Source: Candidatus Omnitrophota bacterium (GTDB taxonomy: Bacteria; Omnitrophota; Gorgyraeia; Zapsychrales; Fredricksoniimonadaceae). Taken from it: 64,000 bases of DNA. Below are positions 1-64,000 of the stretch, one piece after another (the stretch's first letter is position 1; the number at the start of each line of letters is the position of its first letter). The notes under the pieces are model-generated. The model was not told where the DNA came from, searched no databases, and saw only the letters and a list, made by a program, of their open reading frames with translations. The stretch lies in assembly GCA_002753465.1 (NCBI GenBank), contig PEAF01000001.1, positions 69,455-133,454 on the forward strand, read 5' to 3'. The translations under genes and the position numbers were made by a program.

Positions 1-1182
1 TTTGAACCAGGTTGGGCCATTGAGTTGGCGGGATACCATCATGCAGGTCACGTTATCCCCTACGGCATTGAGCATGGTCGCAGGGGCATCAACAATGGTA
101 CCGATCATGGTTATCAGAGGCAGTGCGGCAATAGGAAACCCGTACAGGGTGATGATCAGCAGTTCTCCGATCATGCCACCCGCTGGAATGCCGCTGATGA
201 CAGTCCCGGATAAAACGGCGATACCGATCGCTGTCAGCCATACATCCCACCCGGTAAAAGGCATTTGAAAAAGTCCAAATAAAAAGGCGATCTTGACGAT
301 GGCCGCCAGGCACGAGCCTTCCATATGGATGGTTGCACCCAAAGGGATAACGACATCCCTGACCTCATCTTTGACACCCAAGATTTTGGCAGCTTCCAGA
401 TTCACCGGGATCGTAGCTACACTGCTGCCGGTAGCCAGGGCCGTTAACGCTGTGGAGGGAATGTTGGCCCAGAAAGATTTGAGGCCTGAACCGGAGGCTG
501 CCCAGTAGACGTATAAAGAGAAGGCAACAAAGAAATAGATCAATGCTGTTGGGAAATAAAGAATGACCACGCGGCCGTACGACCCCATGAGTTGTGGTCC
601 CATGGACCCGACCAGATAGGCCATATAAGCGCCGAGCCCTATAGGCGCATACAGCATGATCAGGCTGATGACACGGGACATGACAACATTGGCTGATATC
701 AGAAAGCGCGCGAAGGATGAGCCTTTTTCTCCTGAGGCGGATGTCGCCCCGCCGACGAATAAAGCGAAGATGATCAAAGGTAAAATATTCTTTTTGGAAA
801 GGATGTCTGAAAAATCCGGCGTGGTGAAAGTTTTGACCAAAGTGTCGGCGGCATTCATGGCCGTTGATGTTACGCCTTCTGGCAGAGGCCATGGGTTTCC
901 GACGAATGGTGGAAAGACTTTGACAACGACGATCATGATCGCTGAAGAAATGATGCCGGTCAGGATAAAAAAGAACATCATCCAGCCCATGATGCGGCCC
1001 AGGCGTTTTGTATCAGACATGGAGGCAATGGCCGATGAAATCGAAAAGAAAATAAGAGGGACAACCGCTGTGAATAAAAGATTAAGGAAAATGTCCCCGA
1101 AAGGTTTCAGGAAAGAGGCCTTTGGCCCAAGGATGAAGCCGAGCGTTATGCCTGATGCGATACCTGCAAGAAGAAATCCCAT
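1..1182 (-). CDS. Dicarboxylate/amino acid:cation symporter (DAACS/SDF family); C-terminus runs off the window
   Basis: My own minus-strand translation from ATG 1182 (AAAGGA about 12 nt upstream, in-frame TAA just before) is open for 394 codons to position 1: MGFLLAGIASGITLGFILGPK... It contains the DAACS hallmarks GSSVATIPV, IPLGATIHMEGS, SGIPAGGMIGELL and DAPATMLNAVGDN. It is absent from the supplied ORF track because there is no stop inside the window. Confidence 0.85.
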   Translation of the reverse strand, partial: MGFLLAGIASGITLGFILGPKASFLKPFGDIFLNLLFTAVVPLIFFSISSAIASMSDTKRLGRIMGWMMFFFILTGIISSAIMIVVVKVFPPFVGNPWPLPEGVTSTAMNAADTLVKTFTTPDFSDILSKKNILPLIIFALFVGGATSASGEKGSSFARFLISANVVMSRVISLIMLYAPIGLGAYMAYLVGSMGPQLMGSYGRVVILYFPTALIYFFVAFSLYVYWAASGSGLKSFWANIPSTALTALATGSSVATIPVNLEAAKILGVKDEVRDVVIPLGATIHMEGSCLAAIVKIAFLFGLFQMPFTGWDVWLTAIGIAVLSGTVISGIPAGGMIGELLIITLYGFPIAALPLITMIGTIVDAPATMLNAVGDNVTCMMVSRQLNGPTWFK

Positions 1183-1232
1183 AATTAAATTTTATCCTTT
1201 GGGGGTGCCATAGGCGCCATTAAAGTTAATAC

Positions 1233-1266
1233 AAAAAAGCCGGGGTACATTTTAATGTATCCCGGC
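1233..1266 (-). terminator. Rho-independent terminator downstream of the zinc-ribbon gene
   Basis: Minus-strand RNA reads GCCGGGAUACAU-UAAA-AUGUACCCCGGC, a 12-bp stem with one G.U pair. UUUUUUG follows immediately (A-run 1233-1238 on the plus strand). Confidence 0.65.
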
Positions 1267-1290
1267 TAGATTGATAAAGGATGCTACGTA

Positions 1291-1458
1291 TTAGCGACCG
1301 CCATCCTTACGCTTTGAAAAACAATCCTTACAATACACAGGACGATCGCCTGATGGCTTGAAAGGAACTTCTGTCTCTTTGTTGCAATCTGCGCAAGTTG
1401 CCTTGTGCATTTCACGTGGTTGTCTGTCGTATTTTCCGCCGCTCTGTGGATAACCCAT
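1291..1458 (-). CDS. Small CxxC-x17-CxxC zinc-ribbon protein (55 aa)
   Basis: MGYPQSGGKYDRQPREMHKATCADCNKETEVPFKPSGDRPVYCKDCFSKRKDGGR has two CxxC pairs separated by exactly 17 residues and Gly/Arg-rich ends. A strong SD (GGAGGTAATATG) precedes the internal ATG at 1458, so the 76-aa track ORF start at 1521 is unlikely. Confidence 0.7.
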   Translation of the reverse strand: MGYPQSGGKYDRQPREMHKATCADCNKETEVPFKPSGDRPVYCKDCFSKRKDGGR

Positions 1459-1543
1459 ATTACCTCCGCTGATTAATTTTAACCTTGAATATATATTACT
1501 TCTTTGGACGTTAGACAGCAAGACATTTAATTAAATGGTTTGA

Positions 1544-2599
1544 TCAACGCTGTGCCCAGCGGAGTATGGCACTTCTTGAACGTGGGTTACCGTATCGTTC
1601 CTGGTGTGTTGCGTAGATAGGTTCACGCCCCATATCGCGGTAAGATCCTGACGCCAGTCCCTCTTCAAAAGACCGGACGACGCGGTTATCTTCGCCGGAA
1701 TGAAATGTCAGAATGGCGACTTTACCGCCGGGATTCAGGCATCCGGGCAGGATCTTTAGGAGTTGATCAAGCACGACCATTTCATTATTAACCGCAATCC
1801 GCAGTGCCTGAAAAGTCCTTCGGATGGACTTTGTACGCTCTTCTTTCTCGGCTTCAGAATCAGCGCGCGGCAAGGCACTTCTTATGGCATCGGCCAGGGC
1901 TGTAGTGGTCAGGATGCGCTCACGGCGTTTGATGATGACCCTGGCGATGCCATGAGCGTAGGGTTCATCGGCATTGTTTTTCAGTATTTTCTCCAGTTCA
2001 CGTTCAGATAATAACTGGATAAAGGCTGATGCAGGCTGTCCCCTATCGGGGTTAAGCCTTAGGTCAAGCGGTCCTTCCGTCTTAAAAGTAAAGCCGCGCT
2101 TAGGGTCATCCAGTTGCATGGACGACACCCCGAGATCTGCCAGGATAAGATCAAATCCCCCACCGACTTCAGGTAATATTTTTGGAATGCCGGCAAAGTT
2201 GATGTTTTTTATCTTGAGTTGATGTTCATTATAACCCAGGGTTCGCAGGCGAACTTCAGTGCGCTTGATCTCGACCGGGTCAACATCGATCCCCCACAGG
2301 CACCCGCCGGGACTGATACGCTTGAGAAGTTCACAGGCATGCCCGCCGTAGCCTAAAGTGGCATCCAGAGCTGTTTGCCCGGGGTGCGGATCAAGGATCT
2401 TGAGGATCTCTTGAACACAGATGGGCCGATGCGATCCGGCCGGTGTTTTTCCGCTTTGGATGATCCTGGCAACATCTTCGGCATACTGTTCGGGTTTGTG
2501 CTCTTTATATTTTTGGTCGAATCGGCGAGGATTCTTGCCGCTGTAGCGTACGCGGCGTTTTTTAACAGGAGGTTCATTATTGCCGGCAGGGATCGTCAT
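1544..2599 (-). CDS. rsmH: 16S rRNA (cytosine1402-N4)-methyltransferase RsmH/MraW, with a basic N-terminal extension
   Basis: Carries RsmH motifs HRPICVQEIL, DATLGYGGH, DLGVSSMQLDDPKRGF, GPLDLRLNP, LTFHSGEDNRVV and NPRSRSAILR. About 55 Lys/Arg-rich residues precede the conserved His. Confidence 0.9.
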   Translation of the reverse strand: MTIPAGNNEPPVKKRRVRYSGKNPRRFDQKYKEHKPEQYAEDVARIIQSGKTPAGSHRPICVQEILKILDPHPGQTALDATLGYGGHACELLKRISPGGCLWGIDVDPVEIKRTEVRLRTLGYNEHQLKIKNINFAGIPKILPEVGGGFDLILADLGVSSMQLDDPKRGFTFKTEGPLDLRLNPDRGQPASAFIQLLSERELEKILKNNADEPYAHGIARVIIKRRERILTTTALADAIRSALPRADSEAEKEERTKSIRRTFQALRIAVNNEMVVLDQLLKILPGCLNPGGKVAILTFHSGEDNRVVRSFEEGLASGSYRDMGREPIYATHQERYGNPRSRSAILRWAQR

Positions 2600-3024
2600 G
2601 GTTGCTCATCTATAAAGTTACAGAGCCTGATAAGGTCAGCTTCATAGTCCTCCATCAGCCACTCATCGTCAAATGGATAAGGATTCGGGCTTTTTAAGAT
2701 ATCAGGCCATGGATCGTTGATGGAAACGATCACCTTGTCATTACAGAATTGGTCTGCGGTTAGATCAATGTGATGGCCATCCACTAGAGCCCAGGCGTGA
2801 GAGTGGCCGGGTTTGATCTCAGCATTGGCCAGCAAGAAAAGTTGCTTCGATCCTACCAGGCGATTTTTCTTAAGGTAGTACAAACAACATAAAGATGCTA
2901 TCTGGCAGCAATCTTTGGGAAAATTCATTAACACCGAGCAGCGATTCAGCTCTCGGGCAAAGGGCACAGCCTCGAGCTTAGCCCTTATATGTGCGGCGAT
3001 CTTTTTCAGGTTTGCAGCGTCCAT
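2596..3024 (-). CDS. Hypothetical protein (142 aa), Cys/His-rich core
   Basis: An intact ORF whose stop overlaps the rsmH start (ATGA at 2596-2599), which suggests translational coupling. I recognise no family; it contains DCCQIASLCC and HSHAWALVDGHHIDL. Confidence 0.5.
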   Translation of the reverse strand: MDAANLKKIAAHIRAKLEAVPFARELNRCSVLMNFPKDCCQIASLCCLYYLKKNRLVGSKQLFLLANAEIKPGHSHAWALVDGHHIDLTADQFCNDKVIVSINDPWPDILKSPNPYPFDDEWLMEDYEADLIRLCNFIDEQP

Positions 3025-3045
3025 AAGTAATGTTAGCCGTATGTT

Positions 3046-4866
3046 TTATTCTTTCAGGACTTTATAAATATCTAAAATGTACCCACCCAGCTGCTGATGC
3101 AAAGTTAATTCCAAATGCCCTTGGAAATTTGAGGCTAACATTGCTTTTGTATAATAATCTGGGAATAATTCCCAATCCCAAAGGTATTGGTTGCCCTTAT
3201 CGTATACCAAATAGAGCCAATCAACATCGTTTAAAGTTTTGATCGAACTTAAAGGCCGTGCCCAACTGACTATAGCCAACTTTTTAGCAAAAGCGTTAGC
3301 ATCAACATGGAAGTCCCTGGAGATATAATTTTTGACCAGATCTACCCTTGCTTTCATCAGTATTTCAGTTTTGTTGATAGGGTCAGCCCAACCGTTAACG
3401 ATCATATAGTTACAGAATTTCTCCCAATCGATCCCTAACCCTTCAATATCATTCTTAAAGAACATGCCGTTATTAAGTGATGGAATATCACGGAAAATCC
3501 TTTTACGGGGATTTTCCTGATTCATTCTTTTGAGCTCTGCGCCGAGATCAGGATAAGACATTCCTCTGAAATACTGCGGTCCATGGTAATAGTAAACAAA
3601 CAGAGGGAGGAATAAATCTGTATCGATCTCAATGCTGATTTTTTGTTCAGGAAGGGTCTTGAATTCTCGGGCAGTTTTCGCCAGTACCGCCACGTCCGCC
3701 GGATAACCGGTTATAGTCTTCGAAGAATTGGGATTGAAATGGACCAGATAAACGGTAATTAATGAAAAAATCAGCACACAGGCTGTCAAGATATGGCGTT
3801 TTCGTGACCTAAGGTTCTGTAAAAATACGGCCACCAGGATAAACCAGGGGAAAAGATAGCTGAAGAAATACCTCGATCGCATGGGATCACAAACTTTATA
3901 TGTCAGGAAAGTGACCGTGCTTAAGGGTAACAGCAGGATAATTACCAAGGAGATGAGATAACGGCCCTGGGGATCGTTTTTCTTTAATAAAATGACAGAA
4001 TATCTAATTGCCGCGATCAAAAGTACGAGGAATAACAGGAAAAAAGGAAGATTAGAAAATGGAGTAACCATTCTCTCCAGCAAAGATGACCAGACCTCCC
4101 CACCGGGTAACTGGTTGGAGGAACTTACCGCCACTTCCCTGTAAAGGTCTTCTTTGAGATGTTTTGCCCATGGGATCAAGGCAAACGGGGTCAAAACGAT
4201 CCACCAGGTCAAAGCACGGTGCGCCCTGTTACGGAATAAGAAAATCAGTAAAAGAAATTCAATAAGGATAACAAAGATCCCAAAGTAAAATGTATAAAGG
4301 ATCGCGGTGTTAACGACGAATAATCCTAAATAAGTCCATACACGATGATCTTTGAACTTTACGAAACGGAAAAATATATAAAATGAAATAATAGTCAGTG
4401 CATTCAATAAAGAATAGTGCCGGATCATTTTGGCGTAAATTATGTACGAATGATTTACTACAGCGAAGAATACGGCATACAGCGCTACGATCTTGTCAAA
4501 AAGCAGAACACAAAGCTTATAAATGAAGAAGATGGCTATCCCCGTGAAGACCAGTGACAAGAAACGAGGGAGGATCAAATTCTGGCCTGAAATATCCCAG
4601 AAGAAATGCAGCACCGTTTCATATAACGGCGGGAGGGTATTAAAATAAAACTTGTTCGCATGGCTATCCATGCTCCAGATCATACTCAGCGGACGTTGTG
4701 CAATGTTGATGCTGAAGAATTCGTCGATCCATAGAAGGTAATCATTTATATTATAAAACCACAGCAGTCCCATCAAAATGAACATCAAAAGTAAAGAATA
4801 TTGCGATGAGAAAATAGCGGTCAATTTTTTATGGCCGGTATCTATCAGTTCTTGCAGTTCTATCAT
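3046..4866 (-). CDS. GT-C fold membrane glycosyltransferase (PMT_2/ArnT-like) with a C-terminal soluble domain
   Basis: It has many predicted TM helices and a first-loop acidic motif WIDEFFS like the D-E motif of GT39/GT83 enzymes. Its C-terminal tail (GGYILDIYKV) resembles those of the paralogs at 16862-18502 and 20008-21645. Confidence 0.7.
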   Translation of the reverse strand: MIELQELIDTGHKKLTAIFSSQYSLLLMFILMGLLWFYNINDYLLWIDEFFSINIAQRPLSMIWSMDSHANKFYFNTLPPLYETVLHFFWDISGQNLILPRFLSLVFTGIAIFFIYKLCVLLFDKIVALYAVFFAVVNHSYIIYAKMIRHYSLLNALTIISFYIFFRFVKFKDHRVWTYLGLFVVNTAILYTFYFGIFVILIEFLLLIFLFRNRAHRALTWWIVLTPFALIPWAKHLKEDLYREVAVSSSNQLPGGEVWSSLLERMVTPFSNLPFFLLFLVLLIAAIRYSVILLKKNDPQGRYLISLVIILLLPLSTVTFLTYKVCDPMRSRYFFSYLFPWFILVAVFLQNLRSRKRHILTACVLIFSLITVYLVHFNPNSSKTITGYPADVAVLAKTAREFKTLPEQKISIEIDTDLFLPLFVYYYHGPQYFRGMSYPDLGAELKRMNQENPRKRIFRDIPSLNNGMFFKNDIEGLGIDWEKFCNYMIVNGWADPINKTEILMKARVDLVKNYISRDFHVDANAFAKKLAIVSWARPLSSIKTLNDVDWLYLVYDKGNQYLWDWELFPDYYTKAMLASNFQGHLELTLHQQLGGYILDIYKVLKE

Positions 4867-4899
4867 CAGAACCTCATTTGGTTTAGGAACATGCGGGTT

Positions 4900-6390
4900 T
4901 TAATGAACCCTTGTAGTTAAATACCTGAATAACTTTCTTAAGAAGAATTCCATGCATTTTATACCCATAAGTATGAAAAATACGATCCGTGACAATATTT
5001 TAACAAAGACAGCTTTGATGCCGGGCCGTGTGCCGGGCAGTTCAGGTCTTTTCGTTGGCCTGAAGAAAGCGGACTGGATGGTTCTGTTAGCATAAGTACA
5101 TAAGTATGCCCAGAAAATATCATCACGGATCTCTGATTCTGAGGTCCCTTCAGGTACATACGGCAGATGTTGCTTGTACCAAAAGATATTCAAAAAGGTT
5201 ACAATGGCGTTAAAATTCTGGTATTCCTTCTCTACAAATAGACGGCTATCTTTTTTAGCTAATTGATAGAGTTCTGTCCCCGGATACGGAACAGCATTGT
5301 TAAACTTTACCTGGTCTAGTTTTAGTTCTTTGGCCAGGTCTATGGCGGCCATCCGGTCGTCATGTTTCTCGCCAGGCAAACCAAACATGAATGTAGCGGT
5401 AACCTCAAAGCCAATTGATTTGGCAAGACGGATAGCATCACAGATTTGACGAAGCGTTTCACCTTTTTTGATCAATTTCATGACATCTTCAGAAACGGTT
5501 TCAATACCGAAACCGATCTTATAAAAACCAGCGGTAAAAAGTTCCTTCAAAAGATCCGGGTCAGCATTATCGCCGCGGCCTTGACAGCTGAATAAAGCAC
5601 GATGGTGCAAGCCGCGCGTTTTGATCCCGTCGATCAAATCCATGGCCCTTGCTTTGTTAAACCAGAAATTATCGTCCTGAAAATCGATTTCACGGACGCC
5701 GTAATGATTTATGAGCAGGTCCAATTCCTGTAAAACAAGCGCCGTCGGACGAAATCGGTAGTGCTTACCCGTGGTGAGTTGATTGCTGCAAAAAATACAA
5801 TTATAAGGGCATCCGCGTGAGGTCCGTATAAACCCAAGATCATAGCGCTTAGGATCGAACCTATGGTATGGAAAGGGCGGAAATGAATCGATGTTTAAAC
5901 AGCCGCCGAGAGGGTTATGGATGAACAGATCCTTTTGCCGGTAGGATATCCCTTCCAGGGATTGCCAGGGCCCCTTATTTTTTAAATGCCGGTATAAGGC
6001 TGGTAAAACACCCTCTCCCTCACCGCGTACAACGATGTCCACCTCAGGATGCGACAGACAATCTTCAGGCATGGATGTAGGGTGTATGCCGCCAAAGATA
6101 ATGAAGCAGTCAGGGTATTTTTCTTTGAGTCTCTGAGCCATTGTCAAAGCGACATGAAAAGAAGCGGTCAGGACGCTGAAGCCGAAGATATAAGGAGGTT
6201 TCAATGACGTTGTAAGTGTGCAGATACGCTGGAACGAATCAGGATCAATTTGCTCATCTACGATGTGCGCTGTGATCCCATCTCTTTCACATACAGCCAG
6301 AAGGTAACCGATGCCCATAGGCAGGAGGGTTTGCTTAACGGGTTGAAATATCCCGGCATTATCGCGTGGCGAAGGATTAATGAGTATCAT
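4900..6390 (-). CDS. B12-binding-domain radical SAM enzyme (class B type)
   Basis: The N-terminal Rossmann-type segment LLPMGIGYLLAVCERDGITAHIVDEQ is followed by the radical SAM cluster motif SRGCPYNCIFCSN. The C-terminal tail is hydrophobic (AVFVKILSRIVFFILMGIKCMEFFL). Confidence 0.85.
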   Translation of the reverse strand: MILINPSPRDNAGIFQPVKQTLLPMGIGYLLAVCERDGITAHIVDEQIDPDSFQRICTLTTSLKPPYIFGFSVLTASFHVALTMAQRLKEKYPDCFIIFGGIHPTSMPEDCLSHPEVDIVVRGEGEGVLPALYRHLKNKGPWQSLEGISYRQKDLFIHNPLGGCLNIDSFPPFPYHRFDPKRYDLGFIRTSRGCPYNCIFCSNQLTTGKHYRFRPTALVLQELDLLINHYGVREIDFQDDNFWFNKARAMDLIDGIKTRGLHHRALFSCQGRGDNADPDLLKELFTAGFYKIGFGIETVSEDVMKLIKKGETLRQICDAIRLAKSIGFEVTATFMFGLPGEKHDDRMAAIDLAKELKLDQVKFNNAVPYPGTELYQLAKKDSRLFVEKEYQNFNAIVTFLNIFWYKQHLPYVPEGTSESEIRDDIFWAYLCTYANRTIQSAFFRPTKRPELPGTRPGIKAVFVKILSRIVFFILMGIKCMEFFLRKLFRYLTTRVH

Positions 6391-6502
6391 ATGCTATTAT
6401 CCGTAGATAAAGATTCATGTTTTTTCATTGTCTCGACAATGTCATCTGTTAAAATGATAAGAATTTGTATGAGAATTCCAGTAATCTTGAAAAGGATACA
6501 CC

Positions 6503-6937
6503 ATGAGTAAGGCGATCAGTAAAAAAGCTATTCAGGCCCCCACACACCTTAATGACCCTGTTGACTATAAGAAAGCTTTCTCCAGAGGTTTACGCGTTTC
6601 CCCGGGTAACAGGGATTTTATTTTTATGTCAGGCACTGCAAGCTTGAACAATAAAGGTGAAACTTGCCACAAAGGCAATTTCACGGCTCAGGCAAAACGT
6701 ACTTTTGAAAACCTGACTGCCCTTTTAAAATCAGAAAAAGCTGACTGGCACGACGTGATCCATACGCGCTGCTATTTAAAGAGCATGAAATATTATAAAC
6801 AATTCAATGATGTCAGAAATCAATTCTATCAAGATCAGGCGCTTGACCCGTTCCCTGCCAGTGTTTGTGTGCAAGCCGTTCTTTGCCGCCCTGAGTTGCT
6901 TGTTGAGATCGAACTTATTGCCATATTGAAGAAGTAA
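6503..6937 (+). CDS. RidA/YjgF/TdcF-family reactive-intermediate deaminase
   Basis: FMSGTASLNNKGE...AQAKRTFENLTALL...VIHTRCYLKSM...PASVCVQAVLCRPELLVEIELIA follows the YjgF/RidA pattern. AAAGGA SD. The 3' end overlaps the convergent gene by 23 nt. Confidence 0.8.
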   Translation: MSKAISKKAIQAPTHLNDPVDYKKAFSRGLRVSPGNRDFIFMSGTASLNNKGETCHKGNFTAQAKRTFENLTALLKSEKADWHDVIHTRCYLKSMKYYKQFNDVRNQFYQDQALDPFPASVCVQAVLCRPELLVEIELIAILKK

Positions 6938-8015
6938 TATCTCCGTAGCTATCAACCAGAGCGAATCCGCAATGTAAGGCAAAGCTTTCTGGGTGGCAAT
7001 GACCGCTCAGAACGCCATGTTTAAAATATGAATGAGTTTTACAGCCGCCGTCACATTGTTTAAATGAGGTGCAAGCCAGGCATCGAGCGGCTGGCGTGTA
7101 CTCCTGCTTTTGTTTTATTTTAAAGAGCTTGTAGATCACGTTTAAATCTTCCGTCAGAACATTACCCAGTGAAAACTTTTCAGGTAAGAACGGACACGGT
7201 AAAACTTCACCTGAAGCTGTTACAGACAATGCTTTTTTATAACACGCACAGCCACCGCTCGCCGCAATAAAAGGCAGGCCTTTCTTTGTTAGGAAATCCC
7301 TAATTACGGCTTCGGCTTGTTCTGTTGCCAGGGCATACGCCTCGTCGGACAATTCAAACATCGCATTAACCTCAGCTGAGGCTACAGCGACATAGCGTTC
7401 AAAGACAGGGAAAGTACCTAAGGCCAATGATCTGGACACAATGCCGGCAATGTCGGCTGAATTATCTTTAAGCAGCGGTGTAAAAGTGATCACGCGCAGG
7501 CCATTGTGGCGACAAGCCCGGATATTTTCTTCTATGTGGGAAAGACTGAAGCGTGATTGTTGTGTATGGAGTTTGTACAGCGCATCATTCGCGTCATATT
7601 TCACCACAAGCAATGGATCGTACGTCTTTAAGCGGCGGATCATTTCAGCAGCTAATAATGAACCGTTGGTATAAATAAACGGTTGCATGTGCAGTGACTT
7701 GATCTTGTCCAGGATCACCCACAAAGACGCCGACAAAAGCGGTTCTCCACCTAAAAGAGCAATCTTTTTTACGCCCAAGGCTTTGGCGTGGCCAATAACA
7801 GTCAGCCAGTCGTCTTCTGTTAATGAGGTAGTATTCTTATCGACGTAACAGTAGGTGCATTGGTAGTTACAGGTATGTGATAAGTGCAGTTCGAGCTTTT
7901 CTAAAGCATGAGGTGCTTTCGAGCGATAGACCTGTACTAGTTTTGTACAAAGGTTTTCGCCGCCCAAGAAATAGACAGTCCGTAAGAAACAGCGTAACAG
8001 TCTATTGGCGATCAT
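6915..8015 (-). CDS. Radical SAM enzyme with a full SPASM auxiliary-cluster domain
   Basis: SHTCNYQCTYCY supplies CxxxCxxC. The C-terminus has C-x10-G-x4-C (CYKKALSVTASGEVLPC) and CLACTSFKQCDGGC (CX2CX5CX3C). The start overlaps the stop of the upstream cysK-like gene by 4 nt. Confidence 0.85.
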   Translation of the reverse strand: MIANRLLRCFLRTVYFLGGENLCTKLVQVYRSKAPHALEKLELHLSHTCNYQCTYCYVDKNTTSLTEDDWLTVIGHAKALGVKKIALLGGEPLLSASLWVILDKIKSLHMQPFIYTNGSLLAAEMIRRLKTYDPLLVVKYDANDALYKLHTQQSRFSLSHIEENIRACRHNGLRVITFTPLLKDNSADIAGIVSRSLALGTFPVFERYVAVASAEVNAMFELSDEAYALATEQAEAVIRDFLTKKGLPFIAASGGCACYKKALSVTASGEVLPCPFLPEKFSLGNVLTEDLNVIYKLFKIKQKQEYTPAARCLACTSFKQCDGGCKTHSYFKHGVLSGHCHPESFALHCGFALVDSYGDITSSIWQ

Positions 8016-8941
8016 GTTAAACCGAATAATTTTGTTGAAAGATAACGGTCACCGCCATCAGGCAGAATGACAACGATCTTCTTGCCGGCGTTTTCGGTAC
8101 GTTGGGCTAAGTGTAAAGCCGCCCACATAGCCGCTCCACAGGAAAAGCCGCCCATGATCCCTTCTTGAGCCGCTAATTGGCGTGCAGTTTTCTTGATATC
8201 CGTATCATGCACATGGATGTATTCATCAACAAGCCTTTGATCGAACACCTCGGCTGCCGGCTCAAGGCCAGTCCTCAGGATCCTTTGCCACCAATGAGGA
8301 TTGGGTGATGATAAAGGAAAATCATCCAACACAACAGCTATGGCTTTTATGGCGGGATTATGCACTTTTAAGGCCTGAGCTAATCCTGTAAACGTACCGC
8401 CGGTTCCGACACCCGTTACAAGAATATCCACATTCCCGCTCATATCTTGCCATATTTCCTGTGCTGTAGTTTTGCGATGTATCTCAGGATTTATGGGATT
8501 TTTGAATTGATGAAGCAAGACGGAGTTAGGCGTAGTGGAAGCTAAGCGCTCAGCCTTGCGTATGGCGCCGCTCATGCCCTGCCATCCCGGTGTCACGATG
8601 ACATCCGCGCCTAATGCCCGTAATATTTTATAACGTTCAGCTGGCATGCTTCCAGGGATCGTAACGATCAGCCGGTAACCTTTTACAGCGGCGATACCAG
8701 CCAAAGCAATACCTGTATTGCCGCTTGTCGGCTCTATGATAACTGAGTCGGACTTGAGAATGCCCCGCTTGTGGGCATCATCGATCATGGCCAGCGCGAC
8801 ACGGTCCTTCACACTGCCAAAAGGATTAAAGGATTCCAGTTTGGCGTAAATTTCAGCATGCAGTCCCTTTGTAATGCGATTAAGTTTTACCAGGGGCGTT
8901 TTACCGATAGCTTGAGTTACGTCAGGATAATTTTCCAACAA
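8012..8941 (-). CDS. CysK/CysM/CBS-family PLP-dependent beta-replacement enzyme (cysteine synthase-like)
   Basis: Carries NPFGSVKDR (PLP lysine), TSGNTGIALA, GVGTGGTFTG and GFSCGAA. The region that normally reads GPHKIQGIG is divergent here (NPHWWQRILRTGLEP). Confidence 0.8.
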   Translation of the reverse strand: MLENYPDVTQAIGKTPLVKLNRITKGLHAEIYAKLESFNPFGSVKDRVALAMIDDAHKRGILKSDSVIIEPTSGNTGIALAGIAAVKGYRLIVTIPGSMPAERYKILRALGADVIVTPGWQGMSGAIRKAERLASTTPNSVLLHQFKNPINPEIHRKTTAQEIWQDMSGNVDILVTGVGTGGTFTGLAQALKVHNPAIKAIAVVLDDFPLSSPNPHWWQRILRTGLEPAAEVFDQRLVDEYIHVHDTDIKKTARQLAAQEGIMGGFSCGAAMWAALHLAQRTENAGKKIVVILPDGGDRYLSTKLFGLT

Positions 8942-8958
8942 ACTTGTTACCTCTCAAA

Positions 8959-10638
8959 TTAAAAGAATCTTGATCTCGACCGCCGGGATGCAACAAATGT
9001 TACATCATCTGCTTGATTGAAGGTGCATAAGCCTGTGATATCTTTATTCCACCCAGGTGTCACGGCAGAACATTCGACCTCTTTATATTCGTACTCATTC
9101 AATGTGTCGATGCGATTGAACCGTAAACTTTGCCTATCCGTACAATCATGTGCCACGCGATAAATATTTCCTTTAGATTCAAAGATCTTTCCGGCAGTCA
9201 CGGCATTTCTGATATCGGAGACGACAGGACTTTGAGGATGCTGTTTCCAGCTATTAGAGAATGGATCGTCAGCATAGAATAAAAACAACTCATCATGGGT
9301 CGGATATTCTTTATTCTCTGAAATATTGGCAAAAAGCCACCATTTCGCATGGTAATACAGTAAAGTTACCCCAATGGTATCAATATTTGTCATTAAGTTC
9401 TGATAAAATACCCATTCCCCAGGGAATTTTGTACATTTGTATACTTCAATCACCCCGTTAGAAGATGTCTCTGGGATCATATAATGATCATTTTTATGCT
9501 TGAAGATAAATGGACGCGCTAAATGGTAAGGTCGTTCCAGGATTGTGACCGGTTTTGTATAGTCCCCCGATTGGTTCATGATAATTAGAGCAATACGACC
9601 TGTCATACTTTTAAAAATGAATTCATCGATAAAAATATAATATTGGCTGTCTTTGAAAATGATATGAGGAGATCCCCAAGATCTATCTCGAGGAGGCATT
9701 ATATGCTTAAACACCAGGGATGAGGATGAGACAGATTGGTTTAAATTAAACGCGAGAAAGCTTTGCTCGATAAAAAGAATGCGGTTGAACCAATGACGCA
9801 CCCATCCTAATGCGAGTTGGATAAAGAATGCAAATGATTCGTAATTATTCGGCTTTTTATAAAGTGGTTGGGCTTTAAGATCCGCGTGATCATTTTCGCG
9901 GAGAACGCGTTCCAGGAATTTCTCCGCCCCGTCCCTATGCAATTCTTTCAACTTCCTGGGAATAAAAGAAAGGGCCTTCCAGTAACATTGGTTGCGGTTT
10001 CTTTTTACGGATAGAAAGTCTGTGGCTGAGAAGGACCTGTAAAGCACCTGCCCGTTGTCCAGGTCTTCCGTGAGTATTTGCAAAATTGTCCCTGTGACAG
10101 GGAGTTTTTTAAAGATCTCCCAGAATCCTACCGGGCGCCCCCTGTTCACGCGGTTATCCGCATGATGGTATGACCAAATGCCGAATTTAGCAGAATTTAA
10201 GACGCTGCCTTTTAATATCCTGAACCCCAACCGGATAAGGACATCTACCTCGTGATCTTTAATCCTAGCAACATCAGCATCAAGAAATGTATCGGTATAT
10301 TTTGTTTGATGTGGAGTAACTGTTATAACAGGGGCACCGTTCAGAAGAGGCTTTGCATCCTTTGGGGTAAGACCATCAGGCAGATGGCTGAATAATTTTT
10401 CTTCAAGCTTACAGTAGGCAATAAAAAGAACATGTTCCCAATTATCCAGAAGTTCGGGGAAAAAGCTCTTTTTCACCTTTGGCTTGGCGTTTAAGACGAC
10501 CAAACAGATCTGGGCATAATCCGAAGTTTGCAACTTTGATAACATCGCATGCGCCCAACTGGGCACCGCGAAAGAATCGATCAAAAGACCTACCCGTAAT
10601 TTTGCCCCTGAAGAGATCATTTCCATACAAGCGTTCAA
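8959..10638 (-). CDS. Two-domain protein: N-terminal formyltransferase-like fold plus a C-terminal beta-rich domain of unknown function
   Basis: The N-terminal half has DVLIRLGFRILKG...WSYHHADNRVNRGRPVGFWE...LTEDLDNGQVL, resembling the His/Asp formyltransferase core. The C-terminal half (PHIIFKDSQYYIFIDE...HYMIPETSSNG...GNIYRVAHDC) looks like a beta-propeller or GH43-like fold. This is a family call by eye only. Confidence 0.45.
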   Translation of the reverse strand: MNACMEMISSGAKLRVGLLIDSFAVPSWAHAMLSKLQTSDYAQICLVVLNAKPKVKKSFFPELLDNWEHVLFIAYCKLEEKLFSHLPDGLTPKDAKPLLNGAPVITVTPHQTKYTDTFLDADVARIKDHEVDVLIRLGFRILKGSVLNSAKFGIWSYHHADNRVNRGRPVGFWEIFKKLPVTGTILQILTEDLDNGQVLYRSFSATDFLSVKRNRNQCYWKALSFIPRKLKELHRDGAEKFLERVLRENDHADLKAQPLYKKPNNYESFAFFIQLALGWVRHWFNRILFIEQSFLAFNLNQSVSSSSLVFKHIMPPRDRSWGSPHIIFKDSQYYIFIDEFIFKSMTGRIALIIMNQSGDYTKPVTILERPYHLARPFIFKHKNDHYMIPETSSNGVIEVYKCTKFPGEWVFYQNLMTNIDTIGVTLLYYHAKWWLFANISENKEYPTHDELFLFYADDPFSNSWKQHPQSPVVSDIRNAVTAGKIFESKGNIYRVAHDCTDRQSLRFNRIDTLNEYEYKEVECSAVTPGWNKDITGLCTFNQADDVTFVASRRSRSRFF

Positions 10639-10680
10639 CCCTGGTCATTGCGTGGCTTTTTGTGAAGGCTTCAGGAACGG

Positions 10681-11721
10681 CTAGTTGCCGCGACCCATAG
10701 GCTTTACGAAAGCATCCTTAAGCACATGCCCCTCATGGGCATGTGTCTTTAATTTCAACAATTGCACCACAGTGGCAAAAATATCAACATGATACATGCT
10801 GCGGTCAATGGTCACGCCTTTCTTGACGTCCGGCCCGAACATGTACAGCCACACATGCGAAGGATCATCATAGGCGTTCGTACTATGCTGCGCATAATAC
10901 GGATTCCTTTCGTGGTCCGGTGAAACAAAGAGATACGTGCGGTCCTTATAATAAGGATCGCTCTGAATCATTTGCCATATCTCATAAATATTCTGATCAC
11001 ATTTCTTCAGCGCTAAGACATAACTCGAGAACGTATCCGTGTGCGCAACCTCGACATCATACATAATGCTGTGAACGAACTTCGGCTTTGATGCCTTCAT
11101 GACCTTCTTGAACATGTCATACTGGATACGCCCGCCGCTAGCCCAGGAGATCCAGCTCAAATGATAATGGTTGCGAAGAATCTGCCACGTACGAATAAAA
11201 TCCCAGTCCTTGTCATCAAACAGGTTCTGCAGCTCAGGTGAAAGCCTGAACTCGTAGCCATGTATCCGGTCAGGCAAAGTATCCTGGCCCCATCCTTTGC
11301 CCGTATAAAAGAACTTGTCCTCATCACCTGAACCGCTGACCCAAACTTTGGAAGCGGGCCAATGAAATTGTTTCCTCAAATACTGGTAAACTGTCGGAAA
11401 TCGCAATGGGACGTCCAAATACTGCGTCCGGCCCGTGATAATGGCACAGATCGCCGGAGCATGAAATTCAAGGTTCTTCGCGACAAGGTCCGTATAGACA
11501 ACACCCTCCCGGGACATTTCGCCGAAGAGGTGCGGCATATACTGATGTGTCGGATCACCCACCGAATCGATGTTGCGGACCCCGGCCAGCGTGATGATGA
11601 TGATATTAGGAGAATCCTCCATCGATACCGGCGCGGACCATGCCGACCGGCTCAATGACAAAAGCAAGAAACCTGCCATTAAAACTGAACACCAGCGTTT
11701 GTTTGACATATGCCAGATCAC
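10681..11721 (-). CDS. Secreted alkaline-phosphatase-superfamily-like protein with atypical active-site positions
   Basis: Signal peptide (FLLLSLSRSAWSAP). NIIIITLAGVRN, HAPAICAIITGR, VSPDHERN and HVDIFATVVQLLKL mirror AP/NPP/sulfatase fold landmarks, but the usual Asp (DG) and the C/S-x-P/A-x-R nucleophile motif are absent. The GTG start at 11721 overlaps the upstream stop; an alternative ATG lies at 11709. Confidence 0.4.
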   Translation of the reverse strand: MIWHMSNKRWCSVLMAGFLLLSLSRSAWSAPVSMEDSPNIIIITLAGVRNIDSVGDPTHQYMPHLFGEMSREGVVYTDLVAKNLEFHAPAICAIITGRTQYLDVPLRFPTVYQYLRKQFHWPASKVWVSGSGDEDKFFYTGKGWGQDTLPDRIHGYEFRLSPELQNLFDDKDWDFIRTWQILRNHYHLSWISWASGGRIQYDMFKKVMKASKPKFVHSIMYDVEVAHTDTFSSYVLALKKCDQNIYEIWQMIQSDPYYKDRTYLFVSPDHERNPYYAQHSTNAYDDPSHVWLYMFGPDVKKGVTIDRSMYHVDIFATVVQLLKLKTHAHEGHVLKDAFVKPMGRGN

Positions 11722-14700
11722 CTTACCCCTAATGTCCTTAACAATTTCCCATGCACAGTAAATTCAAGTGCGTCCTTTGATTCCCCGAGCACGACCCTTT
11801 CAAAGCCGTAGGAACGCACCGGCCAACTTGCCAATGTCGTGGGAAGATGCTCCACGTATTGAATACTGCCATCCTTCAAGTTCAATCCAATGAACCGGGT
11901 CTCCACATTGACCCGGCGGATCTTAGGCAGGTTTTCCTCCGTGATGGCCTGTTTATCGCTGGTCACTGACATCATGAAATACATTGTGCCAGCCCTTTGC
12001 ACGTATTCAGAAAGGTTCCAAAAGAACCCGCCGAATTTCTTGATGTGCGCTGACCACCTTTTCTTGCCGGTCTTCATGTCCAGCGCCGTCAGAACGTATT
12101 GCCCGCCGACCATTTCGGGGGTGATCACCATATCATTGACCGTGTAAAGGAAATGGCAGCCCTTGGCTGGATAGGGGAAGTACGCCCGTCTCTTGGAATC
12201 ATCGAGTGCGTGACACCAGACCCTGACCATTTGCCCCTCCTTCATGACATACGCCTCCATTATCTTGAAAGGCTGCACGTCAAAAAGAAGATTTCCTGAC
12301 GTCTCGAACCTGTGCCGCCCTTCCTCAAGGTGTTTCTGGGCCGCCAAGACCCCTTTTTGCGGGTCAACGATATAAATGTCCGAATCAAAACGCAGGATGA
12401 GGTCCTTGCCCCAAAAATATAACTGCGGATGCGTCTGGTCGTTCTTGGAAAAATCAAGAGGAATCTCTTTGTCGATGGTCAGGTCCTCGTTCAGGACAAT
12501 GATCTTTTTTTTATCAAGGGTCAACAAAATGATCTGCCCGTTAAAAAGTGCCGCCTCGACAAATCCACCCCTTTTAAGCTCAATGGCCTTCTGGCAAAAC
12601 CCGCTTTTGATATCCAGGATCGAGAGCCGGTCCCTGTGCACCAGATAAATCTTATCACCCTTGATCATGGTCTGGTACATGGCTTTTTTAACAAACTGAG
12701 GCTGAATGCCATAGGTAGTAAAAAGCGGGGACATGTCCATAAGATAATTCTCCAGCGGAATATCCTCGTTCTCGTTCGTGGCGCTCCAAAGGTATTTTCC
12801 ATCACTGGCCCTCATTGCCACCACATTCACATGGTCATTGACGATGACCGTGTCTCCGGCCAGATACGCGTTCAGGTCATCGGCCATCAATCGCTTTTTG
12901 GTCAGGTCCCAATTATACTTGAACACCACATCCCGTGGCTCGGCACCTGGGCGATAGAACATCTTGCGCTGCCACAGGATCTTTCCTGACTCCTGCACAC
13001 AAAAAAGCTGATCATAGTTCCACACCAGAAAATACGGTGGTTGGGGCGTATCACCCACCCGGATCATCGGTAAAAGGTAAAGATAATTCCCAATAACTTT
13101 CAGGCTTTCGTTAGACGGTAAAACGGCCTGCGTTGCCACGGGCACCATCTCCTCCGGCAGCTTGATCAACCCATAGCCTGCCAGGAACCGGTCAAAGCGG
13201 ATCTTAATGCCAAGGTAATCAATGAACTTTTCCCCAAAGCGGTCCTTGAATATCTTCAGCAAATCGTTCCAGGACGGTTCCTTGAGCGCCCGCACATTCT
13301 TAATGATGATCGACGTTAAAGATTGCGGTGCGATATCAACGGTGGCTGCTGATCTCAAAAGTCCCGGGTGCACAGTTTCCACTTGGGCGCTTAACGATCC
13401 CGAAGCCAGTGCTTTGGAGAGGCCGTCCAGGAATTCACTGGCGGCATCGATTTTTTTCTCCACCCTGACGTTCACTCCGGCATTGACCGTAACTGTCTTT
13501 AGATAGTCCAGAGCTCTCAACCGCTGGTCCTTGCCGACGAACAGAAGGCCTCCCTCTGACGGCAACAGCCATCCGGGCACATCACAAGGGAATGCCCTAT
13601 GCACATCATGCCCATCCACATAACTCAAGAAATGCACCTGCGTGCCAAGCTTGAACACCATGGAGCGGTCATCTAAATAATCCACCCCGTCCAATACGCC
13701 CGGGGGTATGTCCTTGGCGAAAAGTTCGGCTCCGTTTTTAAGGTCCATGACGACGATGGCGGTCTTTTTGTCGTCACGGCTGTTTTTATTCACAAAGAAG
13801 GCCCGCCCATCCCTTGCACGCAACAGATAATATTTCTTGGTATCGATCAAAACCCTTTTTTTCTCCTCACCGCTCACCGGGTCTAATAAATACAAATAAT
13901 CAGATTCCCTGGGTTTGTAATACAACAAACCGTCATGGCCCAACTCGAGGGCCTGCGTGTCATACGGAACATTCGGAGCGTTAAAATACCCGACTCTGTG
14001 CATGTTCAATATGTAATAACTGACGCTGTACTTCTTCGGGATATACTTCTTGATCCAGGCGACCCGCCCCGTTTTGGCATCGATCTTCAGGAGGATCCCG
14101 TGGTTCGTGGCCAAATAGGCCTTCCCGCCCTCTAGCAAGGTTAATGAACTGGCAGCTGAGAGGAACGACGTGATCCCAATATAATCACTCCAGACCAGAT
14201 CACCGGTCTTTGTATCAAAACCACTGGCCCAAAGCTCCATCCGGGCATTGACCAAAATGACCACAACCACGCCTTCTGAGACTACCGGCCGCATCGCCAG
14301 GGCATATTCTCCCAGCCCTTTGGTCCAAACGATCCGGGGGGCGGTAACATCCTTAACATCGACGGCTACCAGATCATGGTTCAACTGTGCATACATGCCC
14401 CCGTCCTTCAAAAGGATGCCGTAACCGAACGGTCGCGTATCAGGTTCAGGCAAGGTCTGATAATATTCCTGCCCATTGCTGTCCCTGCCCGTCAGCGACC
14501 ACAACTCCTTGCCTGTCTTCAGGTCCTGACAAAATAAACGGTACAGGTTCCTGACAATGACCGTGCCTTGATAGACGACTGGTTCATACACGCTTTCGGG
14601 AAATTTCTTCCGGAACTGCCTCAAAGCCTGCGGAAAATGGTTGATGTGATCACTGGGGATTCTCACCTGCCAGCGCTCTTTCAAATCATCCGCCAACCCG

Positions 14701-15317
14701 TCCAACGACAATGCCGGGGCCTCCGGTCGGACGACCACAGACGGTTCTGCACTCTTTAACCCCTCAGCTGACCACAAGGACTCATTCCTCTGGACCCAGT
14801 CGTTCTTATGGGCGGTCAGCCGTAAATTATCAAAATAGAATTGTTCCGCCTCAGGGTCCAGTGCCTGGATCTGATGCTTGTTGGCATCCTCAGGATAAAA
14901 TGGAAAATGTGTTGCGGGAGGCGTATTATCTAAGTAGGTTTCCTCCACAGCGCAAAAAATCTCCTCGATCTGTTTTTTGCGTAATATTTTCTTGAGTGGA
15001 TCTTCCAGCAGCAAGGGGACATTGTTTTCCTTGGCATGCCCTAAGAGGTCCGACAGTTCATCATAAGGTGTATTTAATAACTTTTCTCTGGCATTAAAAT
15101 AGTCTAACAAGGTGCCATTCATCATCTGATGGCCTAAAGAAATAATTTCTCCAGGATCAACCGTAGAAAGGTCAGGTAATGTATTATTAGCGGGGTCAGC
15201 ACAAAATACTGGCAATGGGCAAAATAACAAAAGTGCACAAGTTGTGTAGATAAACCTGTGGCGTAAAATAGTTAATTTTAAGTATTTGAATAAATTAAGT
15301 TTCACTAATGACCGCAT
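11718..15317 (-). CDS. Large secreted PQQ-like (BamB-like) beta-propeller repeat protein, 1199 aa
   Basis: Hydrophobic N-terminal signal (ALLLFCPLPVFCADP). Blade signatures recur: TGKELWSL, TGDLVWSD, TGRVAWIKKY, SGKILWQRK, DGKYLWSA, TGKKRWSA. Confidence 0.7.
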   Translation of the reverse strand: MRSLVKLNLFKYLKLTILRHRFIYTTCALLLFCPLPVFCADPANNTLPDLSTVDPGEIISLGHQMMNGTLLDYFNAREKLLNTPYDELSDLLGHAKENNVPLLLEDPLKKILRKKQIEEIFCAVEETYLDNTPPATHFPFYPEDANKHQIQALDPEAEQFYFDNLRLTAHKNDWVQRNESLWSAEGLKSAEPSVVVRPEAPALSLDGLADDLKERWQVRIPSDHINHFPQALRQFRKKFPESVYEPVVYQGTVIVRNLYRLFCQDLKTGKELWSLTGRDSNGQEYYQTLPEPDTRPFGYGILLKDGGMYAQLNHDLVAVDVKDVTAPRIVWTKGLGEYALAMRPVVSEGVVVVILVNARMELWASGFDTKTGDLVWSDYIGITSFLSAASSLTLLEGGKAYLATNHGILLKIDAKTGRVAWIKKYIPKKYSVSYYILNMHRVGYFNAPNVPYDTQALELGHDGLLYYKPRESDYLYLLDPVSGEEKKRVLIDTKKYYLLRARDGRAFFVNKNSRDDKKTAIVVMDLKNGAELFAKDIPPGVLDGVDYLDDRSMVFKLGTQVHFLSYVDGHDVHRAFPCDVPGWLLPSEGGLLFVGKDQRLRALDYLKTVTVNAGVNVRVEKKIDAASEFLDGLSKALASGSLSAQVETVHPGLLRSAATVDIAPQSLTSIIIKNVRALKEPSWNDLLKIFKDRFGEKFIDYLGIKIRFDRFLAGYGLIKLPEEMVPVATQAVLPSNESLKVIGNYLYLLPMIRVGDTPQPPYFLVWNYDQLFCVQESGKILWQRKMFYRPGAEPRDVVFKYNWDLTKKRLMADDLNAYLAGDTVIVNDHVNVVAMRASDGKYLWSATNENEDIPLENYLMDMSPLFTTYGIQPQFVKKAMYQTMIKGDKIYLVHRDRLSILDIKSGFCQKAIELKRGGFVEAALFNGQIILLTLDKKKIIVLNEDLTIDKEIPLDFSKNDQTHPQLYFWGKDLILRFDSDIYIVDPQKGVLAAQKHLEEGRHRFETSGNLLFDVQPFKIMEAYVMKEGQMVRVWCHALDDSKRRAYFPYPAKGCHFLYTVNDMVITPEMVGGQYVLTALDMKTGKKRWSAHIKKFGGFFWNLSEYVQRAGTMYFMMSVTSDKQAITEENLPKIRRVNVETRFIGLNLKDGSIQYVEHLPTTLASWPVRSYGFERVVLGESKDALEFTVHGKLLRTLGVR

Positions 15318-15447
15318 AAGTCCCTCAACGTGAAGAAAGGAAAAACGAAATTTTTATATTTATAATATTAACTTAAAAATATAACAAAAATTAAAAATTA
15401 ATTATATTATTAACTATAAAATTTTTATTAACTTCAAAGTAAAAATC
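15318..15447. promoter_or_regulatory. Very AT-rich divergent promoter region with a thrice-repeated TATTAACT octamer
   Basis: A 130-nt gap between divergent genes. TATTAACT occurs at 15366, 15408 and 15426. The last roughly 30 nt (AAAATTTTTATTAACTTCAAAGTAA) are conserved upstream of the paralog at 18583-18612. There is no SD before the ATG at 15448. Confidence 0.4.
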
Positions 15448-16815
15448 ATGCTCGACCTGATCCTTATTAATGATTGTTATCGGCCAAACATCCCGTATTC
15501 TTTCGGAAAAATATATTTGTCTGATTTCTTAACTCGAAATGGATGGCGTGTTCGACTAATACAGCCTTGGGAGGTTTCGAAACTAGGCAGCAACCCAACC
15601 CGCTTTTTTGGTGTAGGCTCATGGAGTTTGGAATTTCATCATGTGGTTGCCACCGCAACGTCGTTAAAACAACGGTATCCTGGGATTCCTATCATTTGCG
15701 GCGGTGGGCATGTTACTGTTTGTCCTTTTGACCTCCAGGAACATGCCATGATCTTTGACTACTGGGTTTTAGGTGAAGGTGAAGTGGCTGTCCATGAGAT
15801 ACTTCAAGGACAGCATAAAACACGAGTGCCTATCATACGACCCGTGCCTCAAAAGGATCTGCTCCCGCCTAATACCGCTCACAATCCGGTATCCAATGGT
15901 TCGTATACCAGCATTGCATCCCGTGGATGTCCCCATATTTGCACATTTTGCAATACACATAAAATGTTTGGCCATAACGTGCGCAGCATCGCCTTAGATA
16001 AATATCTGCAGCACTTGAGGGACCTTTTAAACCAGGGAATGGTGACGCTTAGCTTCAGGGATAGCAGTTTCCTCAATGATATTGATTGGGCTACTGGCTT
16101 TTGCGCGGCCGTTCTTAAAGAAAAGCTTCAGTTCAACTGGCTTATGAATTGCTGTGCAGAACAGTTAACTGAAGAAAGAGTATTAATGATGAAAAGAGCC
16201 GGATGCATAGGGGTTACGATCGGTGTTGAATCAGGCGCCCCGTCGATCCTGAAAATGATGAAGAAAGCTGCCGGGCTTAATGAAATGAAGAGAGGCATCA
16301 GTTTGTGCAAAAAGTATAATATCCATACGCATCTTAACCTTATGTACGGCGTTCTCGGCGAAACGCGTGAAACCATGGCTGCCACGCGGGAGTTCTATCA
16401 GCAAACAAAACCTGATTCGAAAACACTGGCCTTGTATGAGCCGTTTCCCGGAACGGCAATGTTTGAAGAGGCGGAACAGAAGAAATTCTTAAGCCCTTAC
16501 AATTGGGGTAAAGGACAGCCAGCTAAATTATTGTTTACGGGATCTATGGCCAGAGATGAAGTGATCAGAGAAGCTGACCGGCTTTGGAGCACCGGCCCCT
16601 TTCATCAGTATCTCCGCGTCGCCAAGCTTGAAAATAAGCTGATCTTTCTGCCGAGCGTATTTATACGTGTCATTTTGTTAAGGCTTCTTACCTGGCGCTT
16701 CCCTTTAACAATTCTGTCAAATCATCCGGCTTTTGAACCTTTGAAAAGGACATGGGATAATTACAGGATTGATCTGATCGGCCGTATACAACTTTATTTA
16801 TATCTCTCCGCGTAA
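15448..16815 (+). CDS. B12-binding-domain radical SAM enzyme (class B type), paralog A
   Basis: SFGKIYLSDFLTRNGWRVRLIQ is the B12-type N-domain and SRGCPHICTFCNT the radical SAM motif. The C-terminal segment is hydrophobic (LIFLPSVFIRVILLRLLTW). Clear paralog of 18627-20003. Confidence 0.85.
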   Translation: MLDLILINDCYRPNIPYSFGKIYLSDFLTRNGWRVRLIQPWEVSKLGSNPTRFFGVGSWSLEFHHVVATATSLKQRYPGIPIICGGGHVTVCPFDLQEHAMIFDYWVLGEGEVAVHEILQGQHKTRVPIIRPVPQKDLLPPNTAHNPVSNGSYTSIASRGCPHICTFCNTHKMFGHNVRSIALDKYLQHLRDLLNQGMVTLSFRDSSFLNDIDWATGFCAAVLKEKLQFNWLMNCCAEQLTEERVLMMKRAGCIGVTIGVESGAPSILKMMKKAAGLNEMKRGISLCKKYNIHTHLNLMYGVLGETRETMAATREFYQQTKPDSKTLALYEPFPGTAMFEEAEQKKFLSPYNWGKGQPAKLLFTGSMARDEVIREADRLWSTGPFHQYLRVAKLENKLIFLPSVFIRVILLRLLTWRFPLTILSNHPAFEPLKRTWDNYRIDLIGRIQLYLYLSA

Positions 16816-16861
16816 TCATTGTTGGTGAAATGCCTTGATCTGGGCAGGGATAAGTTTGTTG

Positions 16862-18502
16862 TTAATGGTATAAACTCTTTTTGTAATGCCCGATAAAAAC
16901 CCCGTCATGTTCAAGAGAATCTACCAGGACGTAATCCTTAGTGATAACTTCTTTGACTGCAAAGAAATTATTTCCAAAGAAATCATCATTTTCCCATGAC
17001 GATCCGACCAGCCAGAAACTTTCGGGATCCCACGTTGCTTTGCTGATTTTGATATGTCGATCAGGGTAGATCAATCCGTAAAGGGTTTGTTTATCATCGA
17101 ATTTTGTGTCAAATGACCAGCGCTGAAAATACTCCAGGTCAAAGGGTGACAGCAGTTCAGGATAAAACATAATAACGCGTTGTCCTGCGAGCATATTTTG
17201 GGCAGATAAAACTCTATAAAGAAATAACGATGCTTGTATATCCGTTACAACAACCTTTTCATCAGACCTTAGATTATCGGCAACGTGCTTCATCAAGGGC
17301 ATATATCGTTTGTGTTCATGTACCCCTGGATAAAAGTCACGTCCCCCCGTCACATGAAGGATGGTTCCCTGCTTGTAATTCAGCCAACCCAAGATAAGAA
17401 ATATTGCTAAAAAGGCAATAAGAAGTACCCGGCCCCACTTTTGCTGAAAGCTGATGATCCCGTATACCAGGATCATATAGAAGAATGGTGAGAAAATAAT
17501 AAGATGCCTGGCGATGAAAACTGGCGTAAAAAGTGTCGCAAGGCATAAAACGCTAAGTAAAGGAACCACGGTTAGAAGAGAAAGAATCGTGAATTTATGA
17601 CGATCATTGGTGTATAAAAAATGCATTCCCCGGAATAAAAGGCCCCAGCAAAGAAAGCCTCCCGCCCAGAGTTGCCAGGGTTGAGATAAATATCCTCCGA
17701 TAAAAATGCCTGGAAGTGATATGAAATCAGAAAAAGACGGTGAATGTAGCCAGAATTTGCCCTGGCTTAATGAGGAGATCTGTTGTGCGATCATAGGAAA
17801 TTGAATAATGCTAAGCAATGTTGCTATGACCACAAATGGCCAGAGTGCAGAAAAAGAAGCTTTTTTCCTATCGCAGATGTATTCAAGGAACAGGAAGATT
17901 ATAAACACAGAAAAATAAGAAAACATCACGGCAATAGCGCTGGTAATAAGAAATCCTAACAACCACATGCGATTATGGTGTTTTCTTAGACGAAGGTAGG
18001 CGTAAACAGCTAAAAGGAAGAAGAAGCAGAAAGCTGTAAATCCACGTGCCTGCTGAGCATACCAAATATGAAATGAACTGGCGGCCATGATCGCTACCGC
18101 ACCTAAACTTTCAGGTCTGCTCATGAATTTTCTAGTCACTCTGTAAAAGAGCCATAATGATGCGATTCCCCAGAAAACAGAAAGGGCGCGCAAAGCCATT
18201 TGATCCGGAAATAGCATGCTGAAACAATAGACAAATAAATAGTAAAGAAAAGAATGGTAATCAAAAGACAGTAACCGGATAAAATAGCCGGATAGCGTCG
18301 CCGGCAAATGAAATTCAGGGGCAATTGATCGGGAAAGATTAAAGTGTTCCAGTACTTCTTGATGGGTGTATTGAATTGTTGTGAGTTCATCAAACCAGAA
18401 ATCATAACGATCCAGCGCATGGACCCTGAGGATAAACCCGGCCAAAACGATCAACGTTAGAAGCCAGCAGTATAGTATTCGTCGTGACATCAAGTTATCC
18501 AT
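16862..18502 (-). CDS. GT-C fold membrane glycosyltransferase (PMT_2/ArnT-like), paralog A
   Basis: Multi-TM protein with the loop motif FWFDELTTIQYT and FHIWYAQQARGF, plus a C-terminal soluble domain. Paralog of 20008-21645. Confidence 0.7.
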   Translation of the reverse strand: MDNLMSRRILYCWLLTLIVLAGFILRVHALDRYDFWFDELTTIQYTHQEVLEHFNLSRSIAPEFHLPATLSGYFIRLLSFDYHSFLYYLFVYCFSMLFPDQMALRALSVFWGIASLWLFYRVTRKFMSRPESLGAVAIMAASSFHIWYAQQARGFTAFCFFFLLAVYAYLRLRKHHNRMWLLGFLITSAIAVMFSYFSVFIIFLFLEYICDRKKASFSALWPFVVIATLLSIIQFPMIAQQISSLSQGKFWLHSPSFSDFISLPGIFIGGYLSQPWQLWAGGFLCWGLLFRGMHFLYTNDRHKFTILSLLTVVPLLSVLCLATLFTPVFIARHLIIFSPFFYMILVYGIISFQQKWGRVLLIAFLAIFLILGWLNYKQGTILHVTGGRDFYPGVHEHKRYMPLMKHVADNLRSDEKVVVTDIQASLFLYRVLSAQNMLAGQRVIMFYPELLSPFDLEYFQRWSFDTKFDDKQTLYGLIYPDRHIKISKATWDPESFWLVGSSWENDDFFGNNFFAVKEVITKDYVLVDSLEHDGVFIGHYKKSLYH

Positions 18503-18626
18503 TTAATCATAGAGGATAAGATTAAGGGTTTCGACTTTCTTTGTGAAGGCTTGATTTTACTTCAAGTTATGATTTATGTTAATATATAAAAAATTTTTGA
18601 TAACTTAAAGTAACTTGATCTCACCC
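18503..18626. promoter_or_regulatory. Divergent promoter region of the second cassette copy
   Basis: An AT-rich gap that contains AAAATTTTTGATAACTTAAAGTAAC, matching the leader of the first copy. Confidence 0.35.
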
Positions 18627-20003
18627 ATGCTCGATCTGATCCTGATCAATGATTATTCTCGCCAACACCAACCGTTTTCTTACGGTAAAATATGTTTGAC
18701 CGAGTTCCTGGTCCATAAAGGATGGAGAGTTCGTCTCATACAACCGGATGAAATCTTCAGGTTAGGACATGATCCAGCCCGATTCTTTGGTTTAGGTTCA
18801 TGGAGTTCGGACTTCCACCGTGTTGTTGAGACGGCAAATTTCTTAAAGAAAAACTACCCTAAAGTTCCGGTTATTTGCGGGGGAGGTCACATTACGGCCT
18901 GCCCTGGCGAACTTCAAGCATACACTGACATTTTCGATTATTGGGTTTTAGGCGAAGGTGAAGTGGCTCTTCACGAGATCCTTCAAGGACAGCATCAACC
19001 CCGTACCCTGATCACAAGACTTGTTCCTGAACAGGACCTGCTCCCCCCCTCTATCGCCCATAGTCCGATCATGAATGGTTCGTATATCGGTATTGCTTCC
19101 AGAGGATGTCCGCATGCCTGCACATTTTGCAACACGCATACCATGTTCGGTCATAAGACGCGCAATATTCCGATCGAAAAATATTTGCCGTTCCTGAAAG
19201 ATCTTATCCGTAAAGGTATGGTGACGCTCAGCTTCAGAGATCCGAGCTTTCTTAATAATATAAACTGGGCGACTGATTTTTGTACGGCCGTCGTCAAAGA
19301 AGATATTAAATTCAATTGGCTTGCGAGCTGTTGTGCTGAGCAATTAACAGAAGAACGGGTCTTAATGATGAAAAGAGCGGGTTGTATTGGTATTACGATA
19401 GGTGTTGAGTCAGGATCCCAGGCGATGTTGAACATTATGCATAAAACAGCCGGTCTGAGTGAAATGAAGAAAGCCATCAGTCTCTGCAAGGGTAATAAAA
19501 TCCATACACATCTTAATCTTATGTATGGGATCGTTGGTGAAACATATGAAACTATGGCTGCCACACGTGAGTTCTGCCGGCAAACAAAGCCGGACTCGAG
19601 GACACTTTTTTTATACGAGCCGTTTCCAGGAACTGTAATGTTTAGTGAGGCAGAAAGAAACAACCTATTAAGCCCTTATAACTGGGTTAAAGGAAAAATG
19701 CCTCAGCTATTGTCAACAGGGTTTATGACAAGGGCTGAGGTCATAAAAGAGGCTGATCGTCTTTGGCATACCGGTCCTTTTCATCAGTACCTCCGTAATG
19801 CGAATTTGAAGATGAACATGCTCTTTGTGCCTGGCGTTTTGGTTCGAGTTGTTCTTTTAAAGATCCTTTTGTTGTTGAACCAACGCCCCACCCATGTAAA
19901 CCCTCGGCCTTTAAATAGATTTCAACAAGTATGGCAAACTTACACGATCAACTTAATAGGTAAGATCCAAATATATTTACATATTTCTTTATTAAGTACA
20001 TGA
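18627..20003 (+). CDS. B12-binding-domain radical SAM enzyme (class B type), paralog B
   Basis: SRGCPHACTFCNT. I moved the start to ATG 18627 because MLDLILIND matches the N-terminus of paralog A; the track's 18615 start is a TTG. Confidence 0.85.
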   Translation: MLDLILINDYSRQHQPFSYGKICLTEFLVHKGWRVRLIQPDEIFRLGHDPARFFGLGSWSSDFHRVVETANFLKKNYPKVPVICGGGHITACPGELQAYTDIFDYWVLGEGEVALHEILQGQHQPRTLITRLVPEQDLLPPSIAHSPIMNGSYIGIASRGCPHACTFCNTHTMFGHKTRNIPIEKYLPFLKDLIRKGMVTLSFRDPSFLNNINWATDFCTAVVKEDIKFNWLASCCAEQLTEERVLMMKRAGCIGITIGVESGSQAMLNIMHKTAGLSEMKKAISLCKGNKIHTHLNLMYGIVGETYETMAATREFCRQTKPDSRTLFLYEPFPGTVMFSEAERNNLLSPYNWVKGKMPQLLSTGFMTRAEVIKEADRLWHTGPFHQYLRNANLKMNMLFVPGVLVRVVLLKILLLLNQRPTHVNPRPLNRFQQVWQTYTINLIGKIQIYLHISLLST

Positions 20004-20007
20004 AGAT

Positions 20008-21645
20008 TTAGTCAGGCAATATTTTCCTTTTATAGTGCCAGATAAGAACACCATCACGGCTTAGAAATTCTGTTGCGACATAATCTTTAGTAATAAAATC
20101 TCTTACGGCAAGAAAGTTCTTACCTAAAGTAAGATCTTTATCCCACGAAGATCCGATCAACCAGAAACTGGCAGGATGCCATGTTCTCTTGTCGATCATA
20201 ATGTGTTGATCAAAACGAAGCAGTCCGTAAAGCGCTGTCATATTATCCAGTTTTGTGCTCATTGACCAACCCCGGAACGATTCAAGCTCGAAGGGCTCCA
20301 AGAGACCCGGGTAAAGCATGACGATCCTTTGTCCGGCATCCAGGATAGCGGAAGGTAATACCCTGCGAAGGAATATTGTTGCCTGCATATCAGTTGCAAC
20401 AATTTTTTCGTCGGGCTGTAAATTATCTTTAATATGTTTAATTAGTGCGACATACTGCTTTCGTTCATGTATGCCCGGATAGAATTCCCCGCTTCCTTCT
20501 TTATAAAATACTGAACCTTGTCTGAAATTGATCCAGCCGAAAAATAAGAGTATAAATAAAATAAAAGTTACTAGAATGCGAGGCCATTTCATTGGAAAGG
20601 ACAAAATACCATAAACAAATATGATGTAAAAGAATGGAGAAAATATTATAAGATGTCGTGCTATAAAAATTGGGTTGAAGGTCCGCGAGGATAAAAAGAT
20701 CAAGAGGACCGGGAAGATTGTAAGAAGACAAAGGGTAATGAATTTATTCTTATCGGTATTTTTATGTAAGAAACACAATCCTCGCCATAAAAGCAACCAG
20801 AAAATTACGATCCCAGCCAACAACTGCCAGCGCTCAGACAGATATCCTCCGACACAAATAACTGGAAAGAAAATAAGATCACCCGTAGATGGAGGAGGTA
20901 GCCAGAACCGACCATGACTTAGGCACCCGATTTGTTGTGAAATTATCGGTCCTAGAAGAATGGCGGCACCGGTCAATACGAGCCCAATCAGCCAGGAAAA
21001 TGAAAAATAAGAGTTTTGTTTCAGGGTCTTTTTACGGGTAAGCAACAAGCCGAATATGAAAATTGCGTAATACGTAAACATAACGGCTGTAGCAGCTGTA
21101 ACCAGGAAGGCAAACCACCATAAACGACTAGAATGTTTTTTCATGCGAAGGAAACAGTACACAGCTAAAAGAAATAAGAAGCAGAAGATAGTATATCCGC
21201 GCGCCTCCTGAGCATACCAAATATGAAAAGAACTGCCGGTCATGATGGCCACAGCCATCAAGCTTTCGGGTTTTTCAAGAAAGTATCTGGTCACCCGGTA
21301 TAAGATCCATAATGATAAAATACCCCAGAATGTTGAAAGATACCGCAAGGCCATTTCATCAGGAAATATGCTGCTAAAACCATATATCATTAAGTAGTAT
21401 AAAGGCGGTTGGTAATCAAAATGCGCCGAACGCCAAAAATACCCTGCCACAGTAGTTGGAAAGTGAAATTTAGGATCAAATGAGTGAGACCGGGCCAAGG
21501 TCATCGACACTTCATGGTTGGTGTATTGAATAGTCGCTAATTCATCGAGCCAGAACTCAGAACGTCTTATATCATAAGTCCTTGCCAGAAAACCTGCCAA
21601 AATGAGGAAAAATAAAATGAGGCTGTAAATGATGCGGGATGACAT
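20008..21645 (-). CDS. GT-C fold membrane glycosyltransferase (PMT_2/ArnT-like), paralog B
   Basis: FWLDELATIQYT and FHIWYAQEARGY, multi-TM. Its stop lies only 4 nt from the stop of the convergent radical SAM gene. Confidence 0.7.
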   Translation of the reverse strand: MSSRIIYSLILFFLILAGFLARTYDIRRSEFWLDELATIQYTNHEVSMTLARSHSFDPKFHFPTTVAGYFWRSAHFDYQPPLYYLMIYGFSSIFPDEMALRYLSTFWGILSLWILYRVTRYFLEKPESLMAVAIMTGSSFHIWYAQEARGYTIFCFLFLLAVYCFLRMKKHSSRLWWFAFLVTAATAVMFTYYAIFIFGLLLTRKKTLKQNSYFSFSWLIGLVLTGAAILLGPIISQQIGCLSHGRFWLPPPSTGDLIFFPVICVGGYLSERWQLLAGIVIFWLLLWRGLCFLHKNTDKNKFITLCLLTIFPVLLIFLSSRTFNPIFIARHLIIFSPFFYIIFVYGILSFPMKWPRILVTFILFILLFFGWINFRQGSVFYKEGSGEFYPGIHERKQYVALIKHIKDNLQPDEKIVATDMQATIFLRRVLPSAILDAGQRIVMLYPGLLEPFELESFRGWSMSTKLDNMTALYGLLRFDQHIMIDKRTWHPASFWLIGSSWDKDLTLGKNFLAVRDFITKDYVATEFLSRDGVLIWHYKRKILPD

Positions 21646-21648
21646 TAA

Positions 21649-22419
21649 TTATACCTTAGTGCATCTGGCGGTAATGAACCAACCGGTGAACGATCTTGTA
21701 TTTTTATTTCTGTCTAAGAAATCTGCGAAGCGCGTAAAGAATATGGCTGTTTTCATAAGAAGATCAGTTGATAGGGACCCTCGCAAGAGTTTTAGGATCG
21801 AATTTGATGGATTGATTATATGCACCACAACAGCATATTCTTTGGCCATCAATCCAGCCGACTTTAAGTGACGGTCAAGTTCATGCGGGGTGTAAAACTG
21901 AACCGGCCCGGTTCCTTTTACCAACCAACTTTCAATAGTAAGCCAAAAACAGAAATTAAAATTACATTTGTTGTTCATAGCTAATAAAATAGTGCCGTCA
22001 GGTTTAAGCACCCTGCGGAGTTCTTTCAAGGCGCGGGTTAATTCATCTGAACGCTTAAAATGATCAAGGGTGGACGTAGACAGTATCAGGTCAAAAGTAT
22101 TATCCTTAAAAGGAAGGTGGCGTACATCGCCGTTGATATAAGCCTGGTCTTTTTTTGATCGCTCCTTGCGTATAAGATCTGCCTGGACAACCGTTGAGAG
22201 GCAGATATCAATAGCATAAAACTGTGATCCCTTGCCATTCAGTGAAAAAAGAAGTTCATCTTCCCCATAGGCTTCTTCACGCAGATCAGTCTTAAGCACC
22301 GTCATTTTATCAGTACTTATTCCCCAGGCTTGAAGTATTTTCCTGAATTGATCGGATTTATAGCGGCCAAGAACCGGATCAATATGTGAAAGTGCTTTCT
22401 TCGAAACATTGCACGTCAT
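21649..22419 (-). CDS. Class I SAM-dependent methyltransferase
   Basis: FDLILSTSTLDHFKRSDELTRALKELRRVLKPDGTILL follows the Methyltransf_11/25-like pattern. Start is set at ATG 22419 (TGATATG junction with the upstream stop at 22421) rather than the track's 22473. Confidence 0.75.
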   Translation of the reverse strand: MTCNVSKKALSHIDPVLGRYKSDQFRKILQAWGISTDKMTVLKTDLREEAYGEDELLFSLNGKGSQFYAIDICLSTVVQADLIRKERSKKDQAYINGDVRHLPFKDNTFDLILSTSTLDHFKRSDELTRALKELRRVLKPDGTILLAMNNKCNFNFCFWLTIESWLVKGTGPVQFYTPHELDRHLKSAGLMAKEYAVVVHIINPSNSILKLLRGSLSTDLLMKTAIFFTRFADFLDRNKNTRSFTGWFITARCTKV

Positions 22420-22420
22420 A

Positions 22421-23839
22421 TCAGTGCCCTTTGGATACGTTGCACAGGATACGCGCATATTTCTGCAGGCCATACCGGAAGCCCTTTAATCCTGTAGGGT
22501 ATAATCTGAAAAATGATACGTAACCATCCCATAACCAGAAAATATAGGCGTAGAATTTGCCCCAGGGATAATGGATCATTTTACGTATCATCGGCCACAG
22601 CCAGGGGAATTCAACAGCCACAGCAAATAATTTATGAAGGTTTTCGACAGCAAGTTTCTCTTTATTATTAGTGTGAATTATATGCGAATGCCATTCAGAC
22701 CAGGCATGATCCTGCGCTAATAAACCTTTCTCCAAACAATATTCACGAATAGCGGTCTGCGGGTACGGCATCAGTAATTTAACAGTACAGTAATCCACAT
22801 GGCATTGCCAGTTAAGATGAAGTGTTGCAATATCATCCTGCAAAGTTCCTTCGGGGATCCCTAGAATATTAGTTGTTTCTAGCTTTAAGCCGGCTTTCTT
22901 AATGATCCGTGCCGCATCAATAATATCCTGTTTAGACATGCCGCGGTTCAAAACACGACGGCGCAGATCATCATTGGCAGTTTCCAGCCCGATTGAAATG
23001 GTTACACAGCCTGACTTTTTAAGGTATCCGATCATCTCTTCATTGACCAGTTCAACACGTATGTAACAAGAAAACGGGATATGCACATGTTGGGAGTATT
23101 GTTCAGCAAATCGTCGTATCCACGTTATATCAGATGCAAAAAGATCATCTTCGAACATTATAAATGCCACCCGCGCTTTAGTGCATGTTTGCCGGATCTC
23201 CAGGATCACATTCTCGACGCTTCTCCGGCGAACTTTTTTAGAGCTAACGCCATAAAGCTGGTTAAAGGGCGGATGCGAACAATAGGTACATTCAAAAGGG
23301 CAACCGCGGCTTGTCAGCACATGCATCTTACCTTTATGGAATGTTTCGTTCTCTTGAAACAGTTCTCTGTCAGCAAAAGGGAGTGTATCCAGGTTATCAA
23401 TCAAAGGCCTTAACGGGTTCTTAAAAACTATACCATTGTCTTTTACCCATAAATTGGATATCCCTGAAATCGGTTTTCCCGATTCCATGGCATTGGCTAA
23501 TTCAAGGAAAGCGTGTTCTCCTTCCCCGATACACACACAGTCCACCCCATCTTCATAGATCACTTCAGGAACATAGGTAGGATGAGGACCTCCCCAGATT
23601 GAAAAAACTTTGAATTGCGCTTTGATCTTTTTGTTCAATATGAGGTAATCCTGAGCGTAAATGGTCGGAACGCTAAAGGCTATGATCGAAAATGGTTTAT
23701 GCGATAATCTGGCAGCAACTTTGTCAAATATCGACTCAACGATCTCAACCGTATGCCCGGCATCTTTTAATATCCTCGAAAGGAGCATGATGCCCAGGTG
23801 TTCTATATCGCCATGTTTAACAATAAATAAGATATTCAT
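22421..23839 (-). CDS. B12-binding-domain radical SAM enzyme (class B type)
   Basis: MNILFIVKHGDIEHLGIMLLSRILKDAGHTVEIVES, SRGCPFECTYCSH, and an aromatic/hydrophobic C-terminal tail (FYAYIFWLWDGYVSFFRLY). The start abuts the upstream stop (TAAATG). Confidence 0.85.
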   Translation of the reverse strand: MNILFIVKHGDIEHLGIMLLSRILKDAGHTVEIVESIFDKVAARLSHKPFSIIAFSVPTIYAQDYLILNKKIKAQFKVFSIWGGPHPTYVPEVIYEDGVDCVCIGEGEHAFLELANAMESGKPISGISNLWVKDNGIVFKNPLRPLIDNLDTLPFADRELFQENETFHKGKMHVLTSRGCPFECTYCSHPPFNQLYGVSSKKVRRRSVENVILEIRQTCTKARVAFIMFEDDLFASDITWIRRFAEQYSQHVHIPFSCYIRVELVNEEMIGYLKKSGCVTISIGLETANDDLRRRVLNRGMSKQDIIDAARIIKKAGLKLETTNILGIPEGTLQDDIATLHLNWQCHVDYCTVKLLMPYPQTAIREYCLEKGLLAQDHAWSEWHSHIIHTNNKEKLAVENLHKLFAVAVEFPWLWPMIRKMIHYPWGKFYAYIFWLWDGYVSFFRLYPTGLKGFRYGLQKYARILCNVSKGH

Positions 23840-24877
23840 TTACGATATTTTCGCTTCATTAGAAGAAACGGTGTCTGTTTGAGGTTTTTGACGCATAATG
23901 CAATCAGAACTATTGAATTGATCAAGGTAGGGATGTTTTTTCATGCGCGACCAAATGGTTTTCAATTGTTCTGTACGAATATTGCCGGTAGTGAATGGAA
24001 CAAAGCAGCATGGTTGTACATCCCCGTAAGGAGAAACATAGAGCATTTTCTTTAACACAGCATTGCATTCAGTAAACTTGTTACAAACGCCTTCAATATA
24101 AACAAAAAGTGGATCAAGCAAATCTTTCACAATTTGCTTTTCCTGCGCGTTTAAGATCACATTCTTGCAGCCAAGCCATTTGCCGGCTGGGATGGAAAGC
24201 AGGATGCGAACGCCGTGAGCGCTCCTATTTCGGGCAAGTTCTATAATCGCCTTCAAATCACCGTTTTGAATATTCAGACTTGTCGCATATGTAGAGAAAA
24301 TAACAGGGATACCGGCAGCAACACAGGATTGTACAGCTTCCATGGCTTTTTTGAAAATTCCTGGTGATCCTCTTAAAGCATCATGGACTTCGGCGATGGC
24401 GCTATCGACGCTGATATTAATAAAATTAAGGCCTTTTTGTTTTAAGACAGCCGCATAGCCACTGGTGAGCAAAAGACCATTGGTACTTAACCCCGTTACC
24501 ATGCCCAGATCATTGGCATAAGCAATGCATTCCGGCAGATCTTTTCTCAGTAATGGTTCCGCCCCGGCAAAAACTACAAAATAAACGCCAAGGTCCGAGG
24601 CTTGACGCAGTATGGCGTATATTTCCTGTAAAGTTAATTCCGTCGCATTCTGCCGGCTTTGACCATGTATGCCGCAATGCTCACAACTGAGCTGGCAATG
24701 ATATGTAACGCCAATTTCCAGCGATTGAGGAATGCCGGTTCCCCGCCAGGCAGAAACAGTTTTTTTAAACAATACGATAATTTTGGCATGTAAGGGCAAA
24801 GCACGAAAGAAAAGTTCATAATGATATTTCTTCAGTTCAAGCCATCGCCCGATGAACGTTTGATTTGGGTGCTTCAT
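23840..24877 (-). CDS. Radical SAM enzyme with a twitch-like (half-SPASM) C-terminal motif
   Basis: TYHCQLSCEHCGI supplies CxxxCxxC, followed by GAEPLL. The C-terminus has C-x13-G-x4-C (CNAVLKKMLYVSPYGDVQPC) but no CX2CX5CX3C. Confidence 0.8.
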   Translation of the reverse strand: MKHPNQTFIGRWLELKKYHYELFFRALPLHAKIIVLFKKTVSAWRGTGIPQSLEIGVTYHCQLSCEHCGIHGQSRQNATELTLQEIYAILRQASDLGVYFVVFAGAEPLLRKDLPECIAYANDLGMVTGLSTNGLLLTSGYAAVLKQKGLNFINISVDSAIAEVHDALRGSPGIFKKAMEAVQSCVAAGIPVIFSTYATSLNIQNGDLKAIIELARNRSAHGVRILLSIPAGKWLGCKNVILNAQEKQIVKDLLDPLFVYIEGVCNKFTECNAVLKKMLYVSPYGDVQPCCFVPFTTGNIRTEQLKTIWSRMKKHPYLDQFNSSDCIMRQKPQTDTVSSNEAKIS

Positions 24878-24908
24878 TTTTATGCCTTAAATAATTCTTA
24901 TCAGTAAC

Positions 24909-25985
24909 TCACGGGATCAGCGTACGAAAAACCTTGTCCAGTAATTCTGAAAAACTTTCTTTGGAACATCCTCTCATAACGCGGCAGAACATTTTGTCAC
25001 AGGTGGACATCTTTTGAAGTTTCTGTCGGGTTAAAGGGTCACGCCAAATATCATTCAATGATCGTTTGGAAAGATTTCCAATAGAATCCGGTATAAAAGT
25101 ACAAGGGTAAACGTCACCCTGCTCCATAACCCACAAATGATTGCCGAGGGCTTTACATGTACGTAAACGCTCTTGTACCGGGTGATTAAAATAATCCTTC
25201 ATCCGTTCCAATTGACCGTATGGATCAATGATAAATTTATTACTGCGCTTTAATGCGCACAAATTATCAATGATACGATCTACTTTGAGTTTGTCATCGG
25301 GGAAAAGTTCGTTTTCTGACTTAAACTGATGGTTCCTGCCCACACCCGTCATGTCGATGACACCTTGAAAGGAAATGGCAATACGACGCTGTTTGGCAAA
25401 ATCAGCAAGGGGCAGTATCTCATCAAGGTTTGATTTCATGATCGTTGTATTGATCTGAAGGGGGACTTTACGCACTAAAAGGTCGATGGCCGACATGACC
25501 TTGTCATACGTTCCTTTTACCCCCCTCATCGTGTCATGCGTTTCCGGGTTAAGCCCATCCAGGGAAATCTGTAGCATGGAAACTTTGTTGCGTATTAACA
25601 CGCCGGCTGCTTTGGCATTGATCAAGGAGGCATTCGTTGTAATGACAATGCCAATATTATGATGAGCAGAGAATTCAACCAGTTCCAGAAAATCCTTTCT
25701 AAAGAATGGTTCTCCTCCGTAAAAACGCAAGAAACAAGGGCCAACAGATTTTTTAATGTCTAAAATGATGTCCCGCCACTGGTGGGTAGACAACTCCTCC
25801 TTAATTTCATGCTTCCACATGGAACATTGCTGGCAACGCAAATTACACTTATGGGTCAACCGGATATCAATTAGATTCGGTGGCTGGCTAAATGTAATCC
25901 CCTGCAGTTGATCAAGGATCTGTTTCTTGGCGACACTAACGCCGCAATGAAGAAGCCGTGATAACCCTGAATGCGCTCGCATCAT
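24909..25985 (-). CDS. Radical SAM enzyme with a SPASM-like C-terminal domain
   Basis: THKCNLRCQQCSM and GGEPFF. The C-terminus has C-x12-G-x4-C (CKALGNHLWVMEQGDVYPC) plus the non-canonical CDKMFCRVMRGC. Confidence 0.8.
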   Translation of the reverse strand: MMRAHSGLSRLLHCGVSVAKKQILDQLQGITFSQPPNLIDIRLTHKCNLRCQQCSMWKHEIKEELSTHQWRDIILDIKKSVGPCFLRFYGGEPFFRKDFLELVEFSAHHNIGIVITTNASLINAKAAGVLIRNKVSMLQISLDGLNPETHDTMRGVKGTYDKVMSAIDLLVRKVPLQINTTIMKSNLDEILPLADFAKQRRIAISFQGVIDMTGVGRNHQFKSENELFPDDKLKVDRIIDNLCALKRSNKFIIDPYGQLERMKDYFNHPVQERLRTCKALGNHLWVMEQGDVYPCTFIPDSIGNLSKRSLNDIWRDPLTRQKLQKMSTCDKMFCRVMRGCSKESFSELLDKVFRTLIP

Positions 25986-25996
25986 AAAAGAACCTC

Positions 25997-27415
25997 TTAC
26001 ACTTTTCTTCTAAAATTAATTCTTGGGTTAATCTTTTTCATAACAAGTAATAGCTTAGAAACCGGATACTCAAGATGAAAAATAAAAAAGAAACAAAATC
26101 CGTCAATGGACCTACACGTAATCAGATGGATAAATGTTAACAAAAACTGCTCCGACCGCAACCTGATTGTGTTATAAACTGCATTTTTCTGTGATTCGTA
26201 AGCCAAATAATAGGGAGACTTACGTTTTTCTAACCAATAATCCTGGTTAATGAGATCCTTTTTAACAGCATCCTGATATAAAGTGCTGCCTGGCGAGAGG
26301 TACAAAGAAAAGATAGCTAAATGTGTAGGCTGAACCCTCCAAAGCAGTTTTACTGTTGTGATCCAGTCAGATACGGGCCTTTCTGGCCATCCCGCGATTA
26401 CATTTAACCTGAGTGACATTTTAAGAGACCTCGCAAGTCGAACAACCTTAGTGAGATTCTCATAATTGATGGTGATATGGCGATGGCGTTTTGCTAATGC
26501 GGGATCCATGCAGTCGGCACCTATCGTAAACCCCATACACCCTGCTTTATGGACCCACATGACAGTTTCCTCATCAATGTGATTGGGGTGAGTCTGAAAG
26601 AGCCACTGGATTTTTAGGCCACGTTTAATGATCTTTTTACATATGGTAATGACGCGCTCTTTATCAAAAGTAAAAAGTGGGTCCCAAAACATGAATTTTG
26701 ATGTTTGATGGGTCAGACTTATTTGCTCGAGCATATTGACCACACGCTCAGGTGAATGTGCTCGCCATTTACCGCAGCTCATCATATGTTCCGGACAATA
26801 GGAACAATGATAATAACAACCTCGTGATGAAATAATTTCAAAAAGGCGATCGAACGAGCCTATGCGAAATAGTCCTGCCCCTCCCAATGGGCTAAAAAAG
26901 TATAATTCAGGTGACTCAGAACAATCGATATGATCATAAAAATTATCCAGATCAGCATGCGGAGTAAGCTGATCAGTTATTTGAACGATTCCCCGGGTAT
27001 CCCTATAGGCCAAATTATGTACGTCAGAAATATCACGTTTCTCTTCAACGTGCTCGACTAATTCTTTCATGGGGATCTCTCCTTCGCCCAAAATAATAAA
27101 ATCGACGAAGGGAAATCTTTCAAGAAGTGTCTGATGGAAAACAGTGGCGTGAATATTTCCTAAAACGATCTTCACGTCAGGGTAAGATTCTTTTAAGGTT
27201 TTTGCCACGTCAAGAACATCCCAAATACCCGGGGTATAGCAAGTTAATCCAATGAGTGCGGGTGGTCGCCCAGGCCATAATTGAAGCAAATTATCCTTAA
27301 AAGGAGGTTTCAATCTTGCCAAGATTACATCATGACCCTCATTTTCTAAATAAGATGCAATATAACGTAATCCGATTGGATATGACTCATAGGTACTTAA
27401 AAGGCCGACCAACAT
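25997..27415 (-). CDS. B12-binding-domain radical SAM enzyme (class B type)
   Basis: YPIGLRYIASYLENEGHDVIL and SSRGCYYHCSYCPEH, with a hydrophobic C-terminal tail (IDGFCFFFIFHL). AGGAGA SD upstream. Confidence 0.85.
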   Translation of the reverse strand: MLVGLLSTYESYPIGLRYIASYLENEGHDVILARLKPPFKDNLLQLWPGRPPALIGLTCYTPGIWDVLDVAKTLKESYPDVKIVLGNIHATVFHQTLLERFPFVDFIILGEGEIPMKELVEHVEEKRDISDVHNLAYRDTRGIVQITDQLTPHADLDNFYDHIDCSESPELYFFSPLGGAGLFRIGSFDRLFEIISSRGCYYHCSYCPEHMMSCGKWRAHSPERVVNMLEQISLTHQTSKFMFWDPLFTFDKERVITICKKIIKRGLKIQWLFQTHPNHIDEETVMWVHKAGCMGFTIGADCMDPALAKRHRHITINYENLTKVVRLARSLKMSLRLNVIAGWPERPVSDWITTVKLLWRVQPTHLAIFSLYLSPGSTLYQDAVKKDLINQDYWLEKRKSPYYLAYESQKNAVYNTIRLRSEQFLLTFIHLITCRSIDGFCFFFIFHLEYPVSKLLLVMKKINPRINFRRKV

Positions 27416-27572
27416 GCAGTTTCTCCTGAACGAACGAGTTACAAGAAATCAATAAGTACTCTTAGCTCGTGCTGTAAATATTGAGCTTACCCCACTAGTT
27501 GTACAGGTTCATGTTTTGTAGTGGCGACTGATTTAACCACCGTGGTGGTGTTATTTCTGTAGCGTGGTGAAT

Positions 27573-28334
27573 TCACTTCAAATAAAAAGAAGGGGGTTGA
27601 TCGTTCTCAAGTGTATAGAGAACTACGTTGTCTACTTCAGGTCTGTTTTCGTAAACGGCTTCAAGGCGCCAAAAATACTTTCCTTTTCTTAATCCAGTGG
27701 TCGCTAATTCAACGGTATCGCCTTCTGTTTTAAGCAAGGCAACACGCCTCCTTAAATCAGGGACATGCGCAAGCGTTTTGTAAACACTGACAAAATACCG
27801 CTTAACATTTGGGATCGGAACCCAATGGAAAATGATCTTATTTTCAGTTATTATCGTCTGGTCTTGAGGGGTGATCTTTGTGTCATCGAAATAGGATATT
27901 TTTTCTTGAGTCACGTCAAAGCTCGGGATGATGAAATCAGTAGCCGATGCCAGGACATTATTTTCCATATCCATGAAATCAAACCGGTATTCTCCAAGGA
28001 AACCGTAATCAGCATATGATTGCATGACGGAAAAAGGCAAAATACTGAACATGAACGTATTTTCATATCCGTCAACATGATATATGACAGGAAGGTCGAA
28101 CTTCTGTCCTGAGGGGGTCGTCATTATGACTTTATATTCCAACTCATCCATACCCGGGTCCATGTGAACCAGGACGTCGGCCGCAAGCATTAAATCCTTT
28201 CTGCTTTTTATCAGATATGCGCCGCGATCAGCTTCAATGTCTATCTCAGGCTTAGCAAGCACTGCAGGCATGAGTTGTATGTTAATCCCGGATAAAACGA
28301 GTAACAAAATCAGAATTTTATTCATATGATTCAT
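27573..28334 (-). CDS. Secreted hypothetical protein (about 253 aa)
   Basis: The signal peptide MNHMNKILILLLVLSGINIQLMPAVLAKP begins at the internal Met 28334; the track start at 28418 would overlap glgE. I recognise no family. The composition is beta-rich, and the C-terminal part (KYFWRLEAVYENRP) looks like an Ig/FN3-like sandwich. Confidence 0.55.
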   Translation of the reverse strand: MNHMNKILILLLVLSGINIQLMPAVLAKPEIDIEADRGAYLIKSRKDLMLAADVLVHMDPGMDELEYKVIMTTPSGQKFDLPVIYHVDGYENTFMFSILPFSVMQSYADYGFLGEYRFDFMDMENNVLASATDFIIPSFDVTQEKISYFDDTKITPQDQTIITENKIIFHWVPIPNVKRYFVSVYKTLAHVPDLRRRVALLKTEGDTVELATTGLRKGKYFWRLEAVYENRPEVDNVVLYTLENDQPPSFYLK

Positions 28335-28356
28335 ATTTAAGAAAGTCTTTTCTGTT

Positions 28357-30393
28357 TCAACTGATTTCCTGATTGATCCGTATGACCTGAACAGGAGAGC
28401 TATTGGGGTCCAATTCAATAAAGACGCTCGCTCCGTTCCAGGAGAAATGTTCGCCGCGTATTAATTCCTTCGCCGCGCAAACACGCTCTTGATTGAATCC
28501 AAATTCATGCCAAGGGATCTCAAGCCAGCCAGTCTGTGTATGATGCGGGTCAAGGTTGACGACGATGATCAGGATATTGGAAAGATCATCCGTTGCTTTG
28601 TAATAGGCTAGGATCTGTTCATTCGAGATCTTGGCGAAACGGATATTACGGGTCTGCTGTAAGGCAGGATTTTCTTTGCGGATACGGTTTAAGACCGCGA
28701 TGAAATCCTTAATATTGCCCTCCCGATCCCAATCCCACTGCTTAATCTCATATTTTTCATTGTCATTATATTCTTCTTTGCCCGGGAAAGGCTCTGTCAG
28801 GCAAAGTTCGAAGGCAGGCCCGTAAATGCCCCAGTTCGATGACATCGTGGCCGCCAAAGCGGCACGCATCATAAAAGAGGCCCTGACACCGTGCTGAAGG
28901 TGTTCGGCAAGGATATCCGGCGTATTCGGCCAGAAGTTGGGGCGGAAGAATTCTGCCACATTGGTCTGAGAGAGTTCAGTCAGGTACTCTTCAAATTCCT
29001 TCTTGGTATTACGCCACGTAAAGTAGGTGTATGATTGCGAAAAGCCGCCTTTGGCAAGGCGGTACATGATCTTAGGCCGCGTGAAAGCTTCAGCCAGAAA
29101 GATCGCATCCGGGTATTCTTTTTTAACGCCGGCGATCAGCCAGTCCCAAAGAAGGAACGGTTTTGTATGGGGGTTATCCACGCGGAAGATCCTTACCCCC
29201 TGGCTCGCCCAGAAAATAAAGATACTTTTTAACTCTTCCCACAAATTCTGCCAGTCAGGTGTATCAAAATTGAAAGGCAGGACATCTTCATATTTTTTGG
29301 GCGGATTCTCAGCATACTGAACGGTCCCGTCAGGGCGCCATTTAAACCACTGGGGATGATCTTTGACATAAGAATGGTCCGGTGAGCATTGGAAAGCGAT
29401 ATCCAGTGCCACTTCCATCTTAAGGGCACGGGCTTGGCTGATGAATGATTTGAAATCATCCATGGTCCCCAGCTCAGGATGAATGCTCTTATGCCCGCCT
29501 GCTGCCCCGCCGATGGCCCATGGGCAACCGGGATCAACCGGCGTGCAAGTTTTAGAGTTGTTTTTTCCTTTACGATGTTTCTGTCCGATGGGGTGAATAG
29601 GCGGCAGATAAATGACATCAAATCCCATACGGGCAATTTCAGGCAGGATCCTTTCACAGTCTTTAAAAGTTCCGTGTTGGCCGGGTATTGCGCTCCAGGA
29701 ACGCGGGAAAAGTTCGTACCAGCTGCTGAAAAGTGATCGGACACGGTCCACTTCAACGTTGACGGCAGGATTGAACGTAACGCTCTTAATCACGTCCATG
29801 TTCGCTTCCATGATCGCTAAAAGTTCATTTGAAACGGCAACGGCCATGGCTGCTTCGATATCCTGATGCTTTTCAAGGATGGCGGCCCACGCGGTCAACT
29901 TCTGCGCTTCAACCGGTAAACAGCGCAAGGCTGTTTCATTGATCATGCGCGCGCCGATCTGAAGATCAACGGCTATATTCACGCCGGAGGCGATCTTCTT
30001 TTTCAGATCAGTCTGCCATGTTGTGAATTCACTGGCGTACCCGCGAACAGTGAAAATATAATCTTTTTCTGTGGCGATTGTGAAGGAGCCTTCCCAGGCA
30101 TCATTGTGAAGGAACTTCATACGCATTTCCTGCCAGTCGCGGGTTTCCGCGTCCTTGAAAAGGAGAAATGCAAGCACTTGATCATGTCCATCGGTGAAGA
30201 CATCGGCACGGACCACGACCTGCTCACCTGTGACACGCTTGACCGGGAAATTGCCCTTGTCGACTGTCGGGGTTACATTTTCAATAATGATCCGGGCATT
30301 GCTTACGGCCACGGGGCTATTTAAGGTTTGATTAGACTGCATTTTATTAACATCTTTAGCAGGCTTCTCTTTAATCTTTTGGATTTTTGACAT
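28357..30393 (-). CDS. glgE: Alpha-1,4-glucan:maltose-1-phosphate maltosyltransferase GlgE (GH13_3)
   Basis: Diagnostic blocks are FDVIYLPPIHPIG, NNSKTCTPVDPGCPWAIGG, HPELGTMDDF, GVRIFRVDNPHTKP, IFLAEAFTRPKIMYRLAKGGFSQSYTYFTWRNTK and FFRPNFWPNTPDIL. Confidence 0.9.
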   Translation of the reverse strand: MSKIQKIKEKPAKDVNKMQSNQTLNSPVAVSNARIIIENVTPTVDKGNFPVKRVTGEQVVVRADVFTDGHDQVLAFLLFKDAETRDWQEMRMKFLHNDAWEGSFTIATEKDYIFTVRGYASEFTTWQTDLKKKIASGVNIAVDLQIGARMINETALRCLPVEAQKLTAWAAILEKHQDIEAAMAVAVSNELLAIMEANMDVIKSVTFNPAVNVEVDRVRSLFSSWYELFPRSWSAIPGQHGTFKDCERILPEIARMGFDVIYLPPIHPIGQKHRKGKNNSKTCTPVDPGCPWAIGGAAGGHKSIHPELGTMDDFKSFISQARALKMEVALDIAFQCSPDHSYVKDHPQWFKWRPDGTVQYAENPPKKYEDVLPFNFDTPDWQNLWEELKSIFIFWASQGVRIFRVDNPHTKPFLLWDWLIAGVKKEYPDAIFLAEAFTRPKIMYRLAKGGFSQSYTYFTWRNTKKEFEEYLTELSQTNVAEFFRPNFWPNTPDILAEHLQHGVRASFMMRAALAATMSSNWGIYGPAFELCLTEPFPGKEEYNDNEKYEIKQWDWDREGNIKDFIAVLNRIRKENPALQQTRNIRFAKISNEQILAYYKATDDLSNILIIVVNLDPHHTQTGWLEIPWHEFGFNQERVCAAKELIRGEHFSWNGASVFIELDPNSSPVQVIRINQEIS

Positions 30394-30500
30394 AAAGATC
30401 CTTTGAATTGAAATAAATTACTAAATGAATATTTTACTTTATCATATAATTTTGAAATTATTTAACAAAGAATACACTAAAAAATGTATTATATTTGCAA

Positions 30501-31709
30501 ATGAAGATAATTTTTCTTACCAATGAGTATCCCCCTGCCATTTATGGTGGCGCCGGCATTCACGTGGATTATCTGAGCCGTGAACTGGCCAAGCTTTGCC
30601 ATGTCGACGTGCGCTGTTTTGGGGATCAACGTTCAGAAAATGATTCCCTTAGTGTTAAGGGTTTCAATGCCGATACGCCTAATTATTCGGCGCCGCAACC
30701 GTTGCGGTCGGTGTTTACCGCGGTACAACGCTGCCTGGATTTCAATACTACCCATATCGACGCTGACCTGGTTCATTGCCATACCTGGTATACCCATTTG
30801 GGCGGGATCATGGCCAAAAAGAATTATTCGATCCCGTTGGTCATTACGACCCACTCGTTGGAGCCTCTGCGTCCCTGGAAACGTGAACAATTGGCCGGCG
30901 GATATGATTTTAGCTGTTGGGTTGAAAAAACTGCCGTTGAAATGGCTGATGCGGTCATTGCTGTTTCCGAGGATACGAAAAACGATATCCTGCGCCACTT
31001 TAATGTTGCGCCTGAGAAGATCCATATTATTCATAACGGCATCGATCTTGATGAGTACCGTCACACAAAAAACCCAGATCTGTTAAAAGCCCGTGGCATT
31101 GACACGACGCAGCCATATGTTCTTTTTGTCGGTCGCATTACCCGACAAAAAGGCATTGTTCATCTTATTAATGCGATCGAGCATATGGATCATGGATTTC
31201 AAATTGTTCTGTGCGCAGGCGCCCCTGATACGCCGGAGATCGCCGCTGAAATGAAAGAACGTTTAAGCGCTATCCAAAAAAAACGCAGCGGTATTATCTG
31301 GATCCAGGAAATGGTAGATATCCCGACTAAAGTTGCGCTTTATTCACATGCGGCCGTATTTTGCTGCCCATCGGTCTATGAACCGTTCGGGATCATTAAT
31401 CTTGAGGCTATGGCCTGCGAAACACCAGTTGTCGCGAGTGCTGTCGGCGGCATCAAGGAAGTTGTTGAGGATGGCAAGACAGGGTTTCTTGTTCCTGTCG
31501 CCTTCAAGGATCTGGGTTCCTACGAACCGGCTGATCCAAAACAATTCAGCCGTGACCTTGCCGAGAAGATCAATGTCCTTATAAAAGATCCGGCTTTATG
31601 CCATCAGATGGGCCAGGCCGGTCGACGCCGAGCGGTTGATCATTTCTCCTGGTCCGCGATCGCCGCCAAGACACATTCACTTTATAAATCGTTGATCAAA
31701 GTCCAATAA
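30501..31709 (+). CDS. glgM: GT4 glycogen synthase of the actinobacterial GlgA/GlgM type (putative alpha-maltose-1-phosphate synthase)
   Basis: MKIIFLTNEYPPAIYGGAGIHVDYLSRELA closely parallels the GlgM (Rv1212c-type) N-terminus. VGRITRQKG and EPFGIINLEAMACETPVVASAVGGIKEVV form the GT4 core. I prefer ATG 30501 to the track's TTG at 30495. Confidence 0.75.
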   Translation: MKIIFLTNEYPPAIYGGAGIHVDYLSRELAKLCHVDVRCFGDQRSENDSLSVKGFNADTPNYSAPQPLRSVFTAVQRCLDFNTTHIDADLVHCHTWYTHLGGIMAKKNYSIPLVITTHSLEPLRPWKREQLAGGYDFSCWVEKTAVEMADAVIAVSEDTKNDILRHFNVAPEKIHIIHNGIDLDEYRHTKNPDLLKARGIDTTQPYVLFVGRITRQKGIVHLINAIEHMDHGFQIVLCAGAPDTPEIAAEMKERLSAIQKKRSGIIWIQEMVDIPTKVALYSHAAVFCCPSVYEPFGIINLEAMACETPVVASAVGGIKEVVEDGKTGFLVPVAFKDLGSYEPADPKQFSRDLAEKINVLIKDPALCHQMGQAGRRRAVDHFSWSAIAAKTHSLYKSLIKVQ

Positions 31710-31728
31710 CCAAGAGTCATTTGAATCA

Positions 31729-32493
31729 TTATTCTCGGTAAGTTGCGACGCAGTAGAGTGCTCCTACAAAAATAGCCCCGCCAATGATATTCCCTGCCGT
31801 AACGTAGAAAAGATTCCGCATGTAACCGAACCACGTCACGGTATCTCCGTGGGGCGATAAAAGCGAAAGGGCCATCAGTGTCATGTTGGCAATGCTATGC
31901 TCATAGCCGCAGGCGATGAACGCAAAAAGACACCAGAAGATCAGGACGCATTTGCTGATATCATCTTTGGCCCTTCCTGCTGTCCATAAGGCGAGGCAAA
32001 CCAGCCAGTTGCACAGCACACCCCTGAGGAAAAGCTCACTGGCTGGCATGGTCATTTTTGTTGCGGTTACAGTGTTAAGGAAAACGGCGGCATGCTTTAC
32101 AGCGCCCGAATTGACGACCATCCATGCCAGCATAAGGGACCCGATCAGATTCCCTATCCATGAAAGGGCCCATATGCGGCTTAAGTCCAGCCAGGTTGTT
32201 TGACGTTTTAAGAGACCGATCGTCATGTACATGTTGTTCCCGGTAAAAAGCTCAGAGCCGGCGAAAACAACCAAGGTCAGGGCTATGCCGAAAGAGATAC
32301 CCATCAGGGTCTTTAGAAAGATCGAATGCTCTCCTGCCAGTGGGGCTCCGATAGAGAAAATAAGGACGATGCCTAGTCCTACATAGGCGCCGGCAAGGAG
32401 TGAAGCGACAAGGTATGCCAAGGGTGAGCGATTGAGATAGCTGATCTTAGCTTTGGCTAAATTAGCGGCATTGTTGACAGATTCAAGGTACAT
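31729..32493 (-). CDS. Formate/nitrite transporter (FNT) family channel, probably a hydrosulfide/nitrite channel linked to asrABC
   Basis: A six-TM FNT pattern (FAGSELFTGNN, CNWLVCLALW, GYEHSIANM, GNIIGGAIFVG), located directly downstream of asrC. Confidence 0.8.
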   Translation of the reverse strand: MYLESVNNAANLAKAKISYLNRSPLAYLVASLLAGAYVGLGIVLIFSIGAPLAGEHSIFLKTLMGISFGIALTLVVFAGSELFTGNNMYMTIGLLKRQTTWLDLSRIWALSWIGNLIGSLMLAWMVVNSGAVKHAAVFLNTVTATKMTMPASELFLRGVLCNWLVCLALWTAGRAKDDISKCVLIFWCLFAFIACGYEHSIANMTLMALSLLSPHGDTVTWFGYMRNLFYVTAGNIIGGAIFVGALYCVATYRE

Positions 32494-32519
32494 AAAGGTC
32501 CTTTAGAAATTTTCCTACG

Positions 32520-33491
32520 TTATGGTCGAATGCGGTAATGATAGCCCTGGTTTACAGGTAACTGGACCACAGCTTCCGGGTTGAGCGTTATTCCCTCAAG
32601 GATCTCTTGGGTGAAGATATCATAACCGACGCGGTCAATGATGTAGCCGACATGCTCTTTATCCATTGTCCGGTTAATGTGGTTTCCGATAAATGTGTAG
32701 AGGTTCTTGCAGATGGTAAGGACCGTTGTTTCATCTGCACCGCTTATGAAGGTGTCAGCCAGGCGCGGATTGCGCTTCCCTGTTCTTCCTCCGACGATAA
32801 TACGATAAAGGGTTGTTCCACGCGTTAAGGCCGCTACAGGGCATTTCAGGATGCATTCCCCGCAACGAATGCAGTAGGATTCATCCATGGCTCGGGCATG
32901 ATCTTCCATGTAAAGGCAGTTGGTGACCCGGTTGTGGCAGGTATCAACGCAGGCTTCACATCCGATGCAGCGATTTTTCTCAAAAGCCGGAATGACATTG
33001 CCGATGATGCCGATATCATTCATATGCGCCTTGATACAGTCATTGGGGCAACCGGTAAGCGCTATTTTGACATGGTAGTCGTTAGGGTAAATGGACTTCT
33101 CGATCTTTTGCGCCAGCGCGGTCGTATCAAAATTGGCGAAAGGACAGACACGATTGCCGATACAGGCAGAAATGTTGCGCGCGCCAGCGGCGGGATAGCC
33201 CTGTTCAGGCGAGGTTAAGGTTAAACCACATTCCTGCTCGATCGCCGTTAACATGCCTGAAACTGCTTGATTGACGGCTGGCATGTCTTTTAACTGGATG
33301 CCGGGGATCTCATAGCCCTGGCGGATCGTGATATGGACTGAACCGTTGCCAAAGTTTTCGGCGATATGCTGGATCACGGCCAGATGTTTTGCTTGAAGAT
33401 GCCCGCCGGGGACGCGTATGCGCAGGGCAGTCTCTCCCCGTGTCTTGGTGATGCGAAAGGCGTTTTTCCTGACCGCTTTGACGTCGAACAT
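32520..33491 (-). CDS. asrC: Anaerobic sulfite reductase subunit C (siroheme/4Fe-4S)
   Basis: LRIRVPGGHL, a nitrite/sulfite reductase ferredoxin-like half-domain, CPNDCIKAH, and two ferredoxin motifs (CIGCEACVDTC, CIRCGECILKCP). Confidence 0.85.
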   Translation of the reverse strand: MFDVKAVRKNAFRITKTRGETALRIRVPGGHLQAKHLAVIQHIAENFGNGSVHITIRQGYEIPGIQLKDMPAVNQAVSGMLTAIEQECGLTLTSPEQGYPAAGARNISACIGNRVCPFANFDTTALAQKIEKSIYPNDYHVKIALTGCPNDCIKAHMNDIGIIGNVIPAFEKNRCIGCEACVDTCHNRVTNCLYMEDHARAMDESYCIRCGECILKCPVAALTRGTTLYRIIVGGRTGKRNPRLADTFISGADETTVLTICKNLYTFIGNHINRTMDKEHVGYIIDRVGYDIFTQEILEGITLNPEAVVQLPVNQGYHYRIRP

Positions 33492-33501
33492 GCGCGCTCC
33501 T

Positions 33502-34314
33502 CTAATCGATCATATCTTTGGCTTGTTGATAATTAAAGACAGGGCCGTCATTACAGATATATTTGTCATTGATACGGCAGTGGCCGCATTTACCGACGCC
33601 GCATTTCATATGGCGTTCGAATGAAAGCCATATGTTCTGTTCCTGAAGGCCGTGTGACAAAAGTTCTTTAACACAGTTCTCCATCATCCTCGGTGGGCCG
33701 ACCACGATAGCGCGTGAATCCGGGTTCAGGAGGCTGAGGTCCTTAATATAGTTCGTTACAAAGCCGATCTTGCCTTTCCAGGCATCAGCAGGGTCCTCAT
33801 TGGTATCAACGCTCATGACGATATTACAACGTGTGGCCCAGTCTTCCCATATTTTCAGATCTTCTTTAAAAAGGATATGTTTGGGAGAACGGAAACCGAC
33901 AATAATATCCAAATGGCGTAAGGAGCAGGTGTTTTCAGTATGGTAATAGTTAACGATGGCCTTGATCGCGGCAACCGCCGAACCTCCGGCAATGACAATG
34001 AGGTGCTTGCCGAAGAAGTCCGCGATCGGGAATGTATTGCCGTAGGGTCCGCGTACGCCGATGGTATCCCCGATATTCTTTTCAAAGAGAGCCGCCGTCA
34101 CTTCTCCGGCCTTACGGACCGTGATCTCAACTATTTCGCCGTAGAAACCGCTGACAGAAATAGGGACTTCCCCTTCGCCGGGGATAGAAACAATGATGAA
34201 CTTGCCGGGTGCACTGGCGGCCGGGTAAGCCAGGCGAAAGGCCCATTCCAGCGTATTGTGTTTAATGATATCAACGATCTTCGTCGGCGTTGAAGCATAG
34301 ATATTAAGCGGCAT
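33502..34314 (-). CDS. asrB: Anaerobic sulfite reductase subunit B (FAD/NAD-binding, 2Fe-2S)
   Basis: A PyrK/AsrB-like pattern: RGPYGN, LIVIAGGSAVAA, and the C-terminal MKCGVGKCGHCRI cluster. Confidence 0.85.
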   Translation of the reverse strand: MPLNIYASTPTKIVDIIKHNTLEWAFRLAYPAASAPGKFIIVSIPGEGEVPISVSGFYGEIVEITVRKAGEVTAALFEKNIGDTIGVRGPYGNTFPIADFFGKHLIVIAGGSAVAAIKAIVNYYHTENTCSLRHLDIIVGFRSPKHILFKEDLKIWEDWATRCNIVMSVDTNEDPADAWKGKIGFVTNYIKDLSLLNPDSRAIVVGPPRMMENCVKELLSHGLQEQNIWLSFERHMKCGVGKCGHCRINDKYICNDGPVFNYQQAKDMID

Positions 34315-35323
34315 GGTCAGTACTTTCTTTCAAGACGGCATTCATTTTATCGATCGAGCGGAACATGCTGATATACTCCGGACAGACCAGGTCGCATCGG
34401 CCGCAACCGATGCACATTTGTTTGCCCGTTCTTTTTTTGAAATCATTGATTTTGTGCAGGACTTTGTAGCGCATGCGTTCGCCGTTCTTGGTGCGAAAGT
34501 CATGGTTACCGGCAAGGACGGAGAACTTTTTGACATGACAGGCCGACCATATCCTTTGGCGCTCATCCCCTGCTTTTGTCTTTACGTCCCAGATAGAAAA
34601 ACAGGTACATGTCGGACAGGATGTGTTGCAGCGGCCACAGGCAATGCAACGGCGTGAATATTCTTTCCACATGTCATGGTTAAAAATGGTGTTATTGATC
34701 TTTTCAGGGACTGTAACCTGTCGGTGATTGAATGGAACAGGCTTGGGGTTTTCTACCGGAACCTGCTCAAACGGAAAAGCCGAAAGCATTTGGCTATCAC
34801 GTACAAGCCATTCATGGGTATGGCCTTTAGGCCGGATGAACGCGGCGTAATGGTCAGTCTGTGCTGTCCCCATGCTCAGGCAATAACAGTGCTCGAAAGG
34901 TTGAGGGCATTCAAGAAGGACGATCTTCATCTTTGAACGGCGGCGCTGATAATAAATGTCAGGCTGAGTGCCAGAAAGATAGTGCGCATCCATGACCTCG
35001 AGTGCATGAACATCACATGCACGTAGGAATAAAAGCCATGGTTTTCCGGCGTAGGGTGACTCCGTAAGGCCATTACCATCGACTTTGAACATGGTCTCAC
35101 GTACGGGAAACAGGGCTTCTTTAGGAGAAAAGAACGTCTGTTGTGACAAGAATATCTCATCAAAGCTGGCGGGTTCACCGTAGGTGGTTATATCCTGCTC
35201 TGAAAATCGGCTGCCTTTCCTTTTTATTACTGGCGCCCATAAGTGAAAAGCTTCAGACAAGTTGTTAAATACTTGTGTGGATTGTTCAGCGGAAAGATTG
35301 AATGAGTGTGTTGTTTCTGGCAT
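34304..35323 (-). CDS. asrA: Anaerobic sulfite reductase subunit A (4Fe-4S)
   Basis: CIACGRCNTSCPTCTC and CIGCGRCDLVCP ferredoxin motifs. Position and overlap with asrB match the asrABC order. Confidence 0.8.
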   Translation of the reverse strand: MPETTHSFNLSAEQSTQVFNNLSEAFHLWAPVIKRKGSRFSEQDITTYGEPASFDEIFLSQQTFFSPKEALFPVRETMFKVDGNGLTESPYAGKPWLLFLRACDVHALEVMDAHYLSGTQPDIYYQRRRSKMKIVLLECPQPFEHCYCLSMGTAQTDHYAAFIRPKGHTHEWLVRDSQMLSAFPFEQVPVENPKPVPFNHRQVTVPEKINNTIFNHDMWKEYSRRCIACGRCNTSCPTCTCFSIWDVKTKAGDERQRIWSACHVKKFSVLAGNHDFRTKNGERMRYKVLHKINDFKKRTGKQMCIGCGRCDLVCPEYISMFRSIDKMNAVLKESTDHAA

Positions 35324-35325
35324 GG

Positions 35326-35862
35326 TCAGTGTTTCATGAGATCGACGTAGAGTTCTTTGTATTTTTCATGGAGCAGGTTTTGGTCAAATTGTATGAATTC
35401 ATTTAACATGGTTTCCATTTCAGTTTCGCTGAAATACTTCATACATGGGAAAAAGAATGATTTTTCTTCACGTTCGATGTGTTTGGGATAGAAGATCGCC
35501 AGGTTTTCCATGAAGCGCGCTATATCAGCCATGGCGGATTGATCGCCTTTTTGGTATTTTTGGGTTGCTTCCTCTATTTTTGCCACAGTTTGACGGCTCA
35601 TCACGTGCTGCTCTTCAAGCTCGCGCATAGTTTTCTCAAGGTCAGCTGTGAGTGGCTTCTTGGCCAGTTCCCGGAAAAGTATGCCTTCTTCTTTGCCGTG
35701 ATGGCAGCGGTCCGTGTAGGTGCGGATAAAATCAATAGCGCGTTCAATGAAAAGAACGTCAACGGCACCTCCCGCCTTGATACGTTGGGCGTCTTTACCG
35801 ATAACGCCGATCACTTTTTCGATCAGACGGTGTTCTACCATTAATGATCCTGCGACTTGCAT
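35326..35862 (-). CDS. Hemerythrin (HHE cation-binding) domain protein
   Basis: MVEHRLIEKV...CHHGKEEGILF...EEQHV...HIEREEK gives the repeated H/E ligand pattern. Start is set at the internal Met 35862, since the track start at 35931 would overlap the cupin gene. Confidence 0.7.
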   Translation of the reverse strand: MQVAGSLMVEHRLIEKVIGVIGKDAQRIKAGGAVDVLFIERAIDFIRTYTDRCHHGKEEGILFRELAKKPLTADLEKTMRELEEQHVMSRQTVAKIEEATQKYQKGDQSAMADIARFMENLAIFYPKHIEREEKSFFFPCMKYFSETEMETMLNEFIQFDQNLLHEKYKELYVDLMKH

Positions 35863-35881
35863 AGGCGTCCTTTGTGGTCCG

Positions 35882-36205
35882 TTATTTCTTTTCTGCGCCG
35901 GAAAGGCTAAGCAAAAAAGCCAGGTCTTCATCAGCGCTCAGTGAATGGGGTGCGTTCTTCGGCATAAAGATCAAAACACCGGGCACCATTTTGATCGACT
36001 CTCCGTCAAGGATGAACGTCCCGGTGCCCTTAAGGGTTGTGACGACGCCCTCGCGTGTGGATGTGTGTTCTGAAATATCAGAACCTTTAGCCAGGCACAT
36101 CAGCGTATGGTTGGAAGTTTCGCCCTTGGCAATAACCTTGCTGAAAACGCCTTCACGCGGAAATTCCATGATCTCAAACAGATTGCGATGTAATGACGGG
36201 GCCAT
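35882..36205 (-). CDS. Cupin domain protein (107 aa)
   Basis: EHTSTREGVVTTLKGTGTFILDGESIKMVPGVLIFMPKNAPHSL follows the cupin two-motif pattern. Confidence 0.7.
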   Translation of the reverse strand: MAPSLHRNLFEIMEFPREGVFSKVIAKGETSNHTLMCLAKGSDISEHTSTREGVVTTLKGTGTFILDGESIKMVPGVLIFMPKNAPHSLSADEDLAFLLSLSGAEKK

Positions 36206-36306
36206 ATTATTCCTTATTTTTTGTTTTCTTACATTATACCTGTTAATACGTTTTAAGACTAAATTATCAGGATAATGGGAGTGTGCCTGGTAAGGGTAAG
36301 ACTTCC
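36206..36306 (-). promoter_or_regulatory. Putative sigma70-type promoter for the cupin-hemerythrin-asrABC-FNT operon
   Basis: A perfect TATAAT occupies minus-strand 36233-36238 within AGGTATAAT, with an AAGGA SD before ATG 36205. The -35 is weak. Confidence 0.3.
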
Positions 36307-38334
36307 TTAAGCATTATCGAAATCTAGTATGACAATAAATTCACTGCCAATACCAACCTCTGACTGAACGCTAAGGTTGCCTTTCATCAAGTCGGTAAGA
36401 GTTTTAGTGATATAAAGACCAAGTCCTACGCCGCTGCGTTCTTTATTGCCGTCAAACTCATGAAAACGTGTAAAAGGATCAAAGATCTCGGATAATTTAT
36501 CCTTTGGGATGCCAAGCCCAGTGTCTTTAATAGAAAATTTAACACGACATTTACCCTGTTCAGGATGATCATAATGAAGTTGTTCAACACTGACACTGAT
36601 CCTGCCTTCATTCGTGTATTTTACGGCATTACCGATTAGATTGGAAAGGATCTGGTTAAGGCGGATCTCATCTCCTTTGATAAGAGGGATGTTATTGTCA
36701 ATGGATGAAGTGACCGCGATCTCTTTAGCTCCCAGCTCCGCTCTAGCGTGTTCAACGGCTGTCGTGACACACTGTTGAATATTGATCTTCGTGGAGCGCA
36801 GTTCGAGTTTGCCGGATTCGAGTCTTGAAACATCCAGAAGATCCTCAACCAATCCCAAAAGACTTTGGCTTTTCTCGTTAATGATATCAACGTATTTTTT
36901 CTGTTTGTCATTCAATCCACTCGCTTCGAGGATGTTGCTGAAGCCCATGATCGCATGCATCGGCGTCCTGAAGTCATGCGCTATATTGTTTAAGAATTCA
37001 CTTTTGGCCTTGCTCGCGGTTACAGCATCATCTTTGGCCTTTAGCAGGGCCGCTTCAATTTTCTTGCGCTCCGTGATATCGCGGACAAAGGCACAATTAT
37101 GCTCTTCAGAATCAAGCTTAATATAGTTGGCCACGATCTCAACGGGGAATATATGGCCATTCTTGGAGCGCTGCTCCGACTCAAACTTTAGGGATCCGGT
37201 TTTACGCAGTTCGTTGAAATGTTGCGACCAGTTTTGGGAAGTATAGTGGATATCAAAATCAGGTACCGTTAATTGGAGTAATTCATCGCGCGTATAGCTA
37301 AGGGATCGGCATGCAGCTTCATTAACGTCGATAATTGATGCATCCGGGGCTATCCAGAAAAGAGCATCCGACGCGTGTTCAATGCTGAAGCGTGTTAATT
37401 CCAGGGCTTTAAGACTGCTCATTAGTTCTGCCGTACGAACCTGCACAGCACTATGAAGGACCCTGTTCCAGAGAAATAATGCGAGAAATACCAGGATTAC
37501 TGAAATAAAGAAAACTAATAAATAATACAAATGAACCTGGTTTACTATAGGTGCACCTACCCATCGAGTCTCGATTCTTTTCAGTTCTTCAGGAGTGATC
37601 TTGGAAAAGCCGTTCTCAATGAGATGCAGTAGTTCAGCGTTATCTTTATGAACAGCTCTGTGGAATTGACCTACATTCAGAGGTGCCGAGTAATTGAACC
37701 GTTCGTAGACGTTAAGTTTATAAAGAAAATAGAGCGCCGGTGGTTTATCAATAACAAAAACATTAACTTTATGTTCTTTGGCGGCCTGAATAATGGCTTC
37801 GTAACTGTCAAAAAACAATAAATTATCAACGCTATTGCGTTTAAGGACATCTACAGCGTCATCACCTTTCTTGACAGCAACGGCAAAACCACGCAAGGAC
37901 GCCGCATTCGTAATGCCCGAGATATCTTTATCAAAAAAGATGGGGACTTCAAGCTTGGCGTATGGCGATGTAAAATCAAGCCATTTTGATCTCTGCGGCG
38001 TTTGGAATATTGTATCGATGACGTCAAATTCACCTGCCTCCATGGCATTCAAGGCTTTCCCCCAATCCATGGCATGGATCTCAACTTTTATACCTGTTTT
38101 CTGTTCCCACAAGCGCCATTGATCAATCAGGATGCCCTGTTGCATGCCGTCATTGTTCTTAAAACTATAAGGAGGATAGGCGTCGTCCATGACGACCTTG
38201 ATGGATTGAGGGGTAGCTTTTGCCGTGGGAGCAATTAATACAGATAAAGCTATAAATGTAAGTATGCCAAGAATATGGCAGAAATTTCGCATGAGAGGCA
38301 TCCGTTCAAAGTTGAATCTGAAGTATGACAACAA
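36307..38334 (-). CDS. Sensor histidine kinase: periplasmic solute-binding (SBP_bac_3-like) domain, TM, PAS, HisKA, HATPase
   Basis: IKVVMDDAYPPYSF and DVIDTIFQTPQR mark the SBP-like part. A TM segment (YYLLVFFISVILVFLALFLW) and a PAS domain follow, then the H-box NIAHDFRTPMH and GVGLGLYITK. The 38334 start is TTG; alternative ATGs lie at 38301 and 38292. Confidence 0.85.
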   Translation of the reverse strand: MLSYFRFNFERMPLMRNFCHILGILTFIALSVLIAPTAKATPQSIKVVMDDAYPPYSFKNNDGMQQGILIDQWRLWEQKTGIKVEIHAMDWGKALNAMEAGEFDVIDTIFQTPQRSKWLDFTSPYAKLEVPIFFDKDISGITNAASLRGFAVAVKKGDDAVDVLKRNSVDNLLFFDSYEAIIQAAKEHKVNVFVIDKPPALYFLYKLNVYERFNYSAPLNVGQFHRAVHKDNAELLHLIENGFSKITPEELKRIETRWVGAPIVNQVHLYYLLVFFISVILVFLALFLWNRVLHSAVQVRTAELMSSLKALELTRFSIEHASDALFWIAPDASIIDVNEAACRSLSYTRDELLQLTVPDFDIHYTSQNWSQHFNELRKTGSLKFESEQRSKNGHIFPVEIVANYIKLDSEEHNCAFVRDITERKKIEAALLKAKDDAVTASKAKSEFLNNIAHDFRTPMHAIMGFSNILEASGLNDKQKKYVDIINEKSQSLLGLVEDLLDVSRLESGKLELRSTKINIQQCVTTAVEHARAELGAKEIAVTSSIDNNIPLIKGDEIRLNQILSNLIGNAVKYTNEGRISVSVEQLHYDHPEQGKCRVKFSIKDTGLGIPKDKLSEIFDPFTRFHEFDGNKERSGVGLGLYITKTLTDLMKGNLSVQSEVGIGSEFIVILDFDNA

Positions 38335-38336
38335 TA

Positions 38337-38702
38337 TTATCTCCCGATCAGCTGGTGGATTTTGTTGAGGATTAAATTATGGTCCTTCATTTTTGAGACT
38401 GCCGGATAGTTTTGGTCTTTGACAGGGATGATCACGTTCTCACTCGCCGTAACTGACGTTAGGAAAATAATGGGGACATCTTTTAGGGATTCAATTTCTC
38501 TTATTTGAGTAACTGTTTCCACGCCGTCAAGCTCGGGCATGATGACATCCATCAAAATAAGATCAGGTTTTATGCTGTTAGCTTTTTCGACCCCCGCCGC
38601 ACCATTGTCAGCAATGGAGACGTCGTAACCTGCTTTTGTAAGAACAAGCTTGATCATGCGGGAGTAGTCTTTAGTATCATCAATGATCAATATCCTCTTC
38701 AT
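38337..38702 (-). CDS. Stand-alone response regulator receiver (CheY-like)
   Basis: ILIIDDTKD, LILMDVIMPELDG, FLTS, and no output domain. Confidence 0.85.
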   Translation of the reverse strand: MKRILIIDDTKDYSRMIKLVLTKAGYDVSIADNGAAGVEKANSIKPDLILMDVIMPELDGVETVTQIREIESLKDVPIIFLTSVTASENVIIPVKDQNYPAVSKMKDHNLILNKIHQLIGR

Positions 38703-39094
38703 TTAAGGTCTCCGTAGTAAAGTTGTTTTTCAACTTTGGCATACAGGATCTCAGGTGATATTGGTTTTGTCATGTAATCATTAGCGCCGCAGGCTTCTGC
38801 TTTTTGTGGTATACCTTCAACACTTGCTGTTGCAAGGATAACGCGGGTGCTGTCATTGCCTTGTGTGGCCCTGATCCGGCTTGCAATAGTTTTTGCGTCG
38901 ATATCAGGCAGATGATAATCTAGAATAATCAGATCAAGTTTATTGGCCATAGCGACCTCGATGCCTTGCGTCCCGTTTATAGCCGTCAGTACATCATATC
39001 CTCTGGCTTTAAGACGGTAAACCAGGATTTTCAGCACATCGACCTCATCATCAATAATGAGTATTTTCTTAAGCATACGGAGACCGTCTGTCAA
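38699..39094 (-). CDS. Stand-alone response regulator receiver (CheY-like)
   Basis: ILIIDDEVD, LIILDYHLPDID, ILATA, MTKP. An alternative start is Met 39076. Confidence 0.85.
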   Translation of the reverse strand: MTDGLRMLKKILIIDDEVDVLKILVYRLKARGYDVLTAINGTQGIEVAMANKLDLIILDYHLPDIDAKTIASRIRATQGNDSTRVILATASVEGIPQKAEACGANDYMTKPISPEILYAKVEKQLYYGDLK

Positions 39095-41558
39095 CGAACA
39101 AGAGCTGGAAATGAAAGGAGGATCCTTTACCCGGTTCAGATTCGGCCCATATTTTTCCGTGATGCAGTTGTATTATTTCCCTTGAGATGGCAAGTCCAAG
39201 CCCTGTCCCTCCCGGTTTCCTGTTATTAAGGTCATGCAATTGCTGGAAGCTGTGGAAGAGTTTGGGGATATCATCTTGTTTGATACCAGGACCGGTATCT
39301 TCAATAATAACGTGCACCATATTTTCCTCTTTTATACCGCGTATCTTAATGCTGCCATGGTCAGTAAATTTGATGGCATTGTTGACCAAGTTCGTCATAA
39401 CCTGAACGATCTTGTCACGGTCAAAGTTTATATCCGGGATCGACGGATCACATTCAGTCGTTAATTCCAGCTGCTTCTGGCGTGCCATGAGGACCATAGC
39501 ACCGGCGACTTCATGAATAACATCACAGATAGAGTTTTCACGTAGATCAAAAGACATTCGCCCTGATTCAAGTTTTTGAAAATCAAGGACATTGTCAATA
39601 AGTCGATGCAACCGGTCAGCATTGCTTTTAACAATGTTCAATAAGTCCCTTTGTTCCTGATTGATATCACCCACTAATCCATCAAGGATAATGCCAGCAC
39701 CTTCTTTGATAGGCCCTAGTGGGGTCCGTAATTCATGAGAGACCATTGAAGTGAATTCAGACTTAATGGCTACAGCTTTCGTTATGTTTTCTATCGCCTT
39801 CTTACGCTGCGTTATATCTTTGATAATGTGGACTGATCCGGTAAGATTCCCCTTATTGTCAATGATGGGAGATGTCGAGACTTCCAGATAAAGATTGAAA
39901 CAAGGTTCAAAGTATTCGACGTGTTCGGGTTTGTGACTGAGCATTGTTTTTTTGTGGGGGCAGTCAGTTGCAGGACATGTTGTACTGTGAACAATGGAGA
40001 AACATTTCTTGCCGATTATTTCTTCAAGGGACAGCTTAAAGAAGTTGGCGTAGGCTGTGTTCACCCTGACGATGTTGAAATCTATATCGTGGATAGAGAT
40101 CAGGTCCGGGATGGCATTAAAGGTTGTTTCCCACTCGTGGGCTTTGATAGCCAACTGTTCACGCAGATATTTCTCTTGAGTGATGTCTTCCATAACACAA
40201 ACATAATTTGTTATTTGACCTTGCCCATCGGTAACAGCCGAGATCGATGCAATAACCCAAAAGAAATCCCCATTTTTCTTTTTATTGTTAAGTTCGCCGC
40301 TCCACTCACGTCCTGCCAGGATCGTATCCCAAAGATCTTTATAGAATTCAGCGGGTTGATGACCTGATTTCAGTATGCTCATGTCCTTTCCAAAAACCTC
40401 AGCAAAGTCATACCCGGTCAATTGTGTGAATTTTGGGTTAACGTATTCGATTTTCCCCCGCGTGTTCGTGATCACGATCGTCGCAGGACTTTGCTCTACT
40501 GCGCGCATGAGTTGGCTAATCATTTTGCCTAACTTCTTCTGGACCGTTAGGGCGTAAAGGATAAAGATGCCGAAAGTAAGAGCAAATAATAAAATTATAG
40601 TGTAAGTAACAATTAGCCCTGTAAGGGCGGCATCCCTTTTAAGGAAAGCTTTGGCAGCAGATTGTGTAACAATGACTCCCCAACCGTACTCACTGACCGG
40701 TTCATAAGCAGTAACACGATCTTTATGTTCTATACGAATTGAGTCTATGGAGGCTTTCGCATGGCCTGCCAAAAGGTCGAGAATTAAAGGGTCGCTATGA
40801 AGATCGACGACTTTCATTTTATCGCTCGAGCTCGTTGCATTGATGGCTTGACCGCTCTGATCGACAATGTAAATTGCGCCAGACTCGCCTTTATCAATAT
40901 CTTGGAGCCAAATATAAAAGAAATCTGGCTTAAATTGGAGTTGAAGGATGGCGGAGGTCAGGGCCGGTTGATTTATTGGAGCAGATGGATCGGGTTGAAT
41001 AACAGAGCGTTTATGTTTAATAGGTATGCTAACAGAAACAATATAAACGTCAGGCTTAAATCTGCTTTGATAAAATGACGACACATGCGGCGCTCCTTGC
41101 CGGGTAATGTTTTGATACCAGTTGCTATTAACCTTATTTTGGCCTATATCAGCCGTGTTAGAGGAAGGTATAGCCGCCCTGATCGTTCCCTGAGGATCAA
41201 TCAGAAGAATGCGGTCTAAGAAAGAGAATTGGTCAAGAACATCACTGACATTGGCAAGGGCTTCAGGCCAATTACCGTTTTCAACCCCTTCGATGGTCAG
41301 TTTTCTGGCAGCTAATGAAATACCGAGATTAACAAAGTCATTCAGACGCTCGTGAACGAGGGTTGCCGCAAGGTGAGCAATGGTTTTTCTTTGGACTAGT
41401 AGATCATTTGTCGTTTCATGGTAAGTTCGAGCGTAATTAATGGCACCCAGGCAGACGATCGGCACAAGGAAACAAAAAAGCAAGGTGCTTCTGTAAAACG
41501 TGACTTTGGAGCCGCCGCTTAAGTTATCAATAAGTTTTTCTAAGAAACTAGTGCGCAT
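39069..41558 (-). CDS. Sensor histidine kinase: Cache-like extracytoplasmic domain, TM, two PAS, HisKA, HATPase
   Basis: An N-terminal TM, a roughly 300-aa sensor domain and a second TM (IVTYTIILLFALTFGIFILYAL). PAS blocks follow (IVITNTRGKIEYVNPKFTQLTGY), then the H-box VSHELRTPL and GTGLGLAISREI. Confidence 0.85.
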   Translation of the reverse strand: MRTSFLEKLIDNLSGGSKVTFYRSTLLFCFLVPIVCLGAINYARTYHETTNDLLVQRKTIAHLAATLVHERLNDFVNLGISLAARKLTIEGVENGNWPEALANVSDVLDQFSFLDRILLIDPQGTIRAAIPSSNTADIGQNKVNSNWYQNITRQGAPHVSSFYQSRFKPDVYIVSVSIPIKHKRSVIQPDPSAPINQPALTSAILQLQFKPDFFYIWLQDIDKGESGAIYIVDQSGQAINATSSSDKMKVVDLHSDPLILDLLAGHAKASIDSIRIEHKDRVTAYEPVSEYGWGVIVTQSAAKAFLKRDAALTGLIVTYTIILLFALTFGIFILYALTVQKKLGKMISQLMRAVEQSPATIVITNTRGKIEYVNPKFTQLTGYDFAEVFGKDMSILKSGHQPAEFYKDLWDTILAGREWSGELNNKKKNGDFFWVIASISAVTDGQGQITNYVCVMEDITQEKYLREQLAIKAHEWETTFNAIPDLISIHDIDFNIVRVNTAYANFFKLSLEEIIGKKCFSIVHSTTCPATDCPHKKTMLSHKPEHVEYFEPCFNLYLEVSTSPIIDNKGNLTGSVHIIKDITQRKKAIENITKAVAIKSEFTSMVSHELRTPLGPIKEGAGIILDGLVGDINQEQRDLLNIVKSNADRLHRLIDNVLDFQKLESGRMSFDLRENSICDVIHEVAGAMVLMARQKQLELTTECDPSIPDINFDRDKIVQVMTNLVNNAIKFTDHGSIKIRGIKEENMVHVIIEDTGPGIKQDDIPKLFHSFQQLHDLNNRKPGGTGLGLAISREIIQLHHGKIWAESEPGKGSSFHFQLLFVDRRSPYA

Positions 41559-41579
41559 TGGGACTCCCGGGGAAAATAT

Positions 41580-43718
41580 TTAAGCGTGAACGCGCTTATT
41601 CCTTGCTAAAAGCATTTTAACTCTCGCCAGCAATTTGTCTTTATCATAAGGTTTGGTGATGTAGTCGTCAGCCCCAGCGTCGAGTCCGGACAACTCGTCG
41701 TCTTTTTCTTTTAATGCAGTCAAAAGAATGATCGGAATTGATGCTGTTGTTAATTGAGCACGCAATACCCGTGTCGCTTCAAGCCCGTCCATTTTGGGCA
41801 TGGTCACATCCATGATGATCAGGTCTGGCTTCATACGGATAGCTTGCTCAACAGCTTCTTCCCCGTTTCTGGCTTTAACAGTTTCATAGCCTGTGGCGCG
41901 CAGGCGCAGATCAAGAACTGTCAGAAGGCTTTCCTCATCATCAACGATAAGGATCTTGGCTATTGACTTGGGAGATGAGGATTGGTTGTAAGCATTTTCA
42001 GTAATATCTTGTTCTGATCTGGTGATATCGACTACCCTGGAGATTTCATCTATCGTTGTTAAACCCTGAATAACCTTTTTGGCGGCAAATTCGGCTAATG
42101 TTTGAAGGCCGTTCTTTCTGGCCTCAGCATAGATCGTATTTTCACTGGCGTGATGACCGATCAGATCCCGGATCGCTGGGTTGACTTCCATAATCTCAAA
42201 GACAGCCGTCCTGCCAAAGTAGCCTGAGAAATTACATTCCTGGCAACCTTTGCCGCGGTAGAACATTGTTGGCAGAATTTGATTTGAGAAATGTTGCAGC
42301 CTGGCCAGTTCATCGGCATTAGGCGCATAAGACTCGCGGCAATGAGGGCAGATCAGTCTGACTAGGCGCTGCGCAATGACAATGATGAGTGAAGAAGATA
42401 TCAGGTAAGGTTCGAGACCAATATCGAGCAAGCGCGTAACAGAAGCTACGGCGTTATTGGTGTGTAGGCTTGAGAGAACAAGGTGTCCTGTTTGCGATGC
42501 ACGGAAAGCAATGTCAGCTGTTTCCCGGTCACGGATCTCACCAACAAAGATGACATTAGGGTCCTGACGAAGTATGCTGCGTAAACTTGAAGCAAAGGTC
42601 ACATCTTTTTGCGGGTTCAACTGGATCTGATTGATACCGTCGATCAAGTATTCGATAGGATCCTCGATCGTAATGATCTGCTTAGTTTCGTTTCTGATAA
42701 AAGTAAGCGCTGCGTATAAGGTTGACGTTTTACCTGAACCAGTGGGGCCGGTCACGAGGATCATGCCCTGGGATTTCAGCAGGGCATGATGCAATTTATT
42801 AAGTTCTTCTTTCTCAAATCCGATCTTCTCAAGGCTGCTTTTGGCCTGTTCTTTATCTAAGAGACGGATAGCGATCTTTTCGCCGTAAAATGTTGGAGCG
42901 ACAGCCAGGCGTATGTCGATATCTCGTGCATTGATGCGCATCTTGATACGGCCATCCTGCATTTTCCGTGTTTCAGCGATATCAAGATCTGCCAGGACCT
43001 TGATGCGAGATGATAGCCTGGGTAAAATGTTTAAAGGTATTTTAATGATGCTTTTCAGGTACCCGTCAATGCGGTATCTGACATCCACACACCCCTCACG
43101 GGGTTCGATGTGGATATCGGTGGCGCGCATCCTGACGGCATCACCCAGGAGCACAGATAGCAAGTGTATGACCGGAGAGTTGTCATCCTGTTCAGACTTG
43201 ATATCAATAACTCGGGTCCTACTGCCATCTTCTTTTACTAACTGGATTGTATTAGTAGAATTAACATTTTTCAGGATGTCATAAATACTGTCATCGATCT
43301 GATAGTCTTCAGTTAAAAGCTTGGAGATTTCAGCACGTGTTGCCAGGATCACTTTAACTGTAAGGCCGGTAATGGCACAAATATCATCGATGGCCATGAT
43401 GTCAGACGGATCGCTCATGGCTAGAGTAAGCTCATTATTATTTTGATCAACCGGAAAAACTCCGTACTTCTTGGCGAGTTCAGGTGAAATAAGTTTTAGG
43501 AAGGAACGATCTGGCTTGGAGTTTGGAACATAACGCGGCAATTGAAATCTTTTAACCAGCACAGTGGTCAGCACTTCTTCAGTAACGAATCCCATTTCAA
43601 CAAGGAGTTCTGTCAAGGGTCTTTTGGCCCCGGCTTGCTTGTCGCGCACGTCCTGAGCCTGGTCGCGCGTGATCAGGCTTTCCTGGATCAATGTTTGAAG
43701 TAAAGTAGGCAATGTCAT
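41580..43718 (-). CDS. GspE/PilB-family secretion ATPase with an N-terminal T2SSE_N/MshEN-like domain and a C-terminal response-regulator receiver
   Basis: Walker A is GPTGSGKTST, Walker B is IFVGEIRD and the His box is GHLVLSSLHTNNA. The Cys motif is CPHC...CQEC. The C-terminal receiver carries KILIVDDEE, IIMDVTMPKMDG, LLTAL and ITKP. Confidence 0.85.
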   Translation of the reverse strand: MTLPTLLQTLIQESLITRDQAQDVRDKQAGAKRPLTELLVEMGFVTEEVLTTVLVKRFQLPRYVPNSKPDRSFLKLISPELAKKYGVFPVDQNNNELTLAMSDPSDIMAIDDICAITGLTVKVILATRAEISKLLTEDYQIDDSIYDILKNVNSTNTIQLVKEDGSRTRVIDIKSEQDDNSPVIHLLSVLLGDAVRMRATDIHIEPREGCVDVRYRIDGYLKSIIKIPLNILPRLSSRIKVLADLDIAETRKMQDGRIKMRINARDIDIRLAVAPTFYGEKIAIRLLDKEQAKSSLEKIGFEKEELNKLHHALLKSQGMILVTGPTGSGKTSTLYAALTFIRNETKQIITIEDPIEYLIDGINQIQLNPQKDVTFASSLRSILRQDPNVIFVGEIRDRETADIAFRASQTGHLVLSSLHTNNAVASVTRLLDIGLEPYLISSSLIIVIAQRLVRLICPHCRESYAPNADELARLQHFSNQILPTMFYRGKGCQECNFSGYFGRTAVFEIMEVNPAIRDLIGHHASENTIYAEARKNGLQTLAEFAAKKVIQGLTTIDEISRVVDITRSEQDITENAYNQSSSPKSIAKILIVDDEESLLTVLDLRLRATGYETVKARNGEEAVEQAIRMKPDLIIMDVTMPKMDGLEATRVLRAQLTTASIPIILLTALKEKDDELSGLDAGADDYITKPYDKDKLLARVKMLLARNKRVHA

Positions 43719-44095
43719 GCGTGTTCTTTTTTTTGAAGGATCGCATTGATCGTACTGATCAGTTCAACGGCATCATATGGCTTCTCCATAAAGCCGGCAA
43801 CCTCGTTATCAAGCAGTAATCGGCGCTTAAGTTCAGCGTCATGGCTGGCCGTTAACACGAGGACAGGTATTGACCTTGTTTTAAACCCTAACTTAAGGTT
43901 TCGCAGGACAGATTCTCCACCGCCGGCCGGCAGCATGATGTCTAGAATGATCATGTCTGGATTTTCACTCTTGGCAAGGATCAACCCCTGATAGGCATCA
44001 ATGCCCCATACAGGTTCAAAGCCTGATCCAAATAAACGATCTTGCAGGACTTTCGCAAATGAAGGATCATCTTCGATTATTAGGATCTTTTTCAT
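43715..44095 (-). CDS. Stand-alone response regulator receiver (CheY-like)
   Basis: ILIIEDDPS, MIILDIMLPAGGG, VLTAS, MEKP. The stop overlaps the ATPase start. Confidence 0.85.
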   Translation of the reverse strand: MKKILIIEDDPSFAKVLQDRLFGSGFEPVWGIDAYQGLILAKSENPDMIILDIMLPAGGGESVLRNLKLGFKTRSIPVLVLTASHDAELKRRLLLDNEVAGFMEKPYDAVELISTINAILQKKEHA

Positions 44096-44377
44096 CTCAA
44101 GGGCACTCCTTTTTGTCAGTCAATAAACAATTTTTAATTTTAAACGTATTAACTAATTTTATCATGTTTTTATAAGGTAACTAATTCTATTAATAATAGT
44201 TATTTATTAATTAAACAAAATCTTAATAGGCTGGGGCTCACTAAATTACGTAAGAAAAATAATAAAAAAAGTATAAATGGAATATATGAAGAAGTTTCAT
44301 GCTCTGAAGGGATTGCTGCATGTAAATTCTTTGCGATTTGTTTTGTGGTCTGTATGTAGGCATTCCACTTTGGCAGA
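44096..44377 (-). promoter_or_regulatory. AT-rich 282-nt intergenic region, probable promoter/leader of the signalling operon
   Basis: This is the longest non-coding gap in the window and is very AT-rich. An AAAGGAG SD lies 10 nt before ATG 44095, and there are several TTGnnn/TAtnaT candidates. I recognised no riboswitch-like conserved core. Confidence 0.35.
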
Positions 44378-44737
44378 TTATTGTTTTTTGTTCCTATTTA
44401 AAAGGCAAAAGTGAAAAAGCTTAAGATATGTATTCTGATCAGCAGGGTCGTCGCTTTGAAAATGTACGCCGGTTTCAAAGAGCCTGTTCTTGTAAATAGA
44501 TGATGACCAGGCCGCGACGCCTTCCATATGAAGAGGCCCGTCCTGTGGAAGGTCGACCAAAATAGAGACCGGATCACCCCGTTTAAAATTAACGCCACCC
44601 ATAATTCTACACCCATGGTGATGGATATCCGTCAGTTCAGCCTGGTTGTAAGGCTTAAACGAGCTATTCTTATCACGGTATTTAGCTTCAAGAACTACGG
44701 GTATCCTCTCAGATTGTCTATGCTCAGCGGTTAACAT
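44378..44737 (-). CDS. PilZ domain protein (variant motif)
   Basis: RQSER (RxxxR) is followed about 26 residues later by DIHHHG, where the canonical motif is D/NxSxxG. AGGAGG SD. Confidence 0.65.
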   Translation of the reverse strand: MLTAEHRQSERIPVVLEAKYRDKNSSFKPYNQAELTDIHHHGCRIMGGVNFKRGDPVSILVDLPQDGPLHMEGVAAWSSSIYKNRLFETGVHFQSDDPADQNTYLKLFHFCLLNRNKKQ

Positions 44738-44813
44738 ACAGCCCTCCTGTTTAATAAAACAACACTTACTATTAAAATCTTATCACTTTGAGACAAAGTT
44801 AACAATGACTTAA

Positions 44814-45974
44814 TCACTGTAGGGCTCCGTCGTAATAGTAGCCTCCGGGAGCCCCCTGTTTTGATAGAACAAGCTGCCATACCTGCTGTCGCCTGGCACG
44901 AAATAGTCCGGCGCACATCAGCAGATAATATCGCCACAGGCGTTGGAATCTTTTATTGTAACGAGATTGTAGCTGTGGCCAGGCGGCATCAAAATTGCGG
45001 CACCACGCCATAAGAGTCGGGTCGTAGTTTGCTCCGATGTTCTCGAGGTCTTCAATTACAAAAGTCCCCTCGGTCGCGTGCGCTATCTGAGCCAGTGACG
45101 GAAGTTTTGCATCCGGGAAGATGTATTGTTCGACCCAGGGGTCAGTATCCGTAACAGATTTGAGGGTACCAATGGTGTGCAGAAGAAACAGCCCGTTGTC
45201 ATTAAGTGAATTCCGGACAACTTCCATAAATGTGCGATAGTTCTTATATCCAACGTGTTCAAACATGCCGATAGAAACAATGCGGTCAAAATGATCGCGA
45301 AGGTCACGATAGTTCTGGTAGCGGATCTCAACAGACTGTCCCTTATAGAATTTACTCGCGAGGCGTTCCTGCTCCCGGGAAACCGTGACCCCCACCACAC
45401 TTGCCCCATAATGTTCGGCCGCGTATTGGGCCAGTCCACCCCAACCACAGCCAATGTCCAGAAGCCGGTGTCCTTTTTGCAGGCCTAGTTTGCGGCAGAC
45501 AAGATCATATTTAGCTGTTTGCGCTTCGTCGAGCGTTTTACTCATCCGCCAATAAGCACAACTGTATGACATGGTCGATCCAAGCATGGCCTTATACAGG
45601 TCGTTACCAATATCATAATGGCTTTTTCCGATGTGAAAAGCACGCCATTGAGGAAGGTTTGTCAACTCATTGATGATTCGCCGAAGGAGTGCTGGCGGCG
45701 AGTAAATGATCCAGGCTGGCAGCTCCCTTGAAACGATCCTTGTAAAAAAAACATCGAGCGCATCAACATCCCACCAACCATCAACGTAAGATTCTCCAAG
45801 GCCAAGTGTGCCGGAAGAAAGCACACGGTTATAAAAGCGTTCGTCATGGATATGAATATCATACGGCGCCGTACCGTTTATCGTTATCCCAGCAGGTGTA
45901 AGGACCTCTTCGATGAAGTATCGGGCTGTATACATAGCTTCCCTTTCATCCTGTTGTGTCATTAATCCGGCCAA
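44814..45974 (-). CDS. cfa: Cyclopropane-fatty-acyl-phospholipid synthase family methyltransferase
   Basis: SHYDIGNDLYKAMLGSTMSYSCAYW, LLDIGCGWGGLAQYAAEHYG, IVSIGMFEHVG and FRRLWRYYLLMCAGLF. Confidence 0.85.
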   Translation of the reverse strand: MAGLMTQQDEREAMYTARYFIEEVLTPAGITINGTAPYDIHIHDERFYNRVLSSGTLGLGESYVDGWWDVDALDVFFTRIVSRELPAWIIYSPPALLRRIINELTNLPQWRAFHIGKSHYDIGNDLYKAMLGSTMSYSCAYWRMSKTLDEAQTAKYDLVCRKLGLQKGHRLLDIGCGWGGLAQYAAEHYGASVVGVTVSREQERLASKFYKGQSVEIRYQNYRDLRDHFDRIVSIGMFEHVGYKNYRTFMEVVRNSLNDNGLFLLHTIGTLKSVTDTDPWVEQYIFPDAKLPSLAQIAHATEGTFVIEDLENIGANYDPTLMAWCRNFDAAWPQLQSRYNKRFQRLWRYYLLMCAGLFRARRQQVWQLVLSKQGAPGGYYYDGALQ

Positions 45975-47266
45975 AAAAGAGGTTCAAGAAATTCATATTT
46001 TGATTTTGGTTTGTTAGGCTTTTCATCTGTTGTCGCTTTTGCGAACGACTTGATCTCATGATCATTGCTCAGTGTCTGCTTAAATAGATCTTTCCACCGA
46101 TAGCTCTTACATTTAGATTTGGCATCGGTGATCAACTGCTTGTAAATAGAGATGGCCCTTTCGGCTGATCTTGGCATTGTAAAAGCCGTGGCGGTAGCTT
46201 TGGCGGCATGACAAAGCTCTGAGCGTTCTATTCCTGACATTGAAAAGTATTTTGCAATGGCATTAGCAAAGTCCTGTTCATTATCCTGTGCGATCAGGAA
46301 ACCATTGTATTTATCACGTGCTATATCCCGTACACCGGGTGCATCCACAGCGACAACAGGTATGCCGGCGGCCATAGATTCGAGGATCACCAGTCCCTGC
46401 GTTTCACTATGGGAGGCAAATGTAAAGATATCCATGGCATGATAAGCGTCTATCAGGTCTTGTCCGTGAAGCGTCCCGGCACAAAACAATCTGTTTGATA
46501 CACGATGATGCTGAAAAAATTCTTTTATAGCAGTCTCTAAAATCCCTTGCCCGACAACCAGGAATACAGCAGTTTCATTTATTTGAAGGAAGCGCATTAT
46601 GCCGCGCATTAGAAAATCAATATTCTTCTCCGGTGCCAGCCGACCAGCTGTTCCTATGACGAAAACGTCAGGATTTATCCCGAGCCGTTTACGCAATGCG
46701 GCGGCATTATTAACCTTGAAATGATCGGGGTATATTCCCGTCGGGATAACTTCAATGGGCCGGTTAACGCCGCGTTGTTTAATTAGGGCTGCGATGCTTT
46801 CACTGGGAGCAAAGACGTAATCGCATGCGTTGGCATACCTTGTTGCCATGGCAATAAGAAACCGTTTCATCAAGCTTGAATTAAGGGGTACATAATGCGT
46901 GTTTTCTTCATAAAGAGAGTGATGGGTGAAGATCACCGGGATCGTGCACTGTGAAGCGATCCTCAAGGCTGTATTCCCGACAAGGAAAGGGTGATGCGCG
47001 TGAACGATATCCGGATTGAATGTATTAATGACTTTCGATAGTTTGAAATATATTGGCAGTTCTATGGAGAAATTGGTTTTGTTAACGTTCTTGATCGCGG
47101 GGATACGGAACACTCCTTTTTCATGTGCCGGTGAGCCTTGCTGCTCAGGGGCTACGATAAGTACTTCGTGCCCCATGACGCGGTACTCATGCGAAAAATA
47201 TTCGATCGAACGCTCCAGTCCGCCTATGATCGGTCGATATGTATTGGTCATCATAAGTATTCTCAT
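45962..47266 (-). CDS. Family 4 glycosyltransferase (GT4, GT-B fold)
   Basis: MRILMMTNTYRPIIGGLE, GRLAPEKN and ETQGLVILESMAAGIPVVAVDAPG. I chose start 47266, which gives an ATGA overlap with the upstream stop; the track start is 47281. Confidence 0.8.
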   Translation of the reverse strand: MRILMMTNTYRPIIGGLERSIEYFSHEYRVMGHEVLIVAPEQQGSPAHEKGVFRIPAIKNVNKTNFSIELPIYFKLSKVINTFNPDIVHAHHPFLVGNTALRIASQCTIPVIFTHHSLYEENTHYVPLNSSLMKRFLIAMATRYANACDYVFAPSESIAALIKQRGVNRPIEVIPTGIYPDHFKVNNAAALRKRLGINPDVFVIGTAGRLAPEKNIDFLMRGIMRFLQINETAVFLVVGQGILETAIKEFFQHHRVSNRLFCAGTLHGQDLIDAYHAMDIFTFASHSETQGLVILESMAAGIPVVAVDAPGVRDIARDKYNGFLIAQDNEQDFANAIAKYFSMSGIERSELCHAAKATATAFTMPRSAERAISIYKQLITDAKSKCKSYRWKDLFKQTLSNDHEIKSFAKATTDEKPNKPKSKYEFLEPLFWPD

Positions 47267-49530
47267 GGGTGTCCCGTCCATTCTAAAGTTATCGTATGCG
47301 TACCTTGGGGAACGGTAACAACTTTTGAGTTCAAGATCTTTACTTCAATAAGAGGTTCACGGGCATACCAATGTCCCGTCCAGGAGACAATGACATTTGA
47401 TGGACCCGGAGTTAAGGTGATCTCCACATTTCCAAATGAAGTCGGTGCGGGGCCGAAGGATATGTTTTTGCCTTTCTCAAACCATGATCGCGGTATGCCG
47501 GAGCACAGGATAAGCCTGTCATTTTCTTCTCGTATAAAACAATTCCTGATCATGAGGACCCACTCCGCTGCCGCCCATACATGTTGTCCGTCACCCATAC
47601 ATCCCCCGCCCGTGGCCGGGTGGATCGCCTCAGGCCATTGTCCTGTGGACGAGGCAAGATTCGCCACCGTTGACATGAGATCGAGAAACCTCGGGTCTTC
47701 AGCACGCAGGAGTGCCTGGGCTATGTGCAGGGTCAAGTAAGGGTTTATCCCTGAATGGGTCATGTCATGGAAGAATCCTCCTTTGATCAAACAATGTTGC
47801 ATAAGAAAATTCAGTGTATCCTTCAGACGAGGATCATCGGGTTTGATAAGCCGAAGGGGGTGGCCGGCTACCAGCGACCCGATAGCCCCTGTATCCATAC
47901 GGCGATAGACAGATGCCGGCATCGCCGCTCTTTGCAAGCGTTGTGCGACTTTAAGAAGACTTTGGTCAATGGTAAGGGACAGGGATTCGGCCTCATTCTT
48001 GAAGCGTATGCTAAGGTCCTGGTCTTTGTAGGCTTCACATAAAAAAGCAGCGGCATTCAGGCCAGCAACAGCCCAGAAATCATCCCAGTAATAGAAATCA
48101 TTGGGTCCTAGGTGCTCAGCACTGAAGCCGGATGGTAAAAGGCCGGCATGCTTGAATTTAAGGGTCTTGGGTAAGCGTTTCTTGCAGATCCAGCGGCCGG
48201 CTTTAATGATCGATTCTTTCCACGCTTTAGGGGGTGGCTGATCTGTCATTTGACAATATTGCTGCATGATCCATAAGGCTTCACCATTAGAATCCCACTC
48301 GCCTTCCTGCGACAGAAAGTATCCTTCGCGGGTTTGCCTTGAACGGAACTGATCAAGGGCTAGCCGGACACGTTCTTTGAAGCCTGCAACAAGTAAGGCA
48401 TACAGGATAAATGTAGCGTCACGGAACCAGAAACGGCGGTAAATAAATGGTCCCGGGTAGACCTCTTTTGGACAGTGCAGGACCATGGTGCGAATAGCTG
48501 CTTCATAAAGGAACTGCCAATATGTATCCGGGATCTTTAAAGGACTTTCCTCTTGAAGATTTTTCTTCCATAAGAAGTGAGGTGATACATGGCCGGAAGA
48601 TGAATTGTTGTGAGCATTATGATTGCCTAATGGTATCTGAACTGTGATCGAGCGAGTAACTCCCCCGTAAATACTATACAAAGCAGCTGACGTAGCCATA
48701 CCTACCTTGCACCAGACGTGGTCTGAAGGTGTTTTTGAGTGCAAAGACCTTAAAACATCCCCGTCATGATAATAAGAAAATTCGCACTGCTCGATCGGGG
48801 GATCAAAATAAACATGCTCTTTGCGGTTCACAAGCAATCCTTTACGGTCTTTTTGTAGGGCGATATCATGGATGAAAATAACACCTTCAGGATTGTATGG
48901 TCTTAGAGAGATCGCCACTTTACCTGCGCCAGGGGCATTGGCATAAATCTCGATGCGGCAAACAGGGTCCGTCGCTGCCCCATCCATTTTAACAATGGAT
49001 CTTAAAGTACAATTTTCATGGGTACATTCAGTGACGACACGAAGTCCATCGACAAAGTCAAGTTTCTGCTGAACATTGATAAGTCTTGAAGGGAGCAATG
49101 GTTTTTCATCCAAAGGAAGAATCCAGGCATCGATGGACCATCCATTGTAAATAGGTGTCACAAGGCCGCGCGGGTCAACGATCGGATACTGTGCACAATC
49201 AGGAAGCCCTACTGCGGTCCAATTCCGATGTGTGAGATTGATCTGTGTAAGCGAGAAGGCTCGAGGGATAAAGGCCTTGTTGCGGGGATTATATTGGCAC
49301 TCGACCCAATAAGGCCAAACCCAATCAAGATTGTGCTGGATCGCAAGGCTGTTAATGAGGCCGCGGGCATGCAGAATAACGCCGGAGCGTAATAATTCAG
49401 TCGGGGCTGTTACTTCAGAGGGTTGCGCAAAGTTCTGCAATTGGGAAAAAAGCTTGATAGGGTCAAGGAATCCCTGCTGCTGTGCGGCAGATCGTAGAAG
49501 GAATTTCCATGGAAACCATCGCCACCACAT
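47263..49530 (-). CDS. Six-hairpin (alpha/alpha)6 glycoside hydrolase-like protein (GDE_C / GH15-like)
   Basis: FWFRDATFILYALLVAGF, EGEWDSNGEALWIMQQYCQMTDQ and YYWDDFWAVAGL are typical of amylo-alpha-1,6-glucosidase or glucoamylase-type barrels. The N-terminal half is beta-rich. Confidence 0.55.
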   Translation of the reverse strand: MWWRWFPWKFLLRSAAQQQGFLDPIKLFSQLQNFAQPSEVTAPTELLRSGVILHARGLINSLAIQHNLDWVWPYWVECQYNPRNKAFIPRAFSLTQINLTHRNWTAVGLPDCAQYPIVDPRGLVTPIYNGWSIDAWILPLDEKPLLPSRLINVQQKLDFVDGLRVVTECTHENCTLRSIVKMDGAATDPVCRIEIYANAPGAGKVAISLRPYNPEGVIFIHDIALQKDRKGLLVNRKEHVYFDPPIEQCEFSYYHDGDVLRSLHSKTPSDHVWCKVGMATSAALYSIYGGVTRSITVQIPLGNHNAHNNSSSGHVSPHFLWKKNLQEESPLKIPDTYWQFLYEAAIRTMVLHCPKEVYPGPFIYRRFWFRDATFILYALLVAGFKERVRLALDQFRSRQTREGYFLSQEGEWDSNGEALWIMQQYCQMTDQPPPKAWKESIIKAGRWICKKRLPKTLKFKHAGLLPSGFSAEHLGPNDFYYWDDFWAVAGLNAAAFLCEAYKDQDLSIRFKNEAESLSLTIDQSLLKVAQRLQRAAMPASVYRRMDTGAIGSLVAGHPLRLIKPDDPRLKDTLNFLMQHCLIKGGFFHDMTHSGINPYLTLHIAQALLRAEDPRFLDLMSTVANLASSTGQWPEAIHPATGGGCMGDGQHVWAAAEWVLMIRNCFIREENDRLILCSGIPRSWFEKGKNISFGPAPTSFGNVEITLTPGPSNVIVSWTGHWYAREPLIEVKILNSKVVTVPQGTHTITLEWTGHP

Positions 49531-49581
49531 AGAGCCGCCTGTCCTTTCTTTCCAACGATGGACGCGCTGATCGCCCTAACG

Positions 49582-49956
49582 TTATGAAATGGGTATTTTT
49601 TGAGGCGTCGATGCATGAGACTTGACGAGTATGACCTCTAAAACACCATTGAGATAGTTGGCCAATAGTTTATGGCGGTCGATATCCGCGTTAAGTTGAA
49701 ATTCACGGAGATATTCGATCTCAGTAAACCGTTCGTTGTAGAGTTCAGCGTATTTCCCATTAATATGCTCTTTCTTGCGAAAAGCGCTGATCGTCAAACT
49801 GGTGCCTTGCAGCTCTATATCAAGCGTATCTTTGCTGACCCCAGGCATCTCGACATAAAGCATGATCTCCTTGTCCGTTTCATAAATATCAACGGGAGGA
49901 CGCACGATACGATGATCATGCTGCGCCGCTCTAGTACTTCTTGATTTATGGATCAT
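49582..49956 (-). CDS. Hsp20/alpha-crystallin family small heat-shock protein
   Basis: PPVDIYETDKEIMLYVEMPGVSKDTLDIEL...GVLEVIL follows the ACD pattern, with a GGAGG SD upstream. Confidence 0.85.
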   Translation of the reverse strand: MIHKSRSTRAAQHDHRIVRPPVDIYETDKEIMLYVEMPGVSKDTLDIELQGTSLTISAFRKKEHINGKYAELYNERFTEIEYLREFQLNADIDRHKLLANYLNGVLEVILVKSHASTPQKIPIS

Positions 49957-49973
49957 GTTTGCTGCCCTCCTTC

Positions 49974-50447
49974 TTATTTCACATCAATTTTGATCTGTTG
50001 CGGCTTAGCGTCCTCTTTTTTGGGGATAGTCAATTCAAGGACGCCATCTTTAAAGCTGGCATGTACTTTGGTTTGGTCCACATCAACAGGTAAAGTTATA
50101 GAACGGTGGAAACTCCCATAAAATCTCTCGGTACGTAAATAATCATCTTCTTTGATCTTTGATTCACGTTTCTTGTCGCCGCTGATGGTCAGGATGTTCT
50201 GCTGAATAGATACGCTAATATCATTTTTGTCCATTCCAGGAAGATCGGTTTTGACAACCAAACTGTCTTTGGTGTCAAAGATGTCAATGGCCGGCGCCCA
50301 CATGCCACCTAAAAGTGATGTATCATCGTAATCGGGCCTTGAAAGTGAAATATCGAACAGATTATTCATTTCCCTTTGCAGGTTCTCCAATTCTCCCGAC
50401 TGATTTGAAGCTCTGTGCTGTCGTCTTTGAATGGGGTAGTTCTTCAT
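49974..50447 (-). CDS. Hsp20/alpha-crystallin family small heat-shock protein
   Basis: WAPAIDIFDTKDSLVVKTDLPGMDKNDISVSI...ERFYGSFHRSITLP...GVLELTIPK. I prefer Met 50447 (AGGAGG 8 nt upstream) to the track start at 50471. Confidence 0.85.
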   Translation of the reverse strand: MKNYPIQRRQHRASNQSGELENLQREMNNLFDISLSRPDYDDTSLLGGMWAPAIDIFDTKDSLVVKTDLPGMDKNDISVSIQQNILTISGDKKRESKIKEDDYLRTERFYGSFHRSITLPVDVDQTKVHASFKDGVLELTIPKKEDAKPQQIKIDVK

Positions 50448-50494
50448 AGGGATCGCCTCCTGTTCATTCATGTTATTTCGTTCGTATGCTTTTA

Positions 50495-50716
50495 TTAAAG
50501 GTACCCAGCTTTTGTTTTTATGATCTTTCGAAAAGGCAAATGCTTATTGTCACTGCGCAGTTTGAACCATGTCTTAGAAAAACGCTTTACCCACTCCTCT
50601 GCCGCAGCATCAAAGCTGATGTCAGAACCCAGGATCTCATTCTTGGCCCACTTGTAACGTTCGATCTCAGTTTTCATTTCCGGGTCGCTGATCAATGCTG
50701 CTGTTACCGTAGACAT
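50495..50716 (-). CDS. Small conserved-looking hypothetical protein (73 aa)
   Basis: GGGAGGATAAAAATG is a strong SD at the internal Met. MSTVTAALISDPEMKTEIERYKWAKNEILGSDISFDAAAEEWVKRFSKTWF has a helical ERYKW...G.DI pattern that recurs in small bacterial proteins. I will not name a family. Confidence 0.55.
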   Translation of the reverse strand: MSTVTAALISDPEMKTEIERYKWAKNEILGSDISFDAAAEEWVKRFSKTWFKLRSDNKHLPFRKIIKTKAGYL

Positions 50717-50786
50717 TTTTATCCTCCCTGGTTGAAGTTTATTCGTAAAAAAATAATAGCAAATAATCTCAATCTCCACAATCTCT

Positions 50787-50814
50787 ATTTTATCGTATAA
50801 AGCCTGATTGTTCA
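50787..50814 (-). promoter_or_regulatory. Putative sigma70-like promoter (TGAACA-N16-TAAAAT) for the small-protein/hsp20 operon
   Basis: On the minus strand the -35 is 50809-50814 and the -10 is 50787-50792. Three GAGATT hexamers follow (50765-50785, plus-strand AATCTC). Confidence 0.3.
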
Positions 50815-50964
50815 TTTAATTGATTATAGGTAAAAAAGTCTTGAGGTTGATCGTGAGAGTTGTTTAGTGTGGGGGCTTAGAAGAGTGTTAGAAGAAATAG
50901 GGGCGAATTCGTTGCCAAGACCATCGATAATCGACGACAATAATGTTCAAGTTGAATATTTTAT

Positions 50965-52881
50965 TTATTTTACTGATTGATTGCGGCCTAAATTGGATAG
51001 AATTCGAAGATTTTCTAATGCCTCGTCTTTTTGACCTGTTTTCATTAAACAGGAAGCTTTATTCTGGTAAACAGCGGGGTCCATGGGGTTAATGCGCTGA
51101 GCTCGGTTCAGGTCATTCATGGCCAGTGCATATTGACCTTGGGAATAATAGACGACAGCGCGTCCATTGAGCGCCGATGAGTTATCAGGGTCAATATCTA
51201 AAGCACGCTGATAATCTTTAAGGGCATCCTCCATTCTTCTTTGCTGTAAGAAAAGAGCCCCTCTAACAGTATAAGCAACGGGGATGCCCGGTTTCAATCG
51301 TATCGCCTCGTCAAGATCGAGTAAAGCCGCGGGATAATCCCCCATTTTCTTGTAAACCTCACTTCTTAAGATGTATGGGTCATAATTATCAAAATTAATT
51401 TCAATGGCTTTGCTGAAAGCTTTTAAGGCTCGGGGTTGGTTAGAAATGTTGGTATAGATGATCCCCAGATTGAGGTAATTCTTTTGATCGGATGGATCCA
51501 TGGTGACCGCCAGATCAAGGTAGCGGATAGCCTCATCGTAATGTTTAGACTCGAGATAAAGCTGTCCCAGGGCAGCATATGGGCGCGCCTTACCGGGGGA
51601 TTTTTTTATCACATCTGTCCAAAGAGTAAACCCGTCATGCCATATTTGATTGCGCTGGTAAGTGGCAAAGGCCCATATTGAAATGATAGAAACTAAAAGA
51701 TAAAATAACAGCCTGCGAGACTGGATCGCAATGGAAAGAAGTGCTGTTGTCGACAGAAAGAACCCGAAAGAGATCAGGTAAAGTTTATGCTCCCAGATCA
51801 CATTTAACCTTGGGGCCAGGTTGATAGAGAATGTGATCAGCATCCACGCCAGTCCAAAGGCGACCAGGGGAAGTTTCTTGCGCAGTTTAAAGATCAGCAA
51901 GATAAAGATGGCGATAAGCCCCATCCCTACCAGTGTCAGGGGCGGATGCATCAGGTCGGTCGAAGCAGGAAAATCATAATCAAGGTTCTGGTTAACTGGA
52001 AAGATCAGCAAGCGGCAAAAAGTCAAGAATACGCGCATTTGCGTAAGAGAATAATTTCCCACGTTCAGGATGTCGCCGTAATGGGATTCAGACGGGATCC
52101 TTATTAGAAAAAGTGAAGATAAATCGAAATGAAGTAATTTTAAGAATAAAGTGCCAAGGAGTGTCCCGGCAGTTAAAAGAACGATGAAAATCTTTATGCG
52201 GTCAGTGTCGCCAGAGATTGGCAGCGGCTCGCTTGATCTCTCCTGTGGTTTTGGGTGCAGGATCAACTCAATGGCTAAAAGCATAAGCGGGATCGTAATA
52301 GCGACTTCTTTTGTCAGCAAGCCTAAAAGGGCACAAACACAGGATAAAGTGAAAAAAGAGATTTGGGGCATTCTTGAAGATGTTGTTCTGGCGCGCAAGT
52401 AACAATAAATAGTTGCAAGATACAAAACGGTTGCGAGGGATTCGAATCGTTGTGAAATATATGTAACAGCCTGGGTTTGGCAAGGGTGAACAAGAAATAA
52501 AACTGATATGATAAATGGTAGTTTCTGTTGAATCTTATCTGTAGAAGGGATCCAACCGACGGTTTTGAAAATAAGGGTTGCGGTACCCCAAACAAGCAGT
52601 GTTGCCAGCAGATGAATTATAAAGTTAAATATGTGATAGCCCTGAGGATCCAAATGGCCGATGAAGTAATTTAACGCAAAGGAATACATGACTATGAAGC
52701 GTGTTTTGGGGAGAAAAGACCATAGTTGATCGATCTTATGAAGGTTTTGGATGTAAACATTGTTGATGATAAAAGTCTTATCATCGAACACAAAGCCAAA
52801 ACCAAATGTCTGGTGGTAAATGGCCAAACCTAAAAGGATCAACACGGCACATTGAATAAGCCGTACGTGTTTTGACATCAT
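50965..52881 (-). CDS. TMTC-like membrane protein: GT-C type N-terminal domain plus C-terminal TPR repeats
   Basis: The N-terminal loop motif FVFDDKTFIINNVYI is followed by about 10 TM segments. Multiple TPRs then follow (ALGQLYLESKHYDEAIRYLDLAVTMDP, ...). Confidence 0.7.
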   Translation of the reverse strand: MMSKHVRLIQCAVLILLGLAIYHQTFGFGFVFDDKTFIINNVYIQNLHKIDQLWSFLPKTRFIVMYSFALNYFIGHLDPQGYHIFNFIIHLLATLLVWGTATLIFKTVGWIPSTDKIQQKLPFIISVLFLVHPCQTQAVTYISQRFESLATVLYLATIYCYLRARTTSSRMPQISFFTLSCVCALLGLLTKEVAITIPLMLLAIELILHPKPQERSSEPLPISGDTDRIKIFIVLLTAGTLLGTLFLKLLHFDLSSLFLIRIPSESHYGDILNVGNYSLTQMRVFLTFCRLLIFPVNQNLDYDFPASTDLMHPPLTLVGMGLIAIFILLIFKLRKKLPLVAFGLAWMLITFSINLAPRLNVIWEHKLYLISFGFFLSTTALLSIAIQSRRLLFYLLVSIISIWAFATYQRNQIWHDGFTLWTDVIKKSPGKARPYAALGQLYLESKHYDEAIRYLDLAVTMDPSDQKNYLNLGIIYTNISNQPRALKAFSKAIEINFDNYDPYILRSEVYKKMGDYPAALLDLDEAIRLKPGIPVAYTVRGALFLQQRRMEDALKDYQRALDIDPDNSSALNGRAVVYYSQGQYALAMNDLNRAQRINPMDPAVYQNKASCLMKTGQKDEALENLRILSNLGRNQSVK

Positions 52882-52906
52882 TATGCCCTGCTTACCCTGA
52901 GCGCTT

Positions 52907-54751
52907 CTATTTTGTTGCTTCTTCCATGATCTGGATCATGCGTTTGACGTAATCCGTCTTGGAGGTCAATTCTCCGTCCATCAATTGGGCGCTTTCATAA
53001 AGCTGAACGACACATTTCTTAACAAACTCATCCGCCGGATTAGCTAGATATCGCCTGGAAAGGTTCTGAATAATAGGGTGATCGATGTTTACTTCCATAA
53101 TGCGTTTGGATTGTCCGACATCCTGCCCCATGATCTTCATCATCCGTTCCATCTGACGGTCCATGCCCTTGGTTCCTGATACCAAAGTCACAGCGGAATC
53201 TACCAAACGTTTTGAAACTTTGACATCTTCGACCTGGTCTTTCAGTGTTTCTTTAAGGAACACGATGAGGGACTTGGAAAGAGCATCTTCATCTTTCTTA
53301 TCGGCGTTCTCCAGCTCAATATCATCCTTATCTATCGCCTTGAGGGGCTTTTTATCATACTCACCGATCGAAGGCACTATAAAAATATCAACGGGCTCAA
53401 CCAGAAAAAGTACTTCGAGCCCGTGTTTCTTGAAATACTCGAGGTTGGGGTTGCCTTCAGCCTGCTGACGGCTTTCGCCAGCCAGGTAATAAATTTCTTT
53501 CTGGTTCTCGCGCATTCTTCCGACATAGTCCTTGAGAGAAGTCATTTCGCCGGCACTTTGAAGGGAGTTTTCGAAGCGCAAGAGATCGATCAGCTTGTCG
53601 CGGTTGACAAAATCGGTATTGATCCCCATCTTGAATATGGGGCCGAAGGATTTATAAAAGCCCAGGTACTCGGCAGAATCCTTGTTCGCCATCCGCTGCA
53701 GCCACTGTAGGACCTTGGTGGTCAATGCGGATTTGATCTTCGTCATCACCGGTGAATTTTGAACTACTTCACGCGAAACATTCAAGGGCAGGTCGCTGGT
53801 ATCAACCACGCCGCGGATAAATTGCAGATATTCGGGCAGCAATTCCTTGCAGTCGTCCATGATCATGATTTTCTTGGTATACAACTGAATCGTCTTGTGC
53901 TGGTGGGTACGGATGAGTTCAAAGGGCGCTTTCTTGGGGATGAAAAGTAAGGCCTTGAATTCCGCCCCGGCGCTTTCAACCGATAAATGCAGTGATCCCA
54001 GAGGGTCCTCAAAGTCATTGGTGATAAATTTATAAAATGCGTTACGCTCCTCATCCTTGATCTCATTTTCGTTCTTGCGCCACAGGGCTTCAACCGTATT
54101 GATCTTATCGTTACCTACGAAAATAGGGAAATCAGCGAAGTTGGAATACTTCTTGATGACCTGTTTGACATGATAGTCCTCAGCGAAATCTTTGGCGGTC
54201 TCTTTCAGTTTGAAGGAGATCCTGGTGCCGCGTTCATTTCTATCAATGGCTTCAATGGTATAGTTCCCTTCACCCGTGGAGACCCAGCGATACCCTTGAG
54301 AATCCTTATCAGCATGGCGGGTTTCAATGGTCACCTCATCGGACACCATAAAGACGGAATAAAAGCCGACGCCAAACTGGCCGATAAGATCGCCCACGTT
54401 CTTGCCTTCTTCTTTCATTTTCTTAAGGAATTCTAAAGTGCCTGAACGAGCCACAGTGCCGATATTTTCCGTTAAATCCTCGTGGGTCATACCGATGCCG
54501 TTATCCTGAATGGAAAAGGTCATTTCTTTGGGATCAACCGCAATCTTGATCTCAAGGTCTTTGCCCTTGTCGAGGATAGTATCATCGGTCAACTCACGGT
54601 AACGTGCCTTGTTCAAGGCGTCAGAGGCATTGGAGATAAGTTCTCTCAAGAAAACCTCGGGATGCGTATAAAGAGAATGAATGATCAACTGTAAAAGTTG
54701 TTTCATCTCCGCTTTGTACTCCATCTTTTCTACGGGTGATTTGGCGTCCAT
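52907..54751 (-). CDS. htpG: Molecular chaperone HtpG (Hsp90)
   Basis: LLQLIIHSLYTHPEVFLRELISNASDALNK, IGQFGVGFYSVFMV and SDLPLNVSRE. Confidence 0.92.
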   Translation of the reverse strand: MDAKSPVEKMEYKAEMKQLLQLIIHSLYTHPEVFLRELISNASDALNKARYRELTDDTILDKGKDLEIKIAVDPKEMTFSIQDNGIGMTHEDLTENIGTVARSGTLEFLKKMKEEGKNVGDLIGQFGVGFYSVFMVSDEVTIETRHADKDSQGYRWVSTGEGNYTIEAIDRNERGTRISFKLKETAKDFAEDYHVKQVIKKYSNFADFPIFVGNDKINTVEALWRKNENEIKDEERNAFYKFITNDFEDPLGSLHLSVESAGAEFKALLFIPKKAPFELIRTHQHKTIQLYTKKIMIMDDCKELLPEYLQFIRGVVDTSDLPLNVSREVVQNSPVMTKIKSALTTKVLQWLQRMANKDSAEYLGFYKSFGPIFKMGINTDFVNRDKLIDLLRFENSLQSAGEMTSLKDYVGRMRENQKEIYYLAGESRQQAEGNPNLEYFKKHGLEVLFLVEPVDIFIVPSIGEYDKKPLKAIDKDDIELENADKKDEDALSKSLIVFLKETLKDQVEDVKVSKRLVDSAVTLVSGTKGMDRQMERMMKIMGQDVGQSKRIMEVNIDHPIIQNLSRRYLANPADEFVKKCVVQLYESAQLMDGELTSKTDYVKRMIQIMEEATK

Positions 54752-54755
54752 GTTC

Positions 54756-57700
54756 CTACTCCTTTATTTGTTCTTTATTGATCAATGCCTTGCGTTCAAT
54801 GGGGTCCGTTTCATCAAAGCCAAGCAGGAACTTAATATCATCCCAATCCAGCTTTTTGGCAATGCTCTTTTCGGACAGGACCAGCGAACTCATGAGGAAT
54901 CTTTTACGCTGTTGGAGTTCCTGTATCTTTTCTTCGATCGTTCCGCGGGCAATAAAATGATACGCCAAGACAGCATTTTTCTGTCCTATGCGGTGCGTCC
55001 GATCGATCGCCTGCTGTTCAACGGCCGGATTCCACCAGGGCTCATAGAGGATCACCGTATCGGCCGATGTCAGGTTAAGTCCCAGCCCGCCCACTTTAAG
55101 GCTCAGGAGAAATACTTTAACCGCCGGGTCATTATTAAAACGCTCGACAGGTTTCTGGCGGTCTTTGGTCTGTCCATCCATATATTCATAAACGACCTTT
55201 TCCCGGTTCAGATGCTCGCGGATGATATGCAGCATACCGACAAACTGGCTGAAAATCAACACCCGATGGCCTGATGATAAAAGTTCGAGCAGTGTTTCTT
55301 TCAAAAGATCCATCTTGGCTGATACCCCGATGCGGTGCTTTGAACGGATACCGGCCAACTCCGGATGACAGCATATCTGCCGCAGGCGAAGGATCAAGGT
55401 GAGAATGAGCATTCGGCTGCGCTGAAAACCCTTCTTCTGGTAAGCGGCTGAGGCTTCCTTACGGGCTGTTTGCGCCATGGCCGCGTAAATCCTGGACTGA
55501 GTCGGTTCCAGCTCGCAAAATGACGTCTGTTCGATCTTCTCGGGCAATTCCTTGATGACATCCTCTTTTAGACGTCGCAGGACAAAGGGGGCGATACGCC
55601 GGGAAAGTTCCTTGAGCTTACCCATATCCTGATCCTGGGTGATCGGGATCTCGTAAAAAGAACGGAAGCGCTCATAATTTCCAAGGAACGATGGCATCAG
55701 AAAATCAAAGATCGACCAGATATCAGCGACACTGTTTTCCAAAGGCGTACCTGTCAATGCCAGGCGGCAATCAGAATTCAACTGCTTAACAACCCGGGCA
55801 TTGATCGTATGACGGTTCTTGATATTCTGCGCTTCATCAAGAATAAGATAATGGAATTTATGTGCGTGGTATTGTGCAATATCACGCCGAAGTAATGCGT
55901 AGGAAGTGATCACGATCTGTGCATCGCGGATCTTTTTCAAGCCCGCTGTCCGGTCATTACCGCTGATCACCAGCACCTTGAGCTGCGGCAGGAATTTCTT
56001 AACCTCGGCCTCCCAGTTCCATACTAAGGTCGTTGGACATACGATCAAAGAAGGCGCGGTACAGCCTCCTTCGATATCACGCTGAACCATGGTCAATGCC
56101 TGCAGGGTTTTTCCTAACCCCATTTCGTCAGCCAGAATGCCACCAAAACGGAACTTCTTTAGAAAAGCCATCCAACTAACGCCTTGACGTTGATAATCAC
56201 GTAAAACACCATCCACGGACGCGGGAATTGCCGCTGTTTCGATCCCTTGAAAATCCTTCAACTCATCGTAGAGCGCCTTTGTCTGTGCGTCTGCTTCAAC
56301 CGGAATACCCGATGACTTTAATTCATCCATGATAAAAGGGATATGCGCGAGCATGAGCTTGCCTTCACGCTCACGGTCCACAAAAAGCGCGGCAATACGA
56401 TCAAATGCGCCGGCATCCAGTTTTACAAATTCTCCCGTCTTAAGGCGGACGAACTTGCGACCTAAAGACAGCGTGTCCTCCAGCGCCTTCTTTGAAATAA
56501 CAATATCCTCACCAGCGACGGTGCACACAATATCGTAGGCAAACCAGTCTATGCCGAAACCCGAAACAAGAACACGCGGGCGAAGCTCTGGTCCATCCTG
56601 ATACAGCGCTTTGGCCCTGTCGGAAAGATGAACATCGCCTTCTTTCGCCAGCACATGTATCTGTGTGGAAAGAAAGTTAAACATCGCTTCTGGCCCGGCA
56701 ATAAGGTACCGGCCTGCATGGTCATCGTAAATACACTTATAATCGCGGATCAAACCCAGGGCTATTTCATCCTCACGCGCCCTGTCGCGGCGAATAAGAA
56801 CATGCTCCTCGCCCGCAGTACGCTCAACATACATGTCGCGGGTACGATTGGGATGATCGCACTTGTTCCCGGCATAATCGAATGAAAGAGTTACAGCAAG
56901 TCCCTGCCGGTCAACATCGATTGCGTAGTACGCCCTGGGCGTAACGGTCTCGAGATGCAAAGCATATGCAGCAGGGTTGTCCATGACCACTTCAGCGAAA
57001 GCTTTAAGCTGAGGTAAAACACCGGCGATGAAATGCTGACGCTCATTTGAAGATAATATCTGTTGAATGTTAAGAAAATAGGCCAGGAAGCGTCCGTTGA
57101 TCCGGGGATCAAGCAGGTGAAAATTAAGCGATGTTTCATCAAAGGCCCAGGCACGGTTGCCGGCAAAAACATCAGCGATCTGAATATTTCTGTCAGGCTG
57201 CAACGGATCAACCAATTGTGCCATGACACTGATCTTGTTCTTAGGCTTCAGGCTGATCATAGCGCGCAAACCAACAGGCGGATCTAGCGTCAGAACATAG
57301 TTGCGTAAACTCACCGGTTCTATGATATCAATCCCATTCTCAGTACTGACAACATCCAAAAGAGCGCTCAACTGAAATGGCCTGAGCCTCCATTGCAGTG
57401 TATCTGCCCCCACACTTGTTTCATGGATAAACCCGCGCAGCATCTTCAGAAAATATTCCTGTCCGGTAACAAGCGATGATGTCGGAGGTAAATGATCGTT
57501 GAGGGTATGCCGTTGCGGGGCAAGAAATTCATCTAAATTAGAGATCTTATGCGTACTCCCTTGATGGACAATGGCAAGGCCAAAGGGAAAGCCTCGTGCT
57601 GGAATCGAACGGAGCGCCTTGACTGTCAATGTCAATTGAAGCCTTGGCGCATCATAGACGGAAAGCAGAAAATCGTTTAACCCCGGGGCAGATTCTTTAG

Positions 57701-58016
57701 CCTCCAAAGTAGCCATATGTGGCGCGTTGCCTGCACTCTGTTTCCCGGGATGATCGATCAGATGCAACAGAACAGCTACGCCATGTTTACAAAGACCGGC
57801 CCAATCATACGGACAAGTGCAGCGTACCACAGGAATACCCTGCGCCAGCCCTACGGTAACTTTATAAGGGCGACGAAGCGATCCTTGCACATTCGCGCGC
57901 ACGGTATGCCCTTTACACGTAAAAGCATGTACCTTTCCGTCGATATAATACGCTTCACCACGTATAAATGTTGATCTGTCCGCCATCTTGCGGATCTGTA
58001 AATGTGTCAGATTCAT
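54756..58016 (-). CDS. SNF2-family ATPase with an N-terminal SWIM zinc finger
   Basis: The SWIM finger is CTCPYDWAGLCKHGVAVLLH. The helicase motifs are LADEMGLGKTLQ, LILDEAQNIKN, LTGTPLEN, GGLGLNLTSADTVILYEPWWNP and QAIDRTHRIGQ. Confidence 0.88.
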   Translation of the reverse strand: MNLTHLQIRKMADRSTFIRGEAYYIDGKVHAFTCKGHTVRANVQGSLRRPYKVTVGLAQGIPVVRCTCPYDWAGLCKHGVAVLLHLIDHPGKQSAGNAPHMATLEAKESAPGLNDFLLSVYDAPRLQLTLTVKALRSIPARGFPFGLAIVHQGSTHKISNLDEFLAPQRHTLNDHLPPTSSLVTGQEYFLKMLRGFIHETSVGADTLQWRLRPFQLSALLDVVSTENGIDIIEPVSLRNYVLTLDPPVGLRAMISLKPKNKISVMAQLVDPLQPDRNIQIADVFAGNRAWAFDETSLNFHLLDPRINGRFLAYFLNIQQILSSNERQHFIAGVLPQLKAFAEVVMDNPAAYALHLETVTPRAYYAIDVDRQGLAVTLSFDYAGNKCDHPNRTRDMYVERTAGEEHVLIRRDRAREDEIALGLIRDYKCIYDDHAGRYLIAGPEAMFNFLSTQIHVLAKEGDVHLSDRAKALYQDGPELRPRVLVSGFGIDWFAYDIVCTVAGEDIVISKKALEDTLSLGRKFVRLKTGEFVKLDAGAFDRIAALFVDREREGKLMLAHIPFIMDELKSSGIPVEADAQTKALYDELKDFQGIETAAIPASVDGVLRDYQRQGVSWMAFLKKFRFGGILADEMGLGKTLQALTMVQRDIEGGCTAPSLIVCPTTLVWNWEAEVKKFLPQLKVLVISGNDRTAGLKKIRDAQIVITSYALLRRDIAQYHAHKFHYLILDEAQNIKNRHTINARVVKQLNSDCRLALTGTPLENSVADIWSIFDFLMPSFLGNYERFRSFYEIPITQDQDMGKLKELSRRIAPFVLRRLKEDVIKELPEKIEQTSFCELEPTQSRIYAAMAQTARKEASAAYQKKGFQRSRMLILTLILRLRQICCHPELAGIRSKHRIGVSAKMDLLKETLLELLSSGHRVLIFSQFVGMLHIIREHLNREKVVYEYMDGQTKDRQKPVERFNNDPAVKVFLLSLKVGGLGLNLTSADTVILYEPWWNPAVEQQAIDRTHRIGQKNAVLAYHFIARGTIEEKIQELQQRKRFLMSSLVLSEKSIAKKLDWDDIKFLLGFDETDPIERKALINKEQIKE

Positions 58017-58537
58017 AACGTCAAACGTCCATCAGGTTCTCTGAGGCCTTTCACTAACGCACTCTGCAAAGAAGAAAGGATCATTGTCAGGAGTACAGAT
58101 GCTCCGAAGAAATATATCCCGATCTCTGCCCTGGCAGACGCTAAAGGCCCGAGTTTGATCCATACGATAATGATCGCCGTGACAAAGACATCGAGCATGG
58201 ACCATTTTCCAAAGATCTCCATGAAATAGATCAGCCGCTGCCTGCGCTCGTCGGTCAGTTTTATCAACCATACAGCGGAGAGCGCGATCAGTTTGGCAAT
58301 GGGGAAAATGACAGAAAAGACAAAGATGATCAAGGCCAGAACGTATAGCTTTTCATGCCAGAGATTTTGGACACCTGTCAGAATTGAGTATGTATTGGTT
58401 TCCCATAGTTTTCGGACGGTCATGACAGGAAGGCTGAGCCCGATCAAAAGCAAGCACATAGAAAGCGTGAGTAGAACGGCTACATCGATCCTGTTAGGAT
58501 GAAGTTCTTGAAGGGATTTTATTGGTTGTGTGGGCAT
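58013..58537 (-). CDS. PqiA (paraquat-inducible protein A) family membrane protein, single-domain
   Basis: SLPVMTV...TYSILTGVQNLWHEKLYVLALIIFVFSVIFPIAKL follows the PqiA repeat pattern with 4 TM segments. The stop overlaps the SNF2 start by 4 nt. Confidence 0.6.
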   Translation of the reverse strand: MPTQPIKSLQELHPNRIDVAVLLTLSMCLLLIGLSLPVMTVRKLWETNTYSILTGVQNLWHEKLYVLALIIFVFSVIFPIAKLIALSAVWLIKLTDERRQRLIYFMEIFGKWSMLDVFVTAIIIVWIKLGPLASARAEIGIYFFGASVLLTMILSSLQSALVKGLREPDGRLTL

Positions 58538-58566
58538 ATTTTTATATTATACCTTGATAATGAGCA

Positions 58567-58601
58567 AAGGCCGCCAGATATCTCTGACGGCCTTGTTTTT
58601 T
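58567..58601. terminator. GC-rich hairpin between kdpE and the pqiA-like gene (possible bidirectional terminator)
   Basis: AAGGCCG-N14-CGGCCTT is followed on the plus strand by TGTTTTTT. On the minus strand (the transcribed sense of both neighbours) only TTTGCTCATT follows it. Confidence 0.4.
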
Positions 58602-58639
58602 AAAGCTTCTCGGTTATCAAAGGAAGTCACCGCTGAAGC

Positions 58640-59326
58640 CTATAATAAGTTAAAGCGATACCCTATACCAGGCTCATTGACAATGCGCTTAGGCTGAGCC
58701 GGAGCATCTTCGATCTTTTGCCGAAGATGATTCAAATAAACGCGAACAGAATTTAATTTCTCTTCATTATCAGTTCCCCAAACATCCCTTAGAATTTGGC
58801 GCATCGTAAGGACGCGGCCAGCATTCTTAATGAACAATGTCAGTAATCCATATTCAATCGCTGTAAGCTTGAGCGGTTGTCCATGGAGAGTGGCGATACG
58901 TGTATTAAACTCCAGCCGCAGTCCCGCGTTCTCAAAGACTTCATCAATGATACCGGGCGTTGTCTTACGCCGGAGCACGGCCTGAAGACGCGCTGTCAGC
59001 TCAACCGCCGAGAACGGCTTGGTCACATAATCATCAGCGCCATTCTCAAGGCATTTAACCTTGATCTCTTCCTGTCCACGGACAGAGACCATGATCACGG
59101 CTACATCGCTTATTTCCCTGATCCTCAGTAACACATCCGAACCTTCCATATCCGGCAAACCCATGTCCAGCAGCACAGCATTAGGCTTCCTGTAAACAAG
59201 TTCCGACAGACCTTCCTTGCCCGTACCGGCAGAAATCATCGCATAACCAGCATGGGTCAGGATCATCCGCAAAAGCTTTTGAATCTGCGGCTCATCATCA
59301 ATGACAAGAACTAGGCCTTTGGACAT
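58640..59326 (-). CDS. kdpE: OmpR-family response regulator KdpE
   Basis: The receiver carries VLVIDDEPQ, LLDMGLPDMEG and VTKP, and the winged helix carries LRVYLNHLRQKIE and EPGIGYRF. Start is at Met 59326, 1 nt after the kdpD stop. Confidence 0.85.
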   Translation of the reverse strand: MSKGLVLVIDDEPQIQKLLRMILTHAGYAMISAGTGKEGLSELVYRKPNAVLLDMGLPDMEGSDVLLRIREISDVAVIMVSVRGQEEIKVKCLENGADDYVTKPFSAVELTARLQAVLRRKTTPGIIDEVFENAGLRLEFNTRIATLHGQPLKLTAIEYGLLTLFIKNAGRVLTMRQILRDVWGTDNEEKLNSVRVYLNHLRQKIEDAPAQPKRIVNEPGIGYRFNLL

Positions 59327-59327
59327 T

Positions 59328-61982
59328 TCACTCCCCGCCTTCCTTCTCAACTACCGGTAAAGCCATGCTCACCATAAAGCCTTGAGGTGTCAAATTACTT
59401 GCTTCAACAGTTCCATTATTTAATTCCACGAAACGCTTGGCAATAGAAAGTCCTAAGCCCAACCCGCCCTTCTTGGTTTGCGCCCCCCGATAGAATTTAT
59501 CGAAGATCTTATTCAAGGTCTCTTGTGGAATACCACCACCCTGATCAACAACATTGATCAAGATCTTCTGATTCAAGGAATTGGCCTTAACATCGACCAT
59601 GCCTTGCGCCGGGCCATGGATCAATGCGTTACTGACAATGTTCTTGAGCGACTGTGTCAGCATATAAAAATCCGCCTGAACATACAGCGGAACATCTGGA
59701 CATTCGATCTTGACTCGATCTTTATTAACTCCAACGGCAGCCTGTTTTACGGCCTCATTAACGATGTCTCTGACCTCACACCACGCGTAATTCGGTTGGA
59801 AGTTACCTGTATCAAGTTTTGTCAGATCTAATACCGCATCGACGCTATTCGTTAACCGCAGGCTCGCCAAACGGCTTTCTTCCAGAAGATCCAAAGCATC
59901 CTTTGGCCATTCATGATACAGAAGAAGCGCGTCCAGATATCCGGCAATGATCGTCAAAGGGGTCTTCAACTCATGGGAAAGATTATCCAGCAATGCGCTC
60001 TGAAGATTCTGGGTGTCTTCTTTCATTCTGGCTTCACGCGAGATCCGAAGCAAACTATCCTTTTCAAGCATAAGCGTCATAAGCGCAGTAAAAGATTCCA
60101 AGAGTGTCCGCTGAGCCAGATCAAGACGTTTCCCTTCCAAAAGCTGGATGACTAACACGGCCCTGACGTTTCCTGACGACATCAAAGGTAGATACATGAG
60201 CGGCTGCTGCGGCAGAGTATCACTAAAACGTCCAGCCGTCTTTTTATTGCCAATAACCCAATGCACAATTCCTTTTTGCTCATCCGTCAAGCTGATCTGA
60301 TCTCCCATCAGTACATCGAAAACAGGCTCCAGCGCACCGTTCATCATCACAACCGTGCTCTGGGATCTGCACAGCGTATTGATCTGTGCTGTTCCAATCC
60401 GCATGGCCTGATTCAAATCTGTACTTACAGCCAAAGCCCGCGTCAGTGTGTACAAGGATTCGGTGCGAATACGCTGCCTTTTCTCAATCTCTTTTTGCCG
60501 CCTCAATTTGGATGTCACAAGGCCCATCATCAGAGCCGTAATAAAAAACATGACCAGCATCGCGATGTCATAATCTTTATTGATGATGAACGTATATTTG
60601 GGAGGAATGAACAAATAATCCCAAGCCAGGGCGCTTAATGCCGCGAGCATCAAAGCCGCGGTTCTTCCCATAAAAACCCCACTCAAAACCACGGCCAGCA
60701 GATAGATCAACCCCAGTGTCTGATAACCGGTAAATTTCTCAAAGAAAAGTGCCGTAACAGTAGCCAACGTGACCATGAGAAGGCTTAAGCCATATTCATA
60801 TGGCCTAAATCGAGGAATAAAATCACGATGCTTCTCTGGGATAATTTTTTCTGTTGATGACAGGCGAACGACATGAATATCAATCTCACCGCATAATTCA
60901 ACCAACTTATCCGTCAAAGAGGGCGCCCCAAACAAACGTCGCCAGAATTTCTGCGGCGACTTACCAACAATGATTTGGGTAACATTTTCTTTGTTAGCCA
61001 CATCAATAATCTCACGCGACAGATCATCGCCTTCTTTGTGCATAACCTCAGCACCAAGCAAACGCGCCAAGGCCAGATTCTTAAGTACACGGTCTTTATC
61101 ATCTTCGGTGGCTGGTGTTGAACTCTCCACATGAAGGGCAATCCAGGAAGCGTCCAGCATCCCCGCCCAGCGCCGGGTCATACGAATGAGCGATTCTGAA
61201 AAAGGCGTCGCTCCAACCGCCACCAAAATACGTTCCCCGCTCTGATTGGGCCCAACAATACCTTTGGAAGCCATCAGTGATCGTAAATGACGATTTACAT
61301 GCGCCGCCGTGAGACGCAAGGCCATCTCCCGAAGCGCTGTTAAATTCTCAGTCTTAAAGAAGCTGTCAGCTGCCACCGAGCGGACTTGGTCGGGAACATA
61401 GACTTTCCCCTCTGCCAGACGCTTTCGCAATGCCTGAGGTGAGAGATCTACCAATGTGATCTCAAAGGCTTCGTCCAAAATGGTGTCTGGAACGGTTTCC
61501 CCAACCAAAATGCGCGTTACGGCATGGATGTCTTCTTTGTGGCTTTCGACATGCTGAACATTAAGTGTTGTGAAGACATCGATGCCCGCAGACAGTAATT
61601 CAAGAACATCCTGATAACGTTTGGGATGACGACTGCCTGGAATATTGGTATGGGCTAACTCATCGACGAGCACAAGTTGAGGACGAAGATGCAATATCTC
61701 ATCGATATCCATTTCCTCAAAAGTTTTGTCACGGTAGTTAATAATCTTTATCGGGATTTTGTTAAGCCCCTGAGACAGAGCCTCGGTTTCCGCACGGCCA
61801 TGCGTATAAACGATTCCAGCGAGCACACGCACTCCCTCGGCCTGCCGCGCCAGAGCTTCCTGAAGCATGGCATAGGTCTTGCCAACGCCGGGACACATGC
61901 CGAAGAAAATTCGTAACTTTCCCCGCTTATTATCCTCAGCGTTGATGTTTAATAGAAGTGCGTCTGGATCAGGTCTTTCCAT
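59328..61982 (-). CDS. kdpD: Sensor histidine kinase KdpD
   Basis: An N-terminal KdpD domain (FFGMCPGVGKTYAML) and a Usp-like segment are followed by 4 TM segments and a GAF-like region. Then come the H-box LSHELKTPLT and GGLGLGLSIAKRFV. Confidence 0.9.
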   Translation of the reverse strand: MERPDPDALLLNINAEDNKRGKLRIFFGMCPGVGKTYAMLQEALARQAEGVRVLAGIVYTHGRAETEALSQGLNKIPIKIINYRDKTFEEMDIDEILHLRPQLVLVDELAHTNIPGSRHPKRYQDVLELLSAGIDVFTTLNVQHVESHKEDIHAVTRILVGETVPDTILDEAFEITLVDLSPQALRKRLAEGKVYVPDQVRSVAADSFFKTENLTALREMALRLTAAHVNRHLRSLMASKGIVGPNQSGERILVAVGATPFSESLIRMTRRWAGMLDASWIALHVESSTPATEDDKDRVLKNLALARLLGAEVMHKEGDDLSREIIDVANKENVTQIIVGKSPQKFWRRLFGAPSLTDKLVELCGEIDIHVVRLSSTEKIIPEKHRDFIPRFRPYEYGLSLLMVTLATVTALFFEKFTGYQTLGLIYLLAVVLSGVFMGRTAALMLAALSALAWDYLFIPPKYTFIINKDYDIAMLVMFFITALMMGLVTSKLRRQKEIEKRQRIRTESLYTLTRALAVSTDLNQAMRIGTAQINTLCRSQSTVVMMNGALEPVFDVLMGDQISLTDEQKGIVHWVIGNKKTAGRFSDTLPQQPLMYLPLMSSGNVRAVLVIQLLEGKRLDLAQRTLLESFTALMTLMLEKDSLLRISREARMKEDTQNLQSALLDNLSHELKTPLTIIAGYLDALLLYHEWPKDALDLLEESRLASLRLTNSVDAVLDLTKLDTGNFQPNYAWCEVRDIVNEAVKQAAVGVNKDRVKIECPDVPLYVQADFYMLTQSLKNIVSNALIHGPAQGMVDVKANSLNQKILINVVDQGGGIPQETLNKIFDKFYRGAQTKKGGLGLGLSIAKRFVELNNGTVEASNLTPQGFMVSMALPVVEKEGGE

Positions 61983-62018
61983 GAGTTATATTTTACTTTC
62001 AATTAGTTTATAGACTAA

Positions 62019-62597
62019 TTATATCTTTAACCTATCTAAAGCCAGGTTAACCTTGAGAACATTAACGACTGGCTCTCCAACCAGTCCAAGAAAGCGTCCG
62101 CTTGTGTTCTGGTCGATTACCTGCCGAATTATCACCTCTGACATGTTTCTTACCCGAGCAATACGCGCAAGCTGATAATAGACACCAGCCAAACTCAAAT
62201 GTGGATCTAATCCGCTCGCCGAGGCTGTCACCAGATCGACAGGAACTGGAGCCTGATTGCCCGCATCAACGGCTTTCAATGCCGCAATCCTTACCTTAAC
62301 AGCGTCAACCAATGCCGGATTAGACGGCCCCAAATTTGAACCCGACGAAGCAGCGGCATTATACACCGGTGTTGTTGCCGAAAGTCTGCCCCAGAAATAC
62401 TTGGGATCATCAAAATTCTGCCCGATAAGTGTTGATCCGATTACTATTCCCTCACTCGAATAGACCAAACTTCCATTGGCCTGTTTGTGAAAGAACACCT
62501 GAGACACCCCGGTAACGACCAGCGGATAAATAACACCGGTGATCACGGTTAACACAATGAAGATCATTAAAGCTGGTCTGATCTGTTCACGCCACAT
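62019..62597 (-). CDS. kdpC: K+-transporting ATPase subunit KdpC
   Basis: IRPALMIFIVLTVITGVIYPLVVTG, GSNLGPSNP and SASGLDPHLS. Confidence 0.9.
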   Translation of the reverse strand: MWREQIRPALMIFIVLTVITGVIYPLVVTGVSQVFFHKQANGSLVYSSEGIVIGSTLIGQNFDDPKYFWGRLSATTPVYNAAASSGSNLGPSNPALVDAVKVRIAALKAVDAGNQAPVPVDLVTASASGLDPHLSLAGVYYQLARIARVRNMSEVIIRQVIDQNTSGRFLGLVGEPVVNVLKVNLALDRLKI

Positions 62598-62609
62598 AAC
62601 TGCCTCCGT

Positions 62610-64000
62610 TTAAACCAAATGTAAAGTCACTAGGATCATATCGATCAATTTAATGCCTACAAACGGCGTAATAAGTCCACCAAGTCCATAAATCAAAAGA
62701 TTATCTCTCAACAAACGGCTTGCCGGCATCGGACGATAAGGAACACCGAACAAGGATAGCGGGATCAGAAAGATAATGATCAGCGCGTTAAAAATAACAG
62801 CCGATAATACCGCGCTTTGCGGTGTTGCCAAGTGCATGATGTTAAGTGCCTTCAGCGCCGGATAAGTCCCTACGAACGCAGCCGGAATGATGGCAAAATA
62901 CTTGGAAACGTCATTGGAGATGCTAAATGTTGTTAAAGACCCACGCGTCATAAGAAGCTGCTTGCCGATCTCTACAACTTCAATGAGCTTTGTCGGATTA
63001 GAATCCAGATCCACCATGTTTCCCGCCTCTTTGGCCGCCTGCGTTCCGGTATGCATGGCGACAGCAACATCTGCCTGCGCCAACGCGGGAGCATCATTGG
63101 TTCCATCACCTGTCATCGCCACCAGCCGTCCGCCTGATTGCATTTCGCGAATAAGCTTCAGCTTAGCCTCCGGCGTCGCTTGTGCCAGAAAGTCATCCAT
63201 CCCGGCTTCCGCTGCAATAGAAGCCGCTGTCAAAGGATTATCACCGGTGATCATGATGGTCTTGATCCCCATGCGCCTGAGCTCAGCAAACCGCTCTTTG
63301 ATCCCACCCTTGATAATATCCTTCAACTGGATCACACCCAGAACACGGTTATTTTCACACACCGCCAAAGGAGTGCCGCCGCTCTTCGATATCGTTTCGA
63401 TAGTTGATTTTAAATCCTCTGGGAAAATCCCTCCGTGAATCTTGACGTAATTCTCAATGGCTTCAACGGCACCTTTTCTGATCTCTTTACCCCCGGCAAG
63501 ATCAACCCCGCTCATCTTAGTCTGGGCCGTAAAAGGAACAAACTTGGCCTCAATATCGTGGATCTGCCTCTCCCGAATGCCATGTTTCTGTTTTGCCAAA
63601 ACGACGATGCTGCGCCCTTCCGGCGTCTCGTCAGACAATGATGAAAGTTGTGCTGCATCAGCCAAAACCTCAACGCTGATACCGTAAGCAGGGAAAAACG
63701 CCACAGCCTGACGGTTGCCCAGCGTGATCGTTCCTGTCTTATCAAGAAGAAGAACATCAACATCCCCGGCGGCTTCAACGGCGCGACCGGATGTAGCGAT
63801 CACATTCGCCTGGATCATCCGATCCATACCCGCAATACCAATCGCCGGAAGCAACCCCCCTATCGTTGTCGGAATAAGGCAAACCAGAAGCGCCACCAAC
63901 ACAGTCACGGAGATTACCTCGCCATGACCTGCAGCACTCACGCTATAGATTGAAAACGGCAACAGTGTAACCGTAACCAAAAGAAATATGATCGTGAACA
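62610..64000 (-). CDS. kdpB: K+-transporting P-type ATPase subunit KdpB; N-terminus lies beyond the window
   Basis: [20 protein letters not shown] and [19 protein letters not shown]. The frame stays open upstream of the track's TTG 'start' at 63980 (…[12 protein letters not shown]) to the window edge. Confidence 0.9.

Follow-up and report, generated by a model that had tools for sequence, protein, structure and literature searches.

Could the motor that assembles a bacterial filament be switched directly by a two-component system? Pilus and T2SS motors are known to be controlled by c-di-GMP (through MshEN domains, or FimX and PilZ), by separate CheY-like proteins and at the level of transcription (PilSR). 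The question is raised by six minus-strand genes at positions 36307-44095 of the 64,000-nucleotide stretch of DNA analysed here (the window), which encode, in order, a receiver (REC), a 712-aa protein of MshEN-T2SSE-REC architecture, a dCache-PAS-PAS kinase, two further receivers and an SBP-PAS kinase. A receiver fused to the motor and conserved alongside its own kinases would couple an environmental signal to pilus extension by the most direct route. The earlier note on this DNA had left two options for the ATPase, a regulated motor whose machine is encoded elsewhere or a repurposed signalling output; the sequence evidence favours the regulated motor, and we put at roughly 0.6 the probability that the protein is a motor for filament assembly which the neighbouring kinases gate at D637 and which serves a platform encoded elsewhere.

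Gene order and domain content

The junctions between the six genes are, in order, -4 nt, 21 nt, overlapping, -4 nt and 2 nt; ORF coordinates and Pfam matches bear out both this spacing and the gene order as they had been read from the letters alone. The first gene (43715-44095; all coordinates in this section are on the minus strand) encodes REC-A, a stand-alone receiver of 126 aa (Pfam Response_reg 1.9e-15) with E12, D13, D57, T87, K109 and P110 in CheY numbering, and its stop shares an ATGA with the start of the ATPase gene (-4 nt), an arrangement of translational coupling. The second gene (41580-43718) encodes the PilB/GspE-family assembly ATPase with its C-terminal receiver (ATPase-REC; 712 aa; Pfam T2SSE, MshEN and Response_reg), and the 21-nt gap that follows holds a GGGAG ribosome-binding site for HK1 (39069-41558), a sensor kinase of 829 aa laid out as TM-dCache-TM-PAS-PAS-HisKA-HATPase_c. 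Pfam finds in HK1 two PAS stretches, HisKA (1.6e-15) and HATPase_c (9.6e-30), together with a dCache_1 match of 1e-8 that lies under the curated cut-off; hydrophobic segments flank the Cache region (residues 25-43 and 321-339), and the H-box reads SHELRTPL. The end of HK1 is overlapped by the gene for REC-B (38699-39094; 131 aa; Response_reg 3.7e-20), a stand-alone receiver with the full set of phospho-acceptor residues, which in turn overlaps by 4 nt the gene for REC4 (38337-38702; 121 aa; Response_reg 2.3e-20), an atypical receiver with D13, D57, T87 and K109 in place, K-M for K-P and an alanine at the Y106 switch position. Two nucleotides further on begins HK2 (36307-38334; 675 aa), a TM-SBP_bac_3-TM-PAS-HisKA-HATPase_c kinase by Pfam (HisKA 1.4e-20, HATPase_c 8.7e-27) with hydrophobic segments at residues 18-36 and 271-289 and the H-box AHDFRTPM. 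Both kinases, having the H-box histidine and HATPase_c, are class I HisKA sensor kinases; the fused receiver, REC-A (with its Glu at position 12), REC-B and REC4 all qualify as REC domains (PF00072), and alignment to E. coli CheY finds D13, D57, T87 and K109 invariant across the four.

The cluster had been described as a phosphorelay, which in the strict His-Asp-His-Asp sense is a misnomer, because the six genes give no Hpt match and neither kinase bears a receiver (hybrid kinases do occur in some relatives' loci). A branched or sink-type relay among these receivers and kinases is plausible from their sequences. A PilZ gene absent from the earlier note lies 282 nt upstream of the cluster, at 44378-44737; the upstream neighbours comprise a GT4 glycosyltransferase, a methyltransferase and this PilZ protein.

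An extension-type ATPase joined to a receiver

Its Pfam matches (T2SSE, PF00437, 5.5e-132; Response_reg 1.4e-28; MshEN 7.2e-17) place the 712-aa protein in the T2SSE (PilB/GspE/PilT) superfamily, and the joint presence of an N1 domain and a tetra-cysteine zinc motif places it on the extension branch (PilB/GspE, not PilT). In the PDB it matches Geobacter PilB best (5zfr, 6olj and 5tsg; E 1e-128 to 1e-132, residues 6-563), with PilT-family matches far weaker (1e-38 against 1e-132). The AF2 model has a mean pLDDT of 87.9, and its core overlays PilF and PilB with a TM of 0.90-0.93 at ~2.2 Å (Foldseek). With PilB as known from Geobacter metallireducens and G. sulfurreducens (5tsg, 5tsh, 5zfr), Myxococcus xanthus (3jc8) and Thermus (PilF), the protein shares the N1(MshEN)-N2-CTD layout, ~44% identity in the core and the full motif complement; it differs in carrying a C-terminal receiver, found in no solved structure, in its degenerate c-di-GMP motif, and in a gene position away from pilC, pilT or pilins. 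It also scores under both equivalog cut-offs of NCBIfam, with 580.9 bits against 675.65 for type IVa PilB (TIGR02538) and 556.4 against 630.25 for T2SS GspE (TIGR02533).

The N1 (MshEN-like) domain, supported by the Pfam MshEN match, occupies residues 1-150 (43269-43718, minus strand), and N2 with the catalytic C-terminal domain occupies residues 176-562 (42033-43193, minus strand). Among 120 homologues the Walker A motif (GPTGSGKT, nt 42726-42749), Asp box, Walker B motif with its catalytic Glu, His box and CxxC...CxxC motif are invariant or nearly so, and the zinc cysteines C457, C460, C492 and C495 are invariant in 120/120. The intact ATPase motifs claimed earlier are confirmed (Walker A and B, Asp box, His box and tetra-Cys), and the enzyme looks catalytically competent from its sequence. 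A flexible linker of low identity and low pLDDT follows (residues 563-586; 41961-42032, minus strand), with values below 50 at residues 574-583; across the family it is 15-56 residues long and only 13-17% identical. Beyond it the fused receiver (residues 587-712; 41583-41960, minus strand) equals the catalytic domain in conservation (62-63% identity across the family), keeping its acceptor residues and, in the 120 homologues, the Tyr switch residue.

A large family with a probable common origin

Far from being unusual, the fusion proves common across uncultured phyla in an architecture survey. All of the best 120 homologues (120/120) share the MshEN-T2SSE-REC architecture, most of them from Candidatus Omnitrophota; clustering at 50% identity shows it again in 93 of the 150 top-ranked clusters, and the fusion is also present in metagenome-assembled genomes of Syntrophobacterales, Acidobacteriota and Nitrospirota. 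A fusion both common and already characterised was what the earlier note had said would undo its reading; common it is, but we found no paper describing it: the full-text literature, with subscription journals mostly outside the search, yielded no description of a PilB/GspE-receiver fusion, and a 2024 review on PilB regulation contains neither the word 'receiver' nor the word 'fused'. The clade of REC-fused PilB/GspE-type ATPases is large and uncharacterised; in practice the architecture is of limited novelty, being abundant in databases and auto-annotated as PilB, and the mechanism proposed below is one that we infer.

In neighbour-joining trees, built without support values, all 134 REC-fused cores form a single clade with none of the 73 non-fused ATPases inside it, and the fused receivers likewise group as one clade, a pattern that suggests a single origin of the fusion. 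The earliest-branching subclade (here called basal) is linked to platform genes, and the window ATPase falls in the main clade. In every domain, identity between basal and main-clade members equals that among main-clade members, and the N1 signature is common to both; judged from these sequences, the kinase-embedded members show no relaxed constraint or acceleration in any domain after relocation. Two loci of the order HK, REC, REC, PilB, T2SSF (L064 and L080) were considered as unfused ancestors and rejected, since in the tree their ATPase cores fall among unrelated PilBs. In a comparison meant to find an ordinary PilB in the same genome, no contig prefix was shared between REC-fused and non-fused loci from Omnitrophota.

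Platform partners and the role of the ATPase

Which machine might such a motor serve? Window ORFs of 110 aa or more give no match to T2SSF, N_methyl pilins, secretin or peptidase A24, and those of 60 aa or more show no class III signal motif. The earlier statement that the 64 kb hold no partners stands, although the contig measures 138,858 bp and the 'orphan' status derived from the statement covers just those 64 kb. Eleven main-clade loci likewise lack platform, pilin, secretin and peptidase genes to a distance of 10 kb. T2SSF lies within 5 kb downstream of the ATPase in 44/56 non-fused loci, 0/11 main-clade fused loci and 3/3 loci of the basal subclade (L084, L089 and L090), where ATPase-REC is followed by T2SSF, N_methyl/T2SSG pilins and a PilX_N protein—an operon in which a GspF/PilC platform, a GspG-like pilin, two more pilins and a PilX-like protein come right after the fused motor. 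Close relatives of the basal T2SSF invariably adjoin a REC-fused ATPase, and a metagenome scan for platform-plus-pilin operons without an ATPase, made with two peptide patterns from the three aligned basal T2SSF, picked up none, only T2SSF that adjoin an ATPase. The basal relatives' GspF-like and GspG-like (T2SSG) genes recall GspE/EpsE, which belongs to the same superfamily and has the same zinc CxxC...CxxC motif; unlike GspE/EpsE, the window ATPase falls under the TIGR02533 cut-off and carries a fused receiver, and the basal operons have no visible GspL/M, C or D genes.

For the window protein itself, the partner machine is assumed rather than seen, because no platform or pilin gene lies near it or its main-clade relatives. 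Nearly every Omnitrophota genome is reported to contain a type IVa pilus cluster (PMC10066038). Ordinary non-fused PilB adjoining T2SSF occurs in Omnitrophota, directly at L059 and, for L020, in its closest relative L022; since the phylum owns such pairs, its pili may not need the REC-fused enzyme.

This leaves room for an alternative that we think unlikely, although it survives better than any other: that the main-clade enzyme is a repurposed signalling ATPase, an output or energy-dependent step of the two-component system that drives no filament. The bare surroundings of the window and main-clade loci, the two equivalog scores, the non-fused PilB beside T2SSF and the upstream glycosyltransferase, methyltransferase and PilZ genes all agree with it, as does Myxococcus PilB, which is reported to signal in exopolysaccharide control (PMC5544727). 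Yet that precedent remains a working pilus motor, and the fully conserved catalytic and zinc motifs, the N1 signature identical to that of platform-linked basal members and the lack of acceleration in any domain after relocation all speak against a change of trade. More specifically, the main-clade hexamer might have been uncoupled from filaments and now serve a two-component network as its ATPase output, gated by phosphorylation, which we regard as a long shot; if true, it would mean that ultra-small, host-dependent bacteria have turned a secretion-type motor into a signalling device. In a weaker form, the cluster could provide chemosensing independent of Che proteins, with the dCache and SBP kinases phosphorylating a pilus motor directly and so triggering host attachment. 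A regulated motor is favoured over a signalling output because members of the same clade adjoin a platform and pilins, and because the main clade keeps its constraint.

The fused receiver and the N-terminal domain

A phosphorylation-gated motor calls for a receiver able to accept a phosphoryl group. The predicted acceptor is D637 (codon 41808-41810), and across the 120 homologues D593, D594, D637, T667, K689 and P690 vary little or not at all. Alignment to CheY upholds the DD...D...T...K positions assigned to this domain at first sight, with the acceptor residues invariant in 120/120 homologues; loss of the acceptor Asp on proper alignment, which would have spoken against the proposal, was looked for, and the Asp is present. 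As far as residues can tell, the fused receiver retains all that aspartyl phosphorylation needs.

Receiver folds inside pilus-assembly proteins need not work in this way. TadZ/CpaE contains an atypical receiver without phospho-acceptor chemistry and acts in localisation. The FimX receiver, which has no acceptor Asp, still localises pilus assembly (PMC11656802). That the fused receiver is a docking or localisation module of this kind, or a phosphate sink, seems to us highly doubtful: the long, flexible linker would suit such a role and the nearby stand-alone receivers could be the true regulators, but the acceptor Asp, acidic pocket, Thr, Lys-Pro and Tyr are invariant in 120/120 homologues, unlike in FimX, and kinases are encoded within the same cassette.

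[quoted passage not shown] In ATPase-REC, motif I reads T-L-L...S...A...R...Q (R replaced by T, G by L) and motif II reads P-L-T...G...L...L...R (R by P, G by T, Q by R); the spacing, the hydrophobic positions, the turn glycine G43 and the glutamine Q28 are kept. The earlier note had called these motifs only partly conserved, the hydrophobic positions and one Gly being kept and the Arg, Gly and Gln positions substituted; this holds, though with Q28 retained the conservation is slightly greater than it stated. In essentially all of the 120 homologues the Arg and the first, backbone-donating Gly of both motifs are substituted, and by this motif neither the window protein nor its family counts as an MshE-type c-di-GMP receptor. 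With the MshE type (Vibrio cholerae MshE and PA14_29490; PMC5013675) it has in common an N-terminal fold family and the tying of an assembly ATPase to a signal through an accessory domain, but here that domain would be a C-terminal phospho-receiver. Because the N-terminal motif is degenerate family-wide, phosphorylation may have replaced c-di-GMP as the input.

The converse, that c-di-GMP acting through the MshEN domain, perhaps with a PilZ protein, is the main input, is very improbable: a Pfam MshEN match, a PilZ gene close by, the ability of some imperfect motifs to bind (PMC5013675) and a GGDEF gene near one relative's locus are set against the family-wide loss of the Arg and backbone-donating Gly from both motifs. 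PilZ as a component of the system was rejected because, at the 87 further loci covered, a search from a single seed assigned the PilZ label to no gene.

Conservation of the cassette

The main-clade cassette comprises an upstream REC, ATPase-REC, one or more extracytoplasmic sensor kinases and a second REC, set between unrelated flanks. The upstream receivers (REC-A) of nine main-clade loci form one clade, REC-B has orthologues in nine other loci, two of them in the basal subclade, and in relatives dCache or PAS kinases come after the ATPase. The last two members are less widely kept: REC4 groups solely with one receiver of L004, and HK2 is missing from the closest relative's cassette. REC-A, ATPase-REC, kinase(s) and REC-B are conserved as a cassette across Omnitrophota-type genomes, and because the cassette recurs with unrelated flanks, the operon looks real. 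That the six genes are chance neighbours or separate, functionally unlinked transcription units is scarcely credible, for although HK2 and REC4 are not conserved and there are sigma-70-like matches inside the cluster and a hairpin over the ATPase stop codon (a promoter and terminator scan set aside because its counts were near the shuffled expectation), the junctions measure only -4 to 21 nt and REC-A and the ATPase lie -4 to ~+15 nt apart in nine loci whose flanks are unrelated.

A proposed path from signal to motor

On our preferred reading of a motor gated at D637, a PilB/GspE-type ATPase would have gained a receiver at its C-terminus through a flexible linker of ~25 residues, and would power a type IV pilus or a T2SS-like pseudopilus whose platform and pilins are encoded elsewhere in the genome. 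HK1 would use its dCache domain and HK2 its SBP domain to detect extracellular ligands, and both would phosphorylate D637 of the fused receiver, and this phosphorylation could switch the activity of the hexamer or its engagement with the platform, bypassing transcription and taking over from c-di-GMP as the input. The stand-alone receivers might either influence the motor or be competitors for phosphoryl groups, resembling PilG/PilH or PixG/PixH.

Comparable systems differ in where the receiver sits. In PilS-PilR, a sensor kinase and response regulator dedicated to type IV pili, as proposed here, PilR works as a sigma-54 activator that turns on pilin transcription; the output domain of ATPase-REC, unlike that of PilR, is the motor itself, and control would therefore be post-translational. 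At the protein level, PilB or PilT is controlled by the receivers PilG/PilH in Pseudomonas, PixG/PixH and PATAN receivers binding PilB1 in Synechocystis and DrdR in Xanthomonas (PMC11181946; bioRxiv 10.1101/2021.06.11.447907; PMC13507683; PMC10519157). These systems resemble the present cluster in having several receivers with possibly antagonistic roles, whereas they use separate receivers fed by CheA-type kinases, in place of a receiver fused to the motor. The window kinases are ordinary transmembrane HisKA sensors, and Pfam matched no CheA, CheW or MCP gene in the window ORFs of 110 aa or more.

The REC-fused clade is a candidate, on its sequences, for a pilus motor that signals control directly, and would offer a simple in vitro system for gating of the PilB hexamer, a single polypeptide to which acetyl phosphate or BeF3- could be added. 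Omnitrophota pili have been proposed to attach to host cells; with the fusion prevalent in this phylum, the cassette is therefore a candidate control over when such uncultured nanobacteria deploy pili. Near the edges of the window lie two further recognisable ORFs, one KdpC-like (62019-62597) and one MraW-like (1544-2599).

Organization of the cluster

Six closely packed open reading frames occupy positions 36307–44095 of the minus strand, with the coordinates and junctions that an earlier note, made from the sequence alone, had assigned to them. REC-A, a stand-alone receiver (43715–44095; 126 aa; Pfam Response_reg), ends in an ATGA that also holds the start of ATPase-REC (41580–43718; 712 aa; MshEN, 7.2e-17; T2SSE, 5.5e-132; Response_reg, 1.4e-28); a 21-nt gap, with GGGAG 7 nt 5′ of the next start, leads to the sensor kinase HK1 (39069–41558; 829 aa; a weak dCache_1, two PAS stretches, HisKA and HATPase_c). 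HK1 overlaps the receiver REC-B (38699–39094; 131 aa; Response_reg), which is joined at −4 nt to a further receiver, REC4 (38337–38702; 121 aa; Response_reg), and 2 nt separate REC4 from a second kinase, HK2 (36307–38334; 675 aa; SBP_bac_3, PAS, HisKA and HATPase_c). Because two hydrophobic segments flank the sensor domain in each kinase, both sensor domains should be extracytoplasmic. Pfam analysis of the six genes found no Hpt domain and no receiver on either kinase: the cluster is a multi-kinase, multi-receiver two-component system, and the word phosphorelay, used loosely in the earlier note, does not apply in its strict sense. A 6-bp hairpin, TAAGCGCGTTCACGCTTA (41581–41598, minus strand), overlaps the ATPase-REC stop within the gap before HK1 and could lower expression of the downstream kinases; its T tail is weak, and the terminator count of the region equals the shuffled expectation.

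In an alignment with Escherichia coli CheY, D13, D57, T87 and K109 are kept in each of the four receivers. REC-A and REC-B, which are conserved with their phospho-acceptor residues in place, could act as phosphate sinks or, by analogy with PilG/PilH or PixG/PixH, as partners acting on the motor. The atypical member is REC4: it retains the acceptor Asp, but K-M replaces the usual K-P, the switch residue Tyr106 is Ala and the alpha4–beta5 region is divergent. Among the loci, only one receiver, in L004, is closely related to it, and REC4 may be a sink or pseudo-output.

A PilB-like ATPase carrying a receiver

Residues 6–563 of ATPase-REC align with PilB proteins of known structure from Geobacter (E 1e-128 to 1e-132) and Myxococcus, followed by Thermus PilF and Vibrio GspE/EpsE, with PilT-type retraction ATPases far weaker. 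An AlphaFold2 model built from an alignment of 85 homologues is confident (mean pLDDT 87.9), with residues 574–583 disordered where the ATPase leads into a (beta-alpha)5 receiver, and its core superposes on PilF and PilB with TM 0.90–0.93 at about 2.2 Å. The fused C-terminal receiver is present in no solved structure. Scores against the NCBIfam equivalogs fall below cut-off both for PilB (580.9 versus 675.65) and for GspE (556.4 versus 630.25); by sequence, ATPase-REC is a member of the assembly-ATPase branch outside both curated orthologue groups.

The catalytic motifs (Walker A and B, Asp box and His box) and the four zinc-binding Cys are invariant or nearly so across 120 homologues, as are D593, D594, D637, T667, K689 and P690 of the fused receiver. 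Conservation of the receiver matches that of the catalytic domain (mean identity 62–63%), and the intervening linker, of 15–56 residues, is 13–17% identical. Motor and phospho-switch are both under purifying selection, with a flexible tether between them.

Distribution and phylogeny of the fusion

In our database survey the fusion proved common rather than unusual. All 120 best matches in a 5.8-billion-protein collection (49–72% identity) combine MshEN, T2SSE and Response_reg; their named sources are mostly Candidatus Omnitrophota, including the MAG that supplied the closest relative (72%) and makes this phylum the most likely source of the window, with a few from Elusimicrobia, Firestonebacteria, Auribacterota and ‘Margulisiibacteriota’. 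When 1.84 billion representatives clustered at 50% identity were searched exhaustively, 93 of the best 150 were seen to carry T2SSE followed by at least one C-terminal receiver and five an N-terminal receiver, the architecture being upheld by Pfam in nine of ten tested. A homologue search from a 43%-identical representative recovered the same fusion in MAGs of Syntrophobacterales, Acidobacteriota and Nitrospirota, some with a double zinc ribbon between ATPase and receiver. Given this broad occurrence, the fusion is common in uncultured bacteria. Its proteins are usually annotated automatically as ‘type IV pilus assembly protein PilB’; we found no description of a PilB/GspE–receiver fusion in the open-access full-text literature, and the words ‘receiver’ and ‘fused’ are both absent from a 2024 review on PilB regulation.

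Architectural variants among the representatives (P0141, P0125/P0130/P0286, P0127 and relatives) comprise a 1081-aa protein with three receivers after the ATPase, an ATPase with double zinc ribbon and receiver (about 770–820 aa) and a tandem T2SSE pair (roughly 1000 aa), some of the last from Patescibacteria. One Omnitrophota contig (L011, 9953–11413) holds a copy, 49% identical to the query, that lacks the receiver and is split over two ORFs of 323 and 162 aa; a pseudogene or a fault in the assembly could account for it.

A midpoint-rooted neighbour-joining tree built from the ATPase cores of 207 sequences (382 columns) places all 134 receiver-fused cores in one clade, which includes none of the 73 non-fused cores. 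Once the 150 representatives are added, all 13 sampled members of the window’s family fall in a 125-tip clade together with 90 of the 91 representatives fused at the C-terminus; only 19 of its tips lack a detectable receiver. Fused receivers likewise form one clade in a receiver tree. REC-A receivers, those lying upstream of the ATPase at nine main-clade loci, form another, and the REC-B group draws on main-clade and basal loci alike. These trees, computed without support values, are indicative only.

Genomic context

We compared neighbourhoods using ten homologues with precomputed Pfam annotation and 119 fetched loci whose ORFs were labelled by phmmer seeds. Throughout the main clade (the window, L001, L002, L004–L007 and L085–L088; L008 is a bare orphan), a small receiver lies upstream of the ATPase-REC gene at −4 to about +15 nt, with PAS or dCache kinases and further single receivers downstream. 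This cassette has unrelated flanks at each locus (tRNA synthetase, V-type ATPase and hydrogenase-like genes; in the window, methyltransferase and sulfite reductase). A subclade (L084, L089 and L090, with identical copies L091, L093, L096 and L097), the earliest branch of the fused clade, has ATPase-REC directly followed by the GspF/PilC platform gene T2SSF, a GspG-like N_methyl pilin and two more pilin-like genes, together with a protein of ~385 aa with a PilX_N-type N-terminus; L090 additionally encodes a hybrid kinase, an orthologue of REC-B, a PilT-like ATPase and a GGDEF protein. T2SSF occurs within 5 kb downstream at 44 of the 56 non-fused PilB/GspE control loci with enough flank, at all three subclade loci and at none of the 11 main-clade loci. 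A metagenome scan for platform operons without an ATPase, based on the three subclade T2SSF proteins and two peptide patterns, recovered only T2SSF genes that already adjoin an ATPase.

Two MAG contigs (L064, 878–4356; L080, 7432–12015) carry a kinase, one or two receivers, a non-fused MshEN–T2SSE ATPase and T2SSF in a row; two-component genes here adjoin a PilB–PilC pair without fusion, and the ATPase cores are not near the fused clade. In Candidatus Gygaella obscura (L002/L003, 1617–9558) the cassette lies directly downstream of a complete V/A-type ATPase operon, which may be coincidence; F-type ATPase genes have been reported beside type IVa pilus clusters in Omnitrophota (Seymour et al., PMC10066038).

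The N-terminal domain and c-di-GMP

The MshEN motif, RLGxxLLxxGLLxxxxLxxxLxxQ, occurs as two copies 5 residues apart (PMC5013675). ATPase-REC keeps the spacing and hydrophobic core, and the Arg and Gly that contact guanines are replaced in both repeats. Among the 120 homologues, Arg of motif I is variable and its Gly is I, L, T, F or V; in motif II, 114 carry Pro in place of Arg and 109 carry Gln or His in place of Gly, and the last Gln is Val or Ile. With these contacts replaced family-wide, canonical c-di-GMP binding is unlikely, and the degenerate motif suggests that phosphorylation has taken over from c-di-GMP as input.

PilZ proteins are PilB partners in Xanthomonas and Pseudomonas. A 119-aa PilZ-domain protein (44378–44737, minus strand; Pfam 6.7e-09) is encoded on the same strand as REC-A, 282 nt upstream of it, with RxxxR present (RQSER) and DIHHHG instead of DxSxxG; at the other loci covered, a search with a single seed labelled no gene as PilZ.

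Proposed function

The best-supported account is that ATPase-REC is a phospho-gated filament motor for a platform encoded elsewhere. It would be a genuine assembly motor with a phospho-receiver joined at its C-terminus, its gene having relocated in most of the clade from a platform/pilin operon to a sensory cassette. Extracellular ligands sensed by HK1, HK2 or both would lead to phosphorylation of D637, switching motor activity or engagement. Type IVa pilus clusters have been reported in nearly all Omnitrophota genomes (PMC10066038). Omnitrophota also have ordinary PilB genes adjoining T2SSF (directly at L059, and at L020 by way of its closest relative, L022), and the fused enzyme could therefore be an additional paralogue with a different role. 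A signalling ATPase repurposed from a motor, the other reading offered in the earlier note, fits less well than its ‘regulated motor of a machine encoded elsewhere’ and is less probable: we see no sign in the sequences that the kinase-embedded enzymes changed function after departure from the platform operon, basal-to-main identity equalling that within the main clade in every domain and the family-specific N1 signature P34, Q/H36, M42-G43-F44, E47 being common to both.

ATPase-REC thus joins a known kind of motor covalently to a regulatory input that is new to the literature searched, and its gene lies in a conserved cassette. Direct phospho-gating of PilB merits testing by pilus specialists, and the cassette offers a tractable handle on pilus control in Omnitrophota; its newness is limited in that the architecture is already visible in databases and the mechanism is one we infer.

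Other genes in the window

Radical SAM enzymes are unusually concentrated at 4900–27415: six grouped as B12-binding (4900–6390, 15448–16815, 18615–20003, 22421–23839, 25997–27415 and the radical-SAM-only 6915–8015) and two further radical SAM/SPASM proteins (23840–25985). Interspersed with them are genes for a methyltransferase, a PQQ/BamB-repeat protein of 1199 aa and two PMT_2 glycosyltransferases, and the region may be a cell-envelope or lipid modification locus. Directly downstream of HK2 (31729–35931, minus strand) lie genes for a protein with a hemerythrin domain, for three proteins resembling an anaerobic sulfite reductase (Fer4_22; NAD_binding/DHODB Fe-S; NIR_SIR) and for a transporter of the formate/nitrite family, suggesting an anaerobe with sulfite or nitrite metabolism. 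A 755-aa protein (47263–49530, minus strand) has no Pfam match and just faint oligosaccharide-amylase similarity; after its gene, two HSP20 genes, a TPR protein and HtpG (49582–54751, minus strand) resemble a stress-chaperone cluster and lie upstream of the genes for the GT4 glycosyltransferase and the methyltransferase.
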